Part shown: positions 1 through 64,000 of the stretch, piece after piece
Layout of the letters: each line of letters begins with the position of its first letter
How positions within the stretch are numbered: the stretch's first letter is position 1
DNA from: a virus
Lineage: Duplodnaviria > Heunggongvirae > Uroviricota > Caudoviricetes
Virus record (IMG/VR): IMGVR_UViG_3300029849_000005
Location: 19,937 to 83,936 of that record
Strand: one strand, 5' to 3'
Length of the DNA stretch: 64,000 nucleotides
Program-made: the position numbers and the translations under genes
Notes under the pieces: model-generated
What the model was told of the DNA's origin: nothing
What the model saw: the letters and a program-made list of their open reading frames with translations, nothing else
Database searches by the model: none

Positions 1-291
1 AAATGCTGCAACTGCCTTCGCATCCTCTATGTTAACAGAGGATGGAAGTAGCTTATAACCCTTATCTGTATACTTCTTTAGATGAGAATTGTACTCTAAC
101 TTAGCCTGTTCTGCAACAGTCCTTTTGGCTTTGCCTTGGAATATCCATATCTCTGGCTGCACAGTTACTTTGCCACCATACTGATAAGTCTTTCTTCTTA
201 TAACAAAGCCATGTTGGGCATCATCCCATTCGCAACTAATCTCGACTACTCTAGTTTTACCCTTGTTGTCTTTAGTTACTAATTTATCCAT
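1..291 (-). CDS. hypothetical protein, N-terminal part (ORF runs past the window start)
   Basis: ATG at 289-291 (rc) opens an unbroken minus-strand frame (MDKLVTKDNKGKTRVVEISCEWDDAQHGF...) down to position 1. It overlaps the upstream small ORF by 7 nt. Confidence 0.4.
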   Translation of the reverse strand, partial: MDKLVTKDNKGKTRVVEISCEWDDAQHGFVIRRKTYQYGGKVTVQPEIWIFQGKAKRTVAEQAKLEYNSHLKKYTDKGYKLLPSSVNIEDAKAVAAF

Positions 292-453
292 TTAAGATTT
301 CAAAAGCCCTCATTGCACCTTCGATGTAATCTGTGGCAATTGCTTCCACGGCATCGTCATGTTCATCTGCATCACACACGCAAGATTTAGCATACTGTTC
401 AGCGTCTTTCTCAATGGTTTCTACAAATTCTTCGTAATTCATAATTTGTTGTT

Positions 454-675
454 TTATACGTCAGTGTCTAAATCATCTACAGTTAAAGGCTTATTACACT
501 CTTGAATAAGGTTTCTAGCCAATTCATCCTGTTTAGCTTTCAATTCCTTAATCTTCTCCATAGTCTCACTCATCGCCTTCGCATGATTAGCATAGGCATT
601 ATTAAGTGTCTGGATTTCCAATCCTATATCGGATATGGCTTTACTCTTCTCGATTACTTCTACTGTACTTATCAT
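454..675 (-). CDS. small coiled-coil protein
   Basis: 73-aa ORF in the minus-strand array. Its stop/start overlaps the dUTPase gene. No recognisable motif. Confidence 0.4.
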
Positions 676-1208
676 TTCTCACCGGTATGCCCAAATCCAC
701 CTTTACGCTCTGTTTCATCTAATCTAGCAACTTCTTCCCATTCAGCCTTAGCTACAGTTGTGAATACCAATTGAGCTATACGTTCTTTATCCTCAATCCA
801 TACTGCTTCATGTCCTTGATTAATAAGAATAACGTGTATTTCATTCCTATAATCTGCATCTACAGTGCCAGGTGTATTTAATACAGTAATTCCCTTCTTT
901 AAAGCTAAGCCACTCCTAGGTCTTACTTGGCACTCATAAATAAACTCGCAATCTGAATCAGTAGTGGGGAGAGCAATCTTTAATCCAGTCGGGATAAGTG
1001 CTCTAGCTCCTGGGTCAAGACGCAGCATAGTTACTTTATTGCCGTCCATTTTAGGTGATACAAACACAACTTCGCAATCACCATAAGCTTTAATAGGATT
1101 GTCAACTGTTACTCTACTGAAGTCTGCACGTATATCCATACCTGCTGACATAGGAGTTTCATACTGGGGAAGTTTGTTATTCGATAGATTAATTACTTGA
1201 ACTTTCAT
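672..1208 (-). CDS. dut: dUTP diphosphatase (dUTPase)
   Basis: dUTPase motifs are visible: SAGMDIRA (AGxDL-like), [19 protein letters not shown] (GxIDxDYRG-like), RIAQLVF. Length 178 aa. Confidence 0.9.
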
Positions 1209-1713
1209 TGAACGTAAATGAATAAATTGAGTTTATAGTTGTGAATCTTTTATTCTCCCAGTCAATCTCAATTACATTAGATGTCTTGAACCATCTATCA
1301 TTCGAATTAAGTTCTAAAGGAGCACCTTCTATAAATGCTTTAGTATATCCAGACTCCTTATGACCTTCTTCAATTCTAACGTTATTGGTTCCCAACACTT
1401 TGGTGATAGTCATAAAGCCCTTCTTACCATTGGTAGCAAAGTAGTCTTGCAGCCAAGTATGTACATGATTTGCATTACATTCACCAGCTTCTGTATAGAA
1501 AGCTTTGATTAATGTATCGTTATCATCATATACAGCCAAGAAAGGATTCTCTCTAGCACTACAGCTCCCTTTAATCTTGAAAGCCTTCTTGCGTTCCTTA
1601 TAATGATTCACGTCATAAGTTTCAAAATTAAATACGTAACCGTTCATTGTTGATAGTGCGTCCTTAAATGCATCAGGACGTTGGCTATCATAAACATACT
1701 TAAATGTTAGCAT
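1189..1713 (-). CDS. hypothetical protein
   Basis: 174-aa ORF overlapping neighbours in an operon-like way. No recognisable motif. Confidence 0.45.
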
Positions 1714-2105
1714 TCAACAATATAGTATTTAGGAAATAATATTCCATCTAGTTCCAGCTCTACTTCTTGAACAACATCAAATACATCAAATATGTCATTA
1801 TAGTAAGCTGCTGCCATTTCCTCATCAGTGATTCTAGTAATGGCATTATCTATCGACTGGTCAGCTAATTTGCTAGCTAACATTCTACGATAGTTATCAA
1901 CGATTCTACATGCCTCGTGTTCAGTTAATATGTAGAATATCTTACCATTTATATGATATTCATATATTCCTGGCCATATGCTCTCTTCCTCTGTACAAAG
2001 AGTGTATACTTCTGGCATGTCTAGTTTATAAGCTACCATGTATAATCGTTCTGGATGTTCAAATCCTCTACATAGAGCTTCGTTTACAAAATCTGAGTAA
2101 TTCAT
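1707..2105 (-). CDS. hypothetical protein
   Basis: 132-aa ORF, tightly packed in the array. Confidence 0.45.
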   Translation of the reverse strand: MNYSDFVNEALCRGFEHPERLYMVAYKLDMPEVYTLCTEEESIWPGIYEYHINGKIFYILTEHEACRIVDNYRRMLASKLADQSIDNAITRITDEEMAAAYYNDIFDVFDVVQEVELELDGILFPKYYIVEC

Positions 2106-2110
2106 AGGTA

Positions 2111-3475
2111 TTAAGTCAATACATAAGCATCTGTTTTAGTTCTTGATAAAGATACATATTGAAGCTGTCGTAGTTCTAATAAGTCTCTATCCAACTTAAG
2201 ATTACCGGTATCTACAAACACATTATTGTAAGAGCTGCCTTGACTCCTATGTGCTGTTATAGCGTATCCATAATCAAAAGTTTGTGGCTTAATTACTCTA
2301 TTATCAAATAACAGTGGTACTGGGGTTGCAAAGGACTTAGTCATGTCAAAATACTTACCCCATAAATATCCAGATTTAGTTCTATTACCCCACCTTTTCG
2401 CCTGTATAGCATCTAGCCTTATAGACTCAATCTGTTGTGCCAAAGTTTGCAGGTAGTCTGGATTTATGTCTGTTGGGTCTATTATGAATACGTCTAATAG
2501 CCATCTATCAACGCTATCATATAATCCCAATTCGAACCCTGGAAGTCTAGTAAAATGAGGTACATTCCTAGTGGTTCTTCTAATGCTTGTAATTATATAG
2601 TCTGAAGAGTTAAAGAACATTTCTCCATTATATTCAAAGTTCTCACAGCCAGTTAGAAACTCGAATTTATGATAAGGTTCATTGTCATTGTATAGTATTC
2701 TGCGTATACAATCATTGAATCCTTTAACTCGCTTATTAGTATAAGCTATCAGCTTAGTATAATTTACATCATTATGCTTTATTCCATGATTAATCTTATT
2801 AGCTGCATCAACCATAAACTGCTTAGTGTCATTATAACAAATGAGAGAACCCTTCTCTCCCATTCGAGTTTCGAATTTAGATATAGGATTCTCTCTTAAT
2901 GTTAATAATATTGGTGCTAATGCTGTATTCTCGTCTTGCCTAAATATCTTGGTTAGACGGACAACATTTTCATGACTAAACACTTTACTAAGACCTCCGT
3001 TCTTAACTGGGGCAATCTGTGCAACATCCCCTATAAATAAGATTTTGCACTGATGTGTTTCACAATAGTCTACAAGTAAATCATAAAGTTCATCACTAAC
3101 CATAGATGCCTCATCAATGATTATTAGTCCTTTGTTTGGAATGTCTCCCATACCATCGGAATAGAACTTCAAGTCTTTATAGTCTAAATTAAATATATCC
3201 AGTTTAGGGGAAAGTGCTAGCAGTTTATGTAATGTAGTAGCTCTATAGCCAGTAGCCATTTCAAGTACTGCTTTGGCTTTATGAGTAGGAGCACACAACT
3301 TAAAGAATCTACAACCTCTAGTACTATCTAGATATTGTACAAATTCATTCATAACAGCTGTCTTACCTACTCCTGCATAGCCAGTAAGAACTAATATCCT
3401 ATCTGGACTATCTAAAAACCTAATCATTCTATCTATAGCATATAGCTGTTCGTCTGACCAAGCTATTGTACTCAT
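2111..3475 (-). CDS. SF1B DNA helicase (Dda/RecD-like)
   Basis: Walker A LTGYAGVGKT, Walker B-like IIIDEASM, C-terminal ITAHRSQGSSY motif typical of RecD/Dda family. 454 aa. Confidence 0.8.
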   Translation of the reverse strand: MSTIAWSDEQLYAIDRMIRFLDSPDRILVLTGYAGVGKTAVMNEFVQYLDSTRGCRFFKLCAPTHKAKAVLEMATGYRATTLHKLLALSPKLDIFNLDYKDLKFYSDGMGDIPNKGLIIIDEASMVSDELYDLLVDYCETHQCKILFIGDVAQIAPVKNGGLSKVFSHENVVRLTKIFRQDENTALAPILLTLRENPISKFETRMGEKGSLICYNDTKQFMVDAANKINHGIKHNDVNYTKLIAYTNKRVKGFNDCIRRILYNDNEPYHKFEFLTGCENFEYNGEMFFNSSDYIITSIRRTTRNVPHFTRLPGFELGLYDSVDRWLLDVFIIDPTDINPDYLQTLAQQIESIRLDAIQAKRWGNRTKSGYLWGKYFDMTKSFATPVPLLFDNRVIKPQTFDYGYAITAHRSQGSSYNNVFVDTGNLKLDRDLLELRQLQYVSLSRTKTDAYVLT

Positions 3476-4053
3476 AGTTCTCTATTCCAAAATCTAAAGG
3501 TAATATCCTTTAATTTAGGACCGTCATCAGTCATTATCGTTTTATATAATCTCTGATTGGTATTTGGATTATCAAGTGGTCCACATTCCTCTATGTAAGG
3601 TCCTAACTTGATGTAATCGAAATTGTGCAAATCAATTTCATCTGCCAATGTAACTCTACCACTATACCACCCAATCTTTATATCAAGTGGTACTGTTTGC
3701 TGCCATTCCATTTCTGTTTCGGCAGGAATGGTTACTTTGGGAAACCTAATTTCCTTATGAATAGTAAACTTATCAGCCGTTTTAGTGGTAGTTAACGTCC
3801 TTACTAATCCAGCATAGTGATTAATGAGCTTAGGGTCGTTATCGCCACCCATAAAGCAAATGGCAGTAATTCCCTTATTCTCATTAATAAGCTTCTCTAT
3901 TCTAGTAATAGTCAGGACTTCCCCAACGTCTCCTGCCAAGTAAGAGCTATGACAGCCGTTGCAGTGACATGGACAATTAGATATGTTTATGGCTAGTGTA
4001 GTCTCGTCAGGAATTTCCCTGAAGACTATATCGAAACCTACATATTTAAGCAT
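3472..4053 (-). CDS. nrdG: anaerobic ribonucleotide reductase activating protein (radical SAM)
   Basis: CxxxCxxC cluster (CPCHCNGCHS). 193 aa. Immediately downstream of and overlapping nrdD. Confidence 0.8.
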   Translation of the reverse strand: MLKYVGFDIVFREIPDETTLAINISNCPCHCNGCHSSYLAGDVGEVLTITRIEKLINENKGITAICFMGGDNDPKLINHYAGLVRTLTTTKTADKFTIHKEIRFPKVTIPAETEMEWQQTVPLDIKIGWYSGRVTLADEIDLHNFDYIKLGPYIEECGPLDNPNTNQRLYKTIMTDDGPKLKDITFRFWNREL

Positions 4054-6112
4054 GAGTATAAAATCTTCTACTAGCTTCCTCTTGCCTTGCTTGGCTAAAG
4101 TTACTAATACGTTTCAAATAACCAATAACTCTAGTAGCATAATCAACGTTCTTACTCCCACATTTTGGACATTCCTTAAGATACCTTTTATCAATATGTC
4201 CACAATCATTACAAATAGTATTTGGAATATTAAATGTGAAATAATTAGTACCATTGACTGCTGCCACTCTCAACAAGTTACGATACTGTTCCTTACTAAG
4301 ATGTTCATCGAGATTCATATGCAATGCACTACCTCCGTCTAAGTATTGTACATATTCCTTGCCATGTAATTTAAACTTGTCAAGTACGGTAAGAGATGTG
4401 TCTTCAACAGCATAGAAATAGCTATTATAGCAATCTCTAGGAACTACATAACCTGCTTTCCTGTCCCAATTAGCATGTTTAACCCCAAGGTTCTCTGCTG
4501 GAACAAATTCTGTGTTAAACATTAACTCCTTAGTTCTCGCTTTACGATTTTCATCACTGATAGTTTTAAGGATAGATTGCATAAACTCTCTATAAGTTGG
4601 ATTATCATTAACTGGGATTCCTAAGAACTCCGCAGCCTCAATAACTCCATTAACACCTATAGTCAAATACTGCTTCTTCATATCAATGAATCCAGCTGTA
4701 TATACAGTAAGCAACCCGTCTTTTAAATAGTCTTTAAGCAATTCATTATATGCTGTTTGGAACTTATGAACTTTCTTCACATTCTCACGCAAATACTCAA
4801 TCATATCATATCCATTATTAACTGCATCCTGAACTAACCTATTGATATTTAAGGTCATTACTGACTTGCTACCAGTAGCAATACCACCAGCTCCAAGAGA
4901 ATAACTGAATTGATTATCAGTAACCTCATTACGAAGTCTGCAACAAGAAGATAAGGAATCAGGACTATCGGACATATAAGTAAAGAACGAGTGTCCTTTG
5001 CTATACATCTCTGCTGTAAAGTCTGCATACTCCTCATCAACAACATCCTCCCCGTTAGTCAAAAGCGCCATAGTTTCAACAGGGAATGTAAGAATACACT
5101 TAGTACGTTCCTCATTAAACCACTTAGCAAATTTCTTCTGCAACCAACTAAGAGATTCCCATTGAGGTTGTGTACCGTCTGGGAAATAGAACTCTCCAAA
5201 GATACCTTCAAAGTAGTTCTTATCAAAGTAACTGATATTCCAGAATACTGATTGGAAGTTACGAGCAGCTGCTGGCTGATTGATTGAGTATACAATCTGC
5301 TGGAACTTCTGCTCTAACGTCTTGTCAATATTTCTGTGTTTGTCAACCATTTCCTCTGGACGTTTCCAATAATCATCACCCCACTCTTTACGAGCAAAGT
5401 AATCAAAGTACATCAGAAACTCTCCAGTGGCTACTGCACCTGCAAATTGAGAACTAATCGCAAATACCAGATTAACGAACATGCCACAGAAAGAATCCAG
5501 GTTCTTGGGTCTGGCAGACAAACCTCCAATTGGCTGTAACCCCTCCAATAGAAAGGGATACATAGTGATAGCCACGCAGTAGGGCATAATCGATGTTTCA
5601 TCATGCTTATAAAGTAAATGTTGTTCCAGCATACGGATATATTCCTTAGCTAACTCCTCTCCATACAATTCTCTGATTTTATCAGTAAGAATTGCACGAT
5701 TTACCTTAATAACATCACCTTTGAACAATTCTCCATTTAAGGTTACAATGTTCTTCTCGGTAACATTAGCATTAGCATCGTATTTACTACCAGTTGCAGC
5801 ATTCTTGGCTTTAGCATAGTCTTTAATGAATTGTTTCTTCTCATTTAAGGCTCTACTTTCGGCTCTTTTACGCCTATACAAGATGAATGCCTTAGCAACA
5901 TCATAATAATCACATGCCATAAGAGCTTTCTCTAACTGGTCTTGAAGCTCCTCAACTGAAACTATGTTGTTAATATACAACTCATCTTTAATATCCTGAA
6001 GAATATCAGAATCAATTGGCTCGTTAACAGCGTTAAATGCCTTAGTAATTGCAGCATCAATCTTATTAACGTCGAAAGGTTCTACTTTTTTGTCTCTCTT
6101 AATTACTAACAT
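4046..6112 (-). CDS. nrdD: anaerobic ribonucleoside-triphosphate reductase (class III)
   Basis: 688 aa. N-terminal ATP-cone-like start. C-terminal glycyl-radical motif (RVIGYL) preceded by a Zn ribbon (CNDCGH...CPKCGS). Paired with nrdG. Confidence 0.9.
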   Translation of the reverse strand: MLVIKRDKKVEPFDVNKIDAAITKAFNAVNEPIDSDILQDIKDELYINNIVSVEELQDQLEKALMACDYYDVAKAFILYRRKRAESRALNEKKQFIKDYAKAKNAATGSKYDANANVTEKNIVTLNGELFKGDVIKVNRAILTDKIRELYGEELAKEYIRMLEQHLLYKHDETSIMPYCVAITMYPFLLEGLQPIGGLSARPKNLDSFCGMFVNLVFAISSQFAGAVATGEFLMYFDYFARKEWGDDYWKRPEEMVDKHRNIDKTLEQKFQQIVYSINQPAAARNFQSVFWNISYFDKNYFEGIFGEFYFPDGTQPQWESLSWLQKKFAKWFNEERTKCILTFPVETMALLTNGEDVVDEEYADFTAEMYSKGHSFFTYMSDSPDSLSSCCRLRNEVTDNQFSYSLGAGGIATGSKSVMTLNINRLVQDAVNNGYDMIEYLRENVKKVHKFQTAYNELLKDYLKDGLLTVYTAGFIDMKKQYLTIGVNGVIEAAEFLGIPVNDNPTYREFMQSILKTISDENRKARTKELMFNTEFVPAENLGVKHANWDRKAGYVVPRDCYNSYFYAVEDTSLTVLDKFKLHGKEYVQYLDGGSALHMNLDEHLSKEQYRNLLRVAAVNGTNYFTFNIPNTICNDCGHIDKRYLKECPKCGSKNVDYATRVIGYLKRISNFSQARQEEASRRFYTHA

Positions 6113-6115
6113 TAA

Positions 6116-6895
6116 TTAGAAGTTTAATATGTTTCTTAGTAATAGAGTCTTCTCTGCTCTATTCATCAAATCTTTACCCTTGTCATTACTAATTAGCTGC
6201 GTAAATGCATTGTACACAGTAAACATATCCACCTCATTACCCACTCCAATATAATATGAAGAATCTGGGTCCTCAAACATAGAACTATACGCCTTAGTAA
6301 CAAGGTCTGTTCCTATCTTGACATCTCCATAACCTACATTATAAACCATATGCATAGCATTTCTTTGCCATTTGCCTAAGTTTAAACTTACTAAATCGTC
6401 TTCAGCTTTCCATGTAGTATTATGAAGATTCTCCAACATCAGCTTTATATCAGAAGTCTGACTTAATAAATACTCTACAGCTTTATAATTCAAGGCTTCT
6501 TCTGGATTAACTGGCTGCATTTGAAGAAATTCTGGGTCAAATACACAGAGATTTGTACATGCTCTGTTAAGTGCCCCTCTATAAATCTTGGCTACTGGCT
6601 TACGAACATCTAGTCCGTAGACCATGCCAATAACTTCATCATGATTGTCAAAGCTGCAACTCTCTGGCATTACAGCTTGAATCAATACACGATTATATGT
6701 AATATCATCTGCATTAACATCTCCATCGACTGTCCTAGTGACCTGTTTAGGCAATTCTACTTCAACTATAAAGTCTTTAGTAAACTTGGACATTCTTTCA
6801 ATAAAAGGCTCTACATAGGCAGCAGTTGGTAAATATGCTCTCTTACCTATTCTAGTAGCCTTACCATTCATGAGTTGGTCAATACTTATTTGCAT
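6116..6895 (-). CDS. hypothetical protein
   Basis: 259-aa ORF in the dense array. Confidence 0.45.
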   Translation of the reverse strand: MQISIDQLMNGKATRIGKRAYLPTAAYVEPFIERMSKFTKDFIVEVELPKQVTRTVDGDVNADDITYNRVLIQAVMPESCSFDNHDEVIGMVYGLDVRKPVAKIYRGALNRACTNLCVFDPEFLQMQPVNPEEALNYKAVEYLLSQTSDIKLMLENLHNTTWKAEDDLVSLNLGKWQRNAMHMVYNVGYGDVKIGTDLVTKAYSSMFEDPDSSYYIGVGNEVDMFTVYNAFTQLISNDKGKDLMNRAEKTLLLRNILNF

Positions 6896-6899
6896 TTAA

Positions 6900-7649
6900 T
6901 TACAAGTAATATATAGTCATTGTTTCTAATAACTTGACTGCTTCCGCAAGCTTAGCTATAATTCTAATAGCTGCTCCATTACCTCCTGCCAATATATCAG
7001 CAGCAGCTAATTCCTTCATTGTTAACTTTCCATTAGATGCATCATATAACGCCAATGCATTATGTAAGGCATCAGCATTATATATTCTGTCCTTGTTCTT
7101 CTTTAAGAGCTCAAGGTACGGGTGTAATATGGAATAGCCTATTGGTTTATAATCTTCTCCATAAAACACTTTCCCATCAAACTTTATTATCCTAACCTTT
7201 CTATTGGTAAAGGCACTTGAAAACAAACTAACGGACAAATCCAAGTGGTCAGCTGGTCTGAATTTCTCTAATGGAGTTTTAACTTTACCTTTAAGGTAAT
7301 ATACCTCATCTTCAGACACTACTATAATACCACCATCTTTACAAAGGAACTCTTCCTTAGAGGATGTTTCATCCTTAGAGAATACCTCATCTAGAAGAGA
7401 ATCAACACGTTGATTTATAGACTTGGCTTCTCCTTTACCAATAATTGGAATCTTTCCGATAGAAGTATCTATAGCTTTAGAGCAATCAATTTCTATGGTT
7501 AAACATTTCCTAAATTCCGATTCGGCTGCCTTCTGCTTAAGTCTTGCTTCCTGTAACAGACTGGTCAGTCTGTCTACTTCTAGAGTACATTCCTTATACT
7601 TGGAAGCAGAATCTATTACATGTTGGGCAAATTCCGGTGTTAAATCCAT
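6900..7649 (-). CDS. hypothetical protein
   Basis: 249-aa ORF in the dense array. Confidence 0.45.
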   Translation of the reverse strand: MDLTPEFAQHVIDSASKYKECTLEVDRLTSLLQEARLKQKAAESEFRKCLTIEIDCSKAIDTSIGKIPIIGKGEAKSINQRVDSLLDEVFSKDETSSKEEFLCKDGGIIVVSEDEVYYLKGKVKTPLEKFRPADHLDLSVSLFSSAFTNRKVRIIKFDGKVFYGEDYKPIGYSILHPYLELLKKNKDRIYNADALHNALALYDASNGKLTMKELAAADILAGGNGAAIRIIAKLAEAVKLLETMTIYYL

Positions 7650-7659
7650 AAATTATAGT

Positions 7660-9228
7660 TTATTGTAACACGATACGACCATCTGTAATGTTCTTTCCAT
7701 CTACAATACTATAATCACAACATGCAAGTGTATTTCCAAAATTCTTGTGAATCCATTCGGAACTTCCAAATAATGAACCAACTGACTTATAGGTAAATCT
7801 TCTACCATAAGTAGTGGCTGACTGATGTAAATCTCCTTTTACAAAGACTACATTACCAGTGATGCCCTTATTGTCCAAATATTCATTGATGAAATTCTCT
7901 GTCTTCACGTCAAGAGTTAATGGTAGATTCTTGAACATGTCTTTATTATCTTTACCATGACACATTACATAGGTAGTTTCATTAAGAGTAAACTCTCCTA
8001 TGAACTTGTCAAATACTTGACATTTAACATCAAACTGTTCTAATACAGCAGCTAATGCTAAGTTAGCAGCATAACCAAAATCACCATCATGATTGGACTC
8101 GCCAACACAATAATAATACATATTGGTATGCTTTACATTCTCTATCAGAGATTTAACAAAGCTAGTCATTAACTTAATATAAGTTTGCAATTGCTCCTTA
8201 TTGCTCATGTTTTGAGCCAGTTCATGACCACCTCTTGTAGTTTGTCCATTATATCCGTCAAGAGAATCTCCAAGATTGCAGATAACTATATTCTCAAACC
8301 CACCACCAATGTAATAAGCTTCAGTATATACTCTCTTTATAATCATGTCAAGTCTCTTCTTCATTTCTTCTTCGTTATAAGGATTCTGATAAATAGATAG
8401 AGGAGACACTGTGGCTCCAGTATGAATATCAGACAACCATATGATTAGGTCTTTGCCGTTAGAAATTGTCGGCATACGTCCCCAGTCATACAGATTATTG
8501 AAGTCTAGCCCTTCTATAAGAGCTTTGCCGTCAGCTATTTTAGCTTTCAGTTCGGCATTCTCTATGGCATACTTCTTAAGTAGTCGCTCGTTATTCTTGA
8601 TGCGTTCTGCTTCTATGTTCCTTAGGAAGTCATTCTCCTTCTCCCTTAGTTGCATATCTTTAAGCTCGTCAATAGTATTCTCCTCAATAACATGAGGAGC
8701 AAATGGTGCTGCGGCTTTAGTAATATTGAAGACTTTGAGAATCTTCTTAAACTCCTCTAGAGAATATTCAGGGAAGCTACGACTTACTTCTCTTTGTGTT
8801 ATGGATGAACCATAATAAGAGTAAAGTCTATGAATCATATTCATTTCATCCCTAGTAAGACTGCCAGTAAATGGTGCTTTGTCTCTTAGCGGGATAGTGA
8901 ATTGATACTTAACAATCTTACCTTCATCATTTCTGACCAATGTAATCTTGCCAGTACTAGTTTCCTCCTCTTCAGAAGATGTCACTTCTTCCGATTTAGA
9001 ACGACGTATAATACCTCTCTTGCTAACCTTGTCATACAGACTCATTATCATGTCGTAGGATTCCTTGTCGATACTGCCATCAGCTATATCTTTGTTTACT
9101 ACCTGTTTCTTTACCCAGAAGTAATTCTGTGGAAGACCTACTTGTTCTGCATATGCATTTAAACTAATGTTCTGTTTTAAAACTTCTTGTAAGTGATTGA
9201 TTAGCTTGGTAATTGTTGTTTCTCTCAT
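7660..9228 (-). CDS. calcineurin-like metallophosphoesterase with N-terminal extension
   Basis: Metallophosphatase motifs in order: DIH, GDSLD, GESNHD, CHGKD, GDLH. 522 aa. Confidence 0.65.
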   Translation of the reverse strand: MRETTITKLINHLQEVLKQNISLNAYAEQVGLPQNYFWVKKQVVNKDIADGSIDKESYDMIMSLYDKVSKRGIIRRSKSEEVTSSEEEETSTGKITLVRNDEGKIVKYQFTIPLRDKAPFTGSLTRDEMNMIHRLYSYYGSSITQREVSRSFPEYSLEEFKKILKVFNITKAAAPFAPHVIEENTIDELKDMQLREKENDFLRNIEAERIKNNERLLKKYAIENAELKAKIADGKALIEGLDFNNLYDWGRMPTISNGKDLIIWLSDIHTGATVSPLSIYQNPYNEEEMKKRLDMIIKRVYTEAYYIGGGFENIVICNLGDSLDGYNGQTTRGGHELAQNMSNKEQLQTYIKLMTSFVKSLIENVKHTNMYYYCVGESNHDGDFGYAANLALAAVLEQFDVKCQVFDKFIGEFTLNETTYVMCHGKDNKDMFKNLPLTLDVKTENFINEYLDNKGITGNVVFVKGDLHQSATTYGRRFTYKSVGSLFGSSEWIHKNFGNTLACCDYSIVDGKNITDGRIVLQ

Positions 9229-9299
9229 TTCTGAGTTAAAATTAGATAACCTTTCGGCGCTTATATAAAATCTAATCTCTTTTAGTTATGCACATCTGA

Positions 9300-9344
9300 A
9301 TAAAAAGAAAAGGGACTACCTTATTCACATAAGATAATCCCTTT
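9300..9344 (-). terminator. Rho-independent terminator-like hairpin after the 9373..9909 gene
   Basis: On the minus strand AAAGGGA-(22 nt)-TCCCTTT is followed by TCTTTTTA, about 30 nt after the stop. Confidence 0.5.
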
Positions 9345-9372
9345 GATATTTAAAGTCAATAGAAGTTAAATT

Positions 9373-9909
9373 TTATCCTTCGACCCCAAAGCAGATGTAT
9401 GTACCCATCTTAGCTGATTTTGACGGAGTGTGTTTTGCTTCAAAAGCACCGTCTTCGCCTTCAACTACAGCCTTGATGTACTTGCAATAGATATCGCCAG
9501 TATAACCTTTCTTAGTGTAAAGTTCCTTAGCGATTTCTTTGGCTTTAGTTTTAGTTTCAAAGTTCAAGAACAATACTTCACCAGTTGCAGGATTGATTCC
9601 CTGATAGCCAGTTTTGTATTTACGTTTACCTTTCTCGTTCTTGATGTCACGCATAGTATAAGGACGTTCACGAGTATCAGCAGAACCTGCTTCAAATGTG
9701 ATAGAACATCCGATGCCAGCAGCAAACTTAGTATGCTTAGCCAGATACTCTGCTTCAAATTCCTTCAAAGCTTTCTCTGAAATAGGTTTACCAGCTGTCT
9801 TCCATGCCTGAGTTGCATCACGAATTACTTGGAAAGGTGCTTGTGCGATTGCTTCTTGTTTAGTATAACCTTTTACTTCTACGTTCTTAAAATTTACTTG
9901 GTTTGTCAT
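9373..9909 (-). CDS. lysine-rich small protein, unknown function
   Basis: The ORF track extends to 10110 but the upstream part looks non-coding. Start chosen at MTNQVNFK (9909); an alternative ATG lies at 9930. Flanked by ~200 nt of non-coding sequence and a terminator, so it looks like a strongly expressed single-gene unit. Confidence 0.45.
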   Translation of the reverse strand: MTNQVNFKNVEVKGYTKQEAIAQAPFQVIRDATQAWKTAGKPISEKALKEFEAEYLAKHTKFAAGIGCSITFEAGSADTRERPYTMRDIKNEKGKRKYKTGYQGINPATGEVLFLNFETKTKAKEIAKELYTKKGYTGDIYCKYIKAVVEGEDGAFEAKHTPSKSAKMGTYICFGVEG

Positions 9910-10128
9910 AATTAATTGGAATTTAAACATTAGTTCATTGTCATATCTCTTTGTTATTGTATTACAAAGGTACTGCTTTAATAGTAAACTACCAAACAGT
10001 TCTAATGCAAAATAATCTAAATTTAATTCTATTAATCTGACTCTCCTTCGAGAGGAAAGCGTTACAAAGATACTACATTTCTTGTAACTACACAAGTAAA
10101 TTGCCAACAATTAGTGAGTTAATAAGAT

Positions 10129-10386
10129 TTAACTATTATCGTTTGGCGGAAAGCAAAATTCATTTTTAGTCATTTGCTCCCATGTGTCTCGACTTTCCTC
10201 GTAGAACTTGTCCACGATTTTGTCAGAGCGTTTCTCTATTAATCCTGCTGCCCATAACAGCTGGTGGAAACGCATATCGGGATGTTTCCTGGCTAATACT
10301 TCCAAACTATGAATTATAGCCATGTTCTTCAAATATCTGTCATGTACCATAATTAAAATGGCGTTTCTGGCGTAGTAGGTTCCCAA
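10129..10386 (-). CDS. hypothetical protein
   Basis: 85-aa ORF in the array. Confidence 0.35.
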   Translation of the reverse strand: MGTYYARNAILIMVHDRYLKNMAIIHSLEVLARKHPDMRFHQLLWAAGLIEKRSDKIVDKFYEESRDTWEQMTKNEFCFPPNDNS

Positions 10387-10745
10387 GGAAGCTCTTTATC
10401 AAGAATTTCATTAATCTTAGCAACCATATCTTTAGCCGATTTTAAATCAAATGTCAAGAACTCGGTAGTGTTTCTCATAAAATCATCACATATAACTGCG
10501 AGACCTTTAAGAAGACCCTCCGAATTATGACTTTCTTTGCCCTGTCTAATCTTCTGGATTACTTGCCAAGTAGTTGCGTTAGGAGTTTTGTTCCTAGCTT
10601 GCTTAGTAAGAAAGCATATTAGTGATATTAAAGCGAACTTAGTTCCTATATCACAGGCCAGACATCCTAAACTGAAGTACTGCTTGTAGTATTCCTTCAA
10701 ATCATTCATAGTAGGCTCATAGTATTCCATCAGCATCGTATCCAT
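10353..10745 (-). CDS. hypothetical protein
   Basis: 130-aa ORF overlapping neighbours. Confidence 0.4.
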   Translation of the reverse strand: MDTMLMEYYEPTMNDLKEYYKQYFSLGCLACDIGTKFALISLICFLTKQARNKTPNATTWQVIQKIRQGKESHNSEGLLKGLAVICDDFMRNTTEFLTFDLKSAKDMVAKINEILDKELPWEPTTPETPF

Positions 10746-11754
10746 AAAGCTCGTAATATGCTACACGCCTCAACAATGTAGTAAATTCAGTAAAACCCGA
10801 CAACATATGACCATTATTAACAGGAAACACTCCAGACCTAAAATCCGGAACTGTTGATACCACTAACATATTAGCCTTAAGTGTGGGCTTTGCCTTATAT
10901 TCATTCTCTATGTACAATTTCAGCATCCACATATACATAGCCATTTGCCTAGCATAGTGATACTTATCAAAGCTCTCATGAAACTTAGTGAGATAATGTC
11001 CACTAGTCTTCAAGTCATTGAGAACTAATTCATTCGACTCTGGACTGTATGTAAAATTATCCAACTTAGCTTTTAGTTTGAGAACCTTACTAAGACCATT
11101 ATGCTCAACAAGCACATCTATTAATAGTACAGACTCATTCTTGGAGATTGGCTTCTCTAATAAATAGTCTGGATTCAATAAGGATTGTATTTGTGGATTA
11201 CATTCAACTGATACAATACATTCTCGTAGTTTGTCTCTAGATTTAGCATCAAGATAAATTGGAACCTTATCTGCAACATATTTGCTGCCCCACTCATAAG
11301 CTGTGCGTTGAGCATAATAGTTCTCGCATTTTATGCGCAGAGCATCCATTTTGTCTTCATCCATTTTACCTTTATAATAGCTAATCTTGTCAGACGCTAC
11401 TACTATCTCATCCTTAGTAACAACACCATTAGCTATAAATAAAGGATACAGCTCATCAGCCATGAATCCGGCTTTAGCTGTTGGTCTATCTACAGACTCT
11501 ACAAGAATAAAAGACTCTGGTTGCAGTACTAATTCATGTACTGCCGAACCAAAGTACAGCGAATCGGAGTATCTTCCATCAGCACCCAGTCCTGCTAAAT
11601 AAGCTTCTGGGCTACCTCCTTGTTCTGGGTTTATAAGCTTCAATCTAGAATTACTAATGTAATCAGAATAAGCTTCACTGAAATACTCCTCATCACTTAT
11701 CTCAAGGAACTTGATAGTTTCAATTAGTGGTGTAATTTTAATGTCTTTAAGCAT
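10717..11754 (-). CDS. putative PD-(D/E)XK family nuclease (RecB/YqaJ-like exonuclease)
   Basis: Candidate catalytic triad elements GSAVHE ... IDVLVEH ... LNDLKT (D...D/ExK). 345 aa. Sits in the replication/recombination module. Confidence 0.45.
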   Translation of the reverse strand: MLKDIKITPLIETIKFLEISDEEYFSEAYSDYISNSRLKLINPEQGGSPEAYLAGLGADGRYSDSLYFGSAVHELVLQPESFILVESVDRPTAKAGFMADELYPLFIANGVVTKDEIVVASDKISYYKGKMDEDKMDALRIKCENYYAQRTAYEWGSKYVADKVPIYLDAKSRDKLRECIVSVECNPQIQSLLNPDYLLEKPISKNESVLLIDVLVEHNGLSKVLKLKAKLDNFTYSPESNELVLNDLKTSGHYLTKFHESFDKYHYARQMAMYMWMLKLYIENEYKAKPTLKANMLVVSTVPDFRSGVFPVNNGHMLSGFTEFTTLLRRVAYYELYGYDADGIL

Positions 11755-12250
11755 AACTCCTCATGAATTGATAAGCATCTATAATCTCATCTTTACATAA
11801 GGAGAATACTTTAAACATAGGAAAGTCAATAGTCCTTTCTGTATGCATTAATAATGCAGGCAGTCCAGAACGTTGACATTTTAGTACGTTACTTAAAGAA
11901 TCGTCAATAAAGACATCCACTTTACCTTTAATCATATCAGCCTTATTACCGTGTTGGTAATACATTTGATAGACTGGTCTATCTGGGAATCCATTTCGTC
12001 TTAGCCATTCTTTAGTCCAAGTTTTATTGTTTACACGTTTAGTGCAATATAATTCCGGAACAAAATCAGGTCTGTTAACTACTTTGAGATTTAACCAGAA
12101 GTCTCTGTCCTTATTAAGAATACGTTGTACATTCCTAGTAATCATGCTATCTTCAAGCATACGTGGATTACTAGCTGTATCGAAGTACTCACAGTAAGCA
12201 CCCCAAAAGTCAGCTAGACAATCGTCAATATCTAAACCTATTCTAAACAT
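11747..12250 (-). CDS. HAD-family 5'(3')-deoxyribonucleotidase-like
   Basis: N-terminal DxDxx motif (IGLDIDDCLADFWGAY), as in 5'(3')-deoxyribonucleotidases. 167 aa. Confidence 0.6.
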   Translation of the reverse strand: MFRIGLDIDDCLADFWGAYCEYFDTASNPRMLEDSMITRNVQRILNKDRDFWLNLKVVNRPDFVPELYCTKRVNNKTWTKEWLRRNGFPDRPVYQMYYQHGNKADMIKGKVDVFIDDSLSNVLKCQRSGLPALLMHTERTIDFPMFKVFSLCKDEIIDAYQFMRSYA

Positions 12251-12269
12251 TCATTGTCATCTTGTACGA

Positions 12270-12491
12270 CTAGAACTCTTCTATATCGTATATGTCACCA
12301 ATAATTATCTCTTTGTCTTTAGCCATAGTACCTGCCAGTTCATCATAATCACCTGGAGGGTCTATGTCATAATCTGTAATGAATAAGTCAATAAACTTAT
12401 CCTCAGCTTCTGTAAAGCTTCTAGCTCTTACCTTCTCTAGCCATAAATCACCGTCGTCCAGACTATAACAAGGCAGAATATAAGTGTTCAT
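12270..12491 (-). CDS. hypothetical acidic small protein
   Basis: 73-aa ORF. Confidence 0.35.
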   Translation of the reverse strand: MNTYILPCYSLDDGDLWLEKVRARSFTEAEDKFIDLFITDYDIDPPGDYDELAGTMAKDKEIIIGDIYDIEEF

Positions 12492-12602
12492 CAGCAGATA
12501 TAATAATTAAATGATTCAAGATTTAGTAAGTCAAGATGTGAATATATCAAATTTGCTATAGGATATTCTAATCAAGCATTACTAAACAAAGAAAGCCACA
12601 GA

Positions 12603-12998
12603 TTACTCCGTAGCCTTCTTAATAAGTTCATAAAAGAAATCTTTACTCATCATAACGTATTCTCCGTCAGAGCCCATGTTTACTCCCTTGTCAATCTGCT
12701 TGTTCCAGATTATTACTAAGGGTCTATCTTTACGACCACATGTTTTGATAATTTCAGCAATAGACGGTGTGTTCTTAGTACATTTACATTGTACGTAACA
12801 TGGCAATTTGTCCTCGGTTTCAGCTATGTCAATTTTAGCATCGTCCAGATTCTTGGACTCACTACGAGATGACTTTAGGCCTTTATAACCAAGTCCTATC
12901 AATTCCTTAATAATCTTAAGTTCATAATTATTACCTTTACGTTTAGCATATGCACCGTTACGTTTCTTCTTCGGTTTTACTTCTTCAGTGTTCTCCAT
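12603..12998 (-). CDS. putative endonuclease (restriction-endonuclease-like fold; Holliday-junction resolvase candidate)
   Basis: Basic N-terminus, then E...D...K-like arrangement (YELKI...ESKNLDDAKIDI...QCKC). Position next to the primase. Weak. Confidence 0.35.
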   Translation of the reverse strand: MENTEEVKPKKKRNGAYAKRKGNNYELKIIKELIGLGYKGLKSSRSESKNLDDAKIDIAETEDKLPCYVQCKCTKNTPSIAEIIKTCGRKDRPLVIIWNKQIDKGVNMGSDGEYVMMSKDFFYELIKKATE

Positions 12999-13981
12999 GC
13001 CCTTTCAATTAAATTAAGTGTCTTCTCTCTACCATATTTAGCATGAAAGTCAGATATATCTTTAGCTCCATAAGACCTAGGAATGAAGATGCAGTCTATG
13101 TTAAACTTCTTTCTTATCTGGTTCATGTTATGAATGCCAGGCAAGTCGTTATCATAGAATACAACTATCTTCTTAAATCTTTTACTCAACTTCTCGAATT
13201 GAGATTCAGTTAAGAATAAATTCTCTGAATTAGGAGCTATTGCAGTAATTCCTAAAGAATATAGACACATAACGTCTTTCATACTCTTAGTAACTACTAA
13301 CAAATCGCCTTCTGCCGGAAGCTGATGTGCTCCCTGTAACATGATAGACTTCCAGTTAGATAGAAACCGTGTAGTTCCTCTTTCTCTAAATGGAAAGTAG
13401 ATTCTCCATAACTCAACCCCTTTATCGTTCTTACCACGATAATAGCCAAACATGGGATTCTGTGGACCAGTAGTGGCATAATAACTGCCATTTAAATAGA
13501 CAGCCTTGCAAGAATAGACTCTGAATCTCTTCAGAATCTCCTTAGTAATGCCATATTGTGCCCACCACTGTAGTTCAGATTCAGTGAACTCTTGTACATC
13601 AGCTCTTATAATCGCAGGTCCATCGTCCTTAAATTCAGACTTACTTGCGACTACAGGCTTATTGTTCTTAGGTAACGTTTTATGAGTTATATAGCCAAAG
13701 TCGTTAGCAATTATTTGCAATGCCTTATAATAAGTACAACTATACTTATACATAACCACACTAATGAAATTACCATAGAACTGTCCGCTGAAGTCATTGA
13801 ATATGATGTCTCCAGACGCATTCCTATAAAAGGAACACGTAGGAGAATTATCATTTCTCAACGGAGATTTAAACAACCCTTTCTTAACTGGGATTCCTAG
13901 ATAGTACTCAAGATAAGTTTCCTGAGTCTGCCTTTCAAGTAAATACTTCTTAGTAATTTTAGGTTCATATTCCAATACCAT
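12977..13981 (-). CDS. DNA primase (DnaG-like, zinc-binding plus TOPRIM)
   Basis: TOPRIM-like LLVVTKSMKDV...VVFYDNDLPG (E...DxD). N-terminal Cys/His zinc-binding region (CSFY). 334 aa. Confidence 0.7.
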   Translation of the reverse strand: MVLEYEPKITKKYLLERQTQETYLEYYLGIPVKKGLFKSPLRNDNSPTCSFYRNASGDIIFNDFSGQFYGNFISVVMYKYSCTYYKALQIIANDFGYITHKTLPKNNKPVVASKSEFKDDGPAIIRADVQEFTESELQWWAQYGITKEILKRFRVYSCKAVYLNGSYYATTGPQNPMFGYYRGKNDKGVELWRIYFPFRERGTTRFLSNWKSIMLQGAHQLPAEGDLLVVTKSMKDVMCLYSLGITAIAPNSENLFLTESQFEKLSKRFKKIVVFYDNDLPGIHNMNQIRKKFNIDCIFIPRSYGAKDISDFHAKYGREKTLNLIERAWRTLKK

Positions 13982-14028
13982 ATTATTTCAATGTTTAATG
14001 TTTGAACCTCAAATTTACTAATTAATTA

Positions 14029-14712
14029 TTACACTTCAAAGTCAAGGTCTGCGTTATCTGTGGCTGCATCATTAGATGTTGCAAAATCGTCAGAACTTGT
14101 ACCAGGCATATCAGTAGGGCCGTTACTCTTCTGTTTATTCATCTGACTGATTTCATAGTCAGAGAAGAATACTTTGTCTCCTAACCAGTTGTTAGAGATA
14201 TATGCATCACCTGCTTTACTGATATTGACGAAATAAGGCAGACAAGGTTCGCCTTTCTTATTAGCAATCAGCTTCAGATTAGTATGCTTATTAACTGCAT
14301 CCTTAGTGATGTCGGCAAATGTCTTTACCAATTTCTCAAACTCTTCCGGAAGGGCAAAAGTTTTAGTTTTAAATGCTTCATATTTCTTAGGAGCAAGTTG
14401 TTCTCCAATATGAGCTAACATAAATTTAAACTTCTCAAAGTTGGACGGACTTTCACGTTCAACTCCATTGTTAGAGCTTACTTGTCTTACATCATCTCCC
14501 TCTTTAGGACAGAATACTGTTTCTTCATAAACACCATTCTCATTCTCGAATGAAATTCTCATGGTTTTGTACACTGCGTCAGGGTCTTTCTTACCCTTAA
14601 ACTCATTAAATGTTATTCCCTTGAAGATAACATTGTGGATTTCCCATGGTTTCAGTCTTGGTTTAATAGATGATGTACCGTTCGTGTTTGTTAAGTTGAA
14701 ATTCATTGACAT
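14029..14712 (-). CDS. putative ssDNA-binding protein
   Basis: 227 aa with a strongly acidic C-terminal tail ending DLDFEV, like SSB tails. Sits next to a Sak4-like ATPase. Confidence 0.4.
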   Translation of the reverse strand: MSMNFNLTNTNGTSSIKPRLKPWEIHNVIFKGITFNEFKGKKDPDAVYKTMRISFENENGVYEETVFCPKEGDDVRQVSSNNGVERESPSNFEKFKFMLAHIGEQLAPKKYEAFKTKTFALPEEFEKLVKTFADITKDAVNKHTNLKLIANKKGEPCLPYFVNISKAGDAYISNNWLGDKVFFSDYEISQMNKQKSNGPTDMPGTSSDDFATSNDAATDNADLDFEV

Positions 14713-14724
14713 AGTTTATAAGTA

Positions 14725-15285
14725 TTAAAGTTCAAAAGTTAATGGGTCAATCTCTTTAGCTGACTCATCTCCAATCTCTGTGTCTAACGGCAAATCAATG
14801 TTGTCGCTTTCATCTTCTAATACCTCTATGTTATCTACTTCAGGCTCTTCCGGCCTTTCAGCATTACCAACTAATACGAAGAGGTCGTCTTGACCTTTCA
14901 TCGTAGTTACTGTAAATGTATCTCCATACTGACGTAGCATGTCATTAGCTTTACCTCTACAGCTGACAGACAGACTCTTAGTAAGTTTGTTTCCACCTTT
15001 GGTTCCAAAGGCTTCATCAGTTCCTATAACGGGGAAAGTGATTCCGTCAATTTTCTGATATTTAATACTAAGTCTATCTTCCCAAGCAACTCCCATTAAT
15101 TGGGCAGCTGCTTTATTAAGTATGTACTTGTTAGGGTCTAGGGTAATTTGCGGTTCAGATGTCTCTGGAACCTCTTCCTTGACTGTTCTAGTCTTTACTT
15201 CTTCTTTGACAATTTCCTGCTTTAGAGATTTATACTCTCCAGTAGCTGGGTCAAAGTCCAAAGTTAACAGCATTTTAACTATCAT
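14725..15285 (-). CDS. hypothetical protein with acidic C-terminus
   Basis: 186-aa ORF. Acidic tail (DPLTFEL). Confidence 0.4.
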   Translation of the reverse strand: MIVKMLLTLDFDPATGEYKSLKQEIVKEEVKTRTVKEEVPETSEPQITLDPNKYILNKAAAQLMGVAWEDRLSIKYQKIDGITFPVIGTDEAFGTKGGNKLTKSLSVSCRGKANDMLRQYGDTFTVTTMKGQDDLFVLVGNAERPEEPEVDNIEVLEDESDNIDLPLDTEIGDESAKEIDPLTFEL

Positions 15286-15974
15286 TCTCCGTATTCAAAT
15301 TTATTGATTGTGTCAATCACCATCTTCATATTAGGTTCAACATATAAATCAGGGAAACATCCTGCGGTACTTCTACAAGTATCTGGACCAAGTGACCTTG
15401 TTCTGAATTTATAGTCAACCTCTTCATCATTTACAATCTTCTCTGCATACAGCAAATAATTAAACAGTCCATCTATATTAACAGACCTATCCAACATCTT
15501 TCCAGTAGTAAATAACTTATATTTAGGGTCATAGTCGTTACCGTCATTTACAATATGAGATATGAACACTACAATTAAATCCTCTCTAAGAGTCATAGCC
15601 TTCATTATTAAATCATAATAGTGCTTTGCAAAGTCAATATGCTTATCATATCCTTTCTCCGCACTTCTAGACATCACCTCTTGTGAAAGAAGATAATTAC
15701 TATCGTCAATTACTAAGACCTTAATCTCTGGCATTTTAACATTAACTACATTCATGATGTTCATCACTTTGGCAAATTCATTGCTGAAATACCAATTTCC
15801 AACATAGTTCTTGTCTTTGTCCTGAGTTAGCTTCTTGTAATTCTTCCTAAATCCTGGAATTGATAATTGTTTAGGAGTACAGCTAATGATAAATGTCTCC
15901 TTTGGGTTTAAATACTGTAGGGAACTAGACTTACCACTTCCCGAAAATCCTCCAAGTCCTATAATTTGGCTCAT
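15282..15974 (-). CDS. P-loop ATPase, Sak4-like (RecA-core recombination ATPase) candidate
   Basis: Walker A GGFSGSGKSS at the N-terminus; Walker B-like VLVIDD. ~230 aa, the size of phage Sak4 proteins. Adjacent to the SSB-like gene. Confidence 0.5.
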   Translation of the reverse strand: MSQIIGLGGFSGSGKSSSLQYLNPKETFIISCTPKQLSIPGFRKNYKKLTQDKDKNYVGNWYFSNEFAKVMNIMNVVNVKMPEIKVLVIDDSNYLLSQEVMSRSAEKGYDKHIDFAKHYYDLIMKAMTLREDLIVVFISHIVNDGNDYDPKYKLFTTGKMLDRSVNIDGLFNYLLYAEKIVNDEEVDYKFRTRSLGPDTCRSTAGCFPDLYVEPNMKMVIDTINKFEYGE

Positions 15975-15978
15975 TAAA

Positions 15979-17070
15979 TCATAATGTTATGGTTACGCGT
16001 AAATCATCTTTCTTAGTTCGTTCTATCTCGACTTCCCTGTCTGGGAAATCAATAATAGTCCAATCTGGATTCTTATACTTGTCATAATCATTGATTTCAG
16101 ACGCAGATGGAAGCTCTTTAAAGATACCACATCTACCATAAAATCCTACACCAATGGCTACGTCAGACGCACCAAATCTATTCTTAAGAACCAATAATGA
16201 CCTGAAACCATCCTTTAGCTCTTTAATGCAATATCCTCTATATGTAGACAATTTGCTTCTAAATGGATTAAATAATACCAATACTACATTGGCATCCTCA
16301 CTCGGAGAACCACTCTCTTTTAAATCTGACAAATCAGGTTCTTGCAAGCCTTGTTTTAGTCGTTCTGCATTATTAGCATTTCTATTGAACTGCATAATAT
16401 TGATTGGAGATATCTTACATTTATTTCTAAATGAGACACCATATGCCGATATGGTATCAATCTCCTCTTTCTTGCTACGACCCAACTGTGGTCTCACTAA
16501 GCCTAAGTGGTCAGTAATTACTGCGATAATTTGTTTCGGATTATTAAGTTCATAAGTATCTTCATCAACAAAGGTTCCAAATTTCTTTAAATCCTCTATG
16601 ATTAGAGACTTATACTTCTCTGAATTGAGAGTGCCGTCATGTATTATTAGTCTGTCCTCTATAGATTCTAGCCATGGAATACATTCCTGTACTAACTCAT
16701 AATCCTCATTAGAGAGTGTAGAGTCCTTGCCTCTAGACAATAACTCTTTAAAAGATATTTGTTTACCATATGTCTCATATATATGAAGAGAAAGCAATTT
16801 AGCAAGTAACTGCTCAGCACTCATCTCCAAAGAGAATATAATAAACTGAACATCCTTATCAGAATCAGAGTCCAGTAGAGCCTTATATATAAAGGAGTGA
16901 AGCACGAAACTAGTCTTACCGTTACCAGTTCCTGCGGCAATCAGGTAATAGGTCTCTTGAGTTAATCCGTCAATTATATGCTCCAGCTTAGGCATTCCAA
17001 GTGATAACCCTTGATTGTCACCTTCTCTACCTCTTTTGATAAGTTCGATTAGTCTGCTAGTATATGTCAT
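15979..17070 (-). CDS. DnaB-like replicative helicase (RecA-like C-terminal domain)
   Basis: Walker A AAGTGNGKTS, Walker B IAVITDHLG. 363 aa. Confidence 0.7.
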   Translation of the reverse strand: MTYTSRLIELIKRGREGDNQGLSLGMPKLEHIIDGLTQETYYLIAAGTGNGKTSFVLHSFIYKALLDSDSDKDVQFIIFSLEMSAEQLLAKLLSLHIYETYGKQISFKELLSRGKDSTLSNEDYELVQECIPWLESIEDRLIIHDGTLNSEKYKSLIIEDLKKFGTFVDEDTYELNNPKQIIAVITDHLGLVRPQLGRSKKEEIDTISAYGVSFRNKCKISPINIMQFNRNANNAERLKQGLQEPDLSDLKESGSPSEDANVVLVLFNPFRSKLSTYRGYCIKELKDGFRSLLVLKNRFGASDVAIGVGFYGRCGIFKELPSASEINDYDKYKNPDWTIIDFPDREVEIERTKKDDLRVTITL

Positions 17071-17690
17071 AGTTCCGTCATAGTATCAAACACTAATTCT
17101 TCATATGTTCCATCTTTAAACTTCTCGATGCCTTCCCAAGCCTTAGACATTATAAAGTCAGCAATGTTGACATTTATCAGATTACATTTATTCTGCTTAG
17201 CCCAATTGACTAACTCTATCACTCTTTTATGATTCTCAAGTTTCCACCCTATATTCTTGCCATATCTAAAGAACATATCTTCCAAAGTGTTAAACTTCTT
17301 AGACCAGTTCTTTAAGCTATACTCCCTGCCATTAATAATGACAATATCTGGGTATGCTTCCCAGAACTCTCCTCCCAGGTCTCCGGAATACTTTCTATAA
17401 TTCTTAATGAAGTTCTCATTAAAGATTACAGATTCAGGGTCAAACGTCTGACCCTCCGCGGGAATTTTATACTTCTTAGTAATGACCCCCTTCGCCTGTA
17501 GACTTAATAGTACATCTCTAAGGCGGGTTTTAGTTATTGGCATTCCCAGATAACGAACAAGAGAATCCTTATGTCCTTCTTCTGGTTGTGCCAAGAATAG
17601 CAACTCAATCATTAATAACTCCTCAGCAGTAAGCCTATACTGCTCCATTATTAACAACTGATTCTCTATTGTTAAACTTAATTTCTCCAA
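17067..17690 (-). CDS. hypothetical protein (possible helicase loader or replication initiator)
   Basis: 207 aa. Translationally coupled upstream of the DnaB-like gene. Function inferred from position only. Confidence 0.4.
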   Translation of the reverse strand: MEKLSLTIENQLLIMEQYRLTAEELLMIELLFLAQPEEGHKDSLVRYLGMPITKTRLRDVLLSLQAKGVITKKYKIPAEGQTFDPESVIFNENFIKNYRKYSGDLGGEFWEAYPDIVIINGREYSLKNWSKKFNTLEDMFFRYGKNIGWKLENHKRVIELVNWAKQNKCNLINVNIADFIMSKAWEGIEKFKDGTYEELVFDTMTEL

Positions 17691-17743
17691 GCGTACTGAT
17701 TAATAAGTAAATAACTTACTAATCTATCAGCTGTGATACTTTG

Positions 17744-17968
17744 TTATTCTGATTTCTCAGTGTCCTCAATCACATAAGCTTCGCCTGCTACTTCGTAAGG
17801 AGCTATAAACTCTTTAAAGAGTTCTGTCTGCCTTGCTACCATAGCTTTGACGTCATAGATTCCACCTTCAAATTCAATTTCACCGTTTTCGTTGACACCA
17901 CTAGCATGAATGATACTATCAAACGTGTTAGTAAGCATCACAAGTTCAAGCAATCTTTCAGTTGTCAT
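17744..17968 (-). CDS. hypothetical small protein
   Basis: 74-aa ORF. Confidence 0.3.
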   Translation of the reverse strand: MTTERLLELVMLTNTFDSIIHASGVNENGEIEFEGGIYDVKAMVARQTELFKEFIAPYEVAGEAYVIEDTEKSE

Positions 17969-18028
17969 GTAATTTTGACCGTTAAGGATTACAAAGATAC
18001 GATAATCTTGTTACATTTCAAAACGAAT

Positions 18029-18229
18029 CTACTTAAATTTCAGGCTCGTAATAAGACTCTGCACATCTAGAGGGCTACGCTCTAAATGCACAGACATCAT
18101 GCAAATACGATGCTCTGAATGCTTCTCTAACAGCTCTAATAGCTTAACAGCATTAACATCAGTAGATACTGTTGAAGTTCTATCAGGCTGCCCTTCAGCA
18201 CCTATGTTGCAATATAACACTCTAAACAT
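18029..18229 (-). CDS. hypothetical small protein
   Basis: 66-aa ORF abutting the helicase gene. Confidence 0.3.
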   Translation of the reverse strand: MFRVLYCNIGAEGQPDRTSTVSTDVNAVKLLELLEKHSEHRICMMSVHLERSPLDVQSLITSLKFK

Positions 18230-19503
18230 TAGAACCTAAATATCATTTTAGTTTCTTTGTTCTTCTTAGGAGTAAATTCTCGCTCTTCTAGTAGATTTAA
18301 TAAATCAGAATCGGCTATAGTGATATAATCCTTACTACCAGTACTCTTGCGAAACCATTCTTCTTCAACAGTTCCCTTGATTACTAAAGTAAAGACTTCC
18401 GCTACTTTATTCTCTGCCTTTCTAATAACTCTACCTATTCTCTGCGTTTTAGACGTAGGACTGGAATCATATCCAAGAATAACGGCTACTGACAGTCCTG
18501 GTATGTCAGCTCCTTCATCTAACATCTTAGAAGTATTAAGTACTCCCACAGATGCTGATTTAAACTCCTCTAAAGTCATCCTTCCCTTCTTCTTAGTTTC
18601 CTTACTAGATAGTACCTTACCATACTTGATTTGTTCGGCAATCTTGATTGTCTTACTAAAAGTAATACATTTCTTGTCTTGCCTATGCTCAAGTATCATA
18701 TTTGTAAGTTCTATCTTTTTAGGATGTTCATAAATGAACTTCTTCCTTGCCTGTAAAGTCCTATTGAAACCCATAGCATGAATTAGAATGGTCTTATTAA
18801 GAGCTTTCCATTCATCTGGTTTCTTGTCAAAGTCAGGAAGCATAATTTTAGCTAGCTCAATTCTCTTCTGCCATTTAGTAGCACAAGCCATAGCAAGTGT
18901 AAAATCATGACCGAAGAAAGCAAAATGCTCATAAAACTCTCTATTTAACTCATAGTATTTGTCTAGATTGTCTACTTCTACCATGACTTTGTATTCCCTA
19001 TAAGGAGATAACCAGCCTCTAGCAGTAGCTTCACTAACATCTACTCTATCAACTACTGGACAATACTTCTTGATATAACTATCCTTACCGTCTAGTCGTT
19101 CCATAGTTGCAGTTAAACCTAGAATTATTTTATACTTGACTACTTCAAATACCTTTCCAAACAAGTCGGAAGCATATTTATGACATTCATCAAGTACTAG
19201 CAAATCACATGTCCACTCATGTTTCACAACAGAGTTTATTATTAGTACCTCGTACACCATTGGGACTTGCTGCTCTGTTAAATCACTAAGCCATTGTCTC
19301 TGTAGTGCATCAGTAGGTACTACTATTATAATTCTTCTACCAGGATTCTTAGCCAAGAATCTTTTCATACACATAATGGCAGTTCTAGTCTTACCGAAAC
19401 CGGTACAATAGACTAAAGAACCACGCAACTTATTATCTACCCAACGTTGAACACCAATTGCTTGGCGTTCATCTCTGCTTACGTTTCCGAATAAGTCTGC
19501 CAC
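18229..19503 (-). CDS. SF2 DEXH-box DNA/RNA helicase
   Basis: Motif I CTGFGKTRTA, motif II VLDECHK, motif III LTAT, motif VI QRIGRVIRK. 424 aa. Confidence 0.8.
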   Translation of the reverse strand: MADLFGNVSRDERQAIGVQRWVDNKLRGSLVYCTGFGKTRTAIMCMKRFLAKNPGRRIIIVVPTDALQRQWLSDLTEQQVPMVYEVLIINSVVKHEWTCDLLVLDECHKYASDLFGKVFEVVKYKIILGLTATMERLDGKDSYIKKYCPVVDRVDVSEATARGWLSPYREYKVMVEVDNLDKYYELNREFYEHFAFFGHDFTLAMACATKWQKRIELAKIMLPDFDKKPDEWKALNKTILIHAMGFNRTLQARKKFIYEHPKKIELTNMILEHRQDKKCITFSKTIKIAEQIKYGKVLSSKETKKKGRMTLEEFKSASVGVLNTSKMLDEGADIPGLSVAVILGYDSSPTSKTQRIGRVIRKAENKVAEVFTLVIKGTVEEEWFRKSTGSKDYITIADSDLLNLLEEREFTPKKNKETKMIFRF

Positions 19504-19656
19504 TTGTTATAGGCTAAGCCCTTAATTAATAACTCATTTGAATCTATTACCTTGAACCCTATTATTTAATATTAGTAAATTCTCACAAGTTACGTTAAGC
19601 AGCTTATACCTACTACATAGTAATCTGGATTAACTGTGGTCAGCATCCAGAGTACA

Positions 19657-20499
19657 TTATAAAGTATAGCCTTTAGCATCACATACTAATTTAATTTGGT
19701 TCTTGCGAGTTTCCCACTGAGATATATGGAACTTCACTTCATCTTCCAAAGAATACAAGATTCTATTTCTAAGAACCTTTAATTGGTCAGTAGTTAGTTC
19801 TGTATACTTCTTACTCTTCAAATTAACCATAGAACGAAGCTGTGAATAGCTAAGTCCTTTAGGAGTAACATAAAGAGGCATTGTGGGCTTCAGACCTAGT
19901 CTTTCCTTCGCCACTTCAATCTTATCTCTTATCTGACCTGTCTTAGGGTCTTTCTCCACTAAGTCCTTGCTCTCTTGAGCAGTGAACCATAGACCTTGCT
20001 TGAGAATAAATGTAAGAGTAATGTGTTGTTTGTTGAACTTTCCCAGTCTGTCCAAACAACCTTCGCGTACTGTCTCTGTTGGAATGTCTCCAAACTCTTT
20101 AGGACAGCCGCACATAGTTCCTTCGATTGGATACTCTTTCGGGTCTATACCGTCCTTATTAATATCCAAGAAAGAGACTAAAGCCTCTAGGAACTTAAAC
20201 CTTGGCATATGCTGCTCCTGTTCTAACCAGCGCAAGAACAATTCTGCGTTACAACGCTGACGCTGGTCTTTAATAATGTCCAATAGAACATAACGACCAG
20301 GATAGTCCTTGTTAGTATTATAGAGCATAGAATCACAATGTGCATAGAAATTACGAAGTTCTTCTTCAGTACAATCAACCAAGCGTTTCTCCTCTTGTAC
20401 TAAAGCTCCATTTACTTCTTGCTTACGACCCTTCCAAATGAAAGAGTTGATGTCATTATTCTTTCTATCGATAGCTGATGCCAATTTCTCTCTGAACAT
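19657..20499 (-). CDS. hypothetical protein
   Basis: 280-aa ORF. Confidence 0.45.
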   Translation of the reverse strand: MFREKLASAIDRKNNDINSFIWKGRKQEVNGALVQEEKRLVDCTEEELRNFYAHCDSMLYNTNKDYPGRYVLLDIIKDQRQRCNAELFLRWLEQEQHMPRFKFLEALVSFLDINKDGIDPKEYPIEGTMCGCPKEFGDIPTETVREGCLDRLGKFNKQHITLTFILKQGLWFTAQESKDLVEKDPKTGQIRDKIEVAKERLGLKPTMPLYVTPKGLSYSQLRSMVNLKSKKYTELTTDQLKVLRNRILYSLEDEVKFHISQWETRKNQIKLVCDAKGYTL

Positions 20500-20555
20500 A
20501 GATATATCATATTAATTTTAGATAATGGTCTAATCTCGTTAATTTAGATAATCTT

Positions 20556-20861
20556 TTACAGTATAATCTCACCTTCTGGTGGTTTCTCATAAACAAAGTC
20601 TTCGAAATATATATCGGTATATTTATACTTCTCAAAGGAGTCAGTGATGGGATTATACCATGTGTCTTCCCCTGCATATACTTCCTTACATTTCAAATAC
20701 CCGATGTCACCAACTCTTAAGAATGGACCTTCCCAGTTAGGACATCGGGTACACATTTTATATGTGCCGTTTGACAAATCTTTGAATGCATAGACTATAT
20801 AACCACCAGCATCTTCCTTACTAGCTAGTAATTCAACGCGTATGGTATATTGAATCATCAT
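20556..20861 (-). CDS. hypothetical protein
   Basis: 101-aa ORF. 4-nt overlap with the upstream gene. Confidence 0.4.
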   Translation of the reverse strand: MMIQYTIRVELLASKEDAGGYIVYAFKDLSNGTYKMCTRCPNWEGPFLRVGDIGYLKCKEVYAGEDTWYNPITDSFEKYKYTDIYFEDFVYEKPPEGEIIL

Positions 20862-21064
20862 TCCGAGCCCACCAGCTCATTTTGTCGTTTATTAACCCCA
20901 CCGTCTTTATAATGCACACAACCATACTTGGCGAAATCACAAACACTGCGCTCAATACCTCCGAAACAGGGATATCTAGAACAGTCTTTGCAAGTTCTCT
21001 CGGGATATTTGTACTTTACTCCATCTCTGTCCTTATCAAAACTGTCAGATAGTTTGTTCGCCAT
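20858..21064 (-). CDS. Cys-rich small protein (zinc-ribbon-like)
   Basis: 68 aa with CKDCSRYPC...CDFAKYGC. Confidence 0.4.
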   Translation of the reverse strand: MANKLSDSFDKDRDGVKYKYPERTCKDCSRYPCFGGIERSVCDFAKYGCVHYKDGGVNKRQNELVGSE

Positions 21065-21093
21065 GTTCCGAATAGTAGTTTGCTAAGAATTTG

Positions 21094-21507
21094 CTATTTA
21101 ATCAGTAAGGCTAATAATAAGCCTACACTGATAGCAAATCCTCCTATTGACAATGTAGTTAATCTCTTGTTCTTTTTGTTCATCTTAGCTATCTGCTCCC
21201 GTTGCTTACTAATAGCTTCATCATACATCTGCATTTGCAATTCTGCTCGTGCTAGTTGTTGAAGTCTTATACTATCAGTTTTAGCATAGTTAGCAGTTAG
21301 TAATTCATAAGATGTAAGCTGTTTATTGAGTTCAAACCTCTCTAGCTTAAGCTTCTTATGCTCCAGAAATATAAGGTTACTAGCCTTTAATTGCTGTGGA
21401 GTAATCACAACTAAAGAGTCATCTACCAGCTTGGGATACATATTCTGCGAAGAAAGATGCATCAGCGGCAATAGACTGATTAGTAATATCAATAAGCTCC
21501 TTTTCAT
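21094..21507 (-). CDS. secreted/membrane-anchored protein
   Basis: N-terminal signal-like segment MKRSLLILLISLLPLMHLSS and a C-terminal hydrophobic segment. 137 aa. Confidence 0.4.
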   Translation of the reverse strand: MKRSLLILLISLLPLMHLSSQNMYPKLVDDSLVVITPQQLKASNLIFLEHKKLKLERFELNKQLTSYELLTANYAKTDSIRLQQLARAELQMQMYDEAISKQREQIAKMNKKNKRLTTLSIGGFAISVGLLLALLIK

Positions 21508-21736
21508 ACCAATTATTAATAGTGTCTATCTTACCTTTAGAATTGGTAATGACACTAATTAGACTGTCGTTAGTAATTTCTAACTTCCTTACTTCCTTAT
21601 TGAGCGAGTCTATAGCTTGCTCATATTTAATGTTGTCAGGAATAACTACTGTGTTTCTATCCTTACAAGCCCATGCTATACCAAGGCATATAGCAGCAGC
21701 AATCACACCTCCAACGAAAGCATCCTTAAATTTCAT
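21419..21736 (-). CDS. membrane protein
   Basis: N-terminal TM segment (VGGVIAAAICLGIAWA). 105 aa. Partially overlaps the next gene in another frame. Confidence 0.35.
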   Translation of the reverse strand: MKFKDAFVGGVIAAAICLGIAWACKDRNTVVIPDNIKYEQAIDSLNKEVRKLEITNDSLISVITNSKGKIDTINNWYEKELIDITNQSIAADASFFAEYVSQAGR

Positions 21737-22260
21737 TTCTGAGACTGATAGTAGTTATAGATATCATAGATAACATCCACTCTATCATTCTTAGAAGTTA
21801 ATAAGGTATCCAAGCATGTACGTTCTTCATCAGACAGTGATGCTTCCAGTTCAACCATTTTACGTCCTTCTTCATAGATAGCCTTAGCTGTATCATATCC
21901 TTTCAGATACTTGCCAGGGCATTGTTTGAAGAATGCTACTTCCTGGTCAAGAAGAGCATTAACTACACCACGGTTAATCAATCCGGGGTCAGTACTGTAC
22001 AGAGCATGATTATGTAGTTTACGAGCCTTACCAAAAGCTATTTGAACTCCCATATTCTCATCAAACTCATCTTCTGGTTGACATACAGATACGCCAATAG
22101 ACAGACATTTATCACTTAAGAGTGCATCTTCATCCCAGTTCTCTGTATCTGGGTCAATTTCAGCACATACTTCTTGTGACAATGCAACCATTACGAACTT
22201 ACGTTCCATGCCAGTAAAATCAACAAAACTGTCAACTCTATACTCAACTCTTTCTTTCAT
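21733..22260 (-). CDS. hypothetical protein
   Basis: 175-aa ORF. Confidence 0.45.
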   Translation of the reverse strand: MKERVEYRVDSFVDFTGMERKFVMVALSQEVCAEIDPDTENWDEDALLSDKCLSIGVSVCQPEDEFDENMGVQIAFGKARKLHNHALYSTDPGLINRGVVNALLDQEVAFFKQCPGKYLKGYDTAKAIYEEGRKMVELEASLSDEERTCLDTLLTSKNDRVDVIYDIYNYYQSQK

Positions 22261-22324
22261 AAACTTGTAGATTAAATGTTTCTAAATGTAATCTCTTTAG
22301 ATAAGTTAATCTGATTATAGGCAA

Positions 22325-22966
22325 TTACTTGCGACCTAGACCATTATAGAAATCAAGTATTGCATTCTCTTTACGAAGCCAAGTAGCCTGTTCTTTAGCC
22401 ATATCAAGAATAGTACGACTAATAGATTCTTCTTCTACTTGCTCTTTAACTAACATACCTTCATCCTCATCCTCTCCATTCAACCATTGGAATGTAGCCC
22501 AATCACTCTCTTTTTGAGCTTGGTCTACAATCTTATTAATACCACGAGTAGTCTCAATCTCCCTATCTACTGTGGCAGCAAAGGGCATGACTCTATCAGT
22601 GATTTCAACATTAATGGCTGGAACAGGCGGATATTGGAACAGAGCATCGTTAGTGGTTAGATATTCAAATATCCAAGAATGATGCAAATATTCTTCCTTA
22701 GCACGACCTCTCCAGTAAATACCTAGCTTTGGTAAACCCTCTACTTCAAAGTAATTGGCAAAGGTCATATACAGAGCATGGTTGGCAAGTTCGGCTGACA
22801 TCTGTTTTACCAACATCTCAACCATTACAGTTGATAGTGGGCAAACACGTCTAGACTTATCAATCACCTGCTCTGTATACTTCATAGTAGGTTCAGCGCC
22901 TACGGTTTGAACTCCTTCGCTTGTCTTCTCCTGTATTGGATTTCCGTCTTTGTCTAGCATTCTCAC
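22325..22966 (-). CDS. ferritin-like diiron-domain protein
   Basis: Helical ferritin-like E...EExxH pattern (ELANHALYMTFANYFE ... AKEEYLHH). 213 aa. Confidence 0.45.
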   Translation of the reverse strand: MRMLDKDGNPIQEKTSEGVQTVGAEPTMKYTEQVIDKSRRVCPLSTVMVEMLVKQMSAELANHALYMTFANYFEVEGLPKLGIYWRGRAKEEYLHHSWIFEYLTTNDALFQYPPVPAINVEITDRVMPFAATVDREIETTRGINKIVDQAQKESDWATFQWLNGEDEDEGMLVKEQVEEESISRTILDMAKEQATWLRKENAILDFYNGLGRK

Positions 22967-23237
22967 GTTCTAACACTTTAAAATTGTTGTTCATTAAATA
23001 ATCTAGGGGAGCTGCTAGCCAAGTAATATACTTAGCACATGTAATCTCATCGTCGACTTTAATAAACTGCGATTCCCTTACCTTAATAGGCTTATCAGTA
23101 GTATAGAACTTAGAACCTACACATTCTACCCTATCCTTCCTAATGAGGTATAGTTGTACTTCATATAGAAAGGAAGGATATACTGTTAGTTTAACGTCCC
23201 CAGAATGGTAGACAGTCGGGGGCGTAGGTTTTGCCAT
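22893..23237 (-). CDS. hypothetical protein
   Basis: 114-aa ORF overlapping its neighbours in different frames. Confidence 0.3.
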   Translation of the reverse strand: MAKPTPPTVYHSGDVKLTVYPSFLYEVQLYLIRKDRVECVGSKFYTTDKPIKVRESQFIKVDDEITCAKYITWLAAPLDYLMNNNFKVLERENARQRRKSNTGEDKRRSSNRRR

Positions 23238-23649
23238 TCCAAGAATATTTAGTAACCTGGGACTTCTCTGTCTTATATTTACTTAATAAGAAAGGGATGT
23301 CAGATTGAATACATTTATGGCTAAATGTGTTCTTTGGTATAGGTTTGTTGGTCTTTGGATTCATTTTACCAGTAGTAAAGTTACCACCCTTTACATACAC
23401 GACCAGAGTTCCAGGAATAGGAACAGATTTGGCAGGAGCCGGCCATTGATAACTTGGAGCGGGGAATCGTCTATAGCGTTTCCACAACTTACGTTCTTTA
23501 GGAGTTTTACTCCACACACTTGGGTCACGTGGTGTTACAGACGGCTGTCTTAAATGCTCTGCCACCATGAAAGCATCATCGGTCAAATCCTTGATTCTTA
23601 GTCTTTTGAATCTCTCCTCTGGAGTCTCTTTGATAGTTTCCTTCTTCAT
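23191..23649 (-). CDS. hypothetical basic protein
   Basis: 152 aa, rich in K/R/W/P. Confidence 0.4.
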   Translation of the reverse strand: MKKETIKETPEERFKRLRIKDLTDDAFMVAEHLRQPSVTPRDPSVWSKTPKERKLWKRYRRFPAPSYQWPAPAKSVPIPGTLVVYVKGGNFTTGKMNPKTNKPIPKNTFSHKCIQSDIPFLLSKYKTEKSQVTKYSWNGKTYAPDCLPFWGR

Positions 23650-23679
23650 TACTGATAAGTTTAATGAGTTAAATATTAG

Positions 23680-23856
23680 TTATTTACCACGTTTGGTATA
23701 AACTGCCCCACAGACATTACATTTATAAAGCCTGTTGTCATAATCGAACAGCGTGTGAGTAGTATCTCTACCACACCTTGCACAATTCATTAACTTAACA
23801 GATTCATACACCTTCTTCGGCTTATGAGGTGCCGTACCTTTCTTACGTGAAGCCAT
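23680..23856 (-). CDS. small zinc-ribbon protein (58 aa)
   Basis: Translated by hand. Not in the ORF track (shorter than 60 aa). Two CxxC pairs (NCARCG ... CNVCG). Directly follows the 23860 gene. Confidence 0.4.
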   Translation of the reverse strand: MASRKKGTAPHKPKKVYESVKLMNCARCGRDTTHTLFDYDNRLYKCNVCGAVYTKRGK

Positions 23857-23859
23857 AGC

Positions 23860-24132
23860 TTAAATTCCTTTAGTTAACTCTTCTAATCTAGTTACTTCTT
23901 GTTTGTAATCTTGAATATATTCTTTCAGAGACATGGCATCTGGGTGCTTACACTCTATTCTATAATCCGCTATTCTTTGAAGACATGCAGATATGGGAAG
24001 TCCATAACCAATTACTTTAAACTCCTGACGTTCTCCGTCCTTAGATTTAATAGTCTTTAGTATAGATAGGTCCCAGAAGTGTAAATTGTCACCTACAGAT
24101 TCCATTCTAAAGTCAGCTTCTTCAATAATCAT
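23860..24132 (-). CDS. hypothetical protein
   Basis: 90-aa ORF. Confidence 0.4.
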   Translation of the reverse strand: MIIEEADFRMESVGDNLHFWDLSILKTIKSKDGERQEFKVIGYGLPISACLQRIADYRIECKHPDAMSLKEYIQDYKQEVTRLEELTKGI

Positions 24133-24161
24133 ACTTGATTATCCGTAAAGTTAGTATTAGT

Positions 24162-24374
24162 TTAATCTGATTGTTCTTCTAATACCTTACCTATTAGCCA
24201 TAAGTATAAGAATGGTGATATGACTGGACATGTCATCCACCAACCTACATCCTCCTCTACGACTTCCCAGAAGTATTCTTCATCCAAGTCGTAGTATGCA
24301 AGCATGTAGTTCAGTACAATGTTTAGTAAGTAAGACACACCATACAGTGCGAGCACTATTAATATTACAATCAC
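24162..24374 (-). CDS. small membrane protein
   Basis: 70 aa with two hydrophobic segments. Confidence 0.35.
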   Translation of the reverse strand: MIVILIVLALYGVSYLLNIVLNYMLAYYDLDEEYFWEVVEEDVGWWMTCPVISPFLYLWLIGKVLEEQSD

Positions 24375-24847
24375 AATTTCTCTTTCTCTACTCTAAATTG
24401 ACAACATAGTTTCTGCAACTCGAGTATGACGGGTTCTAAGGTACTAACACCCTTAACCAACACTGCTCGTTGGTCTACCGTCCTTCTAGCTAAATGGGAT
24501 TGGACGCTGGAAACAGCATCTTCATATCTCTTCTTAATAAGGTCTCTATTCTCGAAATACTTGGGAATCTTACCATGTAGATATATTAAAGCATCTAATG
24601 CCTTAATAAGTTCCTTATGGCTCATAGAAGTAGATATTCTGTCATAAATAAATACATATCTATCAACTCCGTCTGGAATGATATTTATATATTTATCAGT
24701 TTCAGTTCCTTCTCTTCCTACATGGTCTGCTAACCTCACAGTAGCAGAGAATCCGTTCAATGTGTAGTACTCCGAATCTCCCTTATAATTAGTAGAAGTA
24801 AATCCCTTCCTCTTCAGCCATGCTTTTAGTTTGCTCAACCCTCTCAT
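24371..24847 (-). CDS. hypothetical protein
   Basis: 158-aa ORF. Confidence 0.45.
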   Translation of the reverse strand: MRGLSKLKAWLKRKGFTSTNYKGDSEYYTLNGFSATVRLADHVGREGTETDKYINIIPDGVDRYVFIYDRISTSMSHKELIKALDALIYLHGKIPKYFENRDLIKKRYEDAVSSVQSHLARRTVDQRAVLVKGVSTLEPVILELQKLCCQFRVEKEKL

Positions 24848-25100
24848 CTTGTTTAATCTTCTTTTCCACCTTTCGAAATATCAGGTTTTCGTAAAGTGGA
24901 CATCTACTCTCCATAATACAGTCATCATTCCTGTCACGAAAGTAACAACCAGCACATCCAGGGCCCCAGTCAATTACTTCCACGAGTTTGTCGTTTACAG
25001 TGATAAGGTCTCCTGCCTGTAAAATGGGTATTAGTTCATTGTCCTCGTATTTAAATCTCTGCATGTTTAAAGTTAAAAAAGAAGGGCCAAACCCAGACAA
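24789..25100 (-). CDS. hypothetical Cys-containing protein
   Basis: 103 aa. CAGCYF...DDC...RC. Confidence 0.4.
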   Translation of the reverse strand: MSGFGPSFLTLNMQRFKYEDNELIPILQAGDLITVNDKLVEVIDWGPGCAGCYFRDRNDDCIMESRCPLYENLIFRKVEKKIKQDERVEQTKSMAEEEGIYFY

Positions 25101-25371
25101 TCACTAGAGTAGACCTTACCTCATTAGAAGTAAAGAATAATCTAATAACTAATCTGAATTTGACCCTAAACGGCAGTACGAATATCGTTCTGCGCGATTA
25201 GCACTACATTAAATATAACGTAGCCTAAAGTCTGTTACCATAAACTGATAACAATAATGCCAATGCCTGGCATTAGGTGTGTTGCTAAAAGCAACGAAGA
25301 GGAGCCTACACCCCCCCTAGTGATATTCTGGCTGGAATGTCTATTCCATAACCTATCACCATACATAAGAA

Positions 25372-25740
25372 CTATTCAAAGTAGTCTGGGAACTTATCTT
25401 TTAATATTTCAGATATGTCCACGCCAGTCAGTTCAGCCATAGATAATTCTTCCAACATTGCGTCTTCAGAATCGTCCACACTACCGTCAGCGCTATCAAT
25501 AAGATTGAGCAGTAATTGAGCTTTCTCATCAGTCAGCCCGTCTTGCGCCCATTTACTTACTACTTCTGCAAAGAATTCATCGAACTCATAAGAAGTTTGC
25601 TCGTCTTCATCAGTGATTGCATTCTTCTTGGCAAACAGTTCTTTGATGTCTTCATCTGTAATAGTTCCGGCTTTATCATAAGCCGCGTTCAATGACTCTA
25701 TAAGAGAGTCTTGTTCATCGAATGTCATTGTTGTTAACAA
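25372..25740 (-). CDS. highly acidic small protein (possible DNA-mimic or anti-restriction candidate)
   Basis: 122 aa with very high D/E content. Preceded by a perfect 8-1-8 palindrome 17 nt upstream. Confidence 0.5.
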   Translation of the reverse strand: MLTTMTFDEQDSLIESLNAAYDKAGTITDEDIKELFAKKNAITDEDEQTSYEFDEFFAEVVSKWAQDGLTDEKAQLLLNLIDSADGSVDDSEDAMLEELSMAELTGVDISEILKDKFPDYFE

Positions 25741-25756
25741 TTAATGTTAAGAACAT

Positions 25757-25773
25757 GTGAATAGTCTATTCAC
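25757..25773. promoter_or_regulatory. perfect palindrome GTGAATAGtCTATTCAC (operator-like) upstream of the acidic-protein gene
   Basis: 17-nt perfect inverted repeat seen directly, 17 nt upstream of the start at 25740. Confidence 0.35.
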
Positions 25774-25893
25774 ACCAACCCTCAAGGGCTTAAGATAATG
25801 TATGGTAATCAAATCACCATTACAGCAGTGGGGACTGCTTAAACAGGCATTTCACTCTCAATTATGCCTGTGGTTATGTTAGAATAAAGAAAT

Positions 25894-26217
25894 TCACTTC
25901 TTCCAGGATATGAATAGATATTCTCCAACTAAGCCAGGATATCCTTCTTTATCAATAACCTTAACGAAGAATCGTTTATCTTCGTAGTATTTAAGGATTT
26001 CATCCTTGGCTTTAGCTACATCATCATTCAAATCCATAACAAGACTAAAGTAATTGTTCTCACTCTTAGCCTTAATAAGTTGGTCAGTAGTATCTAGAAA
26101 CCTCTTAACTAGAGTTTCTTGTGTCACCACTTCATTGTAAGTGGCAACTGAATATGCCTCGTCTGCATTCATAGATTCACCTTCCAACAATTTACCAAAA
26201 TTAAAGATATTCTTCAT
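25894..26217 (-). CDS. hypothetical protein
   Basis: 107-aa ORF. Confidence 0.45.
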   Translation of the reverse strand: MKNIFNFGKLLEGESMNADEAYSVATYNEVVTQETLVKRFLDTTDQLIKAKSENNYFSLVMDLNDDVAKAKDEILKYYEDKRFFVKVIDKEGYPGLVGEYLFISWKK

Positions 26218-26237
26218 AATAACTAATAATTGGTTTG

Positions 26238-26311
26238 TGACTCAGGTGGGGCTCTAACCCACAACCCTCTCCTTAGGACGGAGACGCTCTATACTATTGA
26301 GCTACTGAGCC
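26238..26311 (-). tRNA. tRNA-Arg (anticodon CCT)
   Basis: Hand fold: acceptor GGCTCAG/CTGAGTC, D arm GCTC..GAGC, anticodon stem TCTCC/GGAGA with loop GTCCTAA, T stem GTGGG/CCCAC. The T loop is atypical (TTAGAGC). Confidence 0.55.
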
Positions 26312-26318
26312 TTGAAAA

Positions 26319-26678
26319 CTATACGTTAATACTCCCAGTATGTCTGCCTTTTACTTTAACAGAATTAGCATCGATGTCTCCTTGTACATCACCGCCAACC
26401 TCAATACTGTTAGCTTCTATGGAACCTCCCACATTGCCTTTAACACTATTACCATGTATAGTAAATGCGTCTCCGTCAATATCACATGTGTTGCAGTTAA
26501 GCTCTTTTACATTACCAGTAAAACTGATGTGTACACTATCCTTATTAGTTTCAGATATTAACTTACCATTTACGTAAATTTTACGCTTGATTTGTGAGAT
26601 AGTGATATTGTCCTCTTCAATGTCATAGGACTCATTATCAATAAATAACTTATTCATGATTCTTTTTATCCAGTTCAT
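26319..26678 (-). CDS. bactofilin-like (DUF583-type) repeat protein
   Basis: C-terminal repeats G-x-V-x-G-x-I/V (GNVKELNCNTCDIDGDAFTIHGNSVKGNVGGSIEANSIEVGGDVQGDIDANSVKVKG). 119 aa. Confidence 0.5.
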   Translation of the reverse strand: MNWIKRIMNKLFIDNESYDIEEDNITISQIKRKIYVNGKLISETNKDSVHISFTGNVKELNCNTCDIDGDAFTIHGNSVKGNVGGSIEANSIEVGGDVQGDIDANSVKVKGRHTGSINV

Positions 26679-27277
26679 CTTCCTTCGTAATACTTAATCA
26701 GTTTATCAAATGCTTCAATCCTAGCATTGTGACCCTTCTCGTCATCGGGAGTCCACCAAAATGCCTTACCATACCTGTCTTTAGGTGCACCTAAGAACTC
26801 TCTATTGAACTCTGGAAACATAGCAACTACATCACGTTCATCATAGATGTTGATTCCTCTTTCTGTGCCAGCCATAGCATGTTCAATGCAGAAACACATT
26901 CCCCAGTATTCTGAATGGTCTTCAAACAGCTTCTTAGCTTTTAGTAAGATAGTGTGCTTATTGATTCTTTCTGTGTACCAATGGATGAGTTTATCGAAGG
27001 CTATAAGCCTGTGTTTCTTCTCATCTACGGGCCACCAAAAGACCAGCCTAGCTACTTCTTCTCGTTTGACATCACCTCCTAGAAACTCTGGGTTAAACTC
27101 CGGAATTAATGCCACTAATTCATTATAAGAGGGAGGTATTCCTTCTTTAAACACTCCGTTGAATGCTTGCTTCATATAGTGGCACATACCACCATTCTTA
27201 TCACTACCTGGCTTTGTATCTTTATCGTACAAGTCTTTAGCAGTCTTTAATCTTTTAATAATTTCTAAGTTAGTCAT
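26675..27277 (-). CDS. protein with an internally duplicated ~95-aa domain
   Basis: Two copies of GMC(H/F)...FNPEFLGG...FWW.P.DEK...AFDKLI..YY within 200 aa. Confidence 0.5.
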   Translation of the reverse strand: MTNLEIIKRLKTAKDLYDKDTKPGSDKNGGMCHYMKQAFNGVFKEGIPPSYNELVALIPEFNPEFLGGDVKREEVARLVFWWPVDEKKHRLIAFDKLIHWYTERINKHTILLKAKKLFEDHSEYWGMCFCIEHAMAGTERGINIYDERDVVAMFPEFNREFLGAPKDRYGKAFWWTPDDEKGHNARIEAFDKLIKYYEGR

Positions 27278-27297
27278 CTCTTTCCTTATTAAGTTAG

Positions 27298-27369
27298 TAG
27301 TCCCAGGCAGAGTCGAACTGCCATTTCAGGTTCCGTAGACCAGCGTTCTATCCATTGAACTATGGGACC
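27298..27369 (-). tRNA. tRNA-Arg (anticodon ACG)
   Basis: Hand fold: acceptor GGTCCCA/TGGGACT, D stem GTTC/GAAC, anticodon loop CTACGGA, T arm GGCAG-TTCGACT-CTGCC. 72 nt. Confidence 0.65.
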
Positions 27370-27516
27370 ATACAGGAAGCAATTCCGATTTAACGGCCGC
27401 CCTTGCCAGTATCACGTACTGGGCTTTTCACGTGGACGGTCTGTCAGCATAACTCACAGTATTACTTACATGCTTCCTTTAAAGTTTAGCCTCTTCCAGC
27501 GCAAGAGCACTTATAG

Positions 27517-27783
27517 TCACTCTTCGCCATAGTACATCAAGTATAGCACCTGCTGACGCAAACCATATCTACGTGTAACCACGTTAGCTTCCGCTCTCCT
27601 GGAAAGCGCAGCACTGATACTCCTCTTGAGTTTATCGGCATCAAATAGCAAACCAGTTACTCCTACTAATCCATTAGGCTCATCAGCGCAGATGTAATCT
27701 ACTGCTTCAAAGAGCTGGGCTTTAGTTTCAGAACTGTTCACCTTCTGCCATTTCTTTATTTCTTTCTCAAAGTCCATAATCAA
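27517..27783 (-). CDS. hypothetical protein
   Basis: 88-aa ORF. Confidence 0.4.
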   Translation of the reverse strand: MIMDFEKEIKKWQKVNSSETKAQLFEAVDYICADEPNGLVGVTGLLFDADKLKRSISAALSRRAEANVVTRRYGLRQQVLYLMYYGEE

Positions 27784-28154
27784 TTAAGTGCTTCAAGTTC
27801 TTTAGCTAATTCTTCCAGAGATTTGCCTTCGAGCTCAGCGTCTTGTTTCTTAGCCATAAGGTCAAGAATCTTCTGACGTTTAGCTTTCTTCTCACTTTCA
27901 AGTAGACGGTCTTCCTGTTCTTGCAACTTAACATCAATAATGTGTTTTGCAATATTGAATTTCAGTTCAAGTTCGGTAGTGTCTTTAGTCCGGGTTTTGA
28001 TGAAGCTTTCAGTTTTAGACTCTTGCAATTTCTTGTTAAGAGCAATTGCAATATTGTCAAGTTGAATTAAGGGTAAATCCCACAAGTCTTCAACAGAAAG
28101 AACTCCACGTTGCGTGTTAAAACGCAATTTCATTCTAGATGCTTTCTCAAACAT
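27780..28154 (-). CDS. coiled-coil protein
   Basis: 124 aa, rich in K/E/L heptads. Confidence 0.45.
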   Translation of the reverse strand: MFEKASRMKLRFNTQRGVLSVEDLWDLPLIQLDNIAIALNKKLQESKTESFIKTRTKDTTELELKFNIAKHIIDVKLQEQEDRLLESEKKAKRQKILDLMAKKQDAELEGKSLEELAKELEALN

Positions 28155-28156
28155 AA

Positions 28157-29095
28157 TTATAGCATTAAATTGTTAATACGTTTATATTCTTCAAACACTT
28201 TGTCCTCTGATTCTTCTCCCCACATACTGTGAATGAGAATACCATAAGCACAAGGCTGGTACACAATAGGGTCTACTGCCTTCTTAGTGATTGTAACCTC
28301 TGGATTGTTTAATTGACTAGGAGGGCAAGCTACAAATAGCTCATTTCTACCTATCTTAACAGCATCAAAGGAAACTATGTTAGGGTAGCTAAAAGCCTTT
28401 ACATCAGCAGGAAGGCCGGGATTCTTGTTAATTATACTAGACAGCCTGAGTGTGCCTTCTATATCAGGGCCAATAACTATGTGATTGTGTGATTCTATGT
28501 ATTTCTTCAGATTGTTCAACATAGTTTCACCGTCACTGTATCCGTAGTTAATACCTGTAACATAATAATACGCCCCATTAGCATACTCCAACCCTAAATC
28601 AGAGAACATTGGTCCTTCACCATTAAGTTTACGCTTAACTTCTAAGATTTCTCTAATATTACGGTCAGGAATCACTCCAGTGTACTGTTTTAGTAGACCT
28701 TTGACAAGTTTATACTTCTTACAAACATCATCAAATTGTTTAGAACCAACTAGAAGAGTACTCTCTCCGAATACCTCTCTTGCACGCTTTACGAAACTAA
28801 ACAAGTTCTTAGCGCGCATGGCATCCAGAGCTATCTGATTATATTCCGATATTTTAGCTTGCAATAACCTAGCATTCTTTGAGCTGCCCAGTCCAGCATC
28901 AACCAACGTGTTGTATTCTCTTACTAATGTATCTCTATTAGGAATATCAACTGATGTCTTGGAAACAGAACGTAGATATTCCTCCATACATAAAGCAAGA
29001 GCCATAGCTATGCTGGACTGAATAGTCATCACCGGCACGTCAACCACTTCTGGAGTTATAACTTCAGAATCATTGCGTTTTAGAAATCTAAACAT
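28157..29095 (-). CDS. paralogous family protein P1 (unknown function)
   Basis: Shares the C-terminal block DP(I/F)V(Y/F)...G(I/V)(L/M/V)I.S.WG.E..D..F and N-terminal GLG..KN with the 31112..31978 and 36718..37569 proteins. Confidence 0.55.
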   Translation of the reverse strand: MFRFLKRNDSEVITPEVVDVPVMTIQSSIAMALALCMEEYLRSVSKTSVDIPNRDTLVREYNTLVDAGLGSSKNARLLQAKISEYNQIALDAMRAKNLFSFVKRAREVFGESTLLVGSKQFDDVCKKYKLVKGLLKQYTGVIPDRNIREILEVKRKLNGEGPMFSDLGLEYANGAYYYVTGINYGYSDGETMLNNLKKYIESHNHIVIGPDIEGTLRLSSIINKNPGLPADVKAFSYPNIVSFDAVKIGRNELFVACPPSQLNNPEVTITKKAVDPIVYQPCAYGILIHSMWGEESEDKVFEEYKRINNLML

Positions 29096-31107
29096 CAGAA
29101 ATTGACTTTTAAAGTTCTACTAAATGTTCCGTCCACTTTAACAATAACGGAATTACGCATAGTAGATGAGAATCCTAACCCACTCAATTGATGTTCTTGG
29201 TAAGGAGTCTTCATCTTATCAGCTAGAATCTCAAATACCTTACGGTGAGGAGTTAGCTCACTGTTAAGATATTCGTTAAAGAATCCACGAACAGGCTCCG
29301 GATTCTTGCAATCATCCAACATAAAGAAGTAATGTTTATTGCCAATACCCTGCTCATCCCAATAATTGGGAGACAGCATCATCACGTTCACCTTATGGAA
29401 CTTGTTAGTATCAATATTCCATAGGCTTACTGACAAATTGCTAGTACTGGGTATTAGCTCTCTTATTTGGATGTCTTTAGATTTACTGTAAGTAATCTCG
29501 GCAACCATGACATTCTCTTTATGTTTAACGGGTTTGTCATAGACAAATTGTCGGACTTCTCCATTGTGTTCTATTTCCAATGTAAATCCTGTATCAACAG
29601 ATTCTCTACAATGAAAGTTATTAACATACACAACATACTTACCTTCAAGCATCTTGCGTTCGTTAACCCATATAATGTTCTCAACGGGTTTGCGAGTTTT
29701 GCCATATCCGGCATTTTCATCCACGTCTAGCTTACCACCACTTCTGCCAATTCTGTTGGAGTAATAAATTTCAAGATTATTAGGTTCAACGACATGCAAA
29801 TCCAAGTCATCATAGTTAGACCATGCCAACGAACATCTTAAGAAACCTTCAGTCTGACCACCAGCAGCTCTTACTTTCTCTTTAATAGAATCAGCTACCC
29901 CTCCATTATATGTCCAAGCAAAGTTGTTCGGCCATTTAAACAGATTCTTAGCATCCTTGTTAACAGGAGCTGTAAGAGTTACTAAGTTATTGGACAATCT
30001 ACTTTCCATTAACACTTCTATGTTAGTGGCAGTGGGTACCACATTAGCAATGAAATCATCAATGCTAATTTCAGTTAACTTGTCAAACTTCTTAGGATTA
30101 ACTTTAGTGTCTGCGGCCAGTTCTTCGAATATATTTCCAGCCATTACCTTCTTGGCATCACGATTAGCAAATATAACATTGTTGACTGTTATATCCTCTA
30201 AGGCAGCATGTCTACGAGGTAGAGAATCCATAAGACCTAGTTCCTGCACTTTCTTCTGTGCTTCCTCAATCATTCTTTTAGTAACAATTGACTTAGGTCT
30301 TTGATAGTTCTCTGGAGCCATGATACGTTCGTATGCAGTCACACAATCGTCCAGTTCAAGTCCTGATGATATATTTACCAACAATGTACCAATTGCCGTA
30401 TTACGAATGCGTGCACATCCTACACGATTGAAGTTTGCCCAACACCAGTTGTCTTTCTCTTCATCAGGTAATGAATCATAGTGTCTTTTATGACCCAGGA
30501 ATACACTTAAGTCATTTTTAAACTGTTCTCCTCTATATAAAGCATTCTGACCTATTAAGTCCAGAACTATTTCTATAGAATCGATAGTTAATTCCTCCAG
30601 TGCACGTTTGAACACTTCCTTAGTTGTGCGTAAAGTCCCCATTACAGCAGATACGGATTCAGTTCCTGTATACACCAATTGATTTGGCATATGATAGTAA
30701 AGATGATTCCAGGTAATTACTTTAGGACCTTGCAAACTGTCAATATAGGCATTGTTTCTATCAATTCCTAGTTCATAATCACGAGTGATAAAAACATCTA
30801 CAACTGGTTTTGATTTCACTAATGCATCGAGATTTCTAGCTACAGTAGCATAAGGTTCATCCAACTGTAGGTTCTCCCACATGGTTACTACTTTATTGTC
30901 TTTAATGGCGACAACTCTACCATAATGTCTGATATAATGTTTACAATTGTTGCAATTATGAGACTGTCTCTCTTCCTCCGGAAAGGAATTAAGATAACAA
31001 TCCCATAATGCGTCCTTGTCTACATTAGTCAGAAAGAGCATGTCTGCACCAGCGGCTAGTTGATTAAACTGCGCATGGACTGCTCTTTTAAACTTGACAA
31101 ATTCCAT
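29095..31107 (-). CDS. large hypothetical protein (670 aa)
   Basis: Long uninterrupted ORF between paralogs P2 and P1. N-terminal CNNCKHY. No recognisable catalytic motif. Confidence 0.55.
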   Translation of the reverse strand: MEFVKFKRAVHAQFNQLAAGADMLFLTNVDKDALWDCYLNSFPEEERQSHNCNNCKHYIRHYGRVVAIKDNKVVTMWENLQLDEPYATVARNLDALVKSKPVVDVFITRDYELGIDRNNAYIDSLQGPKVITWNHLYYHMPNQLVYTGTESVSAVMGTLRTTKEVFKRALEELTIDSIEIVLDLIGQNALYRGEQFKNDLSVFLGHKRHYDSLPDEEKDNWCWANFNRVGCARIRNTAIGTLLVNISSGLELDDCVTAYERIMAPENYQRPKSIVTKRMIEEAQKKVQELGLMDSLPRRHAALEDITVNNVIFANRDAKKVMAGNIFEELAADTKVNPKKFDKLTEISIDDFIANVVPTATNIEVLMESRLSNNLVTLTAPVNKDAKNLFKWPNNFAWTYNGGVADSIKEKVRAAGGQTEGFLRCSLAWSNYDDLDLHVVEPNNLEIYYSNRIGRSGGKLDVDENAGYGKTRKPVENIIWVNERKMLEGKYVVYVNNFHCRESVDTGFTLEIEHNGEVRQFVYDKPVKHKENVMVAEITYSKSKDIQIRELIPSTSNLSVSLWNIDTNKFHKVNVMMLSPNYWDEQGIGNKHYFFMLDDCKNPEPVRGFFNEYLNSELTPHRKVFEILADKMKTPYQEHQLSGLGFSSTMRNSVIVKVDGTFSRTLKVNF

Positions 31108-31111
31108 AATC

Positions 31112-31978
31112 TTATAAAGGTTTAATATTGTCGAATATATTGTCTTCGGCTTCTACTCCCCATTTAGAGTGAATCATTACCCCTATTGGAGTTACTTGAA
31201 ACACAAATGGGTCATTATTGATAGGAATAATCTTCCTTTCAGGAACTGTAAACTGCATCGTTTCATTCATTTCTTCAATAGGAGCGGCAATGAATAAGTC
31301 AGCACTGCTACATTCTTTTGAATCAGCAATGTTCACGTCATGTGCCTTGGCTTTATTAAGGATATGAAAGAATGGATATGCATTCATTCTAGCCTTATTT
31401 CTACTCAAATACATAAGTCCAATATGGGAAGGTTCCTGCCTAATGAAGTACCTTACAACCGGATAGGACATTCTATCAATAGGCATAGGGTGAGTAGCAA
31501 CTTGCATACCAGTAACATACCGTAAAGGTGAACCGTTTCCGCTATAGTTAACATACTCATTTGCTTCAAGTGCTTGAGCAGTGGCCATTACCTTAGAGAT
31601 TTCATCAATGTTCTCGTCAGGTACAGAACCTTTATAAGCTGATAGTCTTCCAACAACTAATCCATACTTAACATTCAGATTAATGAAATCCTCCTCCTTA
31701 AGTATCAATGAGCCAGGGAAATGTCTTTGCAAAAAGCTATAACATTTTAAGACTTTAAGGTCCTCTTCCGAAGTGATAGCATCACCTACTTCTTTAGAAT
31801 TAGTAAATCCTAAAGCTTTCAGTTTGACAGCCTTATCAACTAGTTGATGATTCGGATTCAGACCCTTAATAGTCTTCATGTACTCTACAGCCATTAGAGT
31901 ATAAGCTAATTGCACTTCTTGGGCTGTGAATCTCTTTGTGCCTACAGACGTATCTGTAGAAGGACTAAAATTGTTCAT
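31112..31978 (-). CDS. paralogous family protein P2 (unknown function)
   Basis: Same conserved blocks as P1 and P3 (…DPFVFQVTPIGVMIHSKWGVEAEDNIF). Confidence 0.55.
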   Translation of the reverse strand: MNNFSPSTDTSVGTKRFTAQEVQLAYTLMAVEYMKTIKGLNPNHQLVDKAVKLKALGFTNSKEVGDAITSEEDLKVLKCYSFLQRHFPGSLILKEEDFINLNVKYGLVVGRLSAYKGSVPDENIDEISKVMATAQALEANEYVNYSGNGSPLRYVTGMQVATHPMPIDRMSYPVVRYFIRQEPSHIGLMYLSRNKARMNAYPFFHILNKAKAHDVNIADSKECSSADLFIAAPIEEMNETMQFTVPERKIIPINNDPFVFQVTPIGVMIHSKWGVEAEDNIFDNIKPL

Positions 31979-32098
31979 AATTACTTTTGTTTAACTGAAC
32001 CTGGTCTGGTAGTAGCTCTCTTAAATGAATCAGATTGCTTATCCCACCAAGCCTGTCGGTCTTTAAGACGTTGTACTTTCTTCTTGTATTTCATAGGT

Positions 32099-32572
32099 TT
32101 ATCCTATTTCGTTACTAGCATTATAAGCAAGCTTGTCGGCTTCCTTATTATGTTCATCACTTGCGTGACCTTTACACCACTCAACAGACACTACTTTATG
32201 CCTGTTCACAGCCTTATCAAGACGTTCCCACAAATCAGTATTGGCTTTCCTCTTCCACCCTTTAGTAAGAGTTCCTACAATATACATAGAATCTGTTACT
32301 ATTGTAATTTCAGAAGGTTCCTTTATGGATTCCAGGGCAACTATGGCAGCCATTTGCTCCATTCGCTGATTGGTGCTGTTCTTATACATCTTACTGTATT
32401 GGAATATCTTCTTGTCATCCTCTAAAATGACAAAGCCTATTCCTCCTTGATTTCTCGCAGGAGAATAGGCACCATCACAGTATATTCTGTACTTATGCGT
32501 CGGCATTAGGATTCTCAACAAAATCCTCATCATCCTCATCTTCTTCGGTTTCGGATATGACATCTTCATCAA
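32099..32572 (-). CDS. rnhA: ribonuclease H
   Basis: RNase HI motifs: YCDGA...GGIG, MAAIVALE, IVTDSMY, WCKGHASDEHNKEADKLA. The true start may be an internal Met. Confidence 0.8.
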   Translation of the reverse strand: MMKMSYPKPKKMRMMRILLRILMPTHKYRIYCDGAYSPARNQGGIGFVILEDDKKIFQYSKMYKNSTNQRMEQMAAIVALESIKEPSEITIVTDSMYIVGTLTKGWKRKANTDLWERLDKAVNRHKVVSVEWCKGHASDEHNKEADKLAYNASNEIG

Positions 32573-33023
32573 TAAGATGCTTAACCCACATACCTAAGAT
32601 AAAGATGACATAGAATTTGTCTTCCTCCTGTTTGTAGTTAACCTTGTCAGAGACTTCATTAACTACATCTAACATTGTGAACTCCTCTTTAGCCATAGCA
32701 TCATCAGCTATAGCAGACATTTCTTCTACATAAGGTCTAGCCTTCTGCATCGCTTCGTCAAAACTCTTTACTAAGGCTATGCCTTCATCACCTCTAATTT
32801 GCATAGCAACAGATAGAGGTCGTTGCAATTCATCTCTAAAGAAGCCCAAATAGAAAGCTTTCTCTACATCTCCGTTTACGAAGTCATTGAAAGATTTAGC
32901 TTTCATTACTTCCTCCACTTTGAAATCAATTTCTGATACGTCTCTGATTTTGTCCATAATGTTATGATAGCAACCCACCAATCTTCTCGGCCATGACTGT
33001 TGCTTTGTTAGAAACTGCTTCAA
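32493..33023 (-). CDS. hypothetical protein with acidic C-terminus
   Basis: 176-aa ORF. Confidence 0.45.
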   Translation of the reverse strand: MKQFLTKQQSWPRRLVGCYHNIMDKIRDVSEIDFKVEEVMKAKSFNDFVNGDVEKAFYLGFFRDELQRPLSVAMQIRGDEGIALVKSFDEAMQKARPYVEEMSAIADDAMAKEEFTMLDVVNEVSDKVNYKQEEDKFYVIFILGMWVKHLIDEDVISETEEDEDDEDFVENPNADA

Positions 33024-33213
33024 GGTTTGCAGCTTCAGTTTGTAATTCGATAATCTCTTGTTCTCTAACCTCTTTCTCTGCTTGAGCTCTAGATGCTACC
33101 TCTTTAAGATTGGTAACAGCTTTCTCAAATACATCAATAATCTTAGCTGATTCCTCGGCTAGTGAGGTACTTGTTACTTTAGCCGGTTCGGCTGATTGTT
33201 TCTTTCCAAACAT
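32962..33213 (-). CDS. small coiled-coil protein
   Basis: 83-aa ORF. Confidence 0.35.
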   Translation of the reverse strand: MFGKKQSAEPAKVTSTSLAEESAKIIDVFEKAVTNLKEVASRAQAEKEVREQEIIELQTEAANLEAVSNKATVMAEKIGGLLS

Positions 33214-33244
33214 CTTATAGGATTAGAATTACAGGGTTCAGGGT

Positions 33245-33327
33245 GAGCGGCTGTCGGGAATCGAACCCAATCTATCACTTGTGCGCATACTAAAATTAGT
33301 GATGTGCCCTCCTTTACACTACAACCG
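33245..33327 (-). tRNA. tRNA-like gene with aberrant anticodon arm (identity undetermined; possibly a pseudo-tRNA)
   Basis: Canonical acceptor (GCGGTTG/CAGCCGC), D arm (GTGT..GCAC) and T arm (TTGGG-TTCGATT-CCCGA). The anticodon stem TCACT/AGTGA encloses an 18-nt loop instead of 7. Confidence 0.35.
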
Positions 33328-33595
33328 CATGGAGCAGTGGTTAGAATACTAATAGTCAAACACTAATAGTCATTCCTAAAGAGGTGTTCTGCAACCACCC
33401 CACAGTCAGCGCTAAACTGCACGTCTTATTACATACGCTCAACTCTGCTTTAGTTGTCATCGCTGGACTTTATTTAACCCAGATTCCAGCCTGGTCTATA
33501 CTCGTTTCCTTTTAAGCTTACCACACTTGGAACATACTAGTAAGTATCTGTTACAATCAGTATAGCTAGTTTTTGCTATTATAGTCCATTCATGC

Positions 33596-34789
33596 CTACA
33601 TGCTAGTTTCTCTAGCCATTTCTTGAATAGTTCTTTCATAATCAATTCGTTTTACTAATGGATATAATTGCCCATAGCCGTGATTAACTGTTATACACCT
33701 AGATGTTATAGACAGACGATAGTGAGCATTGTTAATTTCGTTAGTAAGATACTCCATAGTTACAGGAGTTACTCCGTCACTAAATGTAACAGTTATGCCC
33801 GCTTCTATATCTCCTACACTCTTAGTAAGAGCATCTAAGCTACTTTGAATTTCTGCATATCTAGGATTAGGAATCTGCTCCGTCTCTAAATGCATAAAAT
33901 GCTTAGATGTTTCACCTATATAACCTCCTTTGCTACATGGAATCGGAAGATAAACCCAGTTGTTATCAAACTTAACAGCTTGTTCATAAGCATGAGTTCC
34001 AGGTCTAAAGAGTTGCTGGTACGTATCGACTTTAACTACTTCTCTAGTCCCAGGAAGTCTGCCTTGCTTGCCGTCTAACCACCACCTTATATAGTCACGA
34101 GCATCACGCACATGATATACTGGCAACTCAACTGGAGTACCATTAACCATACACCAATAATGACCTAGCAACCTCGGTCTATAAAAGTCAGAGTCTGTTC
34201 CATTGGAGTCAGGATTAGAATTGGCAAATCCATAACAGTAATCATAATAGTCTGCTGCTTTATGAGGTTTAGCAATCTTACCAAACTTGGGCAAAGCATG
34301 ATTCCTGTTCTCCTTCCACTGCTTAGTACTAATGTTGTATCGACGACCTCTAGGAGTCTGCTCAACAGATTGTACTAATCCATTATCATCAACTCTAAAG
34401 AACGCCTGTCTCCACCTATAATCAGTAAAGTAGTCGTCTAGGTATTCAGTTTTGTCAGTATTCTTAATTGGCTTAATCCACTCATTCCAGGCTTTGGCTA
34501 GCTCTTTATAAGGCTTACCTACATACTTGGCTATGAATTTCACAATCCTAGATTCTTTAACGTATCCATAGCCGTGGTCCCAAGCTATATGACAACTTTT
34601 GTCTAATACCTTTCTACCATATCCTCTCTGCGCTGCCACTTCTTTAGATACTCTCAAATTGAAATCAGCATCAAAATCAGCTAGCGTCACTTTAGTAAGG
34701 TGTCTAGGATAGTAGCTTGGATTACGAGTATGCTTGCTTTTACGTTTATACTCTTTCCTATGACCAAGTTTAAGTCTTCGTTCACTCAT
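33596..34789 (-). CDS. hypothetical protein with basic N-terminus
   Basis: 397 aa. N-terminal K/R-rich stretch. W/Y-rich. Confidence 0.5.
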   Translation of the reverse strand: MSERRLKLGHRKEYKRKSKHTRNPSYYPRHLTKVTLADFDADFNLRVSKEVAAQRGYGRKVLDKSCHIAWDHGYGYVKESRIVKFIAKYVGKPYKELAKAWNEWIKPIKNTDKTEYLDDYFTDYRWRQAFFRVDDNGLVQSVEQTPRGRRYNISTKQWKENRNHALPKFGKIAKPHKAADYYDYCYGFANSNPDSNGTDSDFYRPRLLGHYWCMVNGTPVELPVYHVRDARDYIRWWLDGKQGRLPGTREVVKVDTYQQLFRPGTHAYEQAVKFDNNWVYLPIPCSKGGYIGETSKHFMHLETEQIPNPRYAEIQSSLDALTKSVGDIEAGITVTFSDGVTPVTMEYLTNEINNAHYRLSITSRCITVNHGYGQLYPLVKRIDYERTIQEMARETSM

Positions 34790-34790
34790 G

Positions 34791-35075
34791 TTATAGTATT
34801 TTAGTTACTTTACCAAATACGGATTTGGTCCACCCATTAATCTTACCATGATTGTTGCCTATAAGAACTCCTCTGTCTCCCTTAGCTTTGACTAAGTGAG
34901 TATAGTATCTACCTTTAACTTTGCAGAATACTATATCACCTACCTCTACATCGCTAAGATTTATAGGACTCAAGACATGCTCTTGGCCAGATTTGATTAG
35001 AGGAGTCATAGAGTTTCCCTTCTCTGAGGTTCTGAAGGATTTTCCTTCGGTCAATAGTCTCTCCTTGTAATGCAT
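34791..35075 (-). CDS. S24 (LexA/UmuD-like) peptidase-domain protein
   Basis: GNSMTP...VEVGDIVFCKVKGRYYTHLVKAK matches the Ser-Lys dyad region GxSM...K of the S24 family. 94 aa, no HTH domain. Confidence 0.45.
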   Translation of the reverse strand: MHYKERLLTEGKSFRTSEKGNSMTPLIKSGQEHVLSPINLSDVEVGDIVFCKVKGRYYTHLVKAKGDRGVLIGNNHGKINGWTKSVFGKVTKIL

Positions 35076-35445
35076 CGGCTTTAGACATTAAATATACAAA
35101 GTTTAATCTCTCTTCCATGGTAGAGCCATTACTTATCCTTTCAAACAAGGTTAACTCTTGCCCATTCTTGTAGTTATAGTAAGATATCAACTCATTATAT
35201 CTGACAGTTTTACTATTCAACGAAGCTATAGTCATTGGATATCTTCTTAGCACTACTCCCCTATATAAATCAACAAGTTCACCCAATGAGTTGGCAATCT
35301 TTAATAACCTAACTACATTGGGTGAACCGTGTTTCTTATACCTAATAGCATAATTCTCCAGAGCAGCATCCCAATCATGGAACACGTGTTGAGCTTGAGT
35401 TAAATCAATCTCAACTATTTTACGCAGGAACTCTTCTATAGTCAT
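34954..35445 (-). CDS. hypothetical protein
   Basis: 163-aa ORF. Confidence 0.4.
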   Translation of the reverse strand: MTIEEFLRKIVEIDLTQAQHVFHDWDAALENYAIRYKKHGSPNVVRLLKIANSLGELVDLYRGVVLRRYPMTIASLNSKTVRYNELISYYNYKNGQELTLFERISNGSTMEERLNFVYLMSKADALQGETIDRRKILQNLREGKLYDSSNQIWPRACLESYKS

Positions 35446-35648
35446 ATTAATTAGATATTGTAGGTGATGTTAACTTATCAATTAGATTCTTCATTGCTTC
35501 TTCACCAGCAGCAAAACCTTCAGAATACCCGATTTTATATGCCTTCTCTATAGATACAGCAACAGCTTCCATGACGCTATTGCCCTCATACTGTTTCTTT
35601 AATTCTTCTAATAGTTCTTTCATAAATCCTCCTTCCTTTAATTATTAG

Positions 35649-35734
35649 TAGCTTGAGTGGGATTCGAACCCACACGTCCATTTCTGGACACCAGAGCTTA
35701 AGTCTGGGGCGTCTACCAATTTCGCCATCAAGCC
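35649..35734 (-). tRNA. tRNA-Leu (anticodon TAA), type II
   Basis: Anticodon stem CCAGA/TCTGG with loop CTTAAGC. Long variable arm. T arm GTGGG-TTCGAAT-CCCAC. Confidence 0.7.
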
Positions 35735-35968
35735 ATACCCTTATACTGACATCATGACCTTGATTGTAACTACAATTATCATTCCTATAGTACTTATAGC
35801 AGCTATACTTAAGAATATCTTAACCCATTTAAAGTCACAATCCCATATAGTTAGTAACATAGCTATTAATGCAGCCACAAATGCAATGACTACAGTAATC
35901 ATTAATGCTGTTTCCATATCAATCTCTTACTAAGTCTATCCAATTAATTAGGATATGATACAACCACC

Positions 35969-36364
35969 TCATAATACGTAATCGCAATAAGTGTCAACAA
36001 AATCCTTAGCTTCTTTTAAACTACATTTAGCAGATTTTTTTACATGCTTAACTGCTTGCAGTTTGGAATCAGTCTGTACAAACTGTTTCATCTTAAAGAA
36101 GTCTTCACATGACAAATCAATTGTATTATTCCAACGCTTCCTGTATGCAAGCATTGCATCACTATACTCTTGAGGATGTTCTGTCCAGGTAGTTTGTTGG
36201 TCTAATATAACTGTACAAGTTCCATCAAGTATATCATATTCTCTAGATTCTACGGTGAATTTACCAGCTTCTAACACTACTATATCAGTAGGAAATGGAA
36301 TCATCTCTGATGAAATTGATACTTCCTCTATTGTCTTATCATCTTTTACAAATTTTACAAACAT
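35969..36364 (-). CDS. hypothetical protein with an L7/L12 C-terminal-like motif
   Basis: C-terminal KLQAVKHVKKSAKCSLKEAKDFVD resembles the ribosomal L7/L12 C-terminal-domain motif (…GLKEAKDLVE). Confidence 0.4.
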   Translation of the reverse strand: MFVKFVKDDKTIEEVSISSEMIPFPTDIVVLEAGKFTVESREYDILDGTCTVILDQQTTWTEHPQEYSDAMLAYRKRWNNTIDLSCEDFFKMKQFVQTDSKLQAVKHVKKSAKCSLKEAKDFVDTYCDYVL

Positions 36365-36388
36365 AATCTTTAAGTATTAATTAATAAC

Positions 36389-36463
36389 GTAGCGAGAAGG
36401 TGACTCGAACACCCAACCTTGCGATTATGAGTCACACGCTCTAGCCAGTTGAGCTATCTCGCC
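36389..36463 (-). tRNA. tRNA with CAT anticodon (Met/fMet/Ile2)
   Basis: D arm TAGCTCAACTGGCTAGAGC. Anticodon loop CTCATAA. T arm GGGTG-TTCGAGT-CACCT. G1:U72. Confidence 0.65.
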
Positions 36464-36717
36464 ATTAATAAGAACATAAAGCTCATCGTGTCTACATCGT
36501 TACCAATGCAACCTTAATACCTCCCGTTTGCTTCACTGCCGGCTAGTCTGGCTTTGTCTCCTTATGTTCTTATATATGAATAATCCGCCTGGCAGGGCTG
36601 CGAGCTGCCTTACCAATTATTGACGTCAGCTAATCTATGGAATAGCACGTCTGCTAAACTGAAATAGCCCTATAGTCATTTCTACACCTGCTCACATTTA
36701 AGTGGTGGATTACATGT

Positions 36718-37569
36718 TTATCGGTATTTATCGAACATGCTGTCTGATGCTTCTTCTCCCCACATAGACACGATAACAATACCTACTTTGGTAGCCCTAA
36801 ATACTATTGGGTCTTCTAACCTTCTTTTACGGTCTTCTTCAGCTTTAGAGAAGATTTCTATGCGAATATTATTCTCCATAGTATCATAAGGCGCTGCAAT
36901 TAGCCAAGTGTTATGGTCTAAATATGAGGTGCCAAGATGTAGGTAATCTTCCTCCTTATAACTCCCACCTATAGACCTCATGTACTGATAACCACGGTCA
37001 ATACCTTTGAATACAAATGGGAATCTAGAGAAATACTCAACAAGCCGTTTGGTCATGTCCTTAGACATTCTTGAATCTATTCTCGCAGCTTCAACCCAAC
37101 TGACGTAGTTAAGATTTAAAGAGTTCAAAGCGTTAGAAGCCTTTGCTATTTGTGACACATTCTCACTTGGAATGAATCCGCTGAAGGTCGATATTGGACC
37201 ACAATACAAATTGTACTTCTTCAGGATTGCAAAGAAATCCTCGTAAGTTACAACCAGTGCATCAGGATACGATTCTTTAATCCAGGATGTTATTTCGTTA
37301 ACCTTCTTCAGGTCTAATTTCTCTGGACCTAAAGCTGACTTATACTTCTTAGACTCGAGAATAGTCCTAAGGGTATCTGCATTCTTAGTTCCACCTAAAC
37401 CTGCTGCTTCCAACTTATCAAGCTCCTCTTTGATTTGCTCGGAATTGTCAAAGTCTTGATTGCCTTCTACGTACTTCTTATAGTACTCCATAGATGCTGT
37501 TACTAAGGCTAAACGTAACGCATCTGCACTCAATTTCTCCATACTATGATAAATGTTCTTTAATATCAA
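36718..37569 (-). CDS. paralogous family protein P3 (unknown function)
   Basis: Shares the conserved blocks with P1/P2 (…DPIVFRATKVGIVIVSMWGEEASDSMF). Confidence 0.55.
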   Translation of the reverse strand: MILKNIYHSMEKLSADALRLALVTASMEYYKKYVEGNQDFDNSEQIKEELDKLEAAGLGGTKNADTLRTILESKKYKSALGPEKLDLKKVNEITSWIKESYPDALVVTYEDFFAILKKYNLYCGPISTFSGFIPSENVSQIAKASNALNSLNLNYVSWVEAARIDSRMSKDMTKRLVEYFSRFPFVFKGIDRGYQYMRSIGGSYKEEDYLHLGTSYLDHNTWLIAAPYDTMENNIRIEIFSKAEEDRKRRLEDPIVFRATKVGIVIVSMWGEEASDSMFDKYR

Positions 37570-38002
37570 TCATGTATTTTATACCTTCAATTATCACACA
37601 TGCTAGCCCGCCAACGAGCATAATGAAGTATAATGCAACAATTAGTGGTTCCCAACCAGTCCCATAATCACTTCTATTAAGATTAAAGCTAAGCCTATTA
37701 GGCTTGTTATTAATAAAAGCTCTATCATAGGTTGGTTTGTCTACACGTAGTTTAAACTGATTGTCTCTACCGTCAGCTATTAGTGTAAGCTCATATACAG
37801 TATGCGTCTGTTGATTAACTGTTTCGGTATAACAGTCCTTAGCAACTACTGTAGTCCACACAGGTTTGTCAATACAGGTTTCTTTAACTAAGTTAGATTT
37901 ACATCCTCCTAGTCCTACTAAGCACACCACCAGCCATATTACTATCAAAGTTGCATGTCTGAAAGTGTTAGCTGGTGGTCTCATATCAACAATTGTCGGC
38001 AT
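37544..38002 (-). CDS. membrane protein
   Basis: 152 aa. N-terminal TM (LIVIWLVVCLVGLGG) and C-terminal TM. Confidence 0.4.
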   Translation of the reverse strand: MPTIVDMRPPANTFRHATLIVIWLVVCLVGLGGCKSNLVKETCIDKPVWTTVVAKDCYTETVNQQTHTVYELTLIADGRDNQFKLRVDKPTYDRAFINNKPNRLSFNLNRSDYGTGWEPLIVALYFIMLVGGLACVIIEGIKYMIDIKEHLS

Positions 38003-38181
38003 CTTCTGTCAATAATTTAGTTGCCTTATCCATTCCTAACTCGTAAGCTTCAGCAATTAATACTGCCGCACTTGCTATAGAAAGCTTACCACCGTTGTCC
38101 TCTGCTACGTTAGCTGCATTTTCAAGCAGCTCACTTAAAGTTTCTACCATAATTAAATACATTTAATAGTTAATAATCTAG

Positions 38182-38263
38182 TAGGGTAGGTGAGACTCGA
38201 ACTCACACGAGCTTAGCTCATTGGTTCCTAGGACCAACGCGGCTACCGTTACGCCACTACCCC
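38182..38263 (-). tRNA. tRNA-Leu (anticodon TAG), type II
   Basis: Anticodon stem TTGGT/ACCAA with loop CCTAGGA (C at position 33, atypical). Long variable arm GAGC-TAA-GCTC. T arm GTGAG-TTCGAGT-CTCAC. Confidence 0.55.
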
Positions 38264-38267
38264 ATTG

Positions 38268-38486
38268 TTACTTCATCAAATTGATAAATTCATCTTCATG
38301 TCCTCTATAGTATCGCTGAAGATATGCAATATACACGGCTTCGTCCTTAACTATTTGAGGGAATTTGGATTCAAATTGTTCTACTTTCTCTTCTCCTACT
38401 ATACTTACATGAAAGTCTCTAGGTGTGTTATCCACCTTAGTTGCAGACATTAATAAGACTAATAGGAATATCAATAAATGTTTCAT
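38268..38486 (-). CDS. small secreted protein
   Basis: 72 aa with an N-terminal signal-like segment MKHLLIFLLVLLMSATKV. Confidence 0.4.
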   Translation of the reverse strand: MKHLLIFLLVLLMSATKVDNTPRDFHVSIVGEEKVEQFESKFPQIVKDEAVYIAYLQRYYRGHEDEFINLMK

Positions 38487-38493
38487 TTAGTTG

Positions 38494-38528
38494 TTAATAA
38501 AAGGAGAGCGAGATTGCTCTCGCCCTCC
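38494..38528 (-). terminator. Rho-independent terminator after the AAA+ ATPase gene
   Basis: On the minus strand GGAGGGCGAGA-GCAA-TCTCGCTCTCC (11-bp stem, one mismatch) is followed by TTTTATT. Confidence 0.55.
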
Positions 38529-38533
38529 AAGGT

Positions 38534-39991
38534 TTATTTGTTGTCTTTCTTCTCCGTAGAATAGTCCTTACGGTCGAGTTCCCACTGATACTCACACATC
38601 TGAGTGATTGCTTCAAGCTTCTCTGTACCCAGAACGAGTTTGAGAGCATTTACCAATCTTTCAGCCGGAGTTTCCACAACAGCTTTCTTGGATGCAAGTC
38701 CAAGTTGACGTTGATAAGATTCAACGCTAGCTTTGATATGGAACGATGTTACATGGGTTTCTTCTGTAAAGATAAGTTTGGATTTGGTTGATTCAACGAT
38801 TTCAGCCATAAATGCCGGAGCAATTTCAGCTTCTTGAATGTAGTTACATACTTCACTCAAATCATCGTCGATTGTATATCCTTCTTCAGCGGTGAAGGTA
38901 GAACGGATGAATTTCTCCGCAGTTTCAGCGTCCAGACAGTCCATGGTAATCACAGAACCAATTCTCTTACCTCTCAAGAAGGTAGGTTCAATCAATTCAA
39001 TGTGATTAGTAGTGAACAAGGTGATTACGTTCATGTCTTTGGTATCACCACCGTCCAGAGTATTCAGGATGTCTTGCATAGCAGCATCTCTGTTACCTCT
39101 AGTTACTTGGTCAATATCTTCAACAAATACGACAACACCATGGCCCGAACGGTCAACAACTTTACACATGCGCAGAGTTTCTGCAAGAAGAGAAGGATTC
39201 TTCAAATACACGAATGACCAGCCGTTTGTCACAGCATCTTTAGCCAGCTTAAATGCCAGCAAGGTCTTACCTGTACCATATTTACCTTCCAGCAAACAAC
39301 CGTACTTCAATGGAATACCTTTAGCCAGACATTTCTCCGGATACAAGATTCTTGAACGTAGCGGTTGCAATTCAAATTCAGTCTTCTTAGAAAGAACCAT
39401 GAATTGTTTCTCAATGCCGGCAAGTGTCATGATAGTAGGTTCAGACAGATTGCTGATTTCCAGTGCTTGATTCTTGTAGATAGACTCCGATGCTAACAGC
39501 TCTTTAGTTCTGTCAACAATATCATCAATCAATGACTGGTATTTGAACTGGCATTGTCCTTTAATAAGGAGCAAATGACGGTCATTGTCATAGTTGATGT
39601 TGATTTCAGAATCTTCTCCCAATTCTTCAAGGCTGATTTTACCAAACGGAACCTTGGTACGAGAACCGTCTGCCAGAACAACGTCTACGGTATCAATATT
39701 GCTGTTTCCAGAAGGACTGTTATCCTCCTTACTAACGGCAGAACCGAAGATTTCATTGATTGCTCTGTTCAACTGATATACACCGTCCGGTTTCCAACAA
39801 AGCAGCGAGTATTTGAAACTTGCCATTTTCTTGGACTGTTTGATTTCACCTTCGATGAATCCCAGAGCATCAGCATACTTCACGTTGCTTTGGAGCACTT
39901 CAATCATTCTCTGTTTCTGAGTTTCCTCGTACTTGTTAACTCTCTGCTTAATAGCAGCTGTAGTTCCTTGCGGAATAATGTTCTTTGCCAT
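38534..39991 (-). CDS. AAA+ ATPase
   Basis: Walker A GKYGTGKT, Walker B VVVFVEDID, sensor TTN. 485 aa with an N-terminal domain of unknown function. Confidence 0.75.
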   Translation of the reverse strand: MAKNIIPQGTTAAIKQRVNKYEETQKQRMIEVLQSNVKYADALGFIEGEIKQSKKMASFKYSLLCWKPDGVYQLNRAINEIFGSAVSKEDNSPSGNSNIDTVDVVLADGSRTKVPFGKISLEELGEDSEININYDNDRHLLLIKGQCQFKYQSLIDDIVDRTKELLASESIYKNQALEISNLSEPTIMTLAGIEKQFMVLSKKTEFELQPLRSRILYPEKCLAKGIPLKYGCLLEGKYGTGKTLLAFKLAKDAVTNGWSFVYLKNPSLLAETLRMCKVVDRSGHGVVVFVEDIDQVTRGNRDAAMQDILNTLDGGDTKDMNVITLFTTNHIELIEPTFLRGKRIGSVITMDCLDAETAEKFIRSTFTAEEGYTIDDDLSEVCNYIQEAEIAPAFMAEIVESTKSKLIFTEETHVTSFHIKASVESYQRQLGLASKKAVVETPAERLVNALKLVLGTEKLEAITQMCEYQWELDRKDYSTEKKDNK

Positions 39992-39994
39992 TAC

Positions 39995-40267
39995 TTAATT
40001 AGGTTTATTAATCTTATTTACTTCTTTAATGATTGCCTCACAATTCTCTCTTGTTGTAGTTAAACAACCAAGTTGAATAATAGAACCGTCTTGAGTGATA
40101 GTCAGGTTCTTCTCTTCGATTGTTTCCCTACATAGACCTCCTCTGATAATTCTTTTAATGAGTGGAAAGGGTAATATAGTATTCTTACAGAATATCATAT
40201 TCTTGCCTTCCACATAAATGACATCGTAGCCGTCAATGCTACCTACTACCTTACTCATTCGATTCAA
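39995..40267 (-). CDS. hypothetical protein
   Basis: 90-aa ORF. Confidence 0.4.
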   Translation of the reverse strand: MNRMSKVVGSIDGYDVIYVEGKNMIFCKNTILPFPLIKRIIRGGLCRETIEEKNLTITQDGSIIQLGCLTTTRENCEAIIKEVNKINKPN

Positions 40268-40279
40268 CTATTAACTGTG

Positions 40280-40353
40280 TGGGCCCGGCCGGACTTGAAC
40301 CGACAACCTCCTGATTATGAGTCAGTTTCTCTAACCGATTGAGATACGGGCCC
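40280..40353 (-). tRNA. tRNA with CAT anticodon (Ile2-like T arm; Met/Ile2 undetermined)
   Basis: Acceptor GGGCCCG/CGGGCCC. Anticodon loop CTCATAA. T arm GTCGG-TTCAAGT-CCGGC. Confidence 0.7.
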
Positions 40354-40449
40354 CGAACGCCCATGTTTACTCACAATTAACAGTTCTCAAAGAGTAGTGT
40401 TGTTAGTGACTTCATGATAAATTCTATTTTAAACTGAAATAATTAGTAG

Positions 40450-40521
40450 TTGGGCTACCAGGATTCGAACCTGGGCTACAAGAGTCAAAACCTTGTGTGA
40501 CTACCACTACACCATAGCCCA
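40450..40521 (-). tRNA. tRNA-Gln (anticodon TTG)
   Basis: Acceptor TGGGCTA/TAGCCCA. Anticodon loop TTTTGAC. T arm CCAGG-TTCGAAT-CCTGG. Confidence 0.65.
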
Positions 40522-40523
40522 GT

Positions 40524-40543
40524 AAAAGGAGTCCGAAGACTCC
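40524..40543 (-). terminator. GGAGTC-TTCG-GACTCC hairpin plus U-run between the PurA-like gene and tRNA-Gln
   Basis: Perfect 6-bp stem with a UUCG tetraloop, followed by TTTT on the minus strand. Overlaps the TAG stop by 1 nt. Confidence 0.5.
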
Positions 40544-41610
40544 TAAACTAACTTATCGAATATCATGGGTTGTATTGACATCCATAAATTCGCTAGCATT
40601 TCTTGCTCTGCGTCAGATGCTTCATCCCAATGTGATACGTACAATTTCTCCGTTCGTTCATTCCTATAAGGAACTTTAAATGAACGGTTAATGCGTACAC
40701 TGTGTGCGAATAGGTCTTTGTCGAAATCAATAGCCCTAAGCGTCTTCTGGAAATCGTTGAACTTATTATTAGGGTCATCGACATCCCTAACAGACATTCC
40801 AGAAGGAAATGGGCCGTTACCATGCCTTGTTATATAAGGACGAGTTACATAACAAGTTTGGATTTCTTTACGTATGCCTGCTTTCCGCAACAGCTCGTAA
40901 GCGTTTTGTGAAGTTGTATTAGACGGAGTGCAATAAGGCATTATGCCGAATCTTTGGTCAAGCAATATTCCCTGTGAACCTTCAAACACTAGGTTGTCAT
41001 AGTTTAACAAGCAATCTTCATTAACCGTACCTGTATGTAAGAAATAAGCATGTGCTAACCTACACCAGTTGTCTAGGTCTATCGAGGGATATTTACTAGA
41101 CATGTTGTAATAGTTATCCACTATGGCATTTAATTTCTCACGTAGTATGTAAGGATTCATACAATCTACAACTGTTAAGCTGTATCCTGCCTTAACTCGG
41201 TCCAAACAAGCTTTAAACCCTGTACCTACAGTACCATGTCGTAAGTTCTCTTCGTTATTAACTTGGGAATAGACATCGAAGGGAATTACAACTTGGCAGT
41301 GAGGGTGATACTGAACAATGGGACGAACTCCCATTTTAGCTAAGTCTGCACCCTCTAACATAGAGGTAATTGGGTCTACAGTACAGTATTCGGACCAATA
41401 CGTCGGCACTCCAAGTAAGGTTCCGCTGCCAAAGTTACTAAAGGTGTGCATCATGTCTCCATGCTTTACAGTATGTCCTACTTGATGTCCACCACTAAAC
41501 CTGACTACTAATACAGACTCTCGCTTACCTATGTACTTGTTACATAAGTTGTGAACTGTCTGTCCCTTACCTTCGTCTCCAAAGAATGTTCCTAATACAA
41601 TACTAATCAT
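40543..41610 (-). CDS. adenylosuccinate synthetase (PurA) family protein, short form lacking the GTP-base-recognition region (PurZ-like candidate)
   Basis: PurA motifs: VLGTFFGDEGKGQ (P-loop), RFSGGHQVGHTV, GTVGTGFKA, FEGSQGILLD...YCTPSNTT, TRHGNGPFP. Only 355 aa. No TKLD/guanine-binding segment. Confidence 0.8.
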   Translation of the reverse strand: MISIVLGTFFGDEGKGQTVHNLCNKYIGKRESVLVVRFSGGHQVGHTVKHGDMMHTFSNFGSGTLLGVPTYWSEYCTVDPITSMLEGADLAKMGVRPIVQYHPHCQVVIPFDVYSQVNNEENLRHGTVGTGFKACLDRVKAGYSLTVVDCMNPYILREKLNAIVDNYYNMSSKYPSIDLDNWCRLAHAYFLHTGTVNEDCLLNYDNLVFEGSQGILLDQRFGIMPYCTPSNTTSQNAYELLRKAGIRKEIQTCYVTRPYITRHGNGPFPSGMSVRDVDDPNNKFNDFQKTLRAIDFDKDLFAHSVRINRSFKVPYRNERTEKLYVSHWDEASDAEQEMLANLWMSIQPMIFDKLV

Positions 41611-41616
41611 TTCAGT

Positions 41617-42549
41617 TTAATAAAATTTGTCATTACTATCAGATGGCACATCTTGCCATTCTTGACTAACAGAAGCACTAGGAGCTAAACCTTCAGCAGG
41701 CTCCTCATAGTTCTCTTTAATTGCGGTGACAATCACCTTGTCTACTTCTCCAGATGCACATGTTAATACATTCTGTCCAAGTAAAGTCTTCCAAGATTCA
41801 GCAACCCTTGAGCCATGACTGGCATTAGTAATGTGAATGTGGAATACATGGTACTGTTCCTTTGCTTTGTCAAGAGCTTCTTGACAAGTAATGGTTTTAG
41901 CACCTTTTTGATATCCTAGAACACGTTCTAAGTAACACCCCTCTACCTTATCGAGATTTGGTTCATCTCCAATAGTAAATAGGAATCCCTTAGTGTGTCT
42001 TTCAAACCAGGAATCAGTTTCAGTATGATAACCTGCCACAATATGAGCTAGTAGATAGCTTTCGCCTCTATTACCTCCTCCTCCACCTTCAATCACGAAC
42101 GATTGTAAAGTGTCAAGAATTTTAGCTGTATCAGACTCAAACTGCCCAATTTGAATTGGATATCGGTCATAAACGTGGTCCCCAACTGCCATAAACATGA
42201 TTTGTGGGTCACGTACACCTAGTTGAATGAGAGAGTCCATAATCTTAGGGAATTGGTCTCTAATCATTTCATAAGGTGTGTCCATCATTGAACCAGTAAC
42301 GTCTAGCGCAATGATTATCGGAGTAGAGAAAGGATGTTCTTTAGAATCACGAGATTCACGAACACCCACGTTAACCATTTCTTGCCTTATCTGCGTGTTA
42401 TACTGCCTAACATTGTTGTTAAGCGATGCAGCAGTATTACATGCATTAATGGCATGGCTACTAAAGAGTTCATCCCTAGTAGAGGTGTACAAACCTCTAC
42501 TGCTGGCCTCTACATCATAAGCAATTCTAGAATAACTACCTGCTCCCAT
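41617..42549 (-). CDS. von Willebrand factor A (vWA) domain protein
   Basis: MIDAS-like IIALDVTGSM (DxTGS), then later T and D elements. 310 aa. Confidence 0.6.
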   Translation of the reverse strand: MGAGSYSRIAYDVEASSRGLYTSTRDELFSSHAINACNTAASLNNNVRQYNTQIRQEMVNVGVRESRDSKEHPFSTPIIIALDVTGSMMDTPYEMIRDQFPKIMDSLIQLGVRDPQIMFMAVGDHVYDRYPIQIGQFESDTAKILDTLQSFVIEGGGGGNRGESYLLAHIVAGYHTETDSWFERHTKGFLFTIGDEPNLDKVEGCYLERVLGYQKGAKTITCQEALDKAKEQYHVFHIHITNASHGSRVAESWKTLLGQNVLTCASGEVDKVIVTAIKENYEEPAEGLAPSASVSQEWQDVPSDSNDKFY

Positions 42550-42552
42550 AAA

Positions 42553-42921
42553 TTACTCATTTACAATTGCAGCAGCGTCATCCAAATTAATGGATTCTGA
42601 TGCATCAGCGGGAAATTCTTCTGCATCGACTTGCATAGCTAGAGCAAGTTCAATCTTTGCAACACGCAGTTTACGTGCCAATTCATGTCTCGTTCTTACC
42701 CATTCAGCCGGATTCAGTCCTTCTCCCGGATTCAAAGAGTCTCTTGATTTAACAGCTAGGTCATTGTGTTTGTTGATTTCTCCCTGAATGCGAAGTACTT
42801 TCAACTTACAATCCTGAACAAATCTGTCTTCCTCGATTTTAGCCAATTCATACAGATTCTGCGCTCTTGCATCAAGTACACTTTGTCCACTCTTACTTAA
42901 TTTCTCTTTAAAACTGCTCAT
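42553..42921 (-). CDS. coiled-coil protein
   Basis: 122-aa ORF. Confidence 0.4.
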   Translation of the reverse strand: MSSFKEKLSKSGQSVLDARAQNLYELAKIEEDRFVQDCKLKVLRIQGEINKHNDLAVKSRDSLNPGEGLNPAEWVRTRHELARKLRVAKIELALAMQVDAEEFPADASESINLDDAAAIVNE

Positions 42922-43008
42922 TTACACTTACATTTAACATGTTAAATTCAATAAGCATCTCTGTGTGGTAATTTATAATCTAACTGTAATCATCTAGGAT
43001 TACAATCG

Positions 43009-43091
43009 AGCCGACTGTCAGATTCGAACTGACGTGGAGTTTCCTCTCGTGATTACAAGTCACGTGCAATCAACCACTATGCGAAGTCGGC
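43009..43091 (-). tRNA. type-II-like tRNA with anticodon TGT (Thr anticodon on a long-variable-arm scaffold; identity uncertain)
   Basis: Acceptor GCCGACT/AGTCGGC. 3-bp D stem. Anticodon stem CGTGA/TCACG with loop CTTGTAA. 14-nt variable arm GGA-AAC-TCC. T arm GTCAG-TTCGAAT-CTGAC. Confidence 0.5.
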
Positions 43092-43147
43092 ATAAACAGG
43101 AGACGATGTTACCAAGTGTGCTGACATCTCCTTCGTAAATCAAAGAA

Positions 43148-43219
43148 AGCGGTGCATACGGGATTCAAACCCGTGGTCTCCTCATAGACAGTGAGGCATC
43201 CTATCACTGAACGAATGCA
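43148..43219 (-). tRNA. tRNA-Asp (anticodon GTC)
   Basis: Acceptor GGTGCAT/ATGCACC. Anticodon stem CCTCA/TGAGG with loop CTGTCTA. T arm ACGGG-TTTGAAT-CCCGT. Confidence 0.7.
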
Positions 43220-43526
43220 CCATGAAGCTTGCTTAACCTACCCTCTAAACCTATGCTTGGACTTGCAGTCAGTTATTCAGATATTGTCCCTTCCCGCTAG
43301 CTGAGTCATTCTCTTACTGTAATCATGTGTCCAACTCACAATTACTATTCAGATGTGCCAAATGGGACATGGCAATTCATAGAAAGTGGGTGCTAGCCGT
43401 TTCTATCCCACCATTGCGTACTACAGTGCTAGCTACCGTCTAAGCTCCTATCCCTTACGTCGCCTTAGAGTGTACATGATTATTATTGCCTAACCAGTTA
43501 CCTGATTGGAAGGATTATGTACGAGG

Positions 43527-43598
43527 TACTGCCAACGGGATTCGAACCCGTATTTTCAGTGTGAGAGACTGATTACCTAACCCTTAGTAGATGGCAGT
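43527..43598 (-). tRNA. tRNA-Glu (anticodon CTC)
   Basis: Acceptor ACTGCCA/TGGCAGT (A1:U72). Anticodon stem TCAGT/ACTGA with loop CTCTCAC. T arm ACGGG-TTCGAAT-CCCGT. The D stem is weak. Confidence 0.5.
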
Positions 43599-43881
43599 GT
43601 GTTAAATAGTCGTGAGTAGTTAATTGCAACTATGACAAAATTAAGATTAAAGTCAAAGACCAGCCTATTGCTATCTAGGGCAAAGTCAAAGGAATTTTGT
43701 AACTTCGCAATAGACTGACAGGGTTTGAATTAATAATACTTAATTATGCTGGAAATCGTCCCTGTATGGAATACAGAACACGATTAATTTGTCGACAATG
43801 CATCGACTAGAGTCTTTGATGCAATTCATACTACTCACGCAAAGCTATGTTAGAATCCAATGAGATTCAAGACTATAGCAC

Positions 43882-44775
43882 CTATTTATCTGGATTGGAA
43901 ATCTTAGTTAGCAATTCATAAGTTGCTTGTAACTCATTAGGAATTACTATCTTAAGTTCCAATAGTTTCTTACGTTCTTCAACTTTCCAAGTTTCACATT
44001 GTTGAGACAGGGTTTTGGCATCCAAATTGAATCTATCAACAGCTTGTTTATAAGCCTGATTGACTTCATATTCAGAATCCTTTACCATTTTATCAATCTT
44101 GAACTTAATCTTATTAAGTCTAGCTGATATGTCTCTGTGTTTCTGCTGTAATGCAAAGAATGCATTCTCTACCTTATCGCTACTAACAGACGGGTCATAC
44201 GAGTACACGATTGTGTCAGTACCAGAACCTTTAACTTTAGTAGGATTAGTATAGGCATCCATTAAAGCTCTACGGGCGTTTGCAAACGGACGCATTGGAT
44301 GAATATACTTACCAATAGCAGATGCTTCTGCTTCTAGTCTGTAATATTCCATACGTTCTGCAATGCTCAATGAAGCAATTGCTTCCTCTTCGGTAAGGAT
44401 ATGACCCTTAATCGGGGTGTCCAACTTGAATCCAGCTACGTCTGTAGCATATAAATCCCATGTGTACCTGTTAATAATTTCAAGTTCTTCTTCTCTAGCC
44501 TTAATAGCTTCACGAATCCATGCACAGAAGGCATTCATATTAGCAACTTCTTGAAGTAATGTGGGCACATTATCAAGATATGCCTCATTTCTACCTGTCT
44601 TCACAGTCCTAGAGTTACCTCCACTTAGCAAGCTAATATTGACATTCACAAACCCTACAGAATCTAAAGCTTGTCTATTAGATTCTACTGTTTCCTTAGC
44701 TATATTAGCCAGGTGATTGGCAGAAGTTTGGGTTAGTCCCTTCTCGCCAAAGAATACTTTGTTACATTCTTTCAT
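43882..44775 (-). CDS. hypothetical protein
   Basis: 297-aa ORF. Confidence 0.45.
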   Translation of the reverse strand: MKECNKVFFGEKGLTQTSANHLANIAKETVESNRQALDSVGFVNVNISLLSGGNSRTVKTGRNEAYLDNVPTLLQEVANMNAFCAWIREAIKAREEELEIINRYTWDLYATDVAGFKLDTPIKGHILTEEEAIASLSIAERMEYYRLEAEASAIGKYIHPMRPFANARRALMDAYTNPTKVKGSGTDTIVYSYDPSVSSDKVENAFFALQQKHRDISARLNKIKFKIDKMVKDSEYEVNQAYKQAVDRFNLDAKTLSQQCETWKVEERKKLLELKIVIPNELQATYELLTKISNPDK

Positions 44776-44804
44776 AAGCTGTAATTATTAATTCATTACT
44801 AATG

Positions 44805-44877
44805 CACTGGATAGGGGATTCGAACCCCTGTTTACGCATAGAAAGTGCGTCGACCTAAACCACTAGTCGAATCCAGT
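44805..44877 (-). tRNA. tRNA-Glu (anticodon TTC)
   Basis: Acceptor ACTGGAT/ATCCAGT. D stem GACT/GGTC. Anticodon stem ACGCA/TGCGT with loop CTTTCTA. T arm AGGGG-TTCGAAT-CCCCT. Confidence 0.65.
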
Positions 44878-44885
44878 ATACCTTA

Positions 44886-45173
44886 TTAAGCCTTCCAGAA
44901 TACAAACTTATTGCCTTCTGGACATCTTATATACTTCACATCAAAACCATTCTCTCGATATAGAGGTTCTACATCTAACCAATGGTTCTTAATTACTTCT
45001 TCTTCAGTTAAACCTTCAGATGCTACATAGGCTATTACATCTGATTGCTTAAATTCAGAAGCTTTACCACTCCAGTTCTTAACTATTAAAGTATTAAAAG
45101 CTAAGATAACTGCATCAGGAATAGATTTTAAATCTATACTCCTCAATTCTCTTGAATTTAATACCTTCACCAT
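44886..45173 (-). CDS. hypothetical protein
   Basis: 95-aa ORF. Confidence 0.4.
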   Translation of the reverse strand: MVKVLNSRELRSIDLKSIPDAVILAFNTLIVKNWSGKASEFKQSDVIAYVASEGLTEEEVIKNHWLDVEPLYRENGFDVKYIRCPEGNKFVFWKA

Positions 45174-45225
45174 AATTCTAATAATTAGGTTAATAATGAT
45201 TTTCGCAAACTCTTATTAGCCAGCG

Positions 45226-45313
45226 CGGAGAGTGCTGGATTCGAACCAGCGGAACCCTTTTGAGGTTCGGTCCCTTAGCAGGGGACTGGTTTAAGCCACT
45301 CACCCAACTCTCC
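45226..45313 (-). tRNA. tRNA-Ser (anticodon GCT), type II
   Basis: Acceptor GGAGAGT/ACTCTCC. Anticodon stem GTCCC/GGGAC with loop CTGCTAA. Long variable arm. T arm GCTGG-TTCGAAT-CCAGC. Confidence 0.75.
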
Positions 45314-45400
45314 AATCCACAGAAGACTTATTTATGCTATATCAATCGCTTATGATTACCTTAGTGCTGTAAGTCTTCTTAGAAATTCACTGTAAAAGGA

Positions 45401-47362
45401 TTACTTTACAGGAGGAAAATTATCACCTTTAGCTGGTGATTCTTCCGGCTTCTTGCCAGTGATTATTTGCTTAAGCGAATCTGCAATAGGCAAATTACGG
45501 GCAATCTCCAAGCTAGGAGCAAGATTCTTAGCCATATTAGCCATGAACTGCCCAGCAGTATTGGAGTCACCATACACAGTAACATTACCAAGCTGGATAT
45601 GTTCAAACACCTTAGCGTTGGCTTCAGCAACTTCTTTCCACCTGTCGGTCATTGCATATTGAACGATTGCTTCAGGATGCATACCTGATTTAATCATATG
45701 TTCAACTGCAAGAGCCGGAGCCATTTCCATTGCCTGTTTCTGTTCAGCTTCTGCCATTAAAGATGCTTTCTTACCTTCAGCTTCGGCAAGAAGTTTCTTC
45801 TTAGTACCTTCAGCTTCTGCTTCCAGTTGCATCTTAGTAGCATTTGCTTTAGCTTCTGCTGCTTTCAAGATTTTAGCTGCTTCCGCTTCTGCTTCAAGAA
45901 TGGCTACACTCTTAACAGCTTCTGCTTCAATCTTAGCTTTCTCTTTGGCCTTCTCGGCAGGTATAATCACTTCGGCTTTAAGCTTAGCTTCTTCAGCTTT
46001 AGCTTTAGCTTCATTAACTTCTACCTGACGTTCCTGCTCTGTTTTAGCAACTGCCATTTGAGCTTCAACTTTGGAAGTACCAGCTACTCTTTCAGCTTCA
46101 GCTTTAGCTTTCTCTGCTTCTCCCTTAGCTTTGGAAACTTCAATAGTAGCTTTCTGTTCAGCTACTCCTGCTGCTTTCTCTGCTTCAGCTGCCTTTTGAC
46201 GGGCTTCTGATTCATACTGTGCAGTTTTAGCTTCTTTCTCCTGCTGTGCTTTAACAGTTTCAGCTTCTTGGTTTTGTGCTGCTACTGCCATACGAACTTC
46301 CTTCTCTGCTTCTGCTTCTGCCTTAGCGGCTTCAGCTTTGGCAGTAAATTCTGCTTCTTTAGCAGTTGCATAAGCTTGCTGCTCTGCAATCTTGGCAGCT
46401 CTCAATGCTTCTTGCTCGGCAACTTTGGAAGCTTCTTCAGTTTGGGCTGTAGCCACACCAATTTCACGTTCCTTTCTTTGCTCTGCAACAGCAATTTGTT
46501 GCTCCTTATGCTGCTCGGCCAATTGAGTTTCTTTCTCTTTAGTGGTCTTAGCAATAGCAACTTCTTTCTCCCTGTTAGTTTCAGCCACTATAGTTTCTTG
46601 CTCCTTAGTAGCTGCTGCAATTGCAATCTCCTTCTCTCTCGTAGTTTGAGCTATCTGGATTGCTCCTTTCTTCTCTTCTTCTGCGATATCAGCTTGTGAT
46701 TGCGCTCTTGCTTTAGTCTCTTCTTTCTTACCAAGATTATCAATATATTGAGCAGCATCTTGAATGTCACTGATATTGATATTCATCAGATAAAGACCAA
46801 GTTTGTTCAATTCTGTATTGATATTGTCTCTAGCTTGAGCTAGGAACTTGTCTCTGTCAGAGTTAAGCTCTTCAATAGTCATCGAAGCAATAACAAGCCT
46901 CATCTGACCATAAACAATATCTGAAATCAAACTTTCTTTAACGTCATCATCAGCACCTAGTAAGCGATTAGCAGCATTCTGCATAATCAGCGGTTCTTGG
47001 CTAATAGCAACAGTTACAGTGGTAGGGATAGTTACACGAATATTTTGAGCTGACAAAGCATTCTTCAATACAAGATTCAATTGAATCGGTTGCATTGACA
47101 TTACTTCATAACCCTGTATAATCGGCCATACAAAAGCTGCACCACCATGATAAACCTTGGCAGTTTTAATTTCAACTTCTCTGTCAACCAGATTACCTTT
47201 AGCGTCGCGTTCGCTAACTTTCTCTTTGTGAGAGCCTGTTTTACCATAAACTACCAACAATTCGTCAGATTTACATTTACGGTAGCGGGATAGAATCCCA
47301 ATGATAGTGATGATTGCAACTAGTACAACTACACCAACGATAATTAATGATGTCATTTCCAT
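45401..47362 (-). CDS. flotillin-like SPFH/band-7 protein
   Basis: N-terminal TM, SPFH-domain region, long Ala/Glu-rich coiled-coil (EA repeats) and a flotillin-type C-terminal segment. 653 aa. Confidence 0.8.
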   Translation of the reverse strand: MEMTSLIIVGVVVLVAIITIIGILSRYRKCKSDELLVVYGKTGSHKEKVSERDAKGNLVDREVEIKTAKVYHGGAAFVWPIIQGYEVMSMQPIQLNLVLKNALSAQNIRVTIPTTVTVAISQEPLIMQNAANRLLGADDDVKESLISDIVYGQMRLVIASMTIEELNSDRDKFLAQARDNINTELNKLGLYLMNINISDIQDAAQYIDNLGKKEETKARAQSQADIAEEEKKGAIQIAQTTREKEIAIAAATKEQETIVAETNREKEVAIAKTTKEKETQLAEQHKEQQIAVAEQRKEREIGVATAQTEEASKVAEQEALRAAKIAEQQAYATAKEAEFTAKAEAAKAEAEAEKEVRMAVAAQNQEAETVKAQQEKEAKTAQYESEARQKAAEAEKAAGVAEQKATIEVSKAKGEAEKAKAEAERVAGTSKVEAQMAVAKTEQERQVEVNEAKAKAEEAKLKAEVIIPAEKAKEKAKIEAEAVKSVAILEAEAEAAKILKAAEAKANATKMQLEAEAEGTKKKLLAEAEGKKASLMAEAEQKQAMEMAPALAVEHMIKSGMHPEAIVQYAMTDRWKEVAEANAKVFEHIQLGNVTVYGDSNTAGQFMANMAKNLAPSLEIARNLPIADSLKQIITGKKPEESPAKGDNFPPVK

Positions 47363-47375
47363 CTTGAAATTGGTA

Positions 47376-47897
47376 TTAATCTATGTATAATTTATTGTCT
47401 TCGTATTTACGAATCGTTACTGGCTCATTGACAGGATATATCTTCTTATTAAGAGATACAACTTCTACTTCTCTCAATGCTCCACTTATGTTCACGGATG
47501 CCAAATGGCGCCCTTCACCTAAATGTACATAGATAGTAGCAGTTCTGCCAACTAAGTTAGTCTTCGGTTCGTCTTTAGGAAGGTTCTGCAATTTCATACA
47601 GAACTTATATAAATGATACAGCATAAATACAAATACAAGACCTATAAAGAATCCTATTAACCAATCAATCCAGGTTACTTCATAACCTAATAATTGCTTA
47701 ATAGATGTCCATCCTCCGAATCCCATGAAGAAATGGATAAATCCTTTAAAGGATACAACATCACTGACATCAAAGTCAGCATCACCATCAAAGTCTACGT
47801 CGACATCGAACTCCCCAGCAACCCATGATATTATGAATTGTAGGATAAATATACCATAGGCGATGCCTCCTAAGATATAATACAAGTTATTGTCCAT
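47376..47897 (-). CDS. NfeD-like membrane protein (partner of SPFH proteins)
   Basis: Two or three N-terminal TM helices and a C-terminal soluble beta-rich segment (VGRTATIYVHLGEGRHLASVNISGALREVEVV). Sits immediately upstream of the flotillin-like gene, as in bacterial nfeD-floT operons. Confidence 0.6.
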   Translation of the reverse strand: MDNNLYYILGGIAYGIFILQFIISWVAGEFDVDVDFDGDADFDVSDVVSFKGFIHFFMGFGGWTSIKQLLGYEVTWIDWLIGFFIGLVFVFMLYHLYKFCMKLQNLPKDEPKTNLVGRTATIYVHLGEGRHLASVNISGALREVEVVSLNKKIYPVNEPVTIRKYEDNKLYID

Positions 47898-47926
47898 CTT
47901 ACTAATAATTATTTAATCTATTAAAG

Positions 47927-47998
47927 TGGGGCGAGGAGGAATCGAACCTCCAACGCCAGGCTCTTCAGACCTGCGCTCTACCATTGAGCTACCGCCCC
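47927..47998 (-). tRNA. tRNA-Phe (anticodon GAA)
   Basis: Acceptor GGGGCGG/TCGCCCC. D arm GCTC-AATGGTA-GAGC. Anticodon loop CTGAAGA. T arm GGAGG-TTCGATT-CCTCC. Confidence 0.75.
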
Positions 47999-48297
47999 AT
48001 ACTGCCTACACGTACGTCTTCACTGGATTTTATGCTTTATTACGCCAGTTGCTTTGGACAGTCTAAATCCTTCGGTGCTGTACAGCCATACATATATTAG
48101 TGAGGCCTCCACTTTAATTAAGCTGCCATCGCACCTACTCCCATTACTTCGTCACGCAACGTACCCTACATTCCACTTTAGGATTTTCACCTAACCACAT
48201 CCTCGGCATTCCGTTTCAAGATAAAATATAACTCTGCTGAATAAGTCAAACCAAACAGGAAGATTTATGATACGTTTATACCTAAACAGCAGAATTG

Positions 48298-48371
48298 GGT
48301 GACATACGAGACTTGAACTCGTAACCCTTAGAACCACAACCTAATGCTCTGCCAATTGAGCTAATGCCACC
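48298..48371 (-). tRNA. tRNA-His (anticodon GTG)
   Basis: G-1 plus C73 arrangement. Anticodon stem TTAGG/TCTAA with loop TTGTGGT. T arm ACGAG-TTCAAGT-CTCGT. Confidence 0.75.
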
Positions 48372-48379
48372 ATATTGAG

Positions 48380-48958
48380 TTATTGCAACTCTAATCCTTC
48401 TTTTAGTGCCCTAGTATATGCCATTCTAGCAAAGAATAGTTCAGCCACAGCCATAACTACTGGCTCTGCTAACTCTTCGGCTTCTTCGGCTCTTTCTTCT
48501 TTGGGCTTAGATTCTACATATTCTAGTAATTCCAACACAGCTCTATTAGCTTCGACCAGGTGACTATAAGCAATGCGAACTTGTTTATAATTCTTATATC
48601 TTTCTCGATATGGTCTTATTGCATTCCATGAATATGAAGCAGCTACTATTATTGATATGGCACATAGTACCATAAATCCGAAGGGTTCTCCTTTAGACCA
48701 TGCTGAATAGATTTGACACAATACAGCACCCAAACATAGATTCTGTCCTATAAAGAGGGACAATAAGAACCAATAAGCTGAAAAGGCTTTCTTTGCTTCA
48801 TCAAGTAATGATGCTGACTCCTTTAGCTTCTCTTGTTCAGCTTTTAATGAGTCAATTGACACTTCCATAGCTTCTCCTTCGTCTGAATCTTTAAGGCGTT
48901 CATATTCCTCTTCACTAATCTTGGTTATTTTCAAATCTTCTAATTCTTCTCGATTCAT
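48380..48958 (-). CDS. membrane protein with coiled-coil N-terminus
   Basis: 192 aa, two central TM helices. Adjacent to the NfeD/flotillin pair. Confidence 0.45.
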   Translation of the reverse strand: MNREELEDLKITKISEEEYERLKDSDEGEAMEVSIDSLKAEQEKLKESASLLDEAKKAFSAYWFLLSLFIGQNLCLGAVLCQIYSAWSKGEPFGFMVLCAISIIVAASYSWNAIRPYRERYKNYKQVRIAYSHLVEANRAVLELLEYVESKPKEERAEEAEELAEPVVMAVAELFFARMAYTRALKEGLELQ

Positions 48959-48986
48959 TACCTTTCAATTTAAGTTCAACAATCTG

Positions 48987-49061
48987 TGGACCTGATGAGA
49001 CTCGAACTCACAACCCTCTGCGTGCAAGGCAGATGCTCTAGCCAATCTGAGCTACAGGCCC
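48987..49061 (-). tRNA. tRNA-Ala (anticodon TGC)
   Basis: G3:U70 wobble in the acceptor (GGGCCTG/CAGGTCC). Anticodon stem TCTGC/GCAGA with loop CTTGCAC. T arm GTGAG-TTCGAGT-CTCAT. Confidence 0.8.
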
Positions 49062-49248
49062 ATATTTAGCCACACTATCGTAGGGCTATCAGCTCCCAAC
49101 GTCCGACTGATTACGGAAGATTACCTACCGGTCTGATAATCTATGAAATGCACAATTACTTAGTCATACCCCAACTGTTCTTGTCAGTCTCCGACTCCAA
49201 CCCATAGCATGTTGTAGAACTCTACATGCATACCCTCCTCATTGTGCA

Positions 49249-49560
49249 CTATTTTAAACCTATCATTTCAGCAATTTCTTCAAATGAATAATTCAGGAAT
49301 AGTCTATCCATATCTGCATCAGATTTAACCCATTTAGGTCTAGGATATATAAGAGTAGGAGAATGTCCTCTCTCATGTAATCCATACACTACTTCCTTCT
49401 TACCTTTAATAAGACGAAGGTCAATATGCTCTGACATAGAAGAATAAAATCCTATATTAGAATCTTCTACATATGTAGAACCCTTCTTAGACATTACCTT
49501 GCGATAAGGTTTATACCCTTTACTAATTAAATACTCTACGAACCCAATCATGTTAACCAC
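49249..49560 (-). CDS. hypothetical protein
   Basis: 103-aa ORF. Confidence 0.4.
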   Translation of the reverse strand: MVNMIGFVEYLISKGYKPYRKVMSKKGSTYVEDSNIGFYSSMSEHIDLRLIKGKKEVVYGLHERGHSPTLIYPRPKWVKSDADMDRLFLNYSFEEIAEMIGLK

Positions 49561-49585
49561 TATTAGTACTCCAAGTAGGATTCAA

Positions 49586-49658
<73 letters not shown>

Positions 49659-49709
49659 AACTACATGACACAGTAAAAGTGCTGATGCCTTCTTATATTA
49701 CCCATTCAG

Positions 49710-50060
49710 TTATTCTAGATTAAGTAATTCTCTTGTCTCTTTCTTAAACTGTCTCCTATTATAGCGTTCTCCTTTACATATAGGACAACTACAAGGAGTA
49801 CTGGTTGTTTTATAGGCAAACGTATATTTAGAATTATATAATTCTGTCCAATGTCTACCTCTTGCCGTTTTATCTGGATTATACCAGTAGGCAGCGTGGA
49901 GTTTAATCCTAGTAATATACTTCTGGTCTTTCTTTAGGTTCCTCCACCTTTTGTTTCTTTGGATTAGTGAATCCTTCAGTTTCTCCGTTCTTAGTTCTTC
50001 CATCGTCTCTACCATTAGTGTTAATAATGTCTTGAGACGGGTTGTAGCCAGTTCCAACAA
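49710..50060 (-). CDS. hypothetical protein with C-terminal zinc-finger-like CxCPxC
   Basis: 116 aa. TPCSCPICKG. Confidence 0.4.
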   Translation of the reverse strand: MLELATTRLKTLLTLMVETMEELRTEKLKDSLIQRNKRWRNLKKDQKYITRIKLHAAYWYNPDKTARGRHWTELYNSKYTFAYKTTSTPCSCPICKGERYNRRQFKKETRELLNLE

Positions 50061-50109
50061 ACTTCTTCATATCCAATCCTGTTAAATTAATTCCTTTCAT
50101 ACGATAATT

Positions 50110-50403
50110 TTACAATCTGTTAAATACTGCATGTTCCTTTAACCACTCTTGATAGAGCTTATCATCATAGTTCCCTGAATACTCCCAATGAAATCTACTA
50201 CATTCTATAGTCTTTAGTAAGAACTTCATCACAGACCTTGTATTAGCCTTCTTTGATATAGATGAAATGTAAAACTTCTCTTTATCAAAATCATAGTATC
50301 CTCGTAATACCACTCGGCGAGAATTTTGTCTATTTAAGTAAATTCTTGCCAACAACTTGGAGTTATTGTCTACATATCGAGTAGGTATGAATTTATAAGC
50401 CAT
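50110..50403 (-). CDS. hypothetical protein
   Basis: 97-aa ORF. Confidence 0.4.
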   Translation of the reverse strand: MAYKFIPTRYVDNNSKLLARIYLNRQNSRRVVLRGYYDFDKEKFYISSISKKANTRSVMKFLLKTIECSRFHWEYSGNYDDKLYQEWLKEHAVFNRL

Positions 50404-50716
50404 CTGATTCAGCTAGCAATAAAGTAATACCAACACAATAGGCATTATTAACTGCATTCAGCCTCTTCTTAAGTTCCTTCTTAGCCTTTCTGGGCAACTT
50501 AGGATACTCTGCATATAAATCCTGTTCAGCGGCTCTGCTTGCTTCACTTAATTGCTCAAGTAAAGCATTAACATCTTCGTTAGTTTTGTAATCCTTAAGA
50601 AGGACTCTAACTAATGTGGGACGTTTTACCATTTCTCGCATTCCAGATTCGTACACTCTACAAATCTGATTTCTACTTAACGTAGACACTCTCCTTAATT
50701 TCACTTTAAACTTCAT
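50393..50716 (-). CDS. hypothetical protein
   Basis: 107-aa ORF. Confidence 0.4.
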   Translation of the reverse strand: MKFKVKLRRVSTLSRNQICRVYESGMREMVKRPTLVRVLLKDYKTNEDVNALLEQLSEASRAAEQDLYAEYPKLPRKAKKELKKRLNAVNNAYCVGITLLLAESDGL

Positions 50717-50735
50717 AATACATTCAAATTAGTTG

Positions 50736-50821
50736 AGGAAGCAGAGGGATTCGAACCCCCGGACCCCGAAGGGTCTCTGGTTTTCAAGACCAGTGCAATC
50801 GACCAACTCTGCCATACTTCC
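50736..50821 (-). tRNA. tRNA-Ser (anticodon TGA), type II
   Basis: Anticodon stem CTGGT/ACCAG with loop CTTGAAA. Long variable arm. T arm GGGGG-TTCGAAT-CCCTC. Confidence 0.75.
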
Positions 50822-50831
50822 AATTAATAAG

Positions 50832-50904
50832 CACGCCCTGCACGACTCGAACATGCAACCCATGGTTTTGGAGACCATTGTTCTACCGATTGAACTAAGG
50901 ACGC
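50832..50904 (-). tRNA. tRNA-Trp (anticodon CCA)
   Basis: Full 73-nt layout fits. Anticodon stem ATGGT/ACCAT with loop CTCCAAA. T arm GCATG-TTCGAGT-CGTGC. 10 nt downstream of tRNA-Ser. Confidence 0.7.
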
Positions 50905-51018
50905 ATCAATTTTAGATTGTGGAATCTTTAAAGATGTAATACAATACTACTAGCACTATAGCTCCCACAATGTAAGCACCAAAACTATGCATAATCTTAT
51001 AATTTAATGTTAATAATG

Positions 51019-51092
51019 CGGTGAGTGCAGGGCTCGAACCTGCGACCTGAAAGTTAACAGCTTTCTGCTACTACCAACTGAGCTAACTCACC
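51019..51092 (-). tRNA. tRNA-Asn (anticodon GTT)
   Basis: Acceptor GGTGAGT/ACTCACC. Anticodon stem GAAAG/CTTTC with loop CTGTTAA. T arm GCAGG-TTCGAGC-CCTGC. Confidence 0.75.
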
Positions 51093-51336
51093 ATAATGTT
51101 TAATTGACCTATCCCGATTGCATCGGAGTTAATCCCTATGGTAAGGAACTACTCCTGTTGGTGTCCAAGCATAGCTATTTGCAGCTATTCTAAAATACCA
51201 ACGAACTGCTTTCTTAATTAACTTAAATAGTCTCATAATACATCAGTTTTAGTCAATAAATAAGTAATCTAAATAAACCACTCTATCTTCACAGACTGAG
51301 TGGTCAAACTCGTTCTTTGACATCATGTACAATCTT

Positions 51337-51410
51337 AGTACATATGTGACTCCGCTGCGATTCGAACGCAGGACCCCGATATTAAAAGTATCGTGCTCTA
51401 ACCAGCTGAG
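51337..51410 (-). tRNA. tRNA-Lys (anticodon TTT)
   Basis: Anticodon stem CGATA/TATCG with loop CTTTTAA. T arm CTGCG-TTCGAAT-CGCAG. Confidence 0.75.
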
Positions 51411-51503
51411 CTACGGAATCATCCGCGGAAGGCGCGTTATCAAAAACATGTAAACTGTACAATGATTAGTGCTGTACGCCTTCTTATGTTTCACTAAATC
51501 GAG

Positions 51504-51575
51504 AGTGGGCTGACGGAATCGAACCGTCCTAACTGGTTTTGCGGACCAGCCCCTAAACCTCTCGGGCAAGCCCAC
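51504..51575 (-). tRNA. tRNA-Cys (anticodon GCA)
   Basis: Acceptor GTGGGCT/AGCCCAC. Anticodon stem CTGGT/ACCAG with loop CCGCAAA (C33, atypical). T arm GACGG-TTCGATT-CCGTC. Confidence 0.6.
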
Positions 51576-51800
51576 GTATCAATACGACTTATGGGCTTAA
51601 CTATGAAACAGGTTAATCAAATCATAAATTAAAAGTTGTTGAGTTGGTTGTTGAGTTGATTTGATAATTGTTTAGTGAAACTATATATTATTGTGTTAAT
51701 TATGGTTCTTATTAAAACTACTCTATTCTCACGAACGGAGTAGTTGTTCACATTTATTATTATGGGACTATCAGCATCCTCTCTTGGATGCTACAGGGGG

Positions 51801-51873
51801 TCGGGATGACTGGATTCAAACCAGCGACCTCGTGGTCCCAAACCACGCATTCTATCTACTGAACTACATCCCG
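51801..51873 (-). tRNA. tRNA-Pro (anticodon TGG)
   Basis: Acceptor CGGGATG/CATCCCG. Anticodon stem CGTGG/CCACG with loop TTTGGGA. T arm GCTGG-TTTGAAT-CCAGT. Confidence 0.75.
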
Positions 51874-51975
51874 GACTACAGAAGTCTCTTAGTTTAATTA
51901 AAATCATAAAATATGAAACACTTTCTTTCGTGCCGTAAGACTTCTTATTCAAAGCTATTGAAAATTGTTGTATTG

Positions 51976-52049
51976 TGGGTGTGCCTGGAATTGAACCAGG
52001 GACCTCATCCTTATCAGAGATGTGCTCTAACCAACTGAGCTACACACCC
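51976..52049 (-). tRNA. tRNA-Ile (anticodon GAT)
   Basis: Acceptor GGGTGTG/CACACCC. Anticodon loop CTGATAA. T arm CCTGG-TTCAATT-CCAGG. Confidence 0.75.
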
Positions 52050-52150
52050 ATCATCAGAAGACAATAGATTCATTTACTTATGCCAACATACAGGAAATTG
52101 CTGTGTGTCTTCTTAACATTCTGAAAATGCAAATGTACAATGATTGTAGT

Positions 52151-52227
52151 TGCGGAGATGGGAGTCGAACCCAATATAACTAGCTTATGAGACTAGTATG
52201 ATTTATATATCCGTTTCATTCCTCCGC
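52151..52227 (-). tRNA. tRNA with CAT anticodon (third copy; atypical long D loop)
   Basis: Acceptor GCGGAGG/TCTCCGC. Anticodon stem CTAGT/GCTAG with loop CTCATAA. T arm TTGGG-TTCGACT-CCCAT. D loop 14 nt. Confidence 0.5.
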
Positions 52228-52230
52228 AAG

Positions 52231-52302
52231 TGCCCCATGTTGGACTCGAACCAACGCCATACAAGTTTAGAATTTGCTCTTCTACCACTGAAGTAATGGG
52301 GC
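52231..52302 (-). tRNA. candidate amber-suppressor tRNA (anticodon CTA, reads UAG)
   Basis: Exact 73-nt canonical layout: acceptor GCCCCAT/ATGGGGC, D arm CTTC-AGTGGTA-GAAG, anticodon loop TTCTAAA (U33, A37), T arm GTTGG-TTCGAGT-CCAAC. The anticodon stem has only 3 Watson-Crick pairs plus G·U. Confidence 0.55.
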
Positions 52303-52339
52303 GACAGAGGGTTTTACGAGATTACCCACAACTCATCAA

Positions 52340-52657
52340 CTATTCGATAATTTGATTCCACTGTTCAAGTGTAAGTTCCTTGACTACTATGCCATTTAGT
52401 TCAAATGGAGTATATTGGTTTCCATTCTCTTCTACAAGGATTAACCATTCGTAGCCACGTTGCTTGCTATGAGTTCTAATAATCTCCTTAATGGTTTCGA
52501 TGCCAAAAGGAGTTAGAATCTTCTGCCCTTCTCTGTAAAGATACCTCTTGTTGAGGTCTTCTAAATCCTCTAATGTGGTTAAATGAGGATTAGGGTTCTT
52601 AGTGATAACTACATGGTCATCTCCTACACTAACATAATAATCTCGATTGTATATCAT
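52340..52657 (-). CDS. hypothetical protein
   Basis: 105-aa ORF. Confidence 0.4.
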   Translation of the reverse strand: MIYNRDYYVSVGDDHVVITKNPNPHLTTLEDLEDLNKRYLYREGQKILTPFGIETIKEIIRTHSKQRGYEWLILVEENGNQYTPFELNGIVVKELTLEQWNQIIE

Positions 52658-52956
52658 TCTCTTACTAATTTAAGTTTCTTGAACATGCGACCGTCATCTT
52701 GTAATGCGATTGCTGTTAATTGATTGCCAAGGTCTGGTTCATAGAATGAAGAATAGTCCTTATTAACTAAGTCCAGTCTTACTTTCCATTTGTCCAAGTC
52801 AGCATATAAGTAGATTAAGTAGTTATTATTCCAATCCTGCTTAGGATGTTCTAATAACCACTGCGCTACTGCATGACCTCCTTGTACACAACCATAAACT
52901 GCATCAAGCTTCTGGTCTATCAGCACATACAATCTCTTCATCAGAATATGTATCAA
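52654..52956 (-). CDS. hypothetical protein
   Basis: 100-aa ORF, start/stop-coupled. Confidence 0.4.
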   Translation of the reverse strand: MIHILMKRLYVLIDQKLDAVYGCVQGGHAVAQWLLEHPKQDWNNNYLIYLYADLDKWKVRLDLVNKDYSSFYEPDLGNQLTAIALQDDGRMFKKLKLVRE

Positions 52957-53242
52957 TCAGTGAATCAACTCTTTCTCGGAAATACTTCTCTCCACTATAC
53001 ATCTTAGAATAACCACACCAACCTTGAGTTTCAAGTGATTTCCATTCTTTGATAACTTTAGCGAGATACTCATCCATAGCTTCTCCGATTAGTTTATGCT
53101 TTAATATGTAATAAGCTACATACATTGCATGTAATCTTCCTCTGTTGTAATAAACTGATGAGCAGTCATTAATATTCTTAGCTGCTTTCTGTGCTTTTAC
53201 TAAATTCGCGATTTCTTGTTTAAATTGTTTAATTGTTGCCAT
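52904..53242 (-). CDS. hypothetical protein
   Basis: 112-aa ORF. Confidence 0.4.
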   Translation of the reverse strand: MATIKQFKQEIANLVKAQKAAKNINDCSSVYYNRGRLHAMYVAYYILKHKLIGEAMDEYLAKVIKEWKSLETQGWCGYSKMYSGEKYFRERVDSLIDTYSDEEIVCADRPEA

Positions 53243-53331
53243 GATAGTTAATTGTTAATAAGTTAATAAATAAATTGCCTTAATTAATAATCAACTATCT
53301 TATGGTGGCTTGTAAGTAATCTACCGCATAA

Positions 53332-53628
53332 TCATTTCCCTTTAATTTGTTTACACATGTTAATAAACTCATCATCCGATTCACATATAATCGGATTCGT
53401 TTCCTTGAGATACATCTCCAGATAGGCTTCTTTAGACAAATCGTCCACGTCATCCGGATACACACCATGTACATCATATGACATATGAGAACCCCAGCAA
53501 CTAAGCCAATCAGCATCCTCAAATGTAGTACATATACACACACTTAACCCAGCATCCTCTAGTTTCTTACGAAGTTCTGGAGTATTCTTCTTAATAAGAC
53601 AGTGTTCACTCATGGATTTAATACACAT
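53332..53628 (-). CDS. hypothetical protein
   Basis: 98-aa ORF. Preferred over the overlapping 53295..53543 frame. Confidence 0.35.
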   Translation of the reverse strand: MCIKSMSEHCLIKKNTPELRKKLEDAGLSVCICTTFEDADWLSCWGSHMSYDVHGVYPDDVDDLSKEAYLEMYLKETNPIICESDDEFINMCKQIKGK

Positions 53629-53851
53629 AAACCACCTTTCTCGGAATCTCTAAGCACATACCTGGAATACCAGGACCTGATACCTTATAAATGGTTAGTT
53701 CGTTAATAAATTCATACTGCACTCTGTTGATTTTATAATCTCCATTAGTAGCAGCAGACTCATTAATTGATGCTTTACTTGTGGTTGCAAATAATGCCAA
53801 GAAGGTAAATACTCCACCAATAACACCTGCCTTAAATGATGTCTCTTTCAT
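53618..53851 (-). CDS. small membrane/secreted protein
   Basis: The track ORF runs to 53932 but would overlap tRNA-Gly. Start moved to the internal Met MKETSFKAGVIGGVFTFLALF (hydrophobic N-terminus). Confidence 0.35.
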   Translation of the reverse strand: MKETSFKAGVIGGVFTFLALFATTSKASINESAATNGDYKINRVQYEFINELTIYKVSGPGIPGMCLEIPRKVVYVY

Positions 53852-53874
53852 AATCTCATCTATTATTAATAATG

Positions 53875-53946
53875 AGCGGGATAACAGAATCGAACTGTCA
53901 TCTTCAGCTTGGAAGGCTGTTATAATAACCATTATACGAATCCCGC
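53875..53946 (-). tRNA. tRNA-Gly (anticodon TCC)
   Basis: Acceptor GCGGGAT/ATCCCGC. Anticodon stem ACAGC/GCTGA with loop CTTCCAA. T arm GACAG-TTCGATT-CTGTT. The D arm is AT-rich and irregular. Confidence 0.55.
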
Positions 53947-54033
53947 AGTTTACTTCTACTATTCTCTCGAACCATAGAAGGGTTTGTCGAGTTTGACCTC
54001 AACAGATATTGTATTTAATTATCGCAGTGTGAG

Positions 54034-54116
54034 TGGGCATGGTAGGATTCGAACCTACTCAGCCATAGGCAACGGTTTTACAGACCGCCCCAGCTCTCCA
54101 ACTCTGGCGCATACCC
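54034..54116 (-). tRNA. tRNA-Tyr (anticodon GTA), type II
   Basis: Acceptor GGGTATG/CATGCCC. D arm CCAG-AGTTGGAGAG-CTGG. Anticodon loop CTGTAAA. Long variable arm. T arm GTAGG-TTCGAAT-CCTAC. Confidence 0.75.
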
Positions 54117-54366
54117 GAATCACACAATCCATATTAACTGTGAATTGTGAGTGCAAAGGTAATGAATCTTCCCCACATGTAAAAGTTAATATGTATTAAA
54201 TACGATAGAAGTTTGCTCGGTATTAAACTAAGCTCACATATTCTCTCGAACCGATGAGCTTAGTAGTTATTCAACAATTGCAGATACTTTAACTCGTAAT
54301 AATGACTATGAGTCGAGATAGAAATGACACTGCATATGTTGAAAGAATCATATTAATAAAATGGTG

Positions 54367-54440
54367 TAGAGATAACCAGATTCGAACTGATGTTCTTCTA
54401 AAGATTGACTTTAGCTGTTCTACCACTGAACTATATCTCT
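54367..54440 (-). tRNA. tRNA, identity undetermined (anticodon arm irregular; possible CAA)
   Basis: Canonical acceptor AGAGATA/TATCTCT, D arm GTTC-AGTGGTA-GAAC and T arm ATCAG-TTCGAAT-CTGGT. The anticodon region folds best as CTAAA/TTTAG with loop GTCAATC, but the spacing is off by 2 nt. Confidence 0.4.
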
Positions 54441-54603
54441 ATCCAGTCCCTATGGAATCATCCAATAAATTCCCACCTAGTGTTACTAGATATGCACAAA
54501 GATTACTATACCAAATATGCGCTCTTCTCCATGCATAATGAAATCTATCTTCTATCCAATCAGAACATTAATTCAACTATTAAATAAACGGTGCGCGAAA
54601 TAC

Positions 54604-56298
54604 TTAGACCTTCACAGGCTTCTTCTGCACGCTTGCATTCTTCTTGACAACATCCTTCTCTAGAATCATCATATTAAGCAACTCTTGATTCATAGCATGC
54701 TTAAAGATGTCTCTAGTGGTTTTAGGCACCTGGAACCTCTTCTCTCCAGTAATAAATGAGGATGTTGAATTATTAAGTCCATTTACTAAGAAGCAATTTG
54801 ACACTCCTGGAACCAAAGCCACATTAGGTCTTCCCTTATATGCTAAAGGAACTCTCCAAATGATAACTTTGAATGCTCTTACAAATTCCTTACTGAAATT
54901 TGCTTTAAGCAGTCTTTGCTTAAATTCCACGAATGCTTGGTTGTTCAACTTGGTAAAATATGTATGGTTAGTAATTACCACACAGCCTCTAGGGAACTCT
55001 CCTTCATCCACACCATAATCTTCTTTCATTTTACACAGCATTTCTGCTATATTAATAATAGAAGGATTCTGGCATAATGCTTCTTCTTTGTCAGATTTCC
55101 ATTTCTCAATGACATTCTGACCTTTGAACTTACGTAGAACCATGTTATCCTCTAACACGGCATAGGAGTTCTTGAATATTGTAGGAAGTAATTCAGAATG
55201 ATATAAAGCATATGCTTTACCCAAACTGTAAGCAGATGTTTCGCTATTCTCTATCTCACCATTAGCAGAATGACTTATATCTCTTACTACCAACAACGGA
55301 GCTACTCTATTGCGTTTAGCATTATCAACAAATACGTTGAAACTTGCATTAATAGAAGTTTCCATAAATTCTGGAATCTCTTCGGCAATTTTATCCAATC
55401 CGTATGGTTTGAACAGAGTATGTAGAAATCCGCTATTAGAGGGCTTCTTACGGTTCTTTAACCAGTTCCGATACTTCTCTTTAAGACCTTGATGTTTGAG
55501 GAATTTAGAGCCTACTAGCTGTGCCAGCGCCTTTCCAGTAACAGTGTCAAAATCGATTTCCAAGAATTTCTTTTGACTGATTAACTGCTGCCATTGGGCT
55601 GCTTTCCCGCTATTCTTCATCTTCCTATATTTACGATAGGTTGAATAGTCTCCTTCATCCTTAGGTTTACCATAAAGGCCTTCCGCCAAGAATTTGGCTA
55701 CTGTGTTACGTGCTTTTGCCTCATCTGTCTTACATGCAACACTGGAACGAACACGAGGAAGATACTTCTTTACTAAATCACATGTCTGACCGTTGGCAAG
55801 ACCTGCGAATATGACTTTCTTGAAGAAGTCCCAATCCAATCTGTGCTTAAAGCCATGGAGTTGAACATCTAAAGCCATCATAGTAATGAAATCTTTCCAG
55901 CATCCAGCTGCTGCAAAATAAGCAATGTTGGCATGGAATGTGGGTTTGTGATAGATTGCCAACCACAACATTCTCATTATACCTTCATTCTTCAAACCTT
56001 CTCCTTGCTGTGTATCAAGTTGTATAACTCCTTCCGGGGTAGTTATTCTACATTTACGAGTTATCATTCTCGTATATGCAGTAAACTTAGTACATAGTAA
56101 TGGATTAGCTTTCCATAAAGGATACATATCTTTAGCCACTTGCACGTAGGTACGTGGCTGAAGACATTTCTTAAGATTAACAAACTGGTCTATGAATAAC
56201 TGATTATTATCCACAAACTTAGGTTTATTCTCATCCCGCCTTTGACGTGCGGCATTAGGGTAAGGCCTCCTTGGCCTTTGTGCTCCTTTCATTTCCAT
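54604..56298 (-). CDS. large protein with possible C-terminal vWA-like region (TROVE/Ro60-like architecture is a weak possibility)
   Basis: 564 aa. DxSxS (VVRDISHSANG) about two-thirds of the way in, then a TN-containing strand (VVITNHTYF). Helical, K-rich N-terminal ~330 aa. Confidence 0.5.
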   Translation of the reverse strand: MEMKGAQRPRRPYPNAARQRRDENKPKFVDNNQLFIDQFVNLKKCLQPRTYVQVAKDMYPLWKANPLLCTKFTAYTRMITRKCRITTPEGVIQLDTQQGEGLKNEGIMRMLWLAIYHKPTFHANIAYFAAAGCWKDFITMMALDVQLHGFKHRLDWDFFKKVIFAGLANGQTCDLVKKYLPRVRSSVACKTDEAKARNTVAKFLAEGLYGKPKDEGDYSTYRKYRKMKNSGKAAQWQQLISQKKFLEIDFDTVTGKALAQLVGSKFLKHQGLKEKYRNWLKNRKKPSNSGFLHTLFKPYGLDKIAEEIPEFMETSINASFNVFVDNAKRNRVAPLLVVRDISHSANGEIENSETSAYSLGKAYALYHSELLPTIFKNSYAVLEDNMVLRKFKGQNVIEKWKSDKEEALCQNPSIINIAEMLCKMKEDYGVDEGEFPRGCVVITNHTYFTKLNNQAFVEFKQRLLKANFSKEFVRAFKVIIWRVPLAYKGRPNVALVPGVSNCFLVNGLNNSTSSFITGEKRFQVPKTTRDIFKHAMNQELLNMMILEKDVVKKNASVQKKPVKV

Positions 56299-56678
56299 CT
56301 CTTTGTTTAAATTTATTGTTATGAGAGTCTTTCTTTATTCTAAACAATAAACAAGCGGCATTACGGCAATTGGACATACGTTAACCCGCTCGCCACTTAC
56401 AGACCGTAATGCACACTTGACCAGGCAGGAAAGAGGTTTGCTTGGTGACCTATCTGCATGCTGATTATATAATGCAGACCGTGTAGATTCTCTCTTACAC
56501 AATATCTATAGTAGATTTGCACTACTGTTTTCTGATGCTTAATCAGGTGAACTTCTACTGTTCGAATAGATACAGGTTTCAACTCTTTGATATAGCCTTT
56601 AAGTCATAGACACACTCCGGAGTATGTCTACTGGTTCTTCAGACCAAGTTTTGCTACCACTATTCGTCAATAGTGGAT

Positions 56679-57374
56679 TTACGGTATTAGATAGTCCACA
56701 CGAAGGTCTACTGTCTCTTCGTTTGCTTCTAACACCACAGTCGTCGAAAGAATGTCAGGATTGTCAGCTGTAGTTATCATACTCACAATATCATGTGGGG
56801 ATTCTAAGTATAAATAACCTCTACCGTCCCAAGCTGGAACATATCCACCTCGTAGAATGTTTCGAGACGGAATAGACTTATAATAATAGTGTGCTGGCCG
56901 GTAGTGAGCGAATGATACATTAATAGCTGATTGGTGTGTGCCTATGGTAAAACCACCCAGGACTGTTGCCAGTCTCATCACCTTACTAACGTATTTTGAA
57001 TCGCCTACTACATCTAGTCTTATGTTCAAGCCTGGATAGTAGAATTTAGCAACTCTCCTGCTTATATCCTTCAACGTTTGAAGAGATTGAAATTCAGCAA
57101 CATCAACATAGTCTTTCTCCGATTCAGAACTACCGAAGATACAATTAATTGGTATTGGCTGATTGGCTTCAATACATTCTTCCAAAATAGTGATTGCTTC
57201 GGACGGAATAGCTTCATTACCAAGTCTGATTCTCTTAGTCCCATATAAGATATGAGCTATAATCTGACTAAGTGGCAATGATAATTTCTCCTTGGCAAAG
57301 TTGCTTTCCAAATCATATAGATATTGGCAAATATGTGCACTGAATGGCGTGTTCCCTTGTACTGTAAACTTCAT
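56679..57374 (-). CDS. hypothetical protein
   Basis: 231-aa ORF. A GSS...DYVD segment is weakly nucleotidyltransferase-like. Not assignable. Confidence 0.45.
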   Translation of the reverse strand: MKFTVQGNTPFSAHICQYLYDLESNFAKEKLSLPLSQIIAHILYGTKRIRLGNEAIPSEAITILEECIEANQPIPINCIFGSSESEKDYVDVAEFQSLQTLKDISRRVAKFYYPGLNIRLDVVGDSKYVSKVMRLATVLGGFTIGTHQSAINVSFAHYRPAHYYYKSIPSRNILRGGYVPAWDGRGYLYLESPHDIVSMITTADNPDILSTTVVLEANEETVDLRVDYLIP

Positions 57375-57868
57375 ACTATCTGTTCAACTGTTATTAATTT
57401 AGTGATTCTATAACCTCTCGATTTCAGGAATTTGATTGCTTCCATTTCAGCTTGTGTAATAGGAATCAGATGTTTGTCTTCTTCCGCTTCTGTAACAGCT
57501 TCCATTTCAGCTTGTGGCTTAGGTTTGGGAGGTGCTACATAAGTGCCAGCTTTAATAGCCATTCTCTTAGCATATGCATCTCTCTGTATCTTAGCCATTT
57601 CTTTCCTGCTGATAGTTATCAATTCAATGACTCTAGTCTCATACAAAGGGCCATGTTCTTTCCACATAAATCCTTTAGTATAGATAGCACTGTCAGGTTC
57701 AATCACTCCCTGCTTACGCAAAACAGCCATGAAGTTCTCTGGCCTTGGGAAGCCATTCTTCTTTAAATCCCTGACTACATCTGTAATCTTAAAAGGCCCA
57801 GGATTCATTGCCTTTACCGTGTTAAAAATCCGAACGATGTCATCGTCGGATATTGACCTCTTTCCCAT
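57371..57868 (-). CDS. hypothetical protein
   Basis: 165-aa ORF, coupled to the downstream gene. Confidence 0.4.
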   Translation of the reverse strand: MGKRSISDDDIVRIFNTVKAMNPGPFKITDVVRDLKKNGFPRPENFMAVLRKQGVIEPDSAIYTKGFMWKEHGPLYETRVIELITISRKEMAKIQRDAYAKRMAIKAGTYVAPPKPKPQAEMEAVTEAEEDKHLIPITQAEMEAIKFLKSRGYRITKLITVEQIV

Positions 57869-57894
57869 AATTTCAATAACTTTTAGTGAAACAA

Positions 57895-58176
57895 TTACTC
57901 TTTATATATTCTAATTCGAGATTTACGTAGATGTACACGCATTCGTTTAACCTCGGACAGAATCCAATTACGTTTGCATTGATGTAACCATGCAATTACA
58001 TCTTCGTCAAATAATAATTCTTGACCACAGTAGTATGTGCCACTGTAGTAAGTATCAAGCTTTGGTCTTAATATGTCATGAGGACTATCAGTAACTATGT
58101 ATTGATAATCCTCACCTCTTATTAATTTCAGCTTCTTTGACTCCTTGCGAAGTTTCTTTAATAACCTTGCTTTCAT
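57895..58176 (-). CDS. hypothetical basic protein
   Basis: 93-aa ORF. Confidence 0.4.
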   Translation of the reverse strand: MKARLLKKLRKESKKLKLIRGEDYQYIVTDSPHDILRPKLDTYYSGTYYCGQELLFDEDVIAWLHQCKRNWILSEVKRMRVHLRKSRIRIYKE

Positions 58177-58580
58177 TTTAATAGTTCCAATTTAGCTACG
58201 TCCTTATCATACCATATCCCAATCCAGAAGTTGTCTACAAAGTTCCTATGATTCATGATGGTATAATTAAGCCTTAAGATATCACTAGATATAAGATAGT
58301 AATTCTTCCTATCAGTAGCCTCCAATGTTTCTTTGAGCACTGCGTGCTTGCCAATAATTTGAATATTCCTTGTAATAGCGAATGGTAATGAAATCGCTGC
58401 CCCAACTGTTGCTATTGAGAATACAACCTCAACTGCCACTGCAACTCCTCTTAGGTCTTCAGACCCTACTCGCGAAAGACATACACAAATAAGTAAAACA
58501 ATCACTGCAATAATCCCATAAAATTGATATTTAAACGTTAATAATAGTGGACCATCGCGGACTCGAACCGCGGTCTTCAC
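58173..58580 (-). CDS. membrane protein (two TM helices)
   Basis: 135 aa. Its 5' end overlaps a tRNA 3'-fragment-like sequence, so the true start is uncertain. Confidence 0.4.
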   Translation of the reverse strand: MKTAVRVRDGPLLLTFKYQFYGIIAVIVLLICVCLSRVGSEDLRGVAVAVEVVFSIATVGAAISLPFAITRNIQIIGKHAVLKETLEATDRKNYYLISSDILRLNYTIMNHRNFVDNFWIGIWYDKDVAKLELLK

Positions 58581-58590
58581 AACTCTAAAT
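58545..58590 (-). pseudogene. isolated tRNA 3'-half-like fragment (T arm plus acceptor 3' strand)
   Basis: Minus strand reads CCGCGG-TTCGAGT-CCGCGA-TGGTCCA. No matching 5' half within ~200 nt. Confidence 0.3.
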
Positions 58591-59131
58591 AATAAGATTA
58601 CGTGTGTCTCTATTTTATTACATCAGCTGTTGAGTTCAGCATGTAGGTAGTTTTACTAAGAAGCCGAGTGTTAATTCACCAATTACGTCTCCCTCGTAGG
58701 GCTACGACTTAGTTGTTCACAAACTACCAAACTGGGCTTGACCGAACGGTCGCTCCACCACTCCATTTACGTTGGAGAACGTTTCTATTTGTAACCCATA
58801 GATAGGTAGTGGAGATTTCAGCTTTACTAACCTTTGGCTTTCAAGTTAAGTGGGCTGCCCTATATGCTTCTTCCCACACCTCTTCTGTTTCTAGGTCTCT
58901 CCAATTAACCCGACTTAATCAATGACGTCCACTAATTAAGCCAGCAGCTTAGGCTGCCATTCTGTAAGTAGTGTTTCCACTTAAATTGCCGTATCATTAT
59001 TAAAGAGTTGGTACGAACTCTACACGTCTTACTACCCAGTCATCATGAATCAATTCCATGTATGGCCCATAAGTGGCATGATTATACTCTCATGCCAGGA
59101 GTCTCATTTAAAATAATGAATATAGCAGCCA

Positions 59132-59171
59132 GTATCCTCCTGTGCCACATTAAGTGGCGTACCCATTATGG
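59132..59171. repeat. non-coding repeat copy A (TCCTGTGCCACA ... GGCGTACCCATTATGG)
   Basis: The 16-mer GGCGTACCCATTATGG and the 12-mer TCCTGTGCCACA recur identically at 63728..63814. Confidence 0.6.
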
Positions 59172-59201
59172 ACTTGGCAGCTTACGAGTTATTTGTTCCA
59201 T

Positions 59202-59555
59202 TTAAAATGGTAAGTTTCCTTCATGTTTCATCCAACTATAAACTACAATTTCATAATCTGGGAAATCGTTGGCAAGTTTAATACAACTGTCAAACGATAA
59301 CTCTGTTATGCATATAAGAGGGTAATCATTGTCAAGCCATTCTCTAATTACATCCTTATCAGGAATATGCTCATCCAATGACCATTTAAGCTCACGTTCA
59401 AGTCTTTCACATATCGTATTTAATTTAATATGGTCATGTGTTCCATATATAACATTTAATATGTAATACAATAAATGGCTATTGAACTTATCAACATCGC
59501 TAATAAGAATATGCCTCTTGGCATTCCTTAAAGAATTAACTGCATTCTGATTCAT
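59202..59555 (-). CDS. hypothetical protein
   Basis: 117-aa ORF. Confidence 0.4.
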   Translation of the reverse strand: MNQNAVNSLRNAKRHILISDVDKFNSHLLYYILNVIYGTHDHIKLNTICERLERELKWSLDEHIPDKDVIREWLDNDYPLICITELSFDSCIKLANDFPDYEIVVYSWMKHEGNLPF

Positions 59556-59717
59556 ACACTTATTAATTAAAAGCCCAAGTGTGTTTCACAACATGGCTGG
59601 GCAAACTCAAAATACAAAACAAAACTTTAAAATGATTGGAGAGGATGGGAGATTCGAACTCCCTCCGCCAGTTCGCAACTAGCCTTCTACCATTAAACTA
59701 ATCCTCTCTTGGCATTA

Positions 59718-60332
59718 TTAACGCTTCACAGCTTCTTCAAAGTTCTTTACAATCTTCTCTGCCTTCTCACGGGAACAGTCAAGCATGTGCATAGTAAGAT
59801 GAATGCGTTGTTCACGCGTCAAATCTTCTATGGCTCCTTCATTGCCTTCTTCTCTAGCCTTGAGAGTTTTTAATAGCTCTTCTGGCGTTTCAACATCAGC
59901 ACCGATAGCCTTAGATATATCCTTCAGAAACTCAAACAAAGCTTTTTTGCCTTCTTCGACTTTAAATGTAGAGCCTTGTCTTTGGTCTCTCATTTTCATA
60001 AGAATGTCAAAGATTTCACGGGCAGAAGCTTCGTCATCCTCATTCAGAGTGACAGCATGACGTTCATGAGGTTGAACACGAATAGATTCGTCTTTAACTT
60101 CCATAACGAGCAAGTCTTCACCGTCACCACGAACAATGACGATTTCACGGTCTTTCCTTTCGTCATAACCGCCACCAACAGTGAAGTTCTTGTAAGGAAC
60201 TTCTTTGCCTTCAGCGGCATCGAGCACATGCCCAAGAATAGTTTCAGCTTCTTCTACGATAGAATCATAGCATGGGTCTTTCTTTGGATTGAAATCAATA
60301 CCAGCTTTCAGGCGTTCTTGTAATTTCTTCAT
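59718..60332 (-). CDS. hypothetical acidic protein
   Basis: 204-aa ORF. Confidence 0.45.
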   Translation of the reverse strand: MKKLQERLKAGIDFNPKKDPCYDSIVEEAETILGHVLDAAEGKEVPYKNFTVGGGYDERKDREIVIVRGDGEDLLVMEVKDESIRVQPHERHAVTLNEDDEASAREIFDILMKMRDQRQGSTFKVEEGKKALFEFLKDISKAIGADVETPEELLKTLKAREEGNEGAIEDLTREQRIHLTMHMLDCSREKAEKIVKNFEEAVKR

Positions 60333-60644
60333 TTCCTTCTAAATTTAAAGAGTTTGATTTATTAATTATTTGATTAGTCTGGTAAGAACCAGACTCCTAT
60401 GGCCGCAACAATACCTATAGCTTCGACTACATATGTAAAATCGCCAGCTGTAGGCAACATGATATTAATAATTACTAATGCTCCAATGGCAGAACTAATT
60501 ATTATATTGTCTTTCTTATTCTTAGTGAGTTTCATAATTACTAATATTGGTTAAGAGTGACTCCACTGTGACGTGCCAAATCACAGTGAAGTTTCGTCGT
60601 AATTTTCAACGACTCATCAGACTCTCTTTTAGACGGAAAGGAGA

Positions 60645-60887
60645 TTATGATATATAATTATCAATAGAATCTCCAGTTGCTGTCCTAATCTGTTCCCATG
60701 GAATGTTCTCTTCTTCGCAAAGCTGTTTGGAGGACTGTATCCACTCCTTGGCGAAGTCTATAAAATCACCGCATTCTCTCTTAGCCATTACCATAGCTTC
60801 TTTGCAGCTGTAAGCGATGATTCCGGGAAGAAGAGATTTGTCATTGTTAATTGCATGTTTAACTATAGGGCTGTTCTTTATATCCAT
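60645..60887 (-). CDS. hypothetical protein
   Basis: 80-aa ORF. Confidence 0.35.
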   Translation of the reverse strand: MDIKNSPIVKHAINNDKSLLPGIIAYSCKEAMVMAKRECGDFIDFAKEWIQSSKQLCEEENIPWEQIRTATGDSIDNYIS

Positions 60888-60897
60888 TGTTTAAAGG

Positions 60898-61131
60898 TTA
60901 GATTGTTGTTACACTGCTGATAATAGAATAATCGATAATGATTGAAAGCATGCCGTTTAAATCAGATGTCTCATAAGGAACCTGATGTTTAGCAATTTGT
61001 CTTTCGGCTTGCTGCATCATGGGCTGGTTAGTTCCAAACCCAAGAAGCAATTTACCTTCACGAGAAGTAACAGATTGATGATTGAGAGTACATGGTATTC
61101 TCTGTTTCCTAAATTGTATCTGCGATAACAT
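60898..61131 (-). CDS. hypothetical protein
   Basis: 77-aa ORF. Confidence 0.35.
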   Translation of the reverse strand: MLSQIQFRKQRIPCTLNHQSVTSREGKLLLGFGTNQPMMQQAERQIAKHQVPYETSDLNGMLSIIIDYSIISSVTTI

Positions 61132-61133
61132 TG

Positions 61134-61478
61134 TTACTTAGTTAATAAGTTAGCAAATCCTTTCCAGAAGTAGCGAGGGAAGTGTCCAGTCAGTTGTACA
61201 TAATTAACTCCTGCTGACACCTTATGTCTAGCTGTAACCTTATGTCCGTCAATGGACATCGTGATTAAGCTGCCAGAAACTGTCACATCACTATCTGACA
61301 TATCATACAAATCTCCTAAGTCCTTAATAGGAATCCACTTAGATGTAGTTTCATCTTTGTAGCTATTAAGACGAGATTGTAGTTTGGCATCAGAAGGCTG
61401 GCCAGTTCTCATATCAATAACCTCACCCTCACAATCTGCAAGGATGAAGTTCTGTGTATAGTTAAAATATAGTTTCAT
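61134..61478 (-). CDS. hypothetical protein
   Basis: 114-aa ORF. Confidence 0.4.
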   Translation of the reverse strand: MKLYFNYTQNFILADCEGEVIDMRTGQPSDAKLQSRLNSYKDETTSKWIPIKDLGDLYDMSDSDVTVSGSLITMSIDGHKVTARHKVSAGVNYVQLTGHFPRYFWKGFANLLTK

Positions 61479-62308
61479 TCAAACGTTACATTATAATCGT
61501 GAATAGCCATAGTACGAGTGTGTAACTCATGGACTTCTACAGCACTTTTCTTGATATATAACTTAAATCTAGTACTAAATTCAGTTATTATATCACCATT
61601 TTGCAAACCTCTAAATTTGGATGCAGACATGGTTTTGTCTGCAAATTTGGCCTTAGTAGTAAGTATATATTGCCCAGTTTTGCATGACATGAGATAGTCT
61701 AAGTAATAGTCTTCTTTGGCTCTCTTTACTTCATAATAATCATTACTTGGGTCAGTGATAAATGTCTCAATGTCAGCAACGTCAGAGATTGGTACCTCCT
61801 TGACAATTACAATCTTCCTGCCCGTAGGATTAACTATCTCGAACTTGAGAGTCTTTCCAATAATCTCAGATAGAATAACCATAACTTGTCTGTTGAACTT
61901 AGTTATTCCTAATACTCTCAAAGCCTGATAGTTTATATTCCTAACATCAGATTTCCATTGGGGTTCTTTGTAGATTCCATTATTAACAATGAATGCCATA
62001 CCTATCCACAACAATCCCTTTTCAGCTGTGGCATGATTGCAGTTATTAGTAGCAATGGATGCCATTTCTGCTCCACTAATTACTAAAGTTCTAGTGTTGC
62101 CAGAACCTTTGACAGTCATATCATGTCCATGTCGCAAATACAATTTACCTTCGTCTGAAGTTAAGGTGTCTCTACCAGCCAGCTCGTTAACTGTTTTAAT
62201 AAACATCTCATCCACAGCTTTCCAGGCTCTCGGATTTGCTAGTATAGCTTTAAGGGCTTCCACATTCTGTGGGATAGTATATCTGTTAGATATTTCTTCT
62301 AAAGTCAT
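61475..62308 (-). CDS. hypothetical protein
   Basis: 277-aa ORF. Confidence 0.45.
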   Translation of the reverse strand: MTLEEISNRYTIPQNVEALKAILANPRAWKAVDEMFIKTVNELAGRDTLTSDEGKLYLRHGHDMTVKGSGNTRTLVISGAEMASIATNNCNHATAEKGLLWIGMAFIVNNGIYKEPQWKSDVRNINYQALRVLGITKFNRQVMVILSEIIGKTLKFEIVNPTGRKIVIVKEVPISDVADIETFITDPSNDYYEVKRAKEDYYLDYLMSCKTGQYILTTKAKFADKTMSASKFRGLQNGDIITEFSTRFKLYIKKSAVEVHELHTRTMAIHDYNVTFE

Positions 62309-62371
62309 AAAATAAGTTGGCAGTTGACCTACTCACTGCCAGGTTCTAAAAATATGGAAATGTAATACTCC

Positions 62372-63199
62372 TTAGCGTTTTAACGATGCCACTTCTATGT
62401 AAGAATTGAACCAATTCTTTTCTGAAGGTTCTTCCCACCTACCGGAATCGACTCTACGCTTCAACCGATTCATGAACTGGTCTACAGAAATATTCATAAT
62501 ATCTCTGGCTCGTATCCAATCCTTGATTCTATATCTCCTAAACGGAGACAAGTCAGTCTCTCCTGTACCTCTTCTAGCACCAAGGATTTCGCCAATAAGT
62601 TTCAGTTGATTAAGCGTAGGCATAGCTTTCTTCACCATTTCTTCCGTAATAACCAAGGTGCCGTCTCTGAATGCAGCTTCAGCATTATTAGAAGACAGAG
62701 GACTTAGAAGTGCTAGAGCTGCCGTCACACTATACATTGTACCTTTCATGAAATACTTAGAATGCTTCTCCATGAAGGATTTCAGTATTATGTATGAGCT
62801 CTTCTTTTGCTTGACATATGATATGAGTCTGTCATTTGCCTTCCAACTCTTCTGTGTGTTATTGATGAGCATGCACGTTTCTGTTGCTTCAACATCCTTT
62901 ACCAAGTACAACTTCATAGTAAAGGGAATACCTCTGCGCAAACATTCTCTATATGCAGATGTTCTGTGAGCACCTTCGATGACAGTGAATGTTCCAGCAG
63001 ACACAATGATAGGAGGAATGAAGAGCCCTTCTTGAATAGCCTTAACTAGGTCGTTTACCTTGTTAGGCTTAATTTCCCTGTTTGTCTCAAGAAGATGAAG
63101 GCCGTTCAATATGTCGGCATTCTTCTCTGTAACCACGTAAGTCGGTTCGATTGGTAATTGTTTCAGTTTGTTAACAAGTGATAATTCCATAATCTTCAT
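62372..63199 (-). CDS. ParB-like nuclease-domain protein
   Basis: PPIIVSAGTFTVIEGAHRTSAY resembles the ParB/Srx-fold GxHR motif. 275 aa. Confidence 0.5.
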   Translation of the reverse strand: MKIMELSLVNKLKQLPIEPTYVVTEKNADILNGLHLLETNREIKPNKVNDLVKAIQEGLFIPPIIVSAGTFTVIEGAHRTSAYRECLRRGIPFTMKLYLVKDVEATETCMLINNTQKSWKANDRLISYVKQKKSSYIILKSFMEKHSKYFMKGTMYSVTAALALLSPLSSNNAEAAFRDGTLVITEEMVKKAMPTLNQLKLIGEILGARRGTGETDLSPFRRYRIKDWIRARDIMNISVDQFMNRLKRRVDSGRWEEPSEKNWFNSYIEVASLKR

Positions 63200-63255
63200 G
63201 CATTTTACCTATACAATGCAAGGTTTTAGTGAAACGTTAATTATTAATGATGTAA

Positions 63256-63480
63256 TCAAGATTTACGGTCAATAAGCATGTTGTTATCAGCAAGGATATC
63301 AAGCATTACCTCCTCTTCCGCTTCAATCATGTCTGGTTCTACCTGATTCCAAGGATATAGATTACATATCCAAGTAATGTCTGCACTGTTAGATATTACT
63401 TGTTTGTGTAAACCTACTAAAGCATATGGGTGTTTAGTAGCGTAATTTCTTCCAAATCTAATGGCTAGCTTATATTGCAA
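63256..63480 (-). CDS. hypothetical small protein (non-ATG start in the track)
   Basis: 74-aa ORF. The codon at 63478-63480 is TTG on the minus strand, so the start is uncertain. A 7-1-7 palindrome sits ~35 nt upstream. Confidence 0.3.
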   Translation of the reverse strand: MQYKLAIRFGRNYATKHPYALVGLHKQVISNSADITWICNLYPWNQVEPDMIEAEEEVMLDILADNNMLIDRKS

Positions 63481-63514
63481 AAAGATTCTAAGTGGAGTCA
63501 GTTTCCATTTACTA

Positions 63515-63529
63515 ATTTAGTCACTAAAT
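63515..63529. promoter_or_regulatory. perfect palindrome ATTTAGTcACTAAAT upstream of the 63480 gene
   Basis: 15-nt perfect inverted repeat seen directly. Confidence 0.3.
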
Positions 63530-63727
63530 AAAAATACTGTTTCATGATTTAATACAACTTACCTATACGTTGTGAGGTCTTTAATGGTTAATTACGACTA
63601 ATTAGTTTCAGTCTATTGACTTACTTATAGCATCGCCACGTAAAGGCTTAGTCATGATGCCACTCCCGTCACGGGAGGATATGCTGTAATAAAATGAACA
63701 AAAATATTGTCACAATAAAAGACCCCA

Positions 63728-63814
63728 CCTTCCTGTGCCACACTCCTTTGCCTTATCTCACGATAAGACATCTCTCCAGTATTAGGAGATGCTCTGCATT
63801 AGTCTCCGGGCGTA
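63728..63814. repeat. non-coding repeat copy B (TCCTGTGCCACA ... GGCGTACCCATTATGG)
   Basis: Same 12-mer and 16-mer as copy A, separated here by ~55 extra nt. Confidence 0.6.
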
Positions 63815-64000
63815 CCCATTATGGTGGTAGATTATATTATTTCTACGAAAGTAATCACGCAATAGTTTTACATTTACTCACCTTTAAGATGAGTTCTTGG
63901 TCTTCAGGGTCTTTCTCTAACTGACGTTCGTAGCTAGTAAGACTGAATCCTTGCCAGTTCTCTAGACACCATGCTACATAGAATGGATTGAAGTAACAGA

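What the first reader, a model, noticed from the sequence alone, without database searches (positions are those of the whole stretch)
52231..52302. Candidate amber-suppressor tRNA (anticodon CUA) embedded in the tRNA array
A 72-nt minus-strand gene fits the canonical tRNA layout position for position (acceptor, D arm, T arm, U33, A37). Its anticodon is 5'-CUA-3', which pairs with UAG. It lies 3 nt downstream of a CAT-anticodon tRNA. Phage suppressor tRNAs are established markers of stop-codon reassignment in late genes of some gut phages (crAss-like and Lak phages). This window's replication and metabolism genes read with the standard code. At least one gene, the PurA-like gene, ends in TAG. 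Any recoding would therefore have to apply to genes outside this window or be conditional.
Basis: partly seen in the sequence, partly recalled or inferred. Interest (0 to 1): 0.75.

Follow-up and report, generated by a model that had tools for sequence, protein, structure and literature searches.

The report
Unused amber-suppressor tRNA in crAss-like phage
The window carries a genuine, well-conserved tRNA whose anticodon reads the UAG stop codon, but this roughly 185-kb gut (Zeta crAss-like) phage has no genes that need it. That puzzle has already been described for this phage group, and its purpose is still unknown.

Summary
A canonical 72-nt tRNA with anticodon CUA lies at 52231-52302 (-) (ARAGORN; Rfam tRNA 62.7 bits), inside a 28-tRNA array.

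The recoding interpretation does not hold. I extended the window with GenBank MT835470 and IMG/VR contigs to about 185 kb. The genome reads densely in the standard code, including TerL, portal, capsid and tail genes, and code 15 adds nothing. Distant relatives act as positive controls. Their late genes collapse under code 11 and recover under code 15, and 166 of 529 in-frame TAGs align to Gln in our proteins. Those relatives use Gln-type suppressors. Ours is not Gln-type (G1-C72, C2-G71, C3-G70).

The tRNA is nevertheless under selection. Three syntenic alleles from three standard-code sister clades differ at 24 of 73 columns, yet 8 of 22 pairs changed compensatorily, including tertiary G19-C56 to A19-U56. 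CUA, A37 and A38 are invariant, and a 31/39 mismatch is kept in all three.

No release factor or aaRS gene was found.

Published work describes this situation: Yutin 2021, and an IJMS 2025 paper on Zeta crAss-like clade 8 ("CTA suppressor, no suppression").

Most likely it is an active suppressor acting on stop codons in trans, for example on host mRNAs. The inserted amino acid and the benefit are unknown.

The parts
52231..52302 (-). tRNA with anticodon CUA (amber-suppressor type), 72 nt with discriminator A73 and no encoded CCA. This is allele A of three orthologous alleles.
   Evidence: ARAGORN. Rfam tRNA 62.7 bits. Exact copies in 18 IMG/VR contigs. Eight of 22 pairs are compensatory across the 3 alleles.
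52150..52228 (-). tRNA-like element with anticodon-loop CTCATAA (CAT), a U1-A72 pair and a 14-nt D loop. It lies 2 nt 3' of the CUA tRNA and is probably co-transcribed with it.
   Evidence: Read from the sequence. Rfam tRNA 20.8 bits, below the gathering score. Not called by ARAGORN. Identical in all three clades; in L137 it is interrupted in the anticodon loop.
26237..59707 (-). Array of 28 tRNA genes interspersed with small ORFs in the early/replication block. The CUA tRNA sits in the conserved order Tyr-Gly-[CUA]-[CAT-like]-Ile-Pro-Cys-Lys-Asn-Trp-Ser.
   Evidence: The same order is found in sister clades L137, L138, L141 and L144. There are no tRNAs elsewhere in the genome.
40543..41610 (-). 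PurA-like (adenylosuccinate synthetase) gene ending in TAG. It is an example of TAG used as a true stop codon in early genes.
   Evidence: Pfam PF00709, 8.8e-35. The TAG stop is kept in four sister-clade loci.
52340..52657 (-). 105-aa ORF immediately upstream of the tRNA. It ends in TAG 37 nt before the tRNA, and the next in-frame stop is 5 codons later.

Best explanation
This is a functional, selectively maintained amber-suppressor-type tRNA of a standard-code Zeta crAss-like phage. The genome is about 185 kb with 36.9% GC.

Proposed mechanism:
- The tRNA is transcribed with the early/middle tRNA array.
- It is matured by RNase P/Z and given its CCA end. The phage encodes a CCA-adding-like enzyme.
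- It is charged by a host aminoacyl-tRNA synthetase.
- It then competes with host RF1 at UAG codons.

The phage has no in-frame UAG, so the tRNA's substrates can only be UAG stop codons. These are the stops of host mRNAs, and possibly of co-infecting amber-recoded phages, plus about 14% of the phage's own early genes, which would gain short tails. The benefit is therefore trans-acting (host takeover, anti-defence or interference), not decoding of recoded phage genes.

Shown: the tRNA is real, canonical and conserved by compensatory evolution with an invariant CUA; the lineage is not recoded; the tRNA is not of the Gln type used by recoded relatives.

Inferred: expression, charging, actual read-through, and the host-directed benefit.
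For: Real and canonical.

Under purifying selection:
- Three orthologous alleles sit at the same syntenic position in three clades (SPFH protein 69-75% identical, TerL 90-93% identical).
- They differ at 24 of 73 columns (17-20 per pair with the window allele).
- 95.5% of cells pair, and 8 of 22 pairs show double compensatory changes.
- These include D-stem C10-G25 to G10-C25 and tertiary G19-C56 to A19-U56.
- Slid-partner controls give 0-1 compensatory pairs.
- C34-U35-A36-A37-A38-C39 is invariant.

Not used for phage ORFs:
- Code 11 equals code 15 across the composite genome.
- TerL, portal, capsid and tail genes are intact.
- TerL neighbourhoods of 12 contigs that carry the exact tRNA are unrecoded.
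- In-frame TAG is no commoner than TAA or TGA in 1.93 Mb.

The method detects recoding when it is present. Relatives with TerL 42-61% identical go from 0.2-0.6 coverage under code 11 to 0.8-0.97 under code 15. In them, 166 of 529 TAGs align to Gln.

TAG is an ordinary, interchangeable stop in early genes of all three clades.

The late block has 0 TAG stops in 51 genes, against 21 of 146 in early genes (Fisher p=0.0025). That is compatible with late genes being read-through-proof.

The phage encodes tRNA-maturation and repair functions: a CCA-adding-like enzyme, PNKP, and a HAD_SAK_2-YqeY protein.

The literature reports the same pattern and offers the anti-host idea (PMC12386605, PMC7886860).
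Against: - There is no direct evidence of expression, charging or read-through.
- The host-directed benefit is untested, and its logic is weak: generalised read-through gives only short tails.
- The late-gene TAG avoidance is not specific. TGA is also depleted (5 of 51 against 41 of 146, p=0.007). In sister clade B, TerL itself ends in TAG.
- TAG stops are not followed by closer back-up stops than TAA or TGA stops (median 8, 6 and 4 codons). So there is no footprint of strong suppression on the phage's own genes.
- The conserved 31/39 mismatch, and C33 in allele B, could mean a deliberately weak decoder or a non-standard one.
Confidence: 0.5

Rival explanations
1. One reading: the tRNA marks stop-codon reassignment. 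TAG is read as an amino acid (code 15) in late or structural genes outside the window, as in recoded crAss-like and Lak phages.
For: The phage belongs to a family in which amber recoding is common. Relatives with TerL 42-61% identical are clearly amber- or opal-recoded. Suppressor tRNAs correlate with recoding in surveys.
Against: - The whole genome of about 185 kb was reconstructed and reads in code 11, with no gain under code 15.
- Late hallmark genes are intact.
- TerL regions on 12 contigs that carry the exact tRNA are unrecoded.
- Only 2 in-frame TAGs occur in 1.93 Mb, the same as for TAA.
- No RF2 or aaRS gene was found.
- The tRNA is not the Gln type used by the recoded relatives.
Confidence: 0.04
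2. An evolutionary by-product with no function. It would be either a pre-adaptation (incipient recoding that has not yet accumulated TAG codons, as Yutin et al. proposed) or a relic of a formerly recoded ancestor, carried neutrally.
For: Yutin 2021 documents suppressor 'pre-emergence' in standard-code crAss-like phages. Borges et al. propose acquisition of a suppressor before recoding. Recoded and standard clades are interleaved in the Zeta group.
Against: - A neutral gene would decay. Instead there are eight compensatory pair changes with an invariant anticodon across three diverged clades.
- None of those clades has accumulated in-frame TAGs.
- TAG is not depleted in early genes (14%), unlike the proposed pre-recoding state.
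- The tRNA is not homologous to the Gln-type suppressors of the recoded relatives and sits elsewhere in the genome.
- The IJMS 2025 authors also judged incipient recoding unlikely.
Confidence: 0.15
3. Programmed read-through of particular phage genes. The tRNA would make C-terminally extended isoforms of a few TAG-terminated phage proteins.
For: - A 164-aa ORF ends in TAG and is followed in frame, after 4 codons, by a 180-aa ORF (composite 169819-170868). This arrangement is kept in three clade-A loci.
- The TAG stops of the PurA-like gene and of the 297-aa gene at 43882-44775 are conserved across clades.
- Clade-B TerL has TAG where clade A has Gln, with TAA at the same final position.
Against: - The 180-aa ORF has its own ATG. 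Sharing a frame is a 1-in-3 chance, and the pair is absent from clades B and C.
- Extensions behind conserved TAG stops are short (2-36 codons) and not conserved in length.
- TAG stops otherwise interchange freely with TAA and TGA.
Confidence: 0.1
4. Not a UAG decoder at all. It would be a tRNA-Arg(UCU)-derived paralogue with an effectively 9-nt anticodon loop (31/39 unpaired). That loop might present another register (UCU or CCU), or the molecule might serve a non-decoding role such as a decoy or a regulator of a tRNA-targeting enzyme.
For: - Arg-UCU is the most similar array member for all three alleles against the L144 array (0.68-0.70, next best 0.62-0.65).
- Alleles B and C share with Arg-UCU the unusual A19/U56 and the T loop TTTGAAT.
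- The loop strings are related by a 1-nt shift (CTTCTAA against TTCTAAA).
- The 31/39 mismatch is conserved in all alleles and is unique among the 28 tRNAs.
- Allele B has C33.
- The phage carries tRNA-repair genes, which suggests conflict with tRNA-targeting defences.
Against: - Similarity to Arg-UCU is only marginally above other tRNAs. Against the window's own array, Arg-ACG (0.70) and Trp (0.68) tie with it.
- A19/U56 also occurs in the Asp and Pro tRNAs.
- The symmetric 7-nt reading gives a textbook suppressor context: U33 in alleles A and C, CUA, A37, A38.
- Unrelated phage CUA tRNAs (L022, L023) share A31/C39. That links the mismatch to UAG decoding rather than to another register.
- C33 also occurs in two ordinary tRNAs of the array.
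Confidence: 0.08

Closest known systems
[quoted passage not shown]
   Same: - Genome of about 185 kb, within the published range of 164-188 kb.
- GC 36.9%, against 35.4-36.9% in the paper.
- 28 tRNAs, against 20-29.
- A polA gene, and a tRNA block at the start of the replication module.
- A single CTA tRNA and no suppression anywhere in the genome.
- The same open question about function.
   Different: I could not compare sequences with the published genomes because they are not in the searchable collections. Membership therefore rests on matching attributes. The paper does not report the compensatory evolution, the non-Gln character or the 31/39 mismatch found here.
Gln-type amber suppressor tRNAs of code-15 phages (crAss-like, Lak; Borges 2021/2022, Yutin 2021, Peters 2022)
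   Same: Anticodon CUA with A37 and A38, phage-encoded, from the gut virome. The family includes relatives of this phage (L092, L099, L106, L111).
   Different: - Those tRNAs have U1-A72, mostly with G2/G3 (L092 TGGGATA) and a GGTGTAA-type D arm like tRNA-Gln.
- They lie near TerL and serve hundreds of in-frame TAGs that align to Gln.
- Ours has G1-C72, C2-G71, C3-G70 (U-A in allele B), a D stem that switches between C10-G25 and G10-C25, and an unpaired 31/39.
- Ours lies in the early tRNA array and serves no in-frame TAG.
'Pre-emergent' suppressor in alpha-group crAss-like phage OKSC01000115 (tRNA-Gln TTG to TTA; Yutin 2021, PMC7886860)
   Same: A suppressor tRNA in a phage with no trace of reassignment.
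   Different: That case is a single recent point mutation in one genome. Ours is an old gene kept through substantial divergence, with compensatory changes and no sense-anticodon sibling in IMG/VR.
Laboratory amber suppressors of E. coli (supE, supF, su7) and the 'extended anticodon' rules (Yarus). This comparison rests on my own knowledge.
   Same: CUA with U33, A37 and A38 is the favourable context for UAG reading. Such tRNAs compete with RF1 and extend TAG-terminated proteins.
   Different: Those arise by anticodon mutation of a sense tRNA and keep its identity set. Here the parent isoacceptor and the amino acid are unknown, and the 31/39 pair is broken.

Membership tests
Canonical elongator tRNA (Rfam RF00005) | Cloverleaf that scores above the family's gathering threshold | tested here: met
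   62.7 bits against a gathering score of 29, full model 1-71. ARAGORN also calls it.
Canonical elongator tRNA (Rfam RF00005) | Conserved tertiary nucleotides (U8, A14, G18G19, T54-Psi55-C56, A58) and helices supported by covariation | tested here: met
   All are present in the sequence. Eight of 22 pairs are compensatory, including 19-56. The exception is 31/39, which is never paired.
Amber suppressor tRNA (decodes UAG) | Anticodon 5'-CUA-3' in a 7-nt loop with U33 and a purine at 37 | tested here: met
   Loop UUCUAAA in alleles A and C. Allele B has CCCUAAA, so C33.
Amber suppressor tRNA (decodes UAG) | Aminoacylated and able to insert an amino acid at UAG in vivo | not testable with these tools
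   Needs charging and read-through assays or proteomics.
Code-15 (TAG to Gln) recoding system of crAss-like and Lak phages | In-frame TAG codons in late/structural genes; coding density rises under code 15 | tested here: not met
   Code 11 equals code 15 over the composite and the TerL loci. Only 2 in-frame TAGs in 1.93 Mb. Positive controls in distant relatives behave as expected.
Code-15 (TAG to Gln) recoding system of crAss-like and Lak phages | Suppressor derived from tRNA-Gln (U1-A72, G2-C71, G3-C70, Gln-like D arm) | tested here: not met
   Ours has G1-C72, C2-G71 and C3-G70 (U-A in allele B), and a D stem that switches between C10-G25 and G10-C25. The relatives' suppressors are Gln-like.
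Code-15 (TAG to Gln) recoding system of crAss-like and Lak phages | Accessory code-change genes (RF2, aaRS). These are optional and present in only some recoded phages. | tested here: not met
   No RF-1, PCRF or aaRS Pfam domains in the 61 ORFs scanned. Most ORFs of at least about 170-200 aa in the early block were scanned, plus the gap region. Shorter ORFs were not scanned.
tRNA-Pyl (ARAGORN's label) | Six-bp anticodon stem, 3-nt variable loop, small D loop without G18G19, no T-Psi-C motif, and pylS/pylBCD genes | tested here: not met
   It has a standard D loop with G18G19 (allele A), a 5-nt variable loop and a TTCGA T loop. No Pyl genes appeared in the Pfam scans. The label comes from the anticodon alone.
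[quoted passage not shown] | Crassvirales-related TerL; genome of 164-188 kb; 20-29 tRNAs; polA; GC 35-37% | tested here: met
   TerL is about 30% identical to Crassvirales. Genome about 184.8 kb. GC 36.9%. 28 tRNAs. PolA present. Compared with Table 1 of the paper.
[quoted passage not shown] | One CTA tRNA and no suppression in the genome | tested here: met
[quoted passage not shown] | Sequence-level grouping with the published genomes (ct3H02, 3468_61007, etc.) | not testable with these tools
   Those records are not in the 'phages' collection. Megablast of window 50000-56000 found nothing.

The most novel reading that the evidence does not exclude
The CUA tRNA may be a purpose-built trans-acting effector rather than a decoding aid. 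On this reading it is an old, non-Gln-type suppressor with a tuned anticodon arm: the 31/39 mismatch is conserved, and it has also arisen in unrelated phage CUA tRNAs.

Standard-code Zeta crAss-like phages would keep it to rewrite termination at UAG in the infected cell. That could cripple host or defence proteins. Alternatively it could de-repress, and so mistime, the TAG-gated late and lysis genes of competing amber-recoded phages or prophages in the same Bacteroides host.

It may also insert an amino acid other than Gln.
Probability: 0.3. Interest if true: 0.7.

Novelty: already known. Interest (0 to 1): 0.35.

Why it matters
Suppressor tRNAs are usually read as flags of genetic-code change, and annotation pipelines may switch code on seeing one. 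This case shows the flag can be false. A whole lineage keeps an amber suppressor under selection while using the standard code.

If the tRNA acts on host or competitor messages, it would be a new class of phage weapon that edits the cell's genetic code instead of the phage's own. The function of these 'silent' suppressors is an acknowledged open question (PMC12386605).

The compensatory-evolution evidence here argues that the answer is a function, not an accident.

Tried and rejected
1. Sense-anticodon sibling. I searched IMG/VR with the backbone pattern and a free anticodon to reveal the tRNA's parent identity. Only three alleles turned up, all CUA.

2. Bacterial homologue. A scan of GTDB species representatives for the D arm plus T loop gave one chance hit inside a Terracidiphilus tRNA-Leu call.

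3. Looser CUA-tRNA pattern. It found three unrelated phage suppressors (L022-L024). They are not homologous, but two share A31/C39.

4. Late genes avoiding TAG because of the suppressor. The late block has 0 TAG stops in 51 genes against 21 of 146 in early genes (p=0.0025). But TGA is also depleted (p=0.007), TerL ends in TAG in clade B, and the gene upstream of TerL ends in TAG in L059 and L062. I rejected this as specific evidence.

5. Back-up stops after TAG. They are no closer than after TAA or TGA.

6. The 164-aa-TAG-180-aa read-through candidate. It is not conserved outside clade A and the second ORF has its own start codon. I did not pursue it.

7. Incipient recoding. The in-frame stop survey gave TAG 2, TGA 0 and TAA 2.

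8. Paralogy with Arg-UCU. It is suggestive but not robust.

9. Sigma-70 promoter and terminator scan around the gene. Nothing rose above the shuffled expectation, and the scan is uninformative for Bacteroides and crAss promoters anyway.

10. A literature search for MT835470 found no paper.

Full report
**1. The observation**

ARAGORN finds 29 tRNA calls in the window. One is a plus-strand mirror artefact over tRNA-Ser. Among the rest is a 73-nt call at 52230-52302 (-) with anticodon cta. Rfam's tRNA model matches 52231-52302 (-) end to end at 62.7 bits, against a gathering score of 29.

Read directly, the gene parses as follows:

| Element | Sequence |
|---|---|
| Acceptor 5' strand | GCCCCAT |
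| Positions 8-9 | TA |
| D stem / loop / stem | CTTC / AGTGGTA / GAAG |
| Position 26 | A |
| Anticodon stem 5' | GCAAA |
| Anticodon loop | TTCTAAA |
| Anticodon stem 3' | CTTGT |
| Variable loop | ATGGC |
| T stem / loop / stem | GTTGG / TTCGAGT / CCAAC |
| Acceptor 3' strand | ATGGGGC |
| Discriminator | A |

All the usual invariant nucleotides are present, and CCA is not encoded.

Its one oddity is A31 opposite C39. None of the other 27 tRNAs in the array has an unpaired 31/39.

The neighbouring CAT-anticodon 'tRNA' exists only as a sub-threshold tRNA-like element at 52150-52228 (-). It has a 14-nt D loop and scores 20.8 bits. It lies 2 nt downstream of the CUA tRNA, not upstream as the finding says.

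**2. What genome this is**

The window has 37.7% GC. All genes are on the minus strand, and it is 84% coding in the standard code. It encodes:
- NrdD, a PIF1/RecD-like helicase, a DnaB-like helicase, a primase-like Toprim protein and an SNF2-type helicase;
- an SPFH protein, a ferritin-like protein and a PurA-like enzyme that ends in TAG.

Window 1-6777 is 99% identical to the start of GenBank MT835470.1, an unannotated 117,447-bp record from human faeces. I joined the two into a 174,670-bp composite.

The remaining ~10 kb is covered by IMG/VR contig 3300045988_032988, which carries the exact tRNA (L157 and L028). On that contig the distance from TerL to the 564-aa gene of the window implies a circular genome of about 184.8 kb. 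Composite GC is 36.9%.

The rest of the genome holds:
- PolA, ThyX and NAD-salvage enzymes;
- a CCA-adding-like nucleotidyltransferase, PNKP and a HAD_SAK_2-YqeY RNA-repair protein;
- on the opposite strand, a 77-kb late block with TerL, portal, major head protein, tail fibres and giant 2,275- and 2,967-aa proteins.

TerL's best named relatives are Crassvirales at about 30% identity. Size, GC, tRNA number and polA match the Zeta crAss-like group, specifically clade 8 of PMC12386605.

**3. Is anything recoded?**

No.
- Under code 11, ORFs of at least 150 codons cover 91-100% of each 5-kb bin of the late block except the bin at its end. Reading TAG as sense adds at most 0.01.
- Every late hallmark gene is intact.
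- The TerL neighbourhoods of close relatives (TerL at least 90% identical) give code 11, code 15 and code 4 coverage that is essentially equal, about 0.8-0.95. Twelve of these contigs also hold the exact tRNA.
- The method works. TerL relatives at 42-61% identity jump from 0.17-0.60 under code 11 to 0.77-0.97 under code 15, or to about 0.86 under code 4.
- In the amber-recoded relatives, 166 of 529 in-frame TAGs align to Gln in our proteins, against a background of 3.7%. In the opal-recoded relatives, 46 of 136 TGAs align to Trp.
- A survey of 1.93 Mb from this clade and its two sister clades found 2 in-frame TAGs inside conserved ORFs, against 0 TGA and 2 TAA. That is background-level nonsense, not incipient recoding.
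- No RF1, RF2, aaRS or Pyl domain was detected.
- No other tRNA exists outside the window's array.

**4. Is the tRNA maintained?**

Yes.

The SPFH gene brought in syntenic arrays from two sister clades, with the order Tyr-Gly-[CUA]-[CAT-like]-Ile-Pro-Cys-Lys.... A backbone pattern with a free anticodon found 27 IMG/VR contigs and only three alleles, all CUA. Allele A is the window's, in 18 contigs. Allele B is in 8 contigs, and allele C in 1.

The alleles differ at 24 of 73 columns, yet 95.5% of cells pair. Eight of 22 pairs changed on both sides:
- 3-70;
- 10-25;
- 28-42 and 30-40;
- 49-65, 50-64 and 51-63;
- the tertiary pair G19-C56 to A19-U56.

Sliding the 3' partners gives 0-1 compensatory pairs. 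C34-U35-A36-A37-A38-C39 is invariant. Positions 31/39 are unpaired in all three alleles (A.C, A.C, C.C). Both sister clades are also unrecoded around TerL (L055-L057, L059).

A decaying relic or a recent accident would not look like this.

**5. What kind of suppressor?**

The amber-recoded relatives carry CUA tRNAs near TerL (L092, L099, L106, L111). They share U1-A72. Three of them (L092, L106, L111) have the GGTGTAA-type D arm of the phage's own tRNA-Gln, and L092 also has G2 and G3. That is consistent with TAG read as Gln.

Ours has G1-C72, C2-G71 and C3-G70 (U-A in allele B), and a D stem that flips between C-G and G-C. It is therefore a different lineage and lacks the acceptor and D-arm features of tRNA-Gln.

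Its nearest array paralogue is, weakly, tRNA-Arg(UCU), but it lacks A20 and C35.

From my own knowledge of E. coli amber suppressors, a CUA tRNA with A73 and no strong identity set tends to be charged with Gln or Lys. Tyr is also conceivable, given U35, A36 and A73. The amino acid cannot be settled here.

**6. Effects on the phage's own stop codons**

Stop-codon usage:

| Gene set | TAG | TGA | TAA |
|---|---|---|---|
| Early/middle-strand genes (146) | 21 (14%) | 41 | 84 |
| Late block (51) | 0 | 5 | 46 |

- The late-block TAG difference is significant (p=0.0025), but TGA is depleted too (p=0.007).
- In clade B, TerL itself ends ...F-I-TAG-R-S-I-L-TAA, where clade A has ...F-I-Gln-T-D-L-S-TAA.
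- TAG stops swap freely with TAA and TGA between clades. Some are conserved, such as those of the PurA-like gene and the 297-aa gene.
- Extensions behind TAG are no shorter than behind other stops.

So the phage tolerates read-through rather than depending on it.

**7. Interpretation**

The best-supported reading is an active suppressor with no cis targets. It can then only act on UAG stop codons: those of the host, of co-infecting phages, and of some of the phage's own early genes.

Why that pays is unknown. Published ideas are impairment of host or defence protein production (PMC7886860, PMC12386605). Interference with TAG-gated late genes of amber-recoded competitors is my own speculation.

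The rivals are given with probabilities in the rival-explanations section:
- true recoding;
- neutral pre-adaptation or relic;
- programmed read-through of particular phage genes;
- a non-UAG or non-decoding role.

**8. Novelty**

Suppressor tRNAs in crAss-like phages without reassignment were noted by Yutin et al. 2021.

The IJMS 2025 paper states that all clade-8 Zeta crAss-like genomes carry a CTA tRNA with no suppression. It discusses the same puzzle.

The finding is therefore already known in kind and almost certainly in instance.

What this analysis adds:
- evidence of purifying selection, through compensatory and tertiary-pair covariation;
- the non-Gln character of the tRNA compared with the recoded relatives;
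- the conserved 31/39 mismatch, shared with two unrelated phage CUA tRNAs;
- a quantitative null for incipient recoding.

**Caveats**
- The composite joins sequences from different samples, 99% identical over the 6.8-kb overlap.
- Gene calls are simple ORF-based calls.
- Only three alleles support the covariation.
- Pfam scans skipped most ORFs under about 170 aa.
- Placement in clade 8 rests on matching attributes, not on sequence comparison.

Noticed in passing
window 56569-56676 (-): Full-length match to Rfam RAGATH-34 RNA (121.5 bits against a gathering score of 60.7). It lies between two small ORFs inside the tRNA/early block.
   Followed up: no
window 52150-52228 (-); L136, L138, L141, L144; L137 2184-2230: The CAT-anticodon tRNA-like element (U1-A72, 14-nt D loop; Rfam 20.8 bits) is 100% identical in all three clades, although the adjacent CUA tRNA differs at 17-20 of 73 nt. 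In L137 it is interrupted directly after CTCATA (position 37/38) by inserted sequence. That suggests an intron or mobile-element insertion in the anticodon loop.
   Followed up: partly
window 54366-54440 (-); L144 457-531: The 'tRNA-Leu(CAA)' call is 75 nt with a short variable arm. It has T37 and a potential G32-C38 pair, giving an effective 5-nt loop, so it is not a class II tRNA-Leu. Its syntenic counterpart in clade C has a different non-canonical anticodon loop, which ARAGORN labels '???' with a 2-nt anticodon.
   Followed up: partly
window 38181-38263 (-), 51503-51575 (-), 43008-43091 (-): tRNA-Leu(TAG) and tRNA-Cys(GCA) have C33 instead of the near-universal U33. tRNA-Thr(TGT) is 84 nt with a long extra arm. 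No tRNA-Val is called in the array. The plus-strand 'tRNA-Arg(tcg)' at 45210-45286 is a mirror artefact of tRNA-Ser(GCT).
   Followed up: no
L022 3715-3787, L023 4178-4252 (unrelated IMG/VR phage contigs): Two unrelated phage CUA tRNAs also have loop UUCUAAA closed by an A31/C39 mismatch. This could be a convergent feature of phage amber suppressors.
   Followed up: partly
L056/L057 12170-12275 compared with L046 12190-12277: In sister clade B, TerL ends F-I-TAG-R-S-I-L-TAA, where clade A has F-I-Gln(CAA)-T-D-L-S-TAA and clade C has F-I-His-P-D-L-Q-TAA. A TAG therefore sits at a Gln-aligned position five codons before a conserved TAA.
   Followed up: partly
L060-L066, L062 10001-13274, L087 10001-13256: In some close relatives TerL is split by an insertion of about 1 kb that carries a 281-aa ORF. 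This is probably an intron with a homing endonuclease, in keeping with the intron-rich Zeta group.
   Followed up: no
MT835470 11043-11807, 12438-13358, 23770-28426, 29901-30806 (L019): The early block encodes a CCA-adding-like nucleotidyltransferase, PNKP and a HAD_SAK_2-YqeY 'Swiss-army-knife' RNA-repair protein. It also encodes an NAD salvage set: NAPRTase, NAD synthase, an NMNAT-like enzyme and a NUDIX protein. Both are typical counter-defence toolkits.
   Followed up: partly
composite 169819-170868 (MT835470 112596-113645); L046 1806-2855: A 164-aa ORF ends in TAG and is followed in the same frame, four codons later, by a 180-aa ORF with its own ATG. The arrangement is kept in three clade-A loci and is absent from clades B and C.
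   Followed up: partly
L129 20886-20888; L132 227-229: Two singleton in-frame TAGs lie inside otherwise conserved early ORFs. One is in the orthologue of window 36718-37569 and aligns to Ser. The other is in the orthologue of window 53618-53932 and aligns to Glu. They could be nonsense mutations tolerated because of the suppressor, or sequencing errors.
   Followed up: no

Follow-up and report, generated by a model that had tools for sequence, protein, structure and literature searches.

The 3' end of a noncoding RNA can be formed by a downstream tRNA-like element, as in MALAT1 with mascRNA, which is cut by RNase P; the tRNA punctuation model of mitochondria and, in phage T4, the stable RNAs encoded in the tRNA cluster are further examples. 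At the phage locus described here, RNA units are likewise predicted to be delimited by precisely cut flanks, and a structured module is followed by a ribozyme, tmRNA or tRNA and is often preceded by a tRNA. Unlike those three systems, two classes of self-cleaving ribozyme appear, from the sequences, to interchange with RNase P substrates. Among phage RNAs, the RAGATH motifs associated with hammerhead and twister ribozymes (RF03103, RF03152) are similar in being structured intergenic RNAs near self-cleaving ribozymes, and RAGATH-34 and a RAGATH-1-type hammerhead share the window (the whole 64-kb stretch of DNA analyzed) with the module, but the module fits no Rfam 15 family, even under lax filters. 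Gut phages also encode theta ribozymes, a minimal HDV-like type (Kienbeck et al., 2024; PMC10879173), and a candidate related to them lies beside one module copy.

Two motifs had been reported as exact repeats in two intergenic regions of the window. Both were recovered, each with 2 exact occurrences and no others in the whole 64 kb, as direct repeats 4.65 kb apart (Table 1). The 16-mer had no match in 100 shuffles, even at 2 mismatches, and at least 2 matches to the 12-mer at 1 mismatch were obtained in 2 of 100. Because the motifs share order and strand in both copies, a chance origin is implausible. Some of the geometry in the original prediction was corrected: the motifs are separated by 6 nt in copy A rather than adjacent, by 66 nt rather than ~55 nt in copy B, and copy B extends to 63824 rather than stopping at 63814. 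The regions were borne out as non-coding and structured; their functional strand is the minus strand, on which all genes here lie. The repeats are the conserved core of a module that probably marks processed RNA genes, with the module RNA predicted to be released by a downstream cut.

Read on the minus strand, the 16-mer and 12-mer form opposite strands of a single RNA motif, in which a covarying outer helix (P-out) is followed by an asymmetric internal loop, an inner helix GCC/GGC (P-in) and a tip that varies from 3 to 165 nt. The loop is invariant and purine-rich (AUAAUGGGUAY on the 5' side, ACAGGA(A) on the 3' side), the conservation has a sharp 5' boundary, and the tips bear GNRA tetraloops. 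In alignment A3 (29 distinct variants, two module forms), 88.1% of helix cells were paired vs. 69.9% in shuffles (reached by 0/500), the covariation score was 0.519 vs. 0.182, and slid registers gave 14–44% paired; this alignment and that of the ribozyme below were structure-guided and N-padded, hence biased towards structure, and the aligned contexts share phylogeny and so are not independent samples. P-out was independently predicted by RNAalifold. The first two C of the 16-mer were paired as CC/GG, UC/GA, CU/AG, UU/AA, GC/GC or GU/AC, and compensatory variants of copy A among relatives were GCUAC/GUAGC, ACCCCG/CGAGGU and GUCU/AGAU. Counting against the proposed module, a small hairpin GGG-UACG-CCC rivals the inner helix. 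Single-sequence minimum-free-energy folds were no better than shuffles (z −1.9 to 0). An invariant internal loop between covarying helices agrees with the earlier view that the repeats are a DNA or RNA element rather than protein-coding, and specifically with a family of structured ncRNAs. An origin or regulatory DNA element, also suggested, is unlikely, since compensatory changes preserve the pairing over inserts as long as 165 nt.

Table 1. Positions of the repeats and RNA features in the 64-kb window.
Feature	Position	Strand	Basis or remark
12-mer TCCTGTGCCACA	59138-59149, 63731-63742		Exact matches
16-mer GGCGTACCCATTATGG	59156-59171, 63809-63824		Exact matches
Module copy B	63724..63828	-	Exact motifs; helices and covariation; helix-aware window scan
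Copy B P-out 5' strand ACCACC	63823-63828	-	
Copy B 5' loop strand AUAAUGGGUAC	63812-63822	-	
Copy B P-in 5' strand GCC	63809-63811	-	
Copy B ornate distal insert	63740-63808	-	GUGA tetraloop hairpin
Copy B P-in 3' strand GGC	63737-63739	-	
Copy B 3' loop strand ACAGGAA	63730-63736	-	
Copy B P-out 3' strand GGUGGG	63724-63729	-	
AU-rich linker, module B to hairpin H0	63678..63723	-	Sequence unconserved, length constrained
Hairpin H0 (CUCCCGUGACGGGAG)	63663..63677	-	Read from sequence
HDV-like (theta-related) self-cleaving ribozyme candidate	63596..63661	-	Segment parse, covariation
Ribozyme P1 GGCAUC/GAUGCU	63656-63661 / 63629-63634	-	G1.U wobble
Ribozyme P2	63648-63653 / 63596-63601	-	
Ribozyme L3 UUUACGU	63638-63644	-	
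Ribozyme P4 hairpin	63610-63621	-	Flanks AAGUA and GAAA
Ribozyme J4/2 CUAA	63605 (candidate catalytic C)	-	
Type I hammerhead ribozyme	60554..60646	-	RAGATH-1 hammerhead 25.7 bits, below gathering score
tRNA-Arg(GCG), between module copies	59638..59707	-	
Module copy A, short form, within tmRNA leader	59128..59178	-	Exact motifs; covariation
Copy A outer GCC/GGC	59176-59178 / 59128-59130	-	
Copy A P-out GUCC/GGAU	59170-59173 / 59134-59137	-	
Copy A 5' loop strand	59159-59169	-	
Copy A P-in GCCAC/GUGGC, loop UUAAU	59154-59158 / 59144-59148	-	
Copy A 3' loop strand ACAGGA	59138-59143	-	
Remaining tmRNA leader	59069..59127	-	AU-rich stretch, hairpin, then 6 nt to tmRNA G1
Leader hairpin GGCAUGA-GAGUAUAA-UCAUGCC	59075-59096	-	
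Phage tmRNA gene	58545..59068	-	Full-length match to Rfam RF00023

The leader that holds copy A belongs to a phage tmRNA gene (61.3 bits, above the gathering score of 47; E 1.6e-22), which ARAGORN and default-filter Rfam searches both failed to detect. As in RF00023, the gene has a tRNA-like domain, with G3.U70 in the acceptor stem (GGGCCAU/AUGGUCC) and a T arm (CGCGG-UUCGAGU-CCGCG), and its tag frame ends in AA plus a stop codon in a hairpin (GNTTYRMAA and stop, ~58978-58949). A 23-mer from the tag end was found in 63 viral loci, the tag frames of which vary and all end in RMAA and a stop. The gene differs from that family in its length (524 nt, of which 274 nt are inserted in the pseudoknot region), in having no encoded CCA, in being phage-encoded and, in this lineage, in being preceded by a structured module. 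The leader hairpin carries a compensatory change in one relative (L008, GGCACGA/UCGUGCC). A tRNA 3' half had been noted at 58545-58590; its T arm and acceptor strand are present, but it is not an orphan, being the 3' end of the intact tmRNA.

Copy B forms the basal part of an ornate RNA domain; after it come an AU-rich linker, a hairpin (H0) and the HDV-like ribozyme candidate, just upstream of a gene cassette. H0 ends 1 nt ahead of the predicted cleavage site (between 63662 and 63661), and all relatives have a hairpin at this position with varying sequence (GGCACAGCGGUGCC, CCCCACAGAGGUGGGG, GGAGACUUAGGUCUCC). The nested double pseudoknot of the ribozyme covaries strongly (94.9% paired vs. 66.7% in shuffles, 0/500); 7/7 pairs change on both sides in P1 and likewise in P2, and the outer P3 pair is AU in 10 and GC in 9. 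It was the sole descriptor match on the minus strand, with AU as J1/2 and GCC/GGC as P3. In a variant from L116, L3 UUC is matched by a G following P1', a compensatory change for P1.1. Weighing against an HDV-like assignment, one sub-class has C1-G instead of the G1.U wobble, P1.1 has just one pair and a U.U mismatch, and P4 is separated from the candidate catalytic C by four conserved bases (GAAA); none of the Rfam HDV families scored on the candidate.

With theta ribozymes as published (PMC10879173), the segment order is shared (P1, J1/2, P2, P3, L3, P3', P1', P1.1, L4, J4/2, P2'), as are P3 (ACC/GGU or GCC/GGC), L3 (U-NN-NCGY), a J4/2 of CUAA or CCAA directly before P2', a P1 beginning with G paired to U, and a habitat in human-gut Caudoviricetes with suppressor tRNAs; the window P1 is identical in several published examples. 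Relative to the same source, the ribozyme type found here differs in an L4 of 21–25 nt with a covarying P4 and conserved AAGUA/GAAA (5–8 nt in theta), in the C1-G sub-class, and in a cleavage site that abuts a hairpin ending a structured RNA and not a tRNA 3' end. Its L3 has UU rather than CC, so that P1.1 is reduced to one U-A pair and the mismatch. The ribozyme sequence was absent from the part of the published theta lists that was compared (PMC10879173).

The hammerhead between the copies has a complete core (CUGAUGAG...CGAAAC...GUC) and is predicted to cut ~25 nt before the start codon (ATG) of the ORF that ends at 60374. In related loci this type is represented by 23 sequence variants, with all three stems differing by eye.

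Across 96 distinct contexts from gut phage contigs, a cleavage device follows the module: an HDV-like ribozyme in 76, tmRNA in at least 10, a hammerhead in 3–4 and a tRNA in 1–2, at a distance of 61–115 nt (for the 76 ribozyme contexts, from ACAGGA to the ribozyme motif). A tRNA ends 23–47 nt upstream of the module in 11/43 of the first contexts (10 CUA or UUA-type suppressors, 1 tRNA-Gln(UUG)), and in a larger set suppressors made up at least 16 of ~23 tRNAs upstream of the module, against a background of 64/434. The two-copy arrangement, 4–5 kb apart, is maintained in distant lineages (L116, L147).

The original prediction favored a mobile island that had integrated beside a tRNA or tmRNA gene and had att-like direct repeats as its boundaries. 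The spacing of the exact repeats, the tRNA-like 3' end adjoining one of them, the ParB-like nuclease gene inside (PHROG E 1.5e-9) and the replacement of part of the segment in relatives would all suit such an island. It was nevertheless rejected as scarcely credible. Att sites at tRNA or tmRNA genes share with this locus a tRNA-like 3' end near a direct repeat, but here that end belongs to an intact tmRNA and is not a duplicated gene fragment, and Pfam matches were absent from all segment ORFs, leaving no sign of an integrase or recombinase. Among relatives, 61478-58001 was 93–99% identical and only 63559-61478 was replaced; this cassette extends from a point past the ribozyme to a gene border, its borders lie off the repeats, and no presence/absence polymorphism was bounded by them. 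The repeats are not terminal duplications, as they are conserved in diverged phages in which the flanks differ; they consist of invariant loop bases between flanks that covary, and their two-copy layout persists in L116 and L147. A promoter or protein-binding DNA site starting two RNA transcription units, with a −10-like CATAAT/TATAAT and a GC-rich discriminator as in stable-RNA promoters, is very unlikely. Most copies contain YATAAT, the element stands at the start of RNA units, and an extra TATAAT lies 7 nt upstream of the copy B element; yet tmRNA leaders have TGTAAT, CTCAAT, CGTAAT or TGAAAT at the hexamer while AAUGGGUA is invariant, and inspection by eye showed no conserved −35 element. 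A DNA site also leaves unexplained why the two C preceding AUAAUGGG covary with positions as far as 190 nt downstream, and the tetraloops of the tips and the position of many copies shortly after a tRNA, as if co-transcribed, likewise speak against it.

A reading in which the module itself acts as a small self-cleaving ribozyme, or as a specific endonuclease site, and defines an RNA 5' end is highly improbable: the sharp 5' boundary, the invariant internal loop as core and the ribozyme-rich neighborhood (HDV-like, hammerhead, RAGATH-34) are set against a covarying helix that extends the structure upstream of the conserved bases, a short form of just ~45 nt with a simple loop, no match to a known ribozyme family and no recognized conserved cleavage-site context. 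A cis-acting leader that is not released is unlikely, but less so; its loop would bind a protein, a metabolite or RNA polymerase, in a riboswitch-like manner or as in nut/put-like antitermination, and control read-through, ribozyme cleavage, tmRNA maturation or downstream expression. An invariant purine-rich loop amid variable helices resembles a ligand or protein site, the module always precedes another functional RNA or an ORF at a constrained distance, and the element stays while the cassette downstream of copy B varies. In L027 the module directly precedes an ORF, located between it and the tmRNA, which also counts against the processed-RNA reading. However, the four unrelated kinds of downstream partner share only the ability to be cut precisely, a pattern more in keeping with end formation than with control of one specific activity; a terminator-like hairpin with a U run was not found after the module, and no conserved alternative pairing across lineages was seen by eye.

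For the preferred reading, in which the module marks processed RNA units, the region would be transcribed within a long minus-strand transcript, and a precise cut just 3' of the module-linker-hairpin unit would yield a separate RNA whose 3' end is protected by a hairpin. The cut would be made by ribozyme self-cleavage between 63662 and 63661 at copy B, and by RNase P at tmRNA G1 (59068) at copy A. A protein or other factor most likely binds the invariant purine-rich loop, and the cut that releases the module RNA would also liberate the downstream mRNA or tmRNA.

The 12-mer and 16-mer repeats on which the original prediction was built are exact, and each occurs only twice in the window. Their spacing had been misjudged (adjacent in one copy, ∼55 nt apart in the other); the gap is 6 nt in copy A, the short copy upstream of the tmRNA, and 66 nt in copy B. 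The 16-mer was absent from 100 of 100 shuffles with 2 mismatches tolerated. The genes in this part of the window are all on the minus strand, so the element was read on that strand, as CCAUAAUGGGUACGCC ... UGUGGCACAGGA. The 16-mer was found at 26 related viral loci and at 8 chance or coding loci, and further viral and human-gut metagenome loci were gathered by pattern scans for the other parts of the element; a relaxed short-form pattern, run on viral contigs, returned just more tmRNA leaders and chance matches in coding DNA. Read as RNA, the two repeats are the strands of an invariant asymmetric loop, 5′ (NN)AAUGGGUAY and 3′ ACAGGA(A/U), between an outer helix (P-out) and an inner helix (P-in). 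In P-out, the two bases preceding AUAAUGGG, plus up to 4 further upstream, pair with the bases after ACAGGA(A), in forms that include ACCACC/GGUGG, AGACC/GGUCU, AGGAUU/AAUCC, AGCAUC/GAUGCU, CCAGGU/ACCUGG and GUCC/GGAU. P-in is GCC with GGC, other tmRNA leaders showing GCUAC/GUAGC and ACCCCG/CGAGGU, and past P-in the tip varies in size between a loop of 3 nt and an insert of 165 nt carrying GNRA tetraloops. Across 29 distinct variants, 88.1% of helix cells were paired vs. 69.9% when shuffled (0/500 shuffles reached the observed value), the covariation score was 0.519 vs. 0.182, and slid registers were only 14–44% paired. P-out was recovered independently by RNAalifold. A structured ncRNA family, one of several earlier suggestions, is thus upheld in a more precise form, as covarying helices round an invariant loop.

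Exactly two of these modules are present in the window, and their flanking helices differ. As the motif is conserved across variants with covarying helices, the identity of copies A and B reflects selection on the loop bases, not recent duplication. No Rfam family matched the module, and a literature text search with the motif strings returned nothing relevant. By inspection, the internal loop fitted none of the kink-turn, loop E and tetraloop-receptor readings, and a likeness to RNase P RNA (CAGGAAGGUC vs. CR-I) was dropped, given no Rfam match and a fold accounted for otherwise. Long-range pairings (CAGGAG/CUCCUG, and CCAU with AUGG across G1 of the tmRNA) had one compensatory case (L116) and were inconsistent among lineages; with support partial, they are not claimed. 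Minimum-free-energy folds of single sequences were uninformative.

Positions of the RNA elements and associated features in the window
Feature	Position	Strand	Remarks
12-mer TCCTGTGCCACA	59138-59149; 63731-63742		exact
16-mer GGCGTACCCATTATGG	59156-59171; 63809-63824		exact
Module, copy A	59128-59178	-	short form, in tmRNA leader
Module, copy B	63724-63828	-	ahead of HDV-like ribozyme candidate
tmRNA gene	58545-59068	-	524 nt
135-aa ORF	58173-58580	-	listed start GTG
Hairpin H0	63663-63677	-	after copy B
HDV-like ribozyme candidate	63596-63661	-	66 nt; after AU-rich linker and H0
Type I hammerhead	60554-60646	-	complete core CUGAUGAG / CGAAAC / GUC; 25.7 bits vs. gathering score 56.3
RAGATH-34 RNA	56569-56676	-	121.5 bits
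564-aa ORF	54604-56298		directly downstream of RAGATH-34
Hairpins with loop GUAUAGGUAA	63195-63227; 63549-63581	-	immediately before starts of 275-aa ParB-like ORF and 74-aa ORF
tRNA array	26237-54440		28 genes, one strand
CUA-anticodon (amber suppressor) tRNA	52230-52302	-	'Pyl' per ARAGORN
Overlapping ARAGORN tRNAs	45210-45313	+; -	Arg(TCG) plus, Ser(GCT) minus
Cassette replaced in relatives	63559-61478		74-aa ORF, ParB-like ORF, 277-aa ORF

The repeats of copy A lie 70–103 nt upstream of the 5′ end (G1) of a tmRNA, which is an already known kind of RNA. With permissive filters it gave a full-length Rfam match (61.3 bits vs. a gathering score of 47, E = 1.6e-22, model positions 1–374 of 374), and it has the acceptor stem GGGCCAU/AUGGUCC with G3·U70 and a T arm. 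What had been taken for an orphan tRNA half is the 3′ end of this gene, its T arm being the piece seen. The tag frame is GNTTYRMAA then a stop codon, with the hydrophobic-A-A end of tmRNA tags; the 23-mer at the tag end was found at 63 IMG/VR loci, in 20 tag versions that differ upstream and all end in RMAA and a stop. ARAGORN and the Rfam default filters both missed this tmRNA, probably on account of a 274-nt insertion in its pseudoknot region, and such phage tmRNAs are probably under-annotated. The 135-aa ORF overlaps the final 36 nt of the tmRNA, and its real start codon probably lies downstream of the listed one. One related locus (L027, minus strand, ∼5314–5700) is recombinant: an ORF of ∼85 aa, whose end (...GTVIEL and stop) is like that of the gene preceding the tmRNA in other lineages, is inserted between short module and tmRNA, and the tmRNA is from a different sub-lineage (80% identity).

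Copy B is followed by the only convincing HDV-like site returned by a descriptor scan of the window. It parses as GGCATC/AT/GACTAA/GCC/T/TT/ACGT/GGC/GATGCT/AT/AAGTA-AGTCAATAGACT-GAAA/CTAA/TTAGTC, with the helix order of HDV (P1, P2, P3 hairpin, P1′, P4 hairpin, P2′) and a nested double pseudoknot in which P1 and P2 cross, the P3 hairpin lies inside P1, and P4 lies between P1′ and P2′. Pattern scans found the core CCUUUACGUGG...AUAAGUAAG at 46 viral loci and in only 2 bacterial-genome records, MAG contigs of 130–140 kb that are probably both phage. In an alignment of 20 distinct sequences, hand-built and structure-guided and so leaning towards that structure, 94.9% of cells in the 21 pairs were paired vs. 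66.7% when shuffled (0/500), slid registers reached 28–46%, and pairs were changed on both sides in P1 (7/7) and P2 (7/7). The large effect and the low pairing in slid registers make an artefact unlikely. A 3-bp P3 closes an L3 of 7–8 nt with U first and G at position 6 (GCC-UUUACGU-GGC in the window; variants UUCACGUU in L116 and UUUACGC in L226), the outer P3 pair being AU in 10 sequences, GC in 9 and GU in 1. The candidate catalytic C opens J4/2 (C-N-R-A), which is invariantly CUAA or CCAA and abuts P2′ (with UA added in one sub-class); four conserved bases (GAAA) stand between J4/2 and the P4 stem. At the predicted cleavage site the window and 10 of the 20 distinct sequences have a G1·U wobble, the other 10 having C1-G. 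P1.1 would consist of only one Watson-Crick pair (U-A) and a U·U mismatch, replaced on both sides by C-G in L116 in a single compensatory event. At three loci (L028, ∼5062, minus strand; L144; L226) the ribozyme is altered in P3 or L3, where CCUUUACGUAGC breaks a P3 pair and L3 is GUUACGU in one and UUUACGC in another; possible explanations are loss of activity, tolerated variation and misassembly.

No Rfam HDV-type family matched at E up to 10, a 131-nt query included; Rfam HDV-type models are narrow and cannot encode the pseudoknot. A split tRNA or group I intron, suggested by GAGACUA, AAGGCAAA and the P7-like GACUAA/UUAGUC, was ruled out: the order of the helices is that of HDV and not of group I, the flanks are not exons, and no Rfam intron matched. 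The candidate was compared with the theta ribozymes of gut phages, published as a list with the segment boundaries marked (PMC10879173, Supplementary Data 2). Relative to the listed sequences the architecture is the same and the sequence partly identical, J4/2 wholly so. The window type differs in having L4 of 21–25 nt, with a covarying P4 hairpin set between AAGUA and GAAA, where the listed theta ribozymes have 5–8 nt; UU in L3 where they have CC; and, in half of its variants, C1-G in place of G1·U. Its predicted cleavage site follows H0, whereas that of the majority theta class lies no more than 5 nt from the 3′ end of a tRNA; upstream tRNAs, where present, end before the module, ∼150 nt or more from the predicted site. 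A descriptor scan found no theta-type ribozyme beside the 28 tRNAs of the window. The candidate is a variant of the HDV-like/theta kind.

To survey contexts, 166 modules with both helices were reduced to 96 distinct contexts and the first recognisable element 61–115 nt downstream was scored. This was an HDV-like ribozyme in 76 contexts (and 1 with a mutated P3), a tmRNA in 10 (and 2 with variant tags, L147 and L148, and L027 with its intervening ORF), a hammerhead ribozyme in 3 (and 1 probable variant, L192), tRNA(CAU) in 1 distinct context (L182, L186), and an odd tRNA-like sequence in 1 (L165). Unrelated cleavage devices are swapped at one position after the module-linker-hairpin unit. HDV-like ribozyme, hammerhead, tRNA and tmRNA have in common a precise endonucleolytic cut, by self-cleavage or RNase P, and the hairpin is always ahead of the cut site in these contexts. 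At L192, L193, L202, L227 and L182/L186 the unit is followed by a hammerhead or tRNA(CAU), the HDV-like ribozyme being absent from that place. The layout of module and ribozyme, 4–5 kb, then module and tmRNA recurs in the diverged loci L003, L030, L116 and L147. On the other side, 11 of the first 43 contexts had a same-strand tRNA ending 23–47 nt ahead of the module (CUA, n = 6; UUA-type, n = 4; Gln(UUG), n = 1). In a larger set, suppressors made up at least 16 of ∼23 tRNAs preceding the module vs. a background of 64/434, an enrichment that is suggestive and not a statistic because the contexts are related lineages. Suppressor tRNAs (CUA/UUA) hold this position in L036, L037, L044, L045, L052, L054, L056, L060, L144, L147 and others, and in L065 a tRNA-Gln(UUG) stands in their place.

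A mobile island bounded by the repeats, with an att site at the tRNA piece, was the leading idea of the original prediction and was rejected: the piece belongs to the tmRNA, none of the 8 ORFs enclosed by the repeats and neither of 2 flanking ORFs within the 64-kb window had any Pfam match, so that no integrase or recombinase was seen there, and the breakpoints lie away from the repeats. For the ORFs between the repeats, the sole annotation was at the level of a ParB-like PHROG match. The repeats share nothing with the tmRNA 3′ end and so are not a duplicated part of a target gene. No presence/absence polymorphism bounded by the repeats was seen in relatives; the breakpoints are 63559 and 61478, not 63809 and 59171. 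Relatives are 93–99% identical to the window over 61478–58001 and about 77–86% over 64000–63559, and only the stretch between is replaced, its borders falling past the ribozyme and at the start of a gene. In close relatives (L003, L010, L013, L027 and L030 were compared) the replacement cassette carries a different ParB-like gene, and the only common piece is 71 nt of intergenic sequence (62303–62373). A sigma-70-type promoter is weakened as a reading by the hexamer in the −10 place, which varies (TGTAAT, CTCAAT, CGTAAT, TGAAAT) while its neighbouring bases are invariant; no −35 element common to the copies was seen by eye. A purely cis-acting module, riboswitch-like or antitermination-like, is a serious rival to the following scheme of RNA release. 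A minus-strand transcript would be cut directly after the module-linker-hairpin unit, by the HDV-like ribozyme at copy B and by RNase P at G1 of the tmRNA at copy A. Cleavage would release a module RNA of ∼110 nt (A) or ∼165 nt (B) with the hairpin at its 3′ end, and the one cut would also liberate the mRNA or tmRNA that lies downstream. Most likely, the purine-rich invariant loop would be the binding site for a protein or other factor.

The window encodes NrdD, a Dda-like helicase, an exonuclease and a 670-aa protein ∼47% identical to proteins of large myoviruses, e.g. Bacillus phage TsarBomba and Serratia phage phiMAM1. No close annotated relative was found in the phage collection, and searches of annotated phage genomes at the DNA level, near and distant alike, returned two unannotated fragments only; related contigs measure 93–192 kb or more and were obtained from human-gut samples. 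The CUA tRNA suggests TAG recoding in this phage. At least the Arg(TCG) call of the overlapping tRNA pair is probably spurious, there being no Rfam tRNA there at gathering score. The hammerhead is intergenic and lies ∼25 nt ahead of the start codon (ATG) of the following ORF, and in related loci its type has 23 sequence variants in which, by eye, all three stems differ. The 564-aa ORF matched PHROG 850 'RNA-binding protein' (E = 1.3e-11; no Pfam match), and with RAGATH-34 may form an RNA-protein pair. The hairpin motif with the GUAUAGGUAA loop also precedes ORFs in relatives, often after UUAUUAACGUUUCACUAAAACC, and may be an operator of translation or a phage promoter.

As a motif the module is undescribed, and its association both with cleavage devices that replace one another and with suppressor tRNAs merits experimental follow-up. 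Tentatively, and with doubt prevailing, it may be a phage ncRNA class not described before, or an RNA element that senses a ligand or protein, connected with the toolkit by which large gut phages recode translation. On this reading it sits immediately behind suppressor tRNAs and in front of the tmRNA, and its 3′ end would be made by interchangeable cutters (HDV-like ribozyme, hammerhead, tRNA, tmRNA). To our knowledge, no biological role has yet been established for most small self-cleaving ribozymes. Since one conserved unit precedes an HDV-like ribozyme, a hammerhead, a tRNA or a tmRNA in this family of loci, a role for such ribozymes as built-in makers of RNA ends is suggested, which is directly testable by RNA-end mapping and cleavage assays. 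If true, self-cleaving ribozymes would gain a defined job, as equivalents of RNase P sites in RNA 3′-end formation. The frequent position behind amber or ochre suppressor tRNAs, and that in front of a phage tmRNA, connect the unit with recoding of stop codons and rescue of ribosomes in human-gut phages that are abundant and uncultured, and would, if the reading holds, point to a new regulator of their stop-codon code switch.
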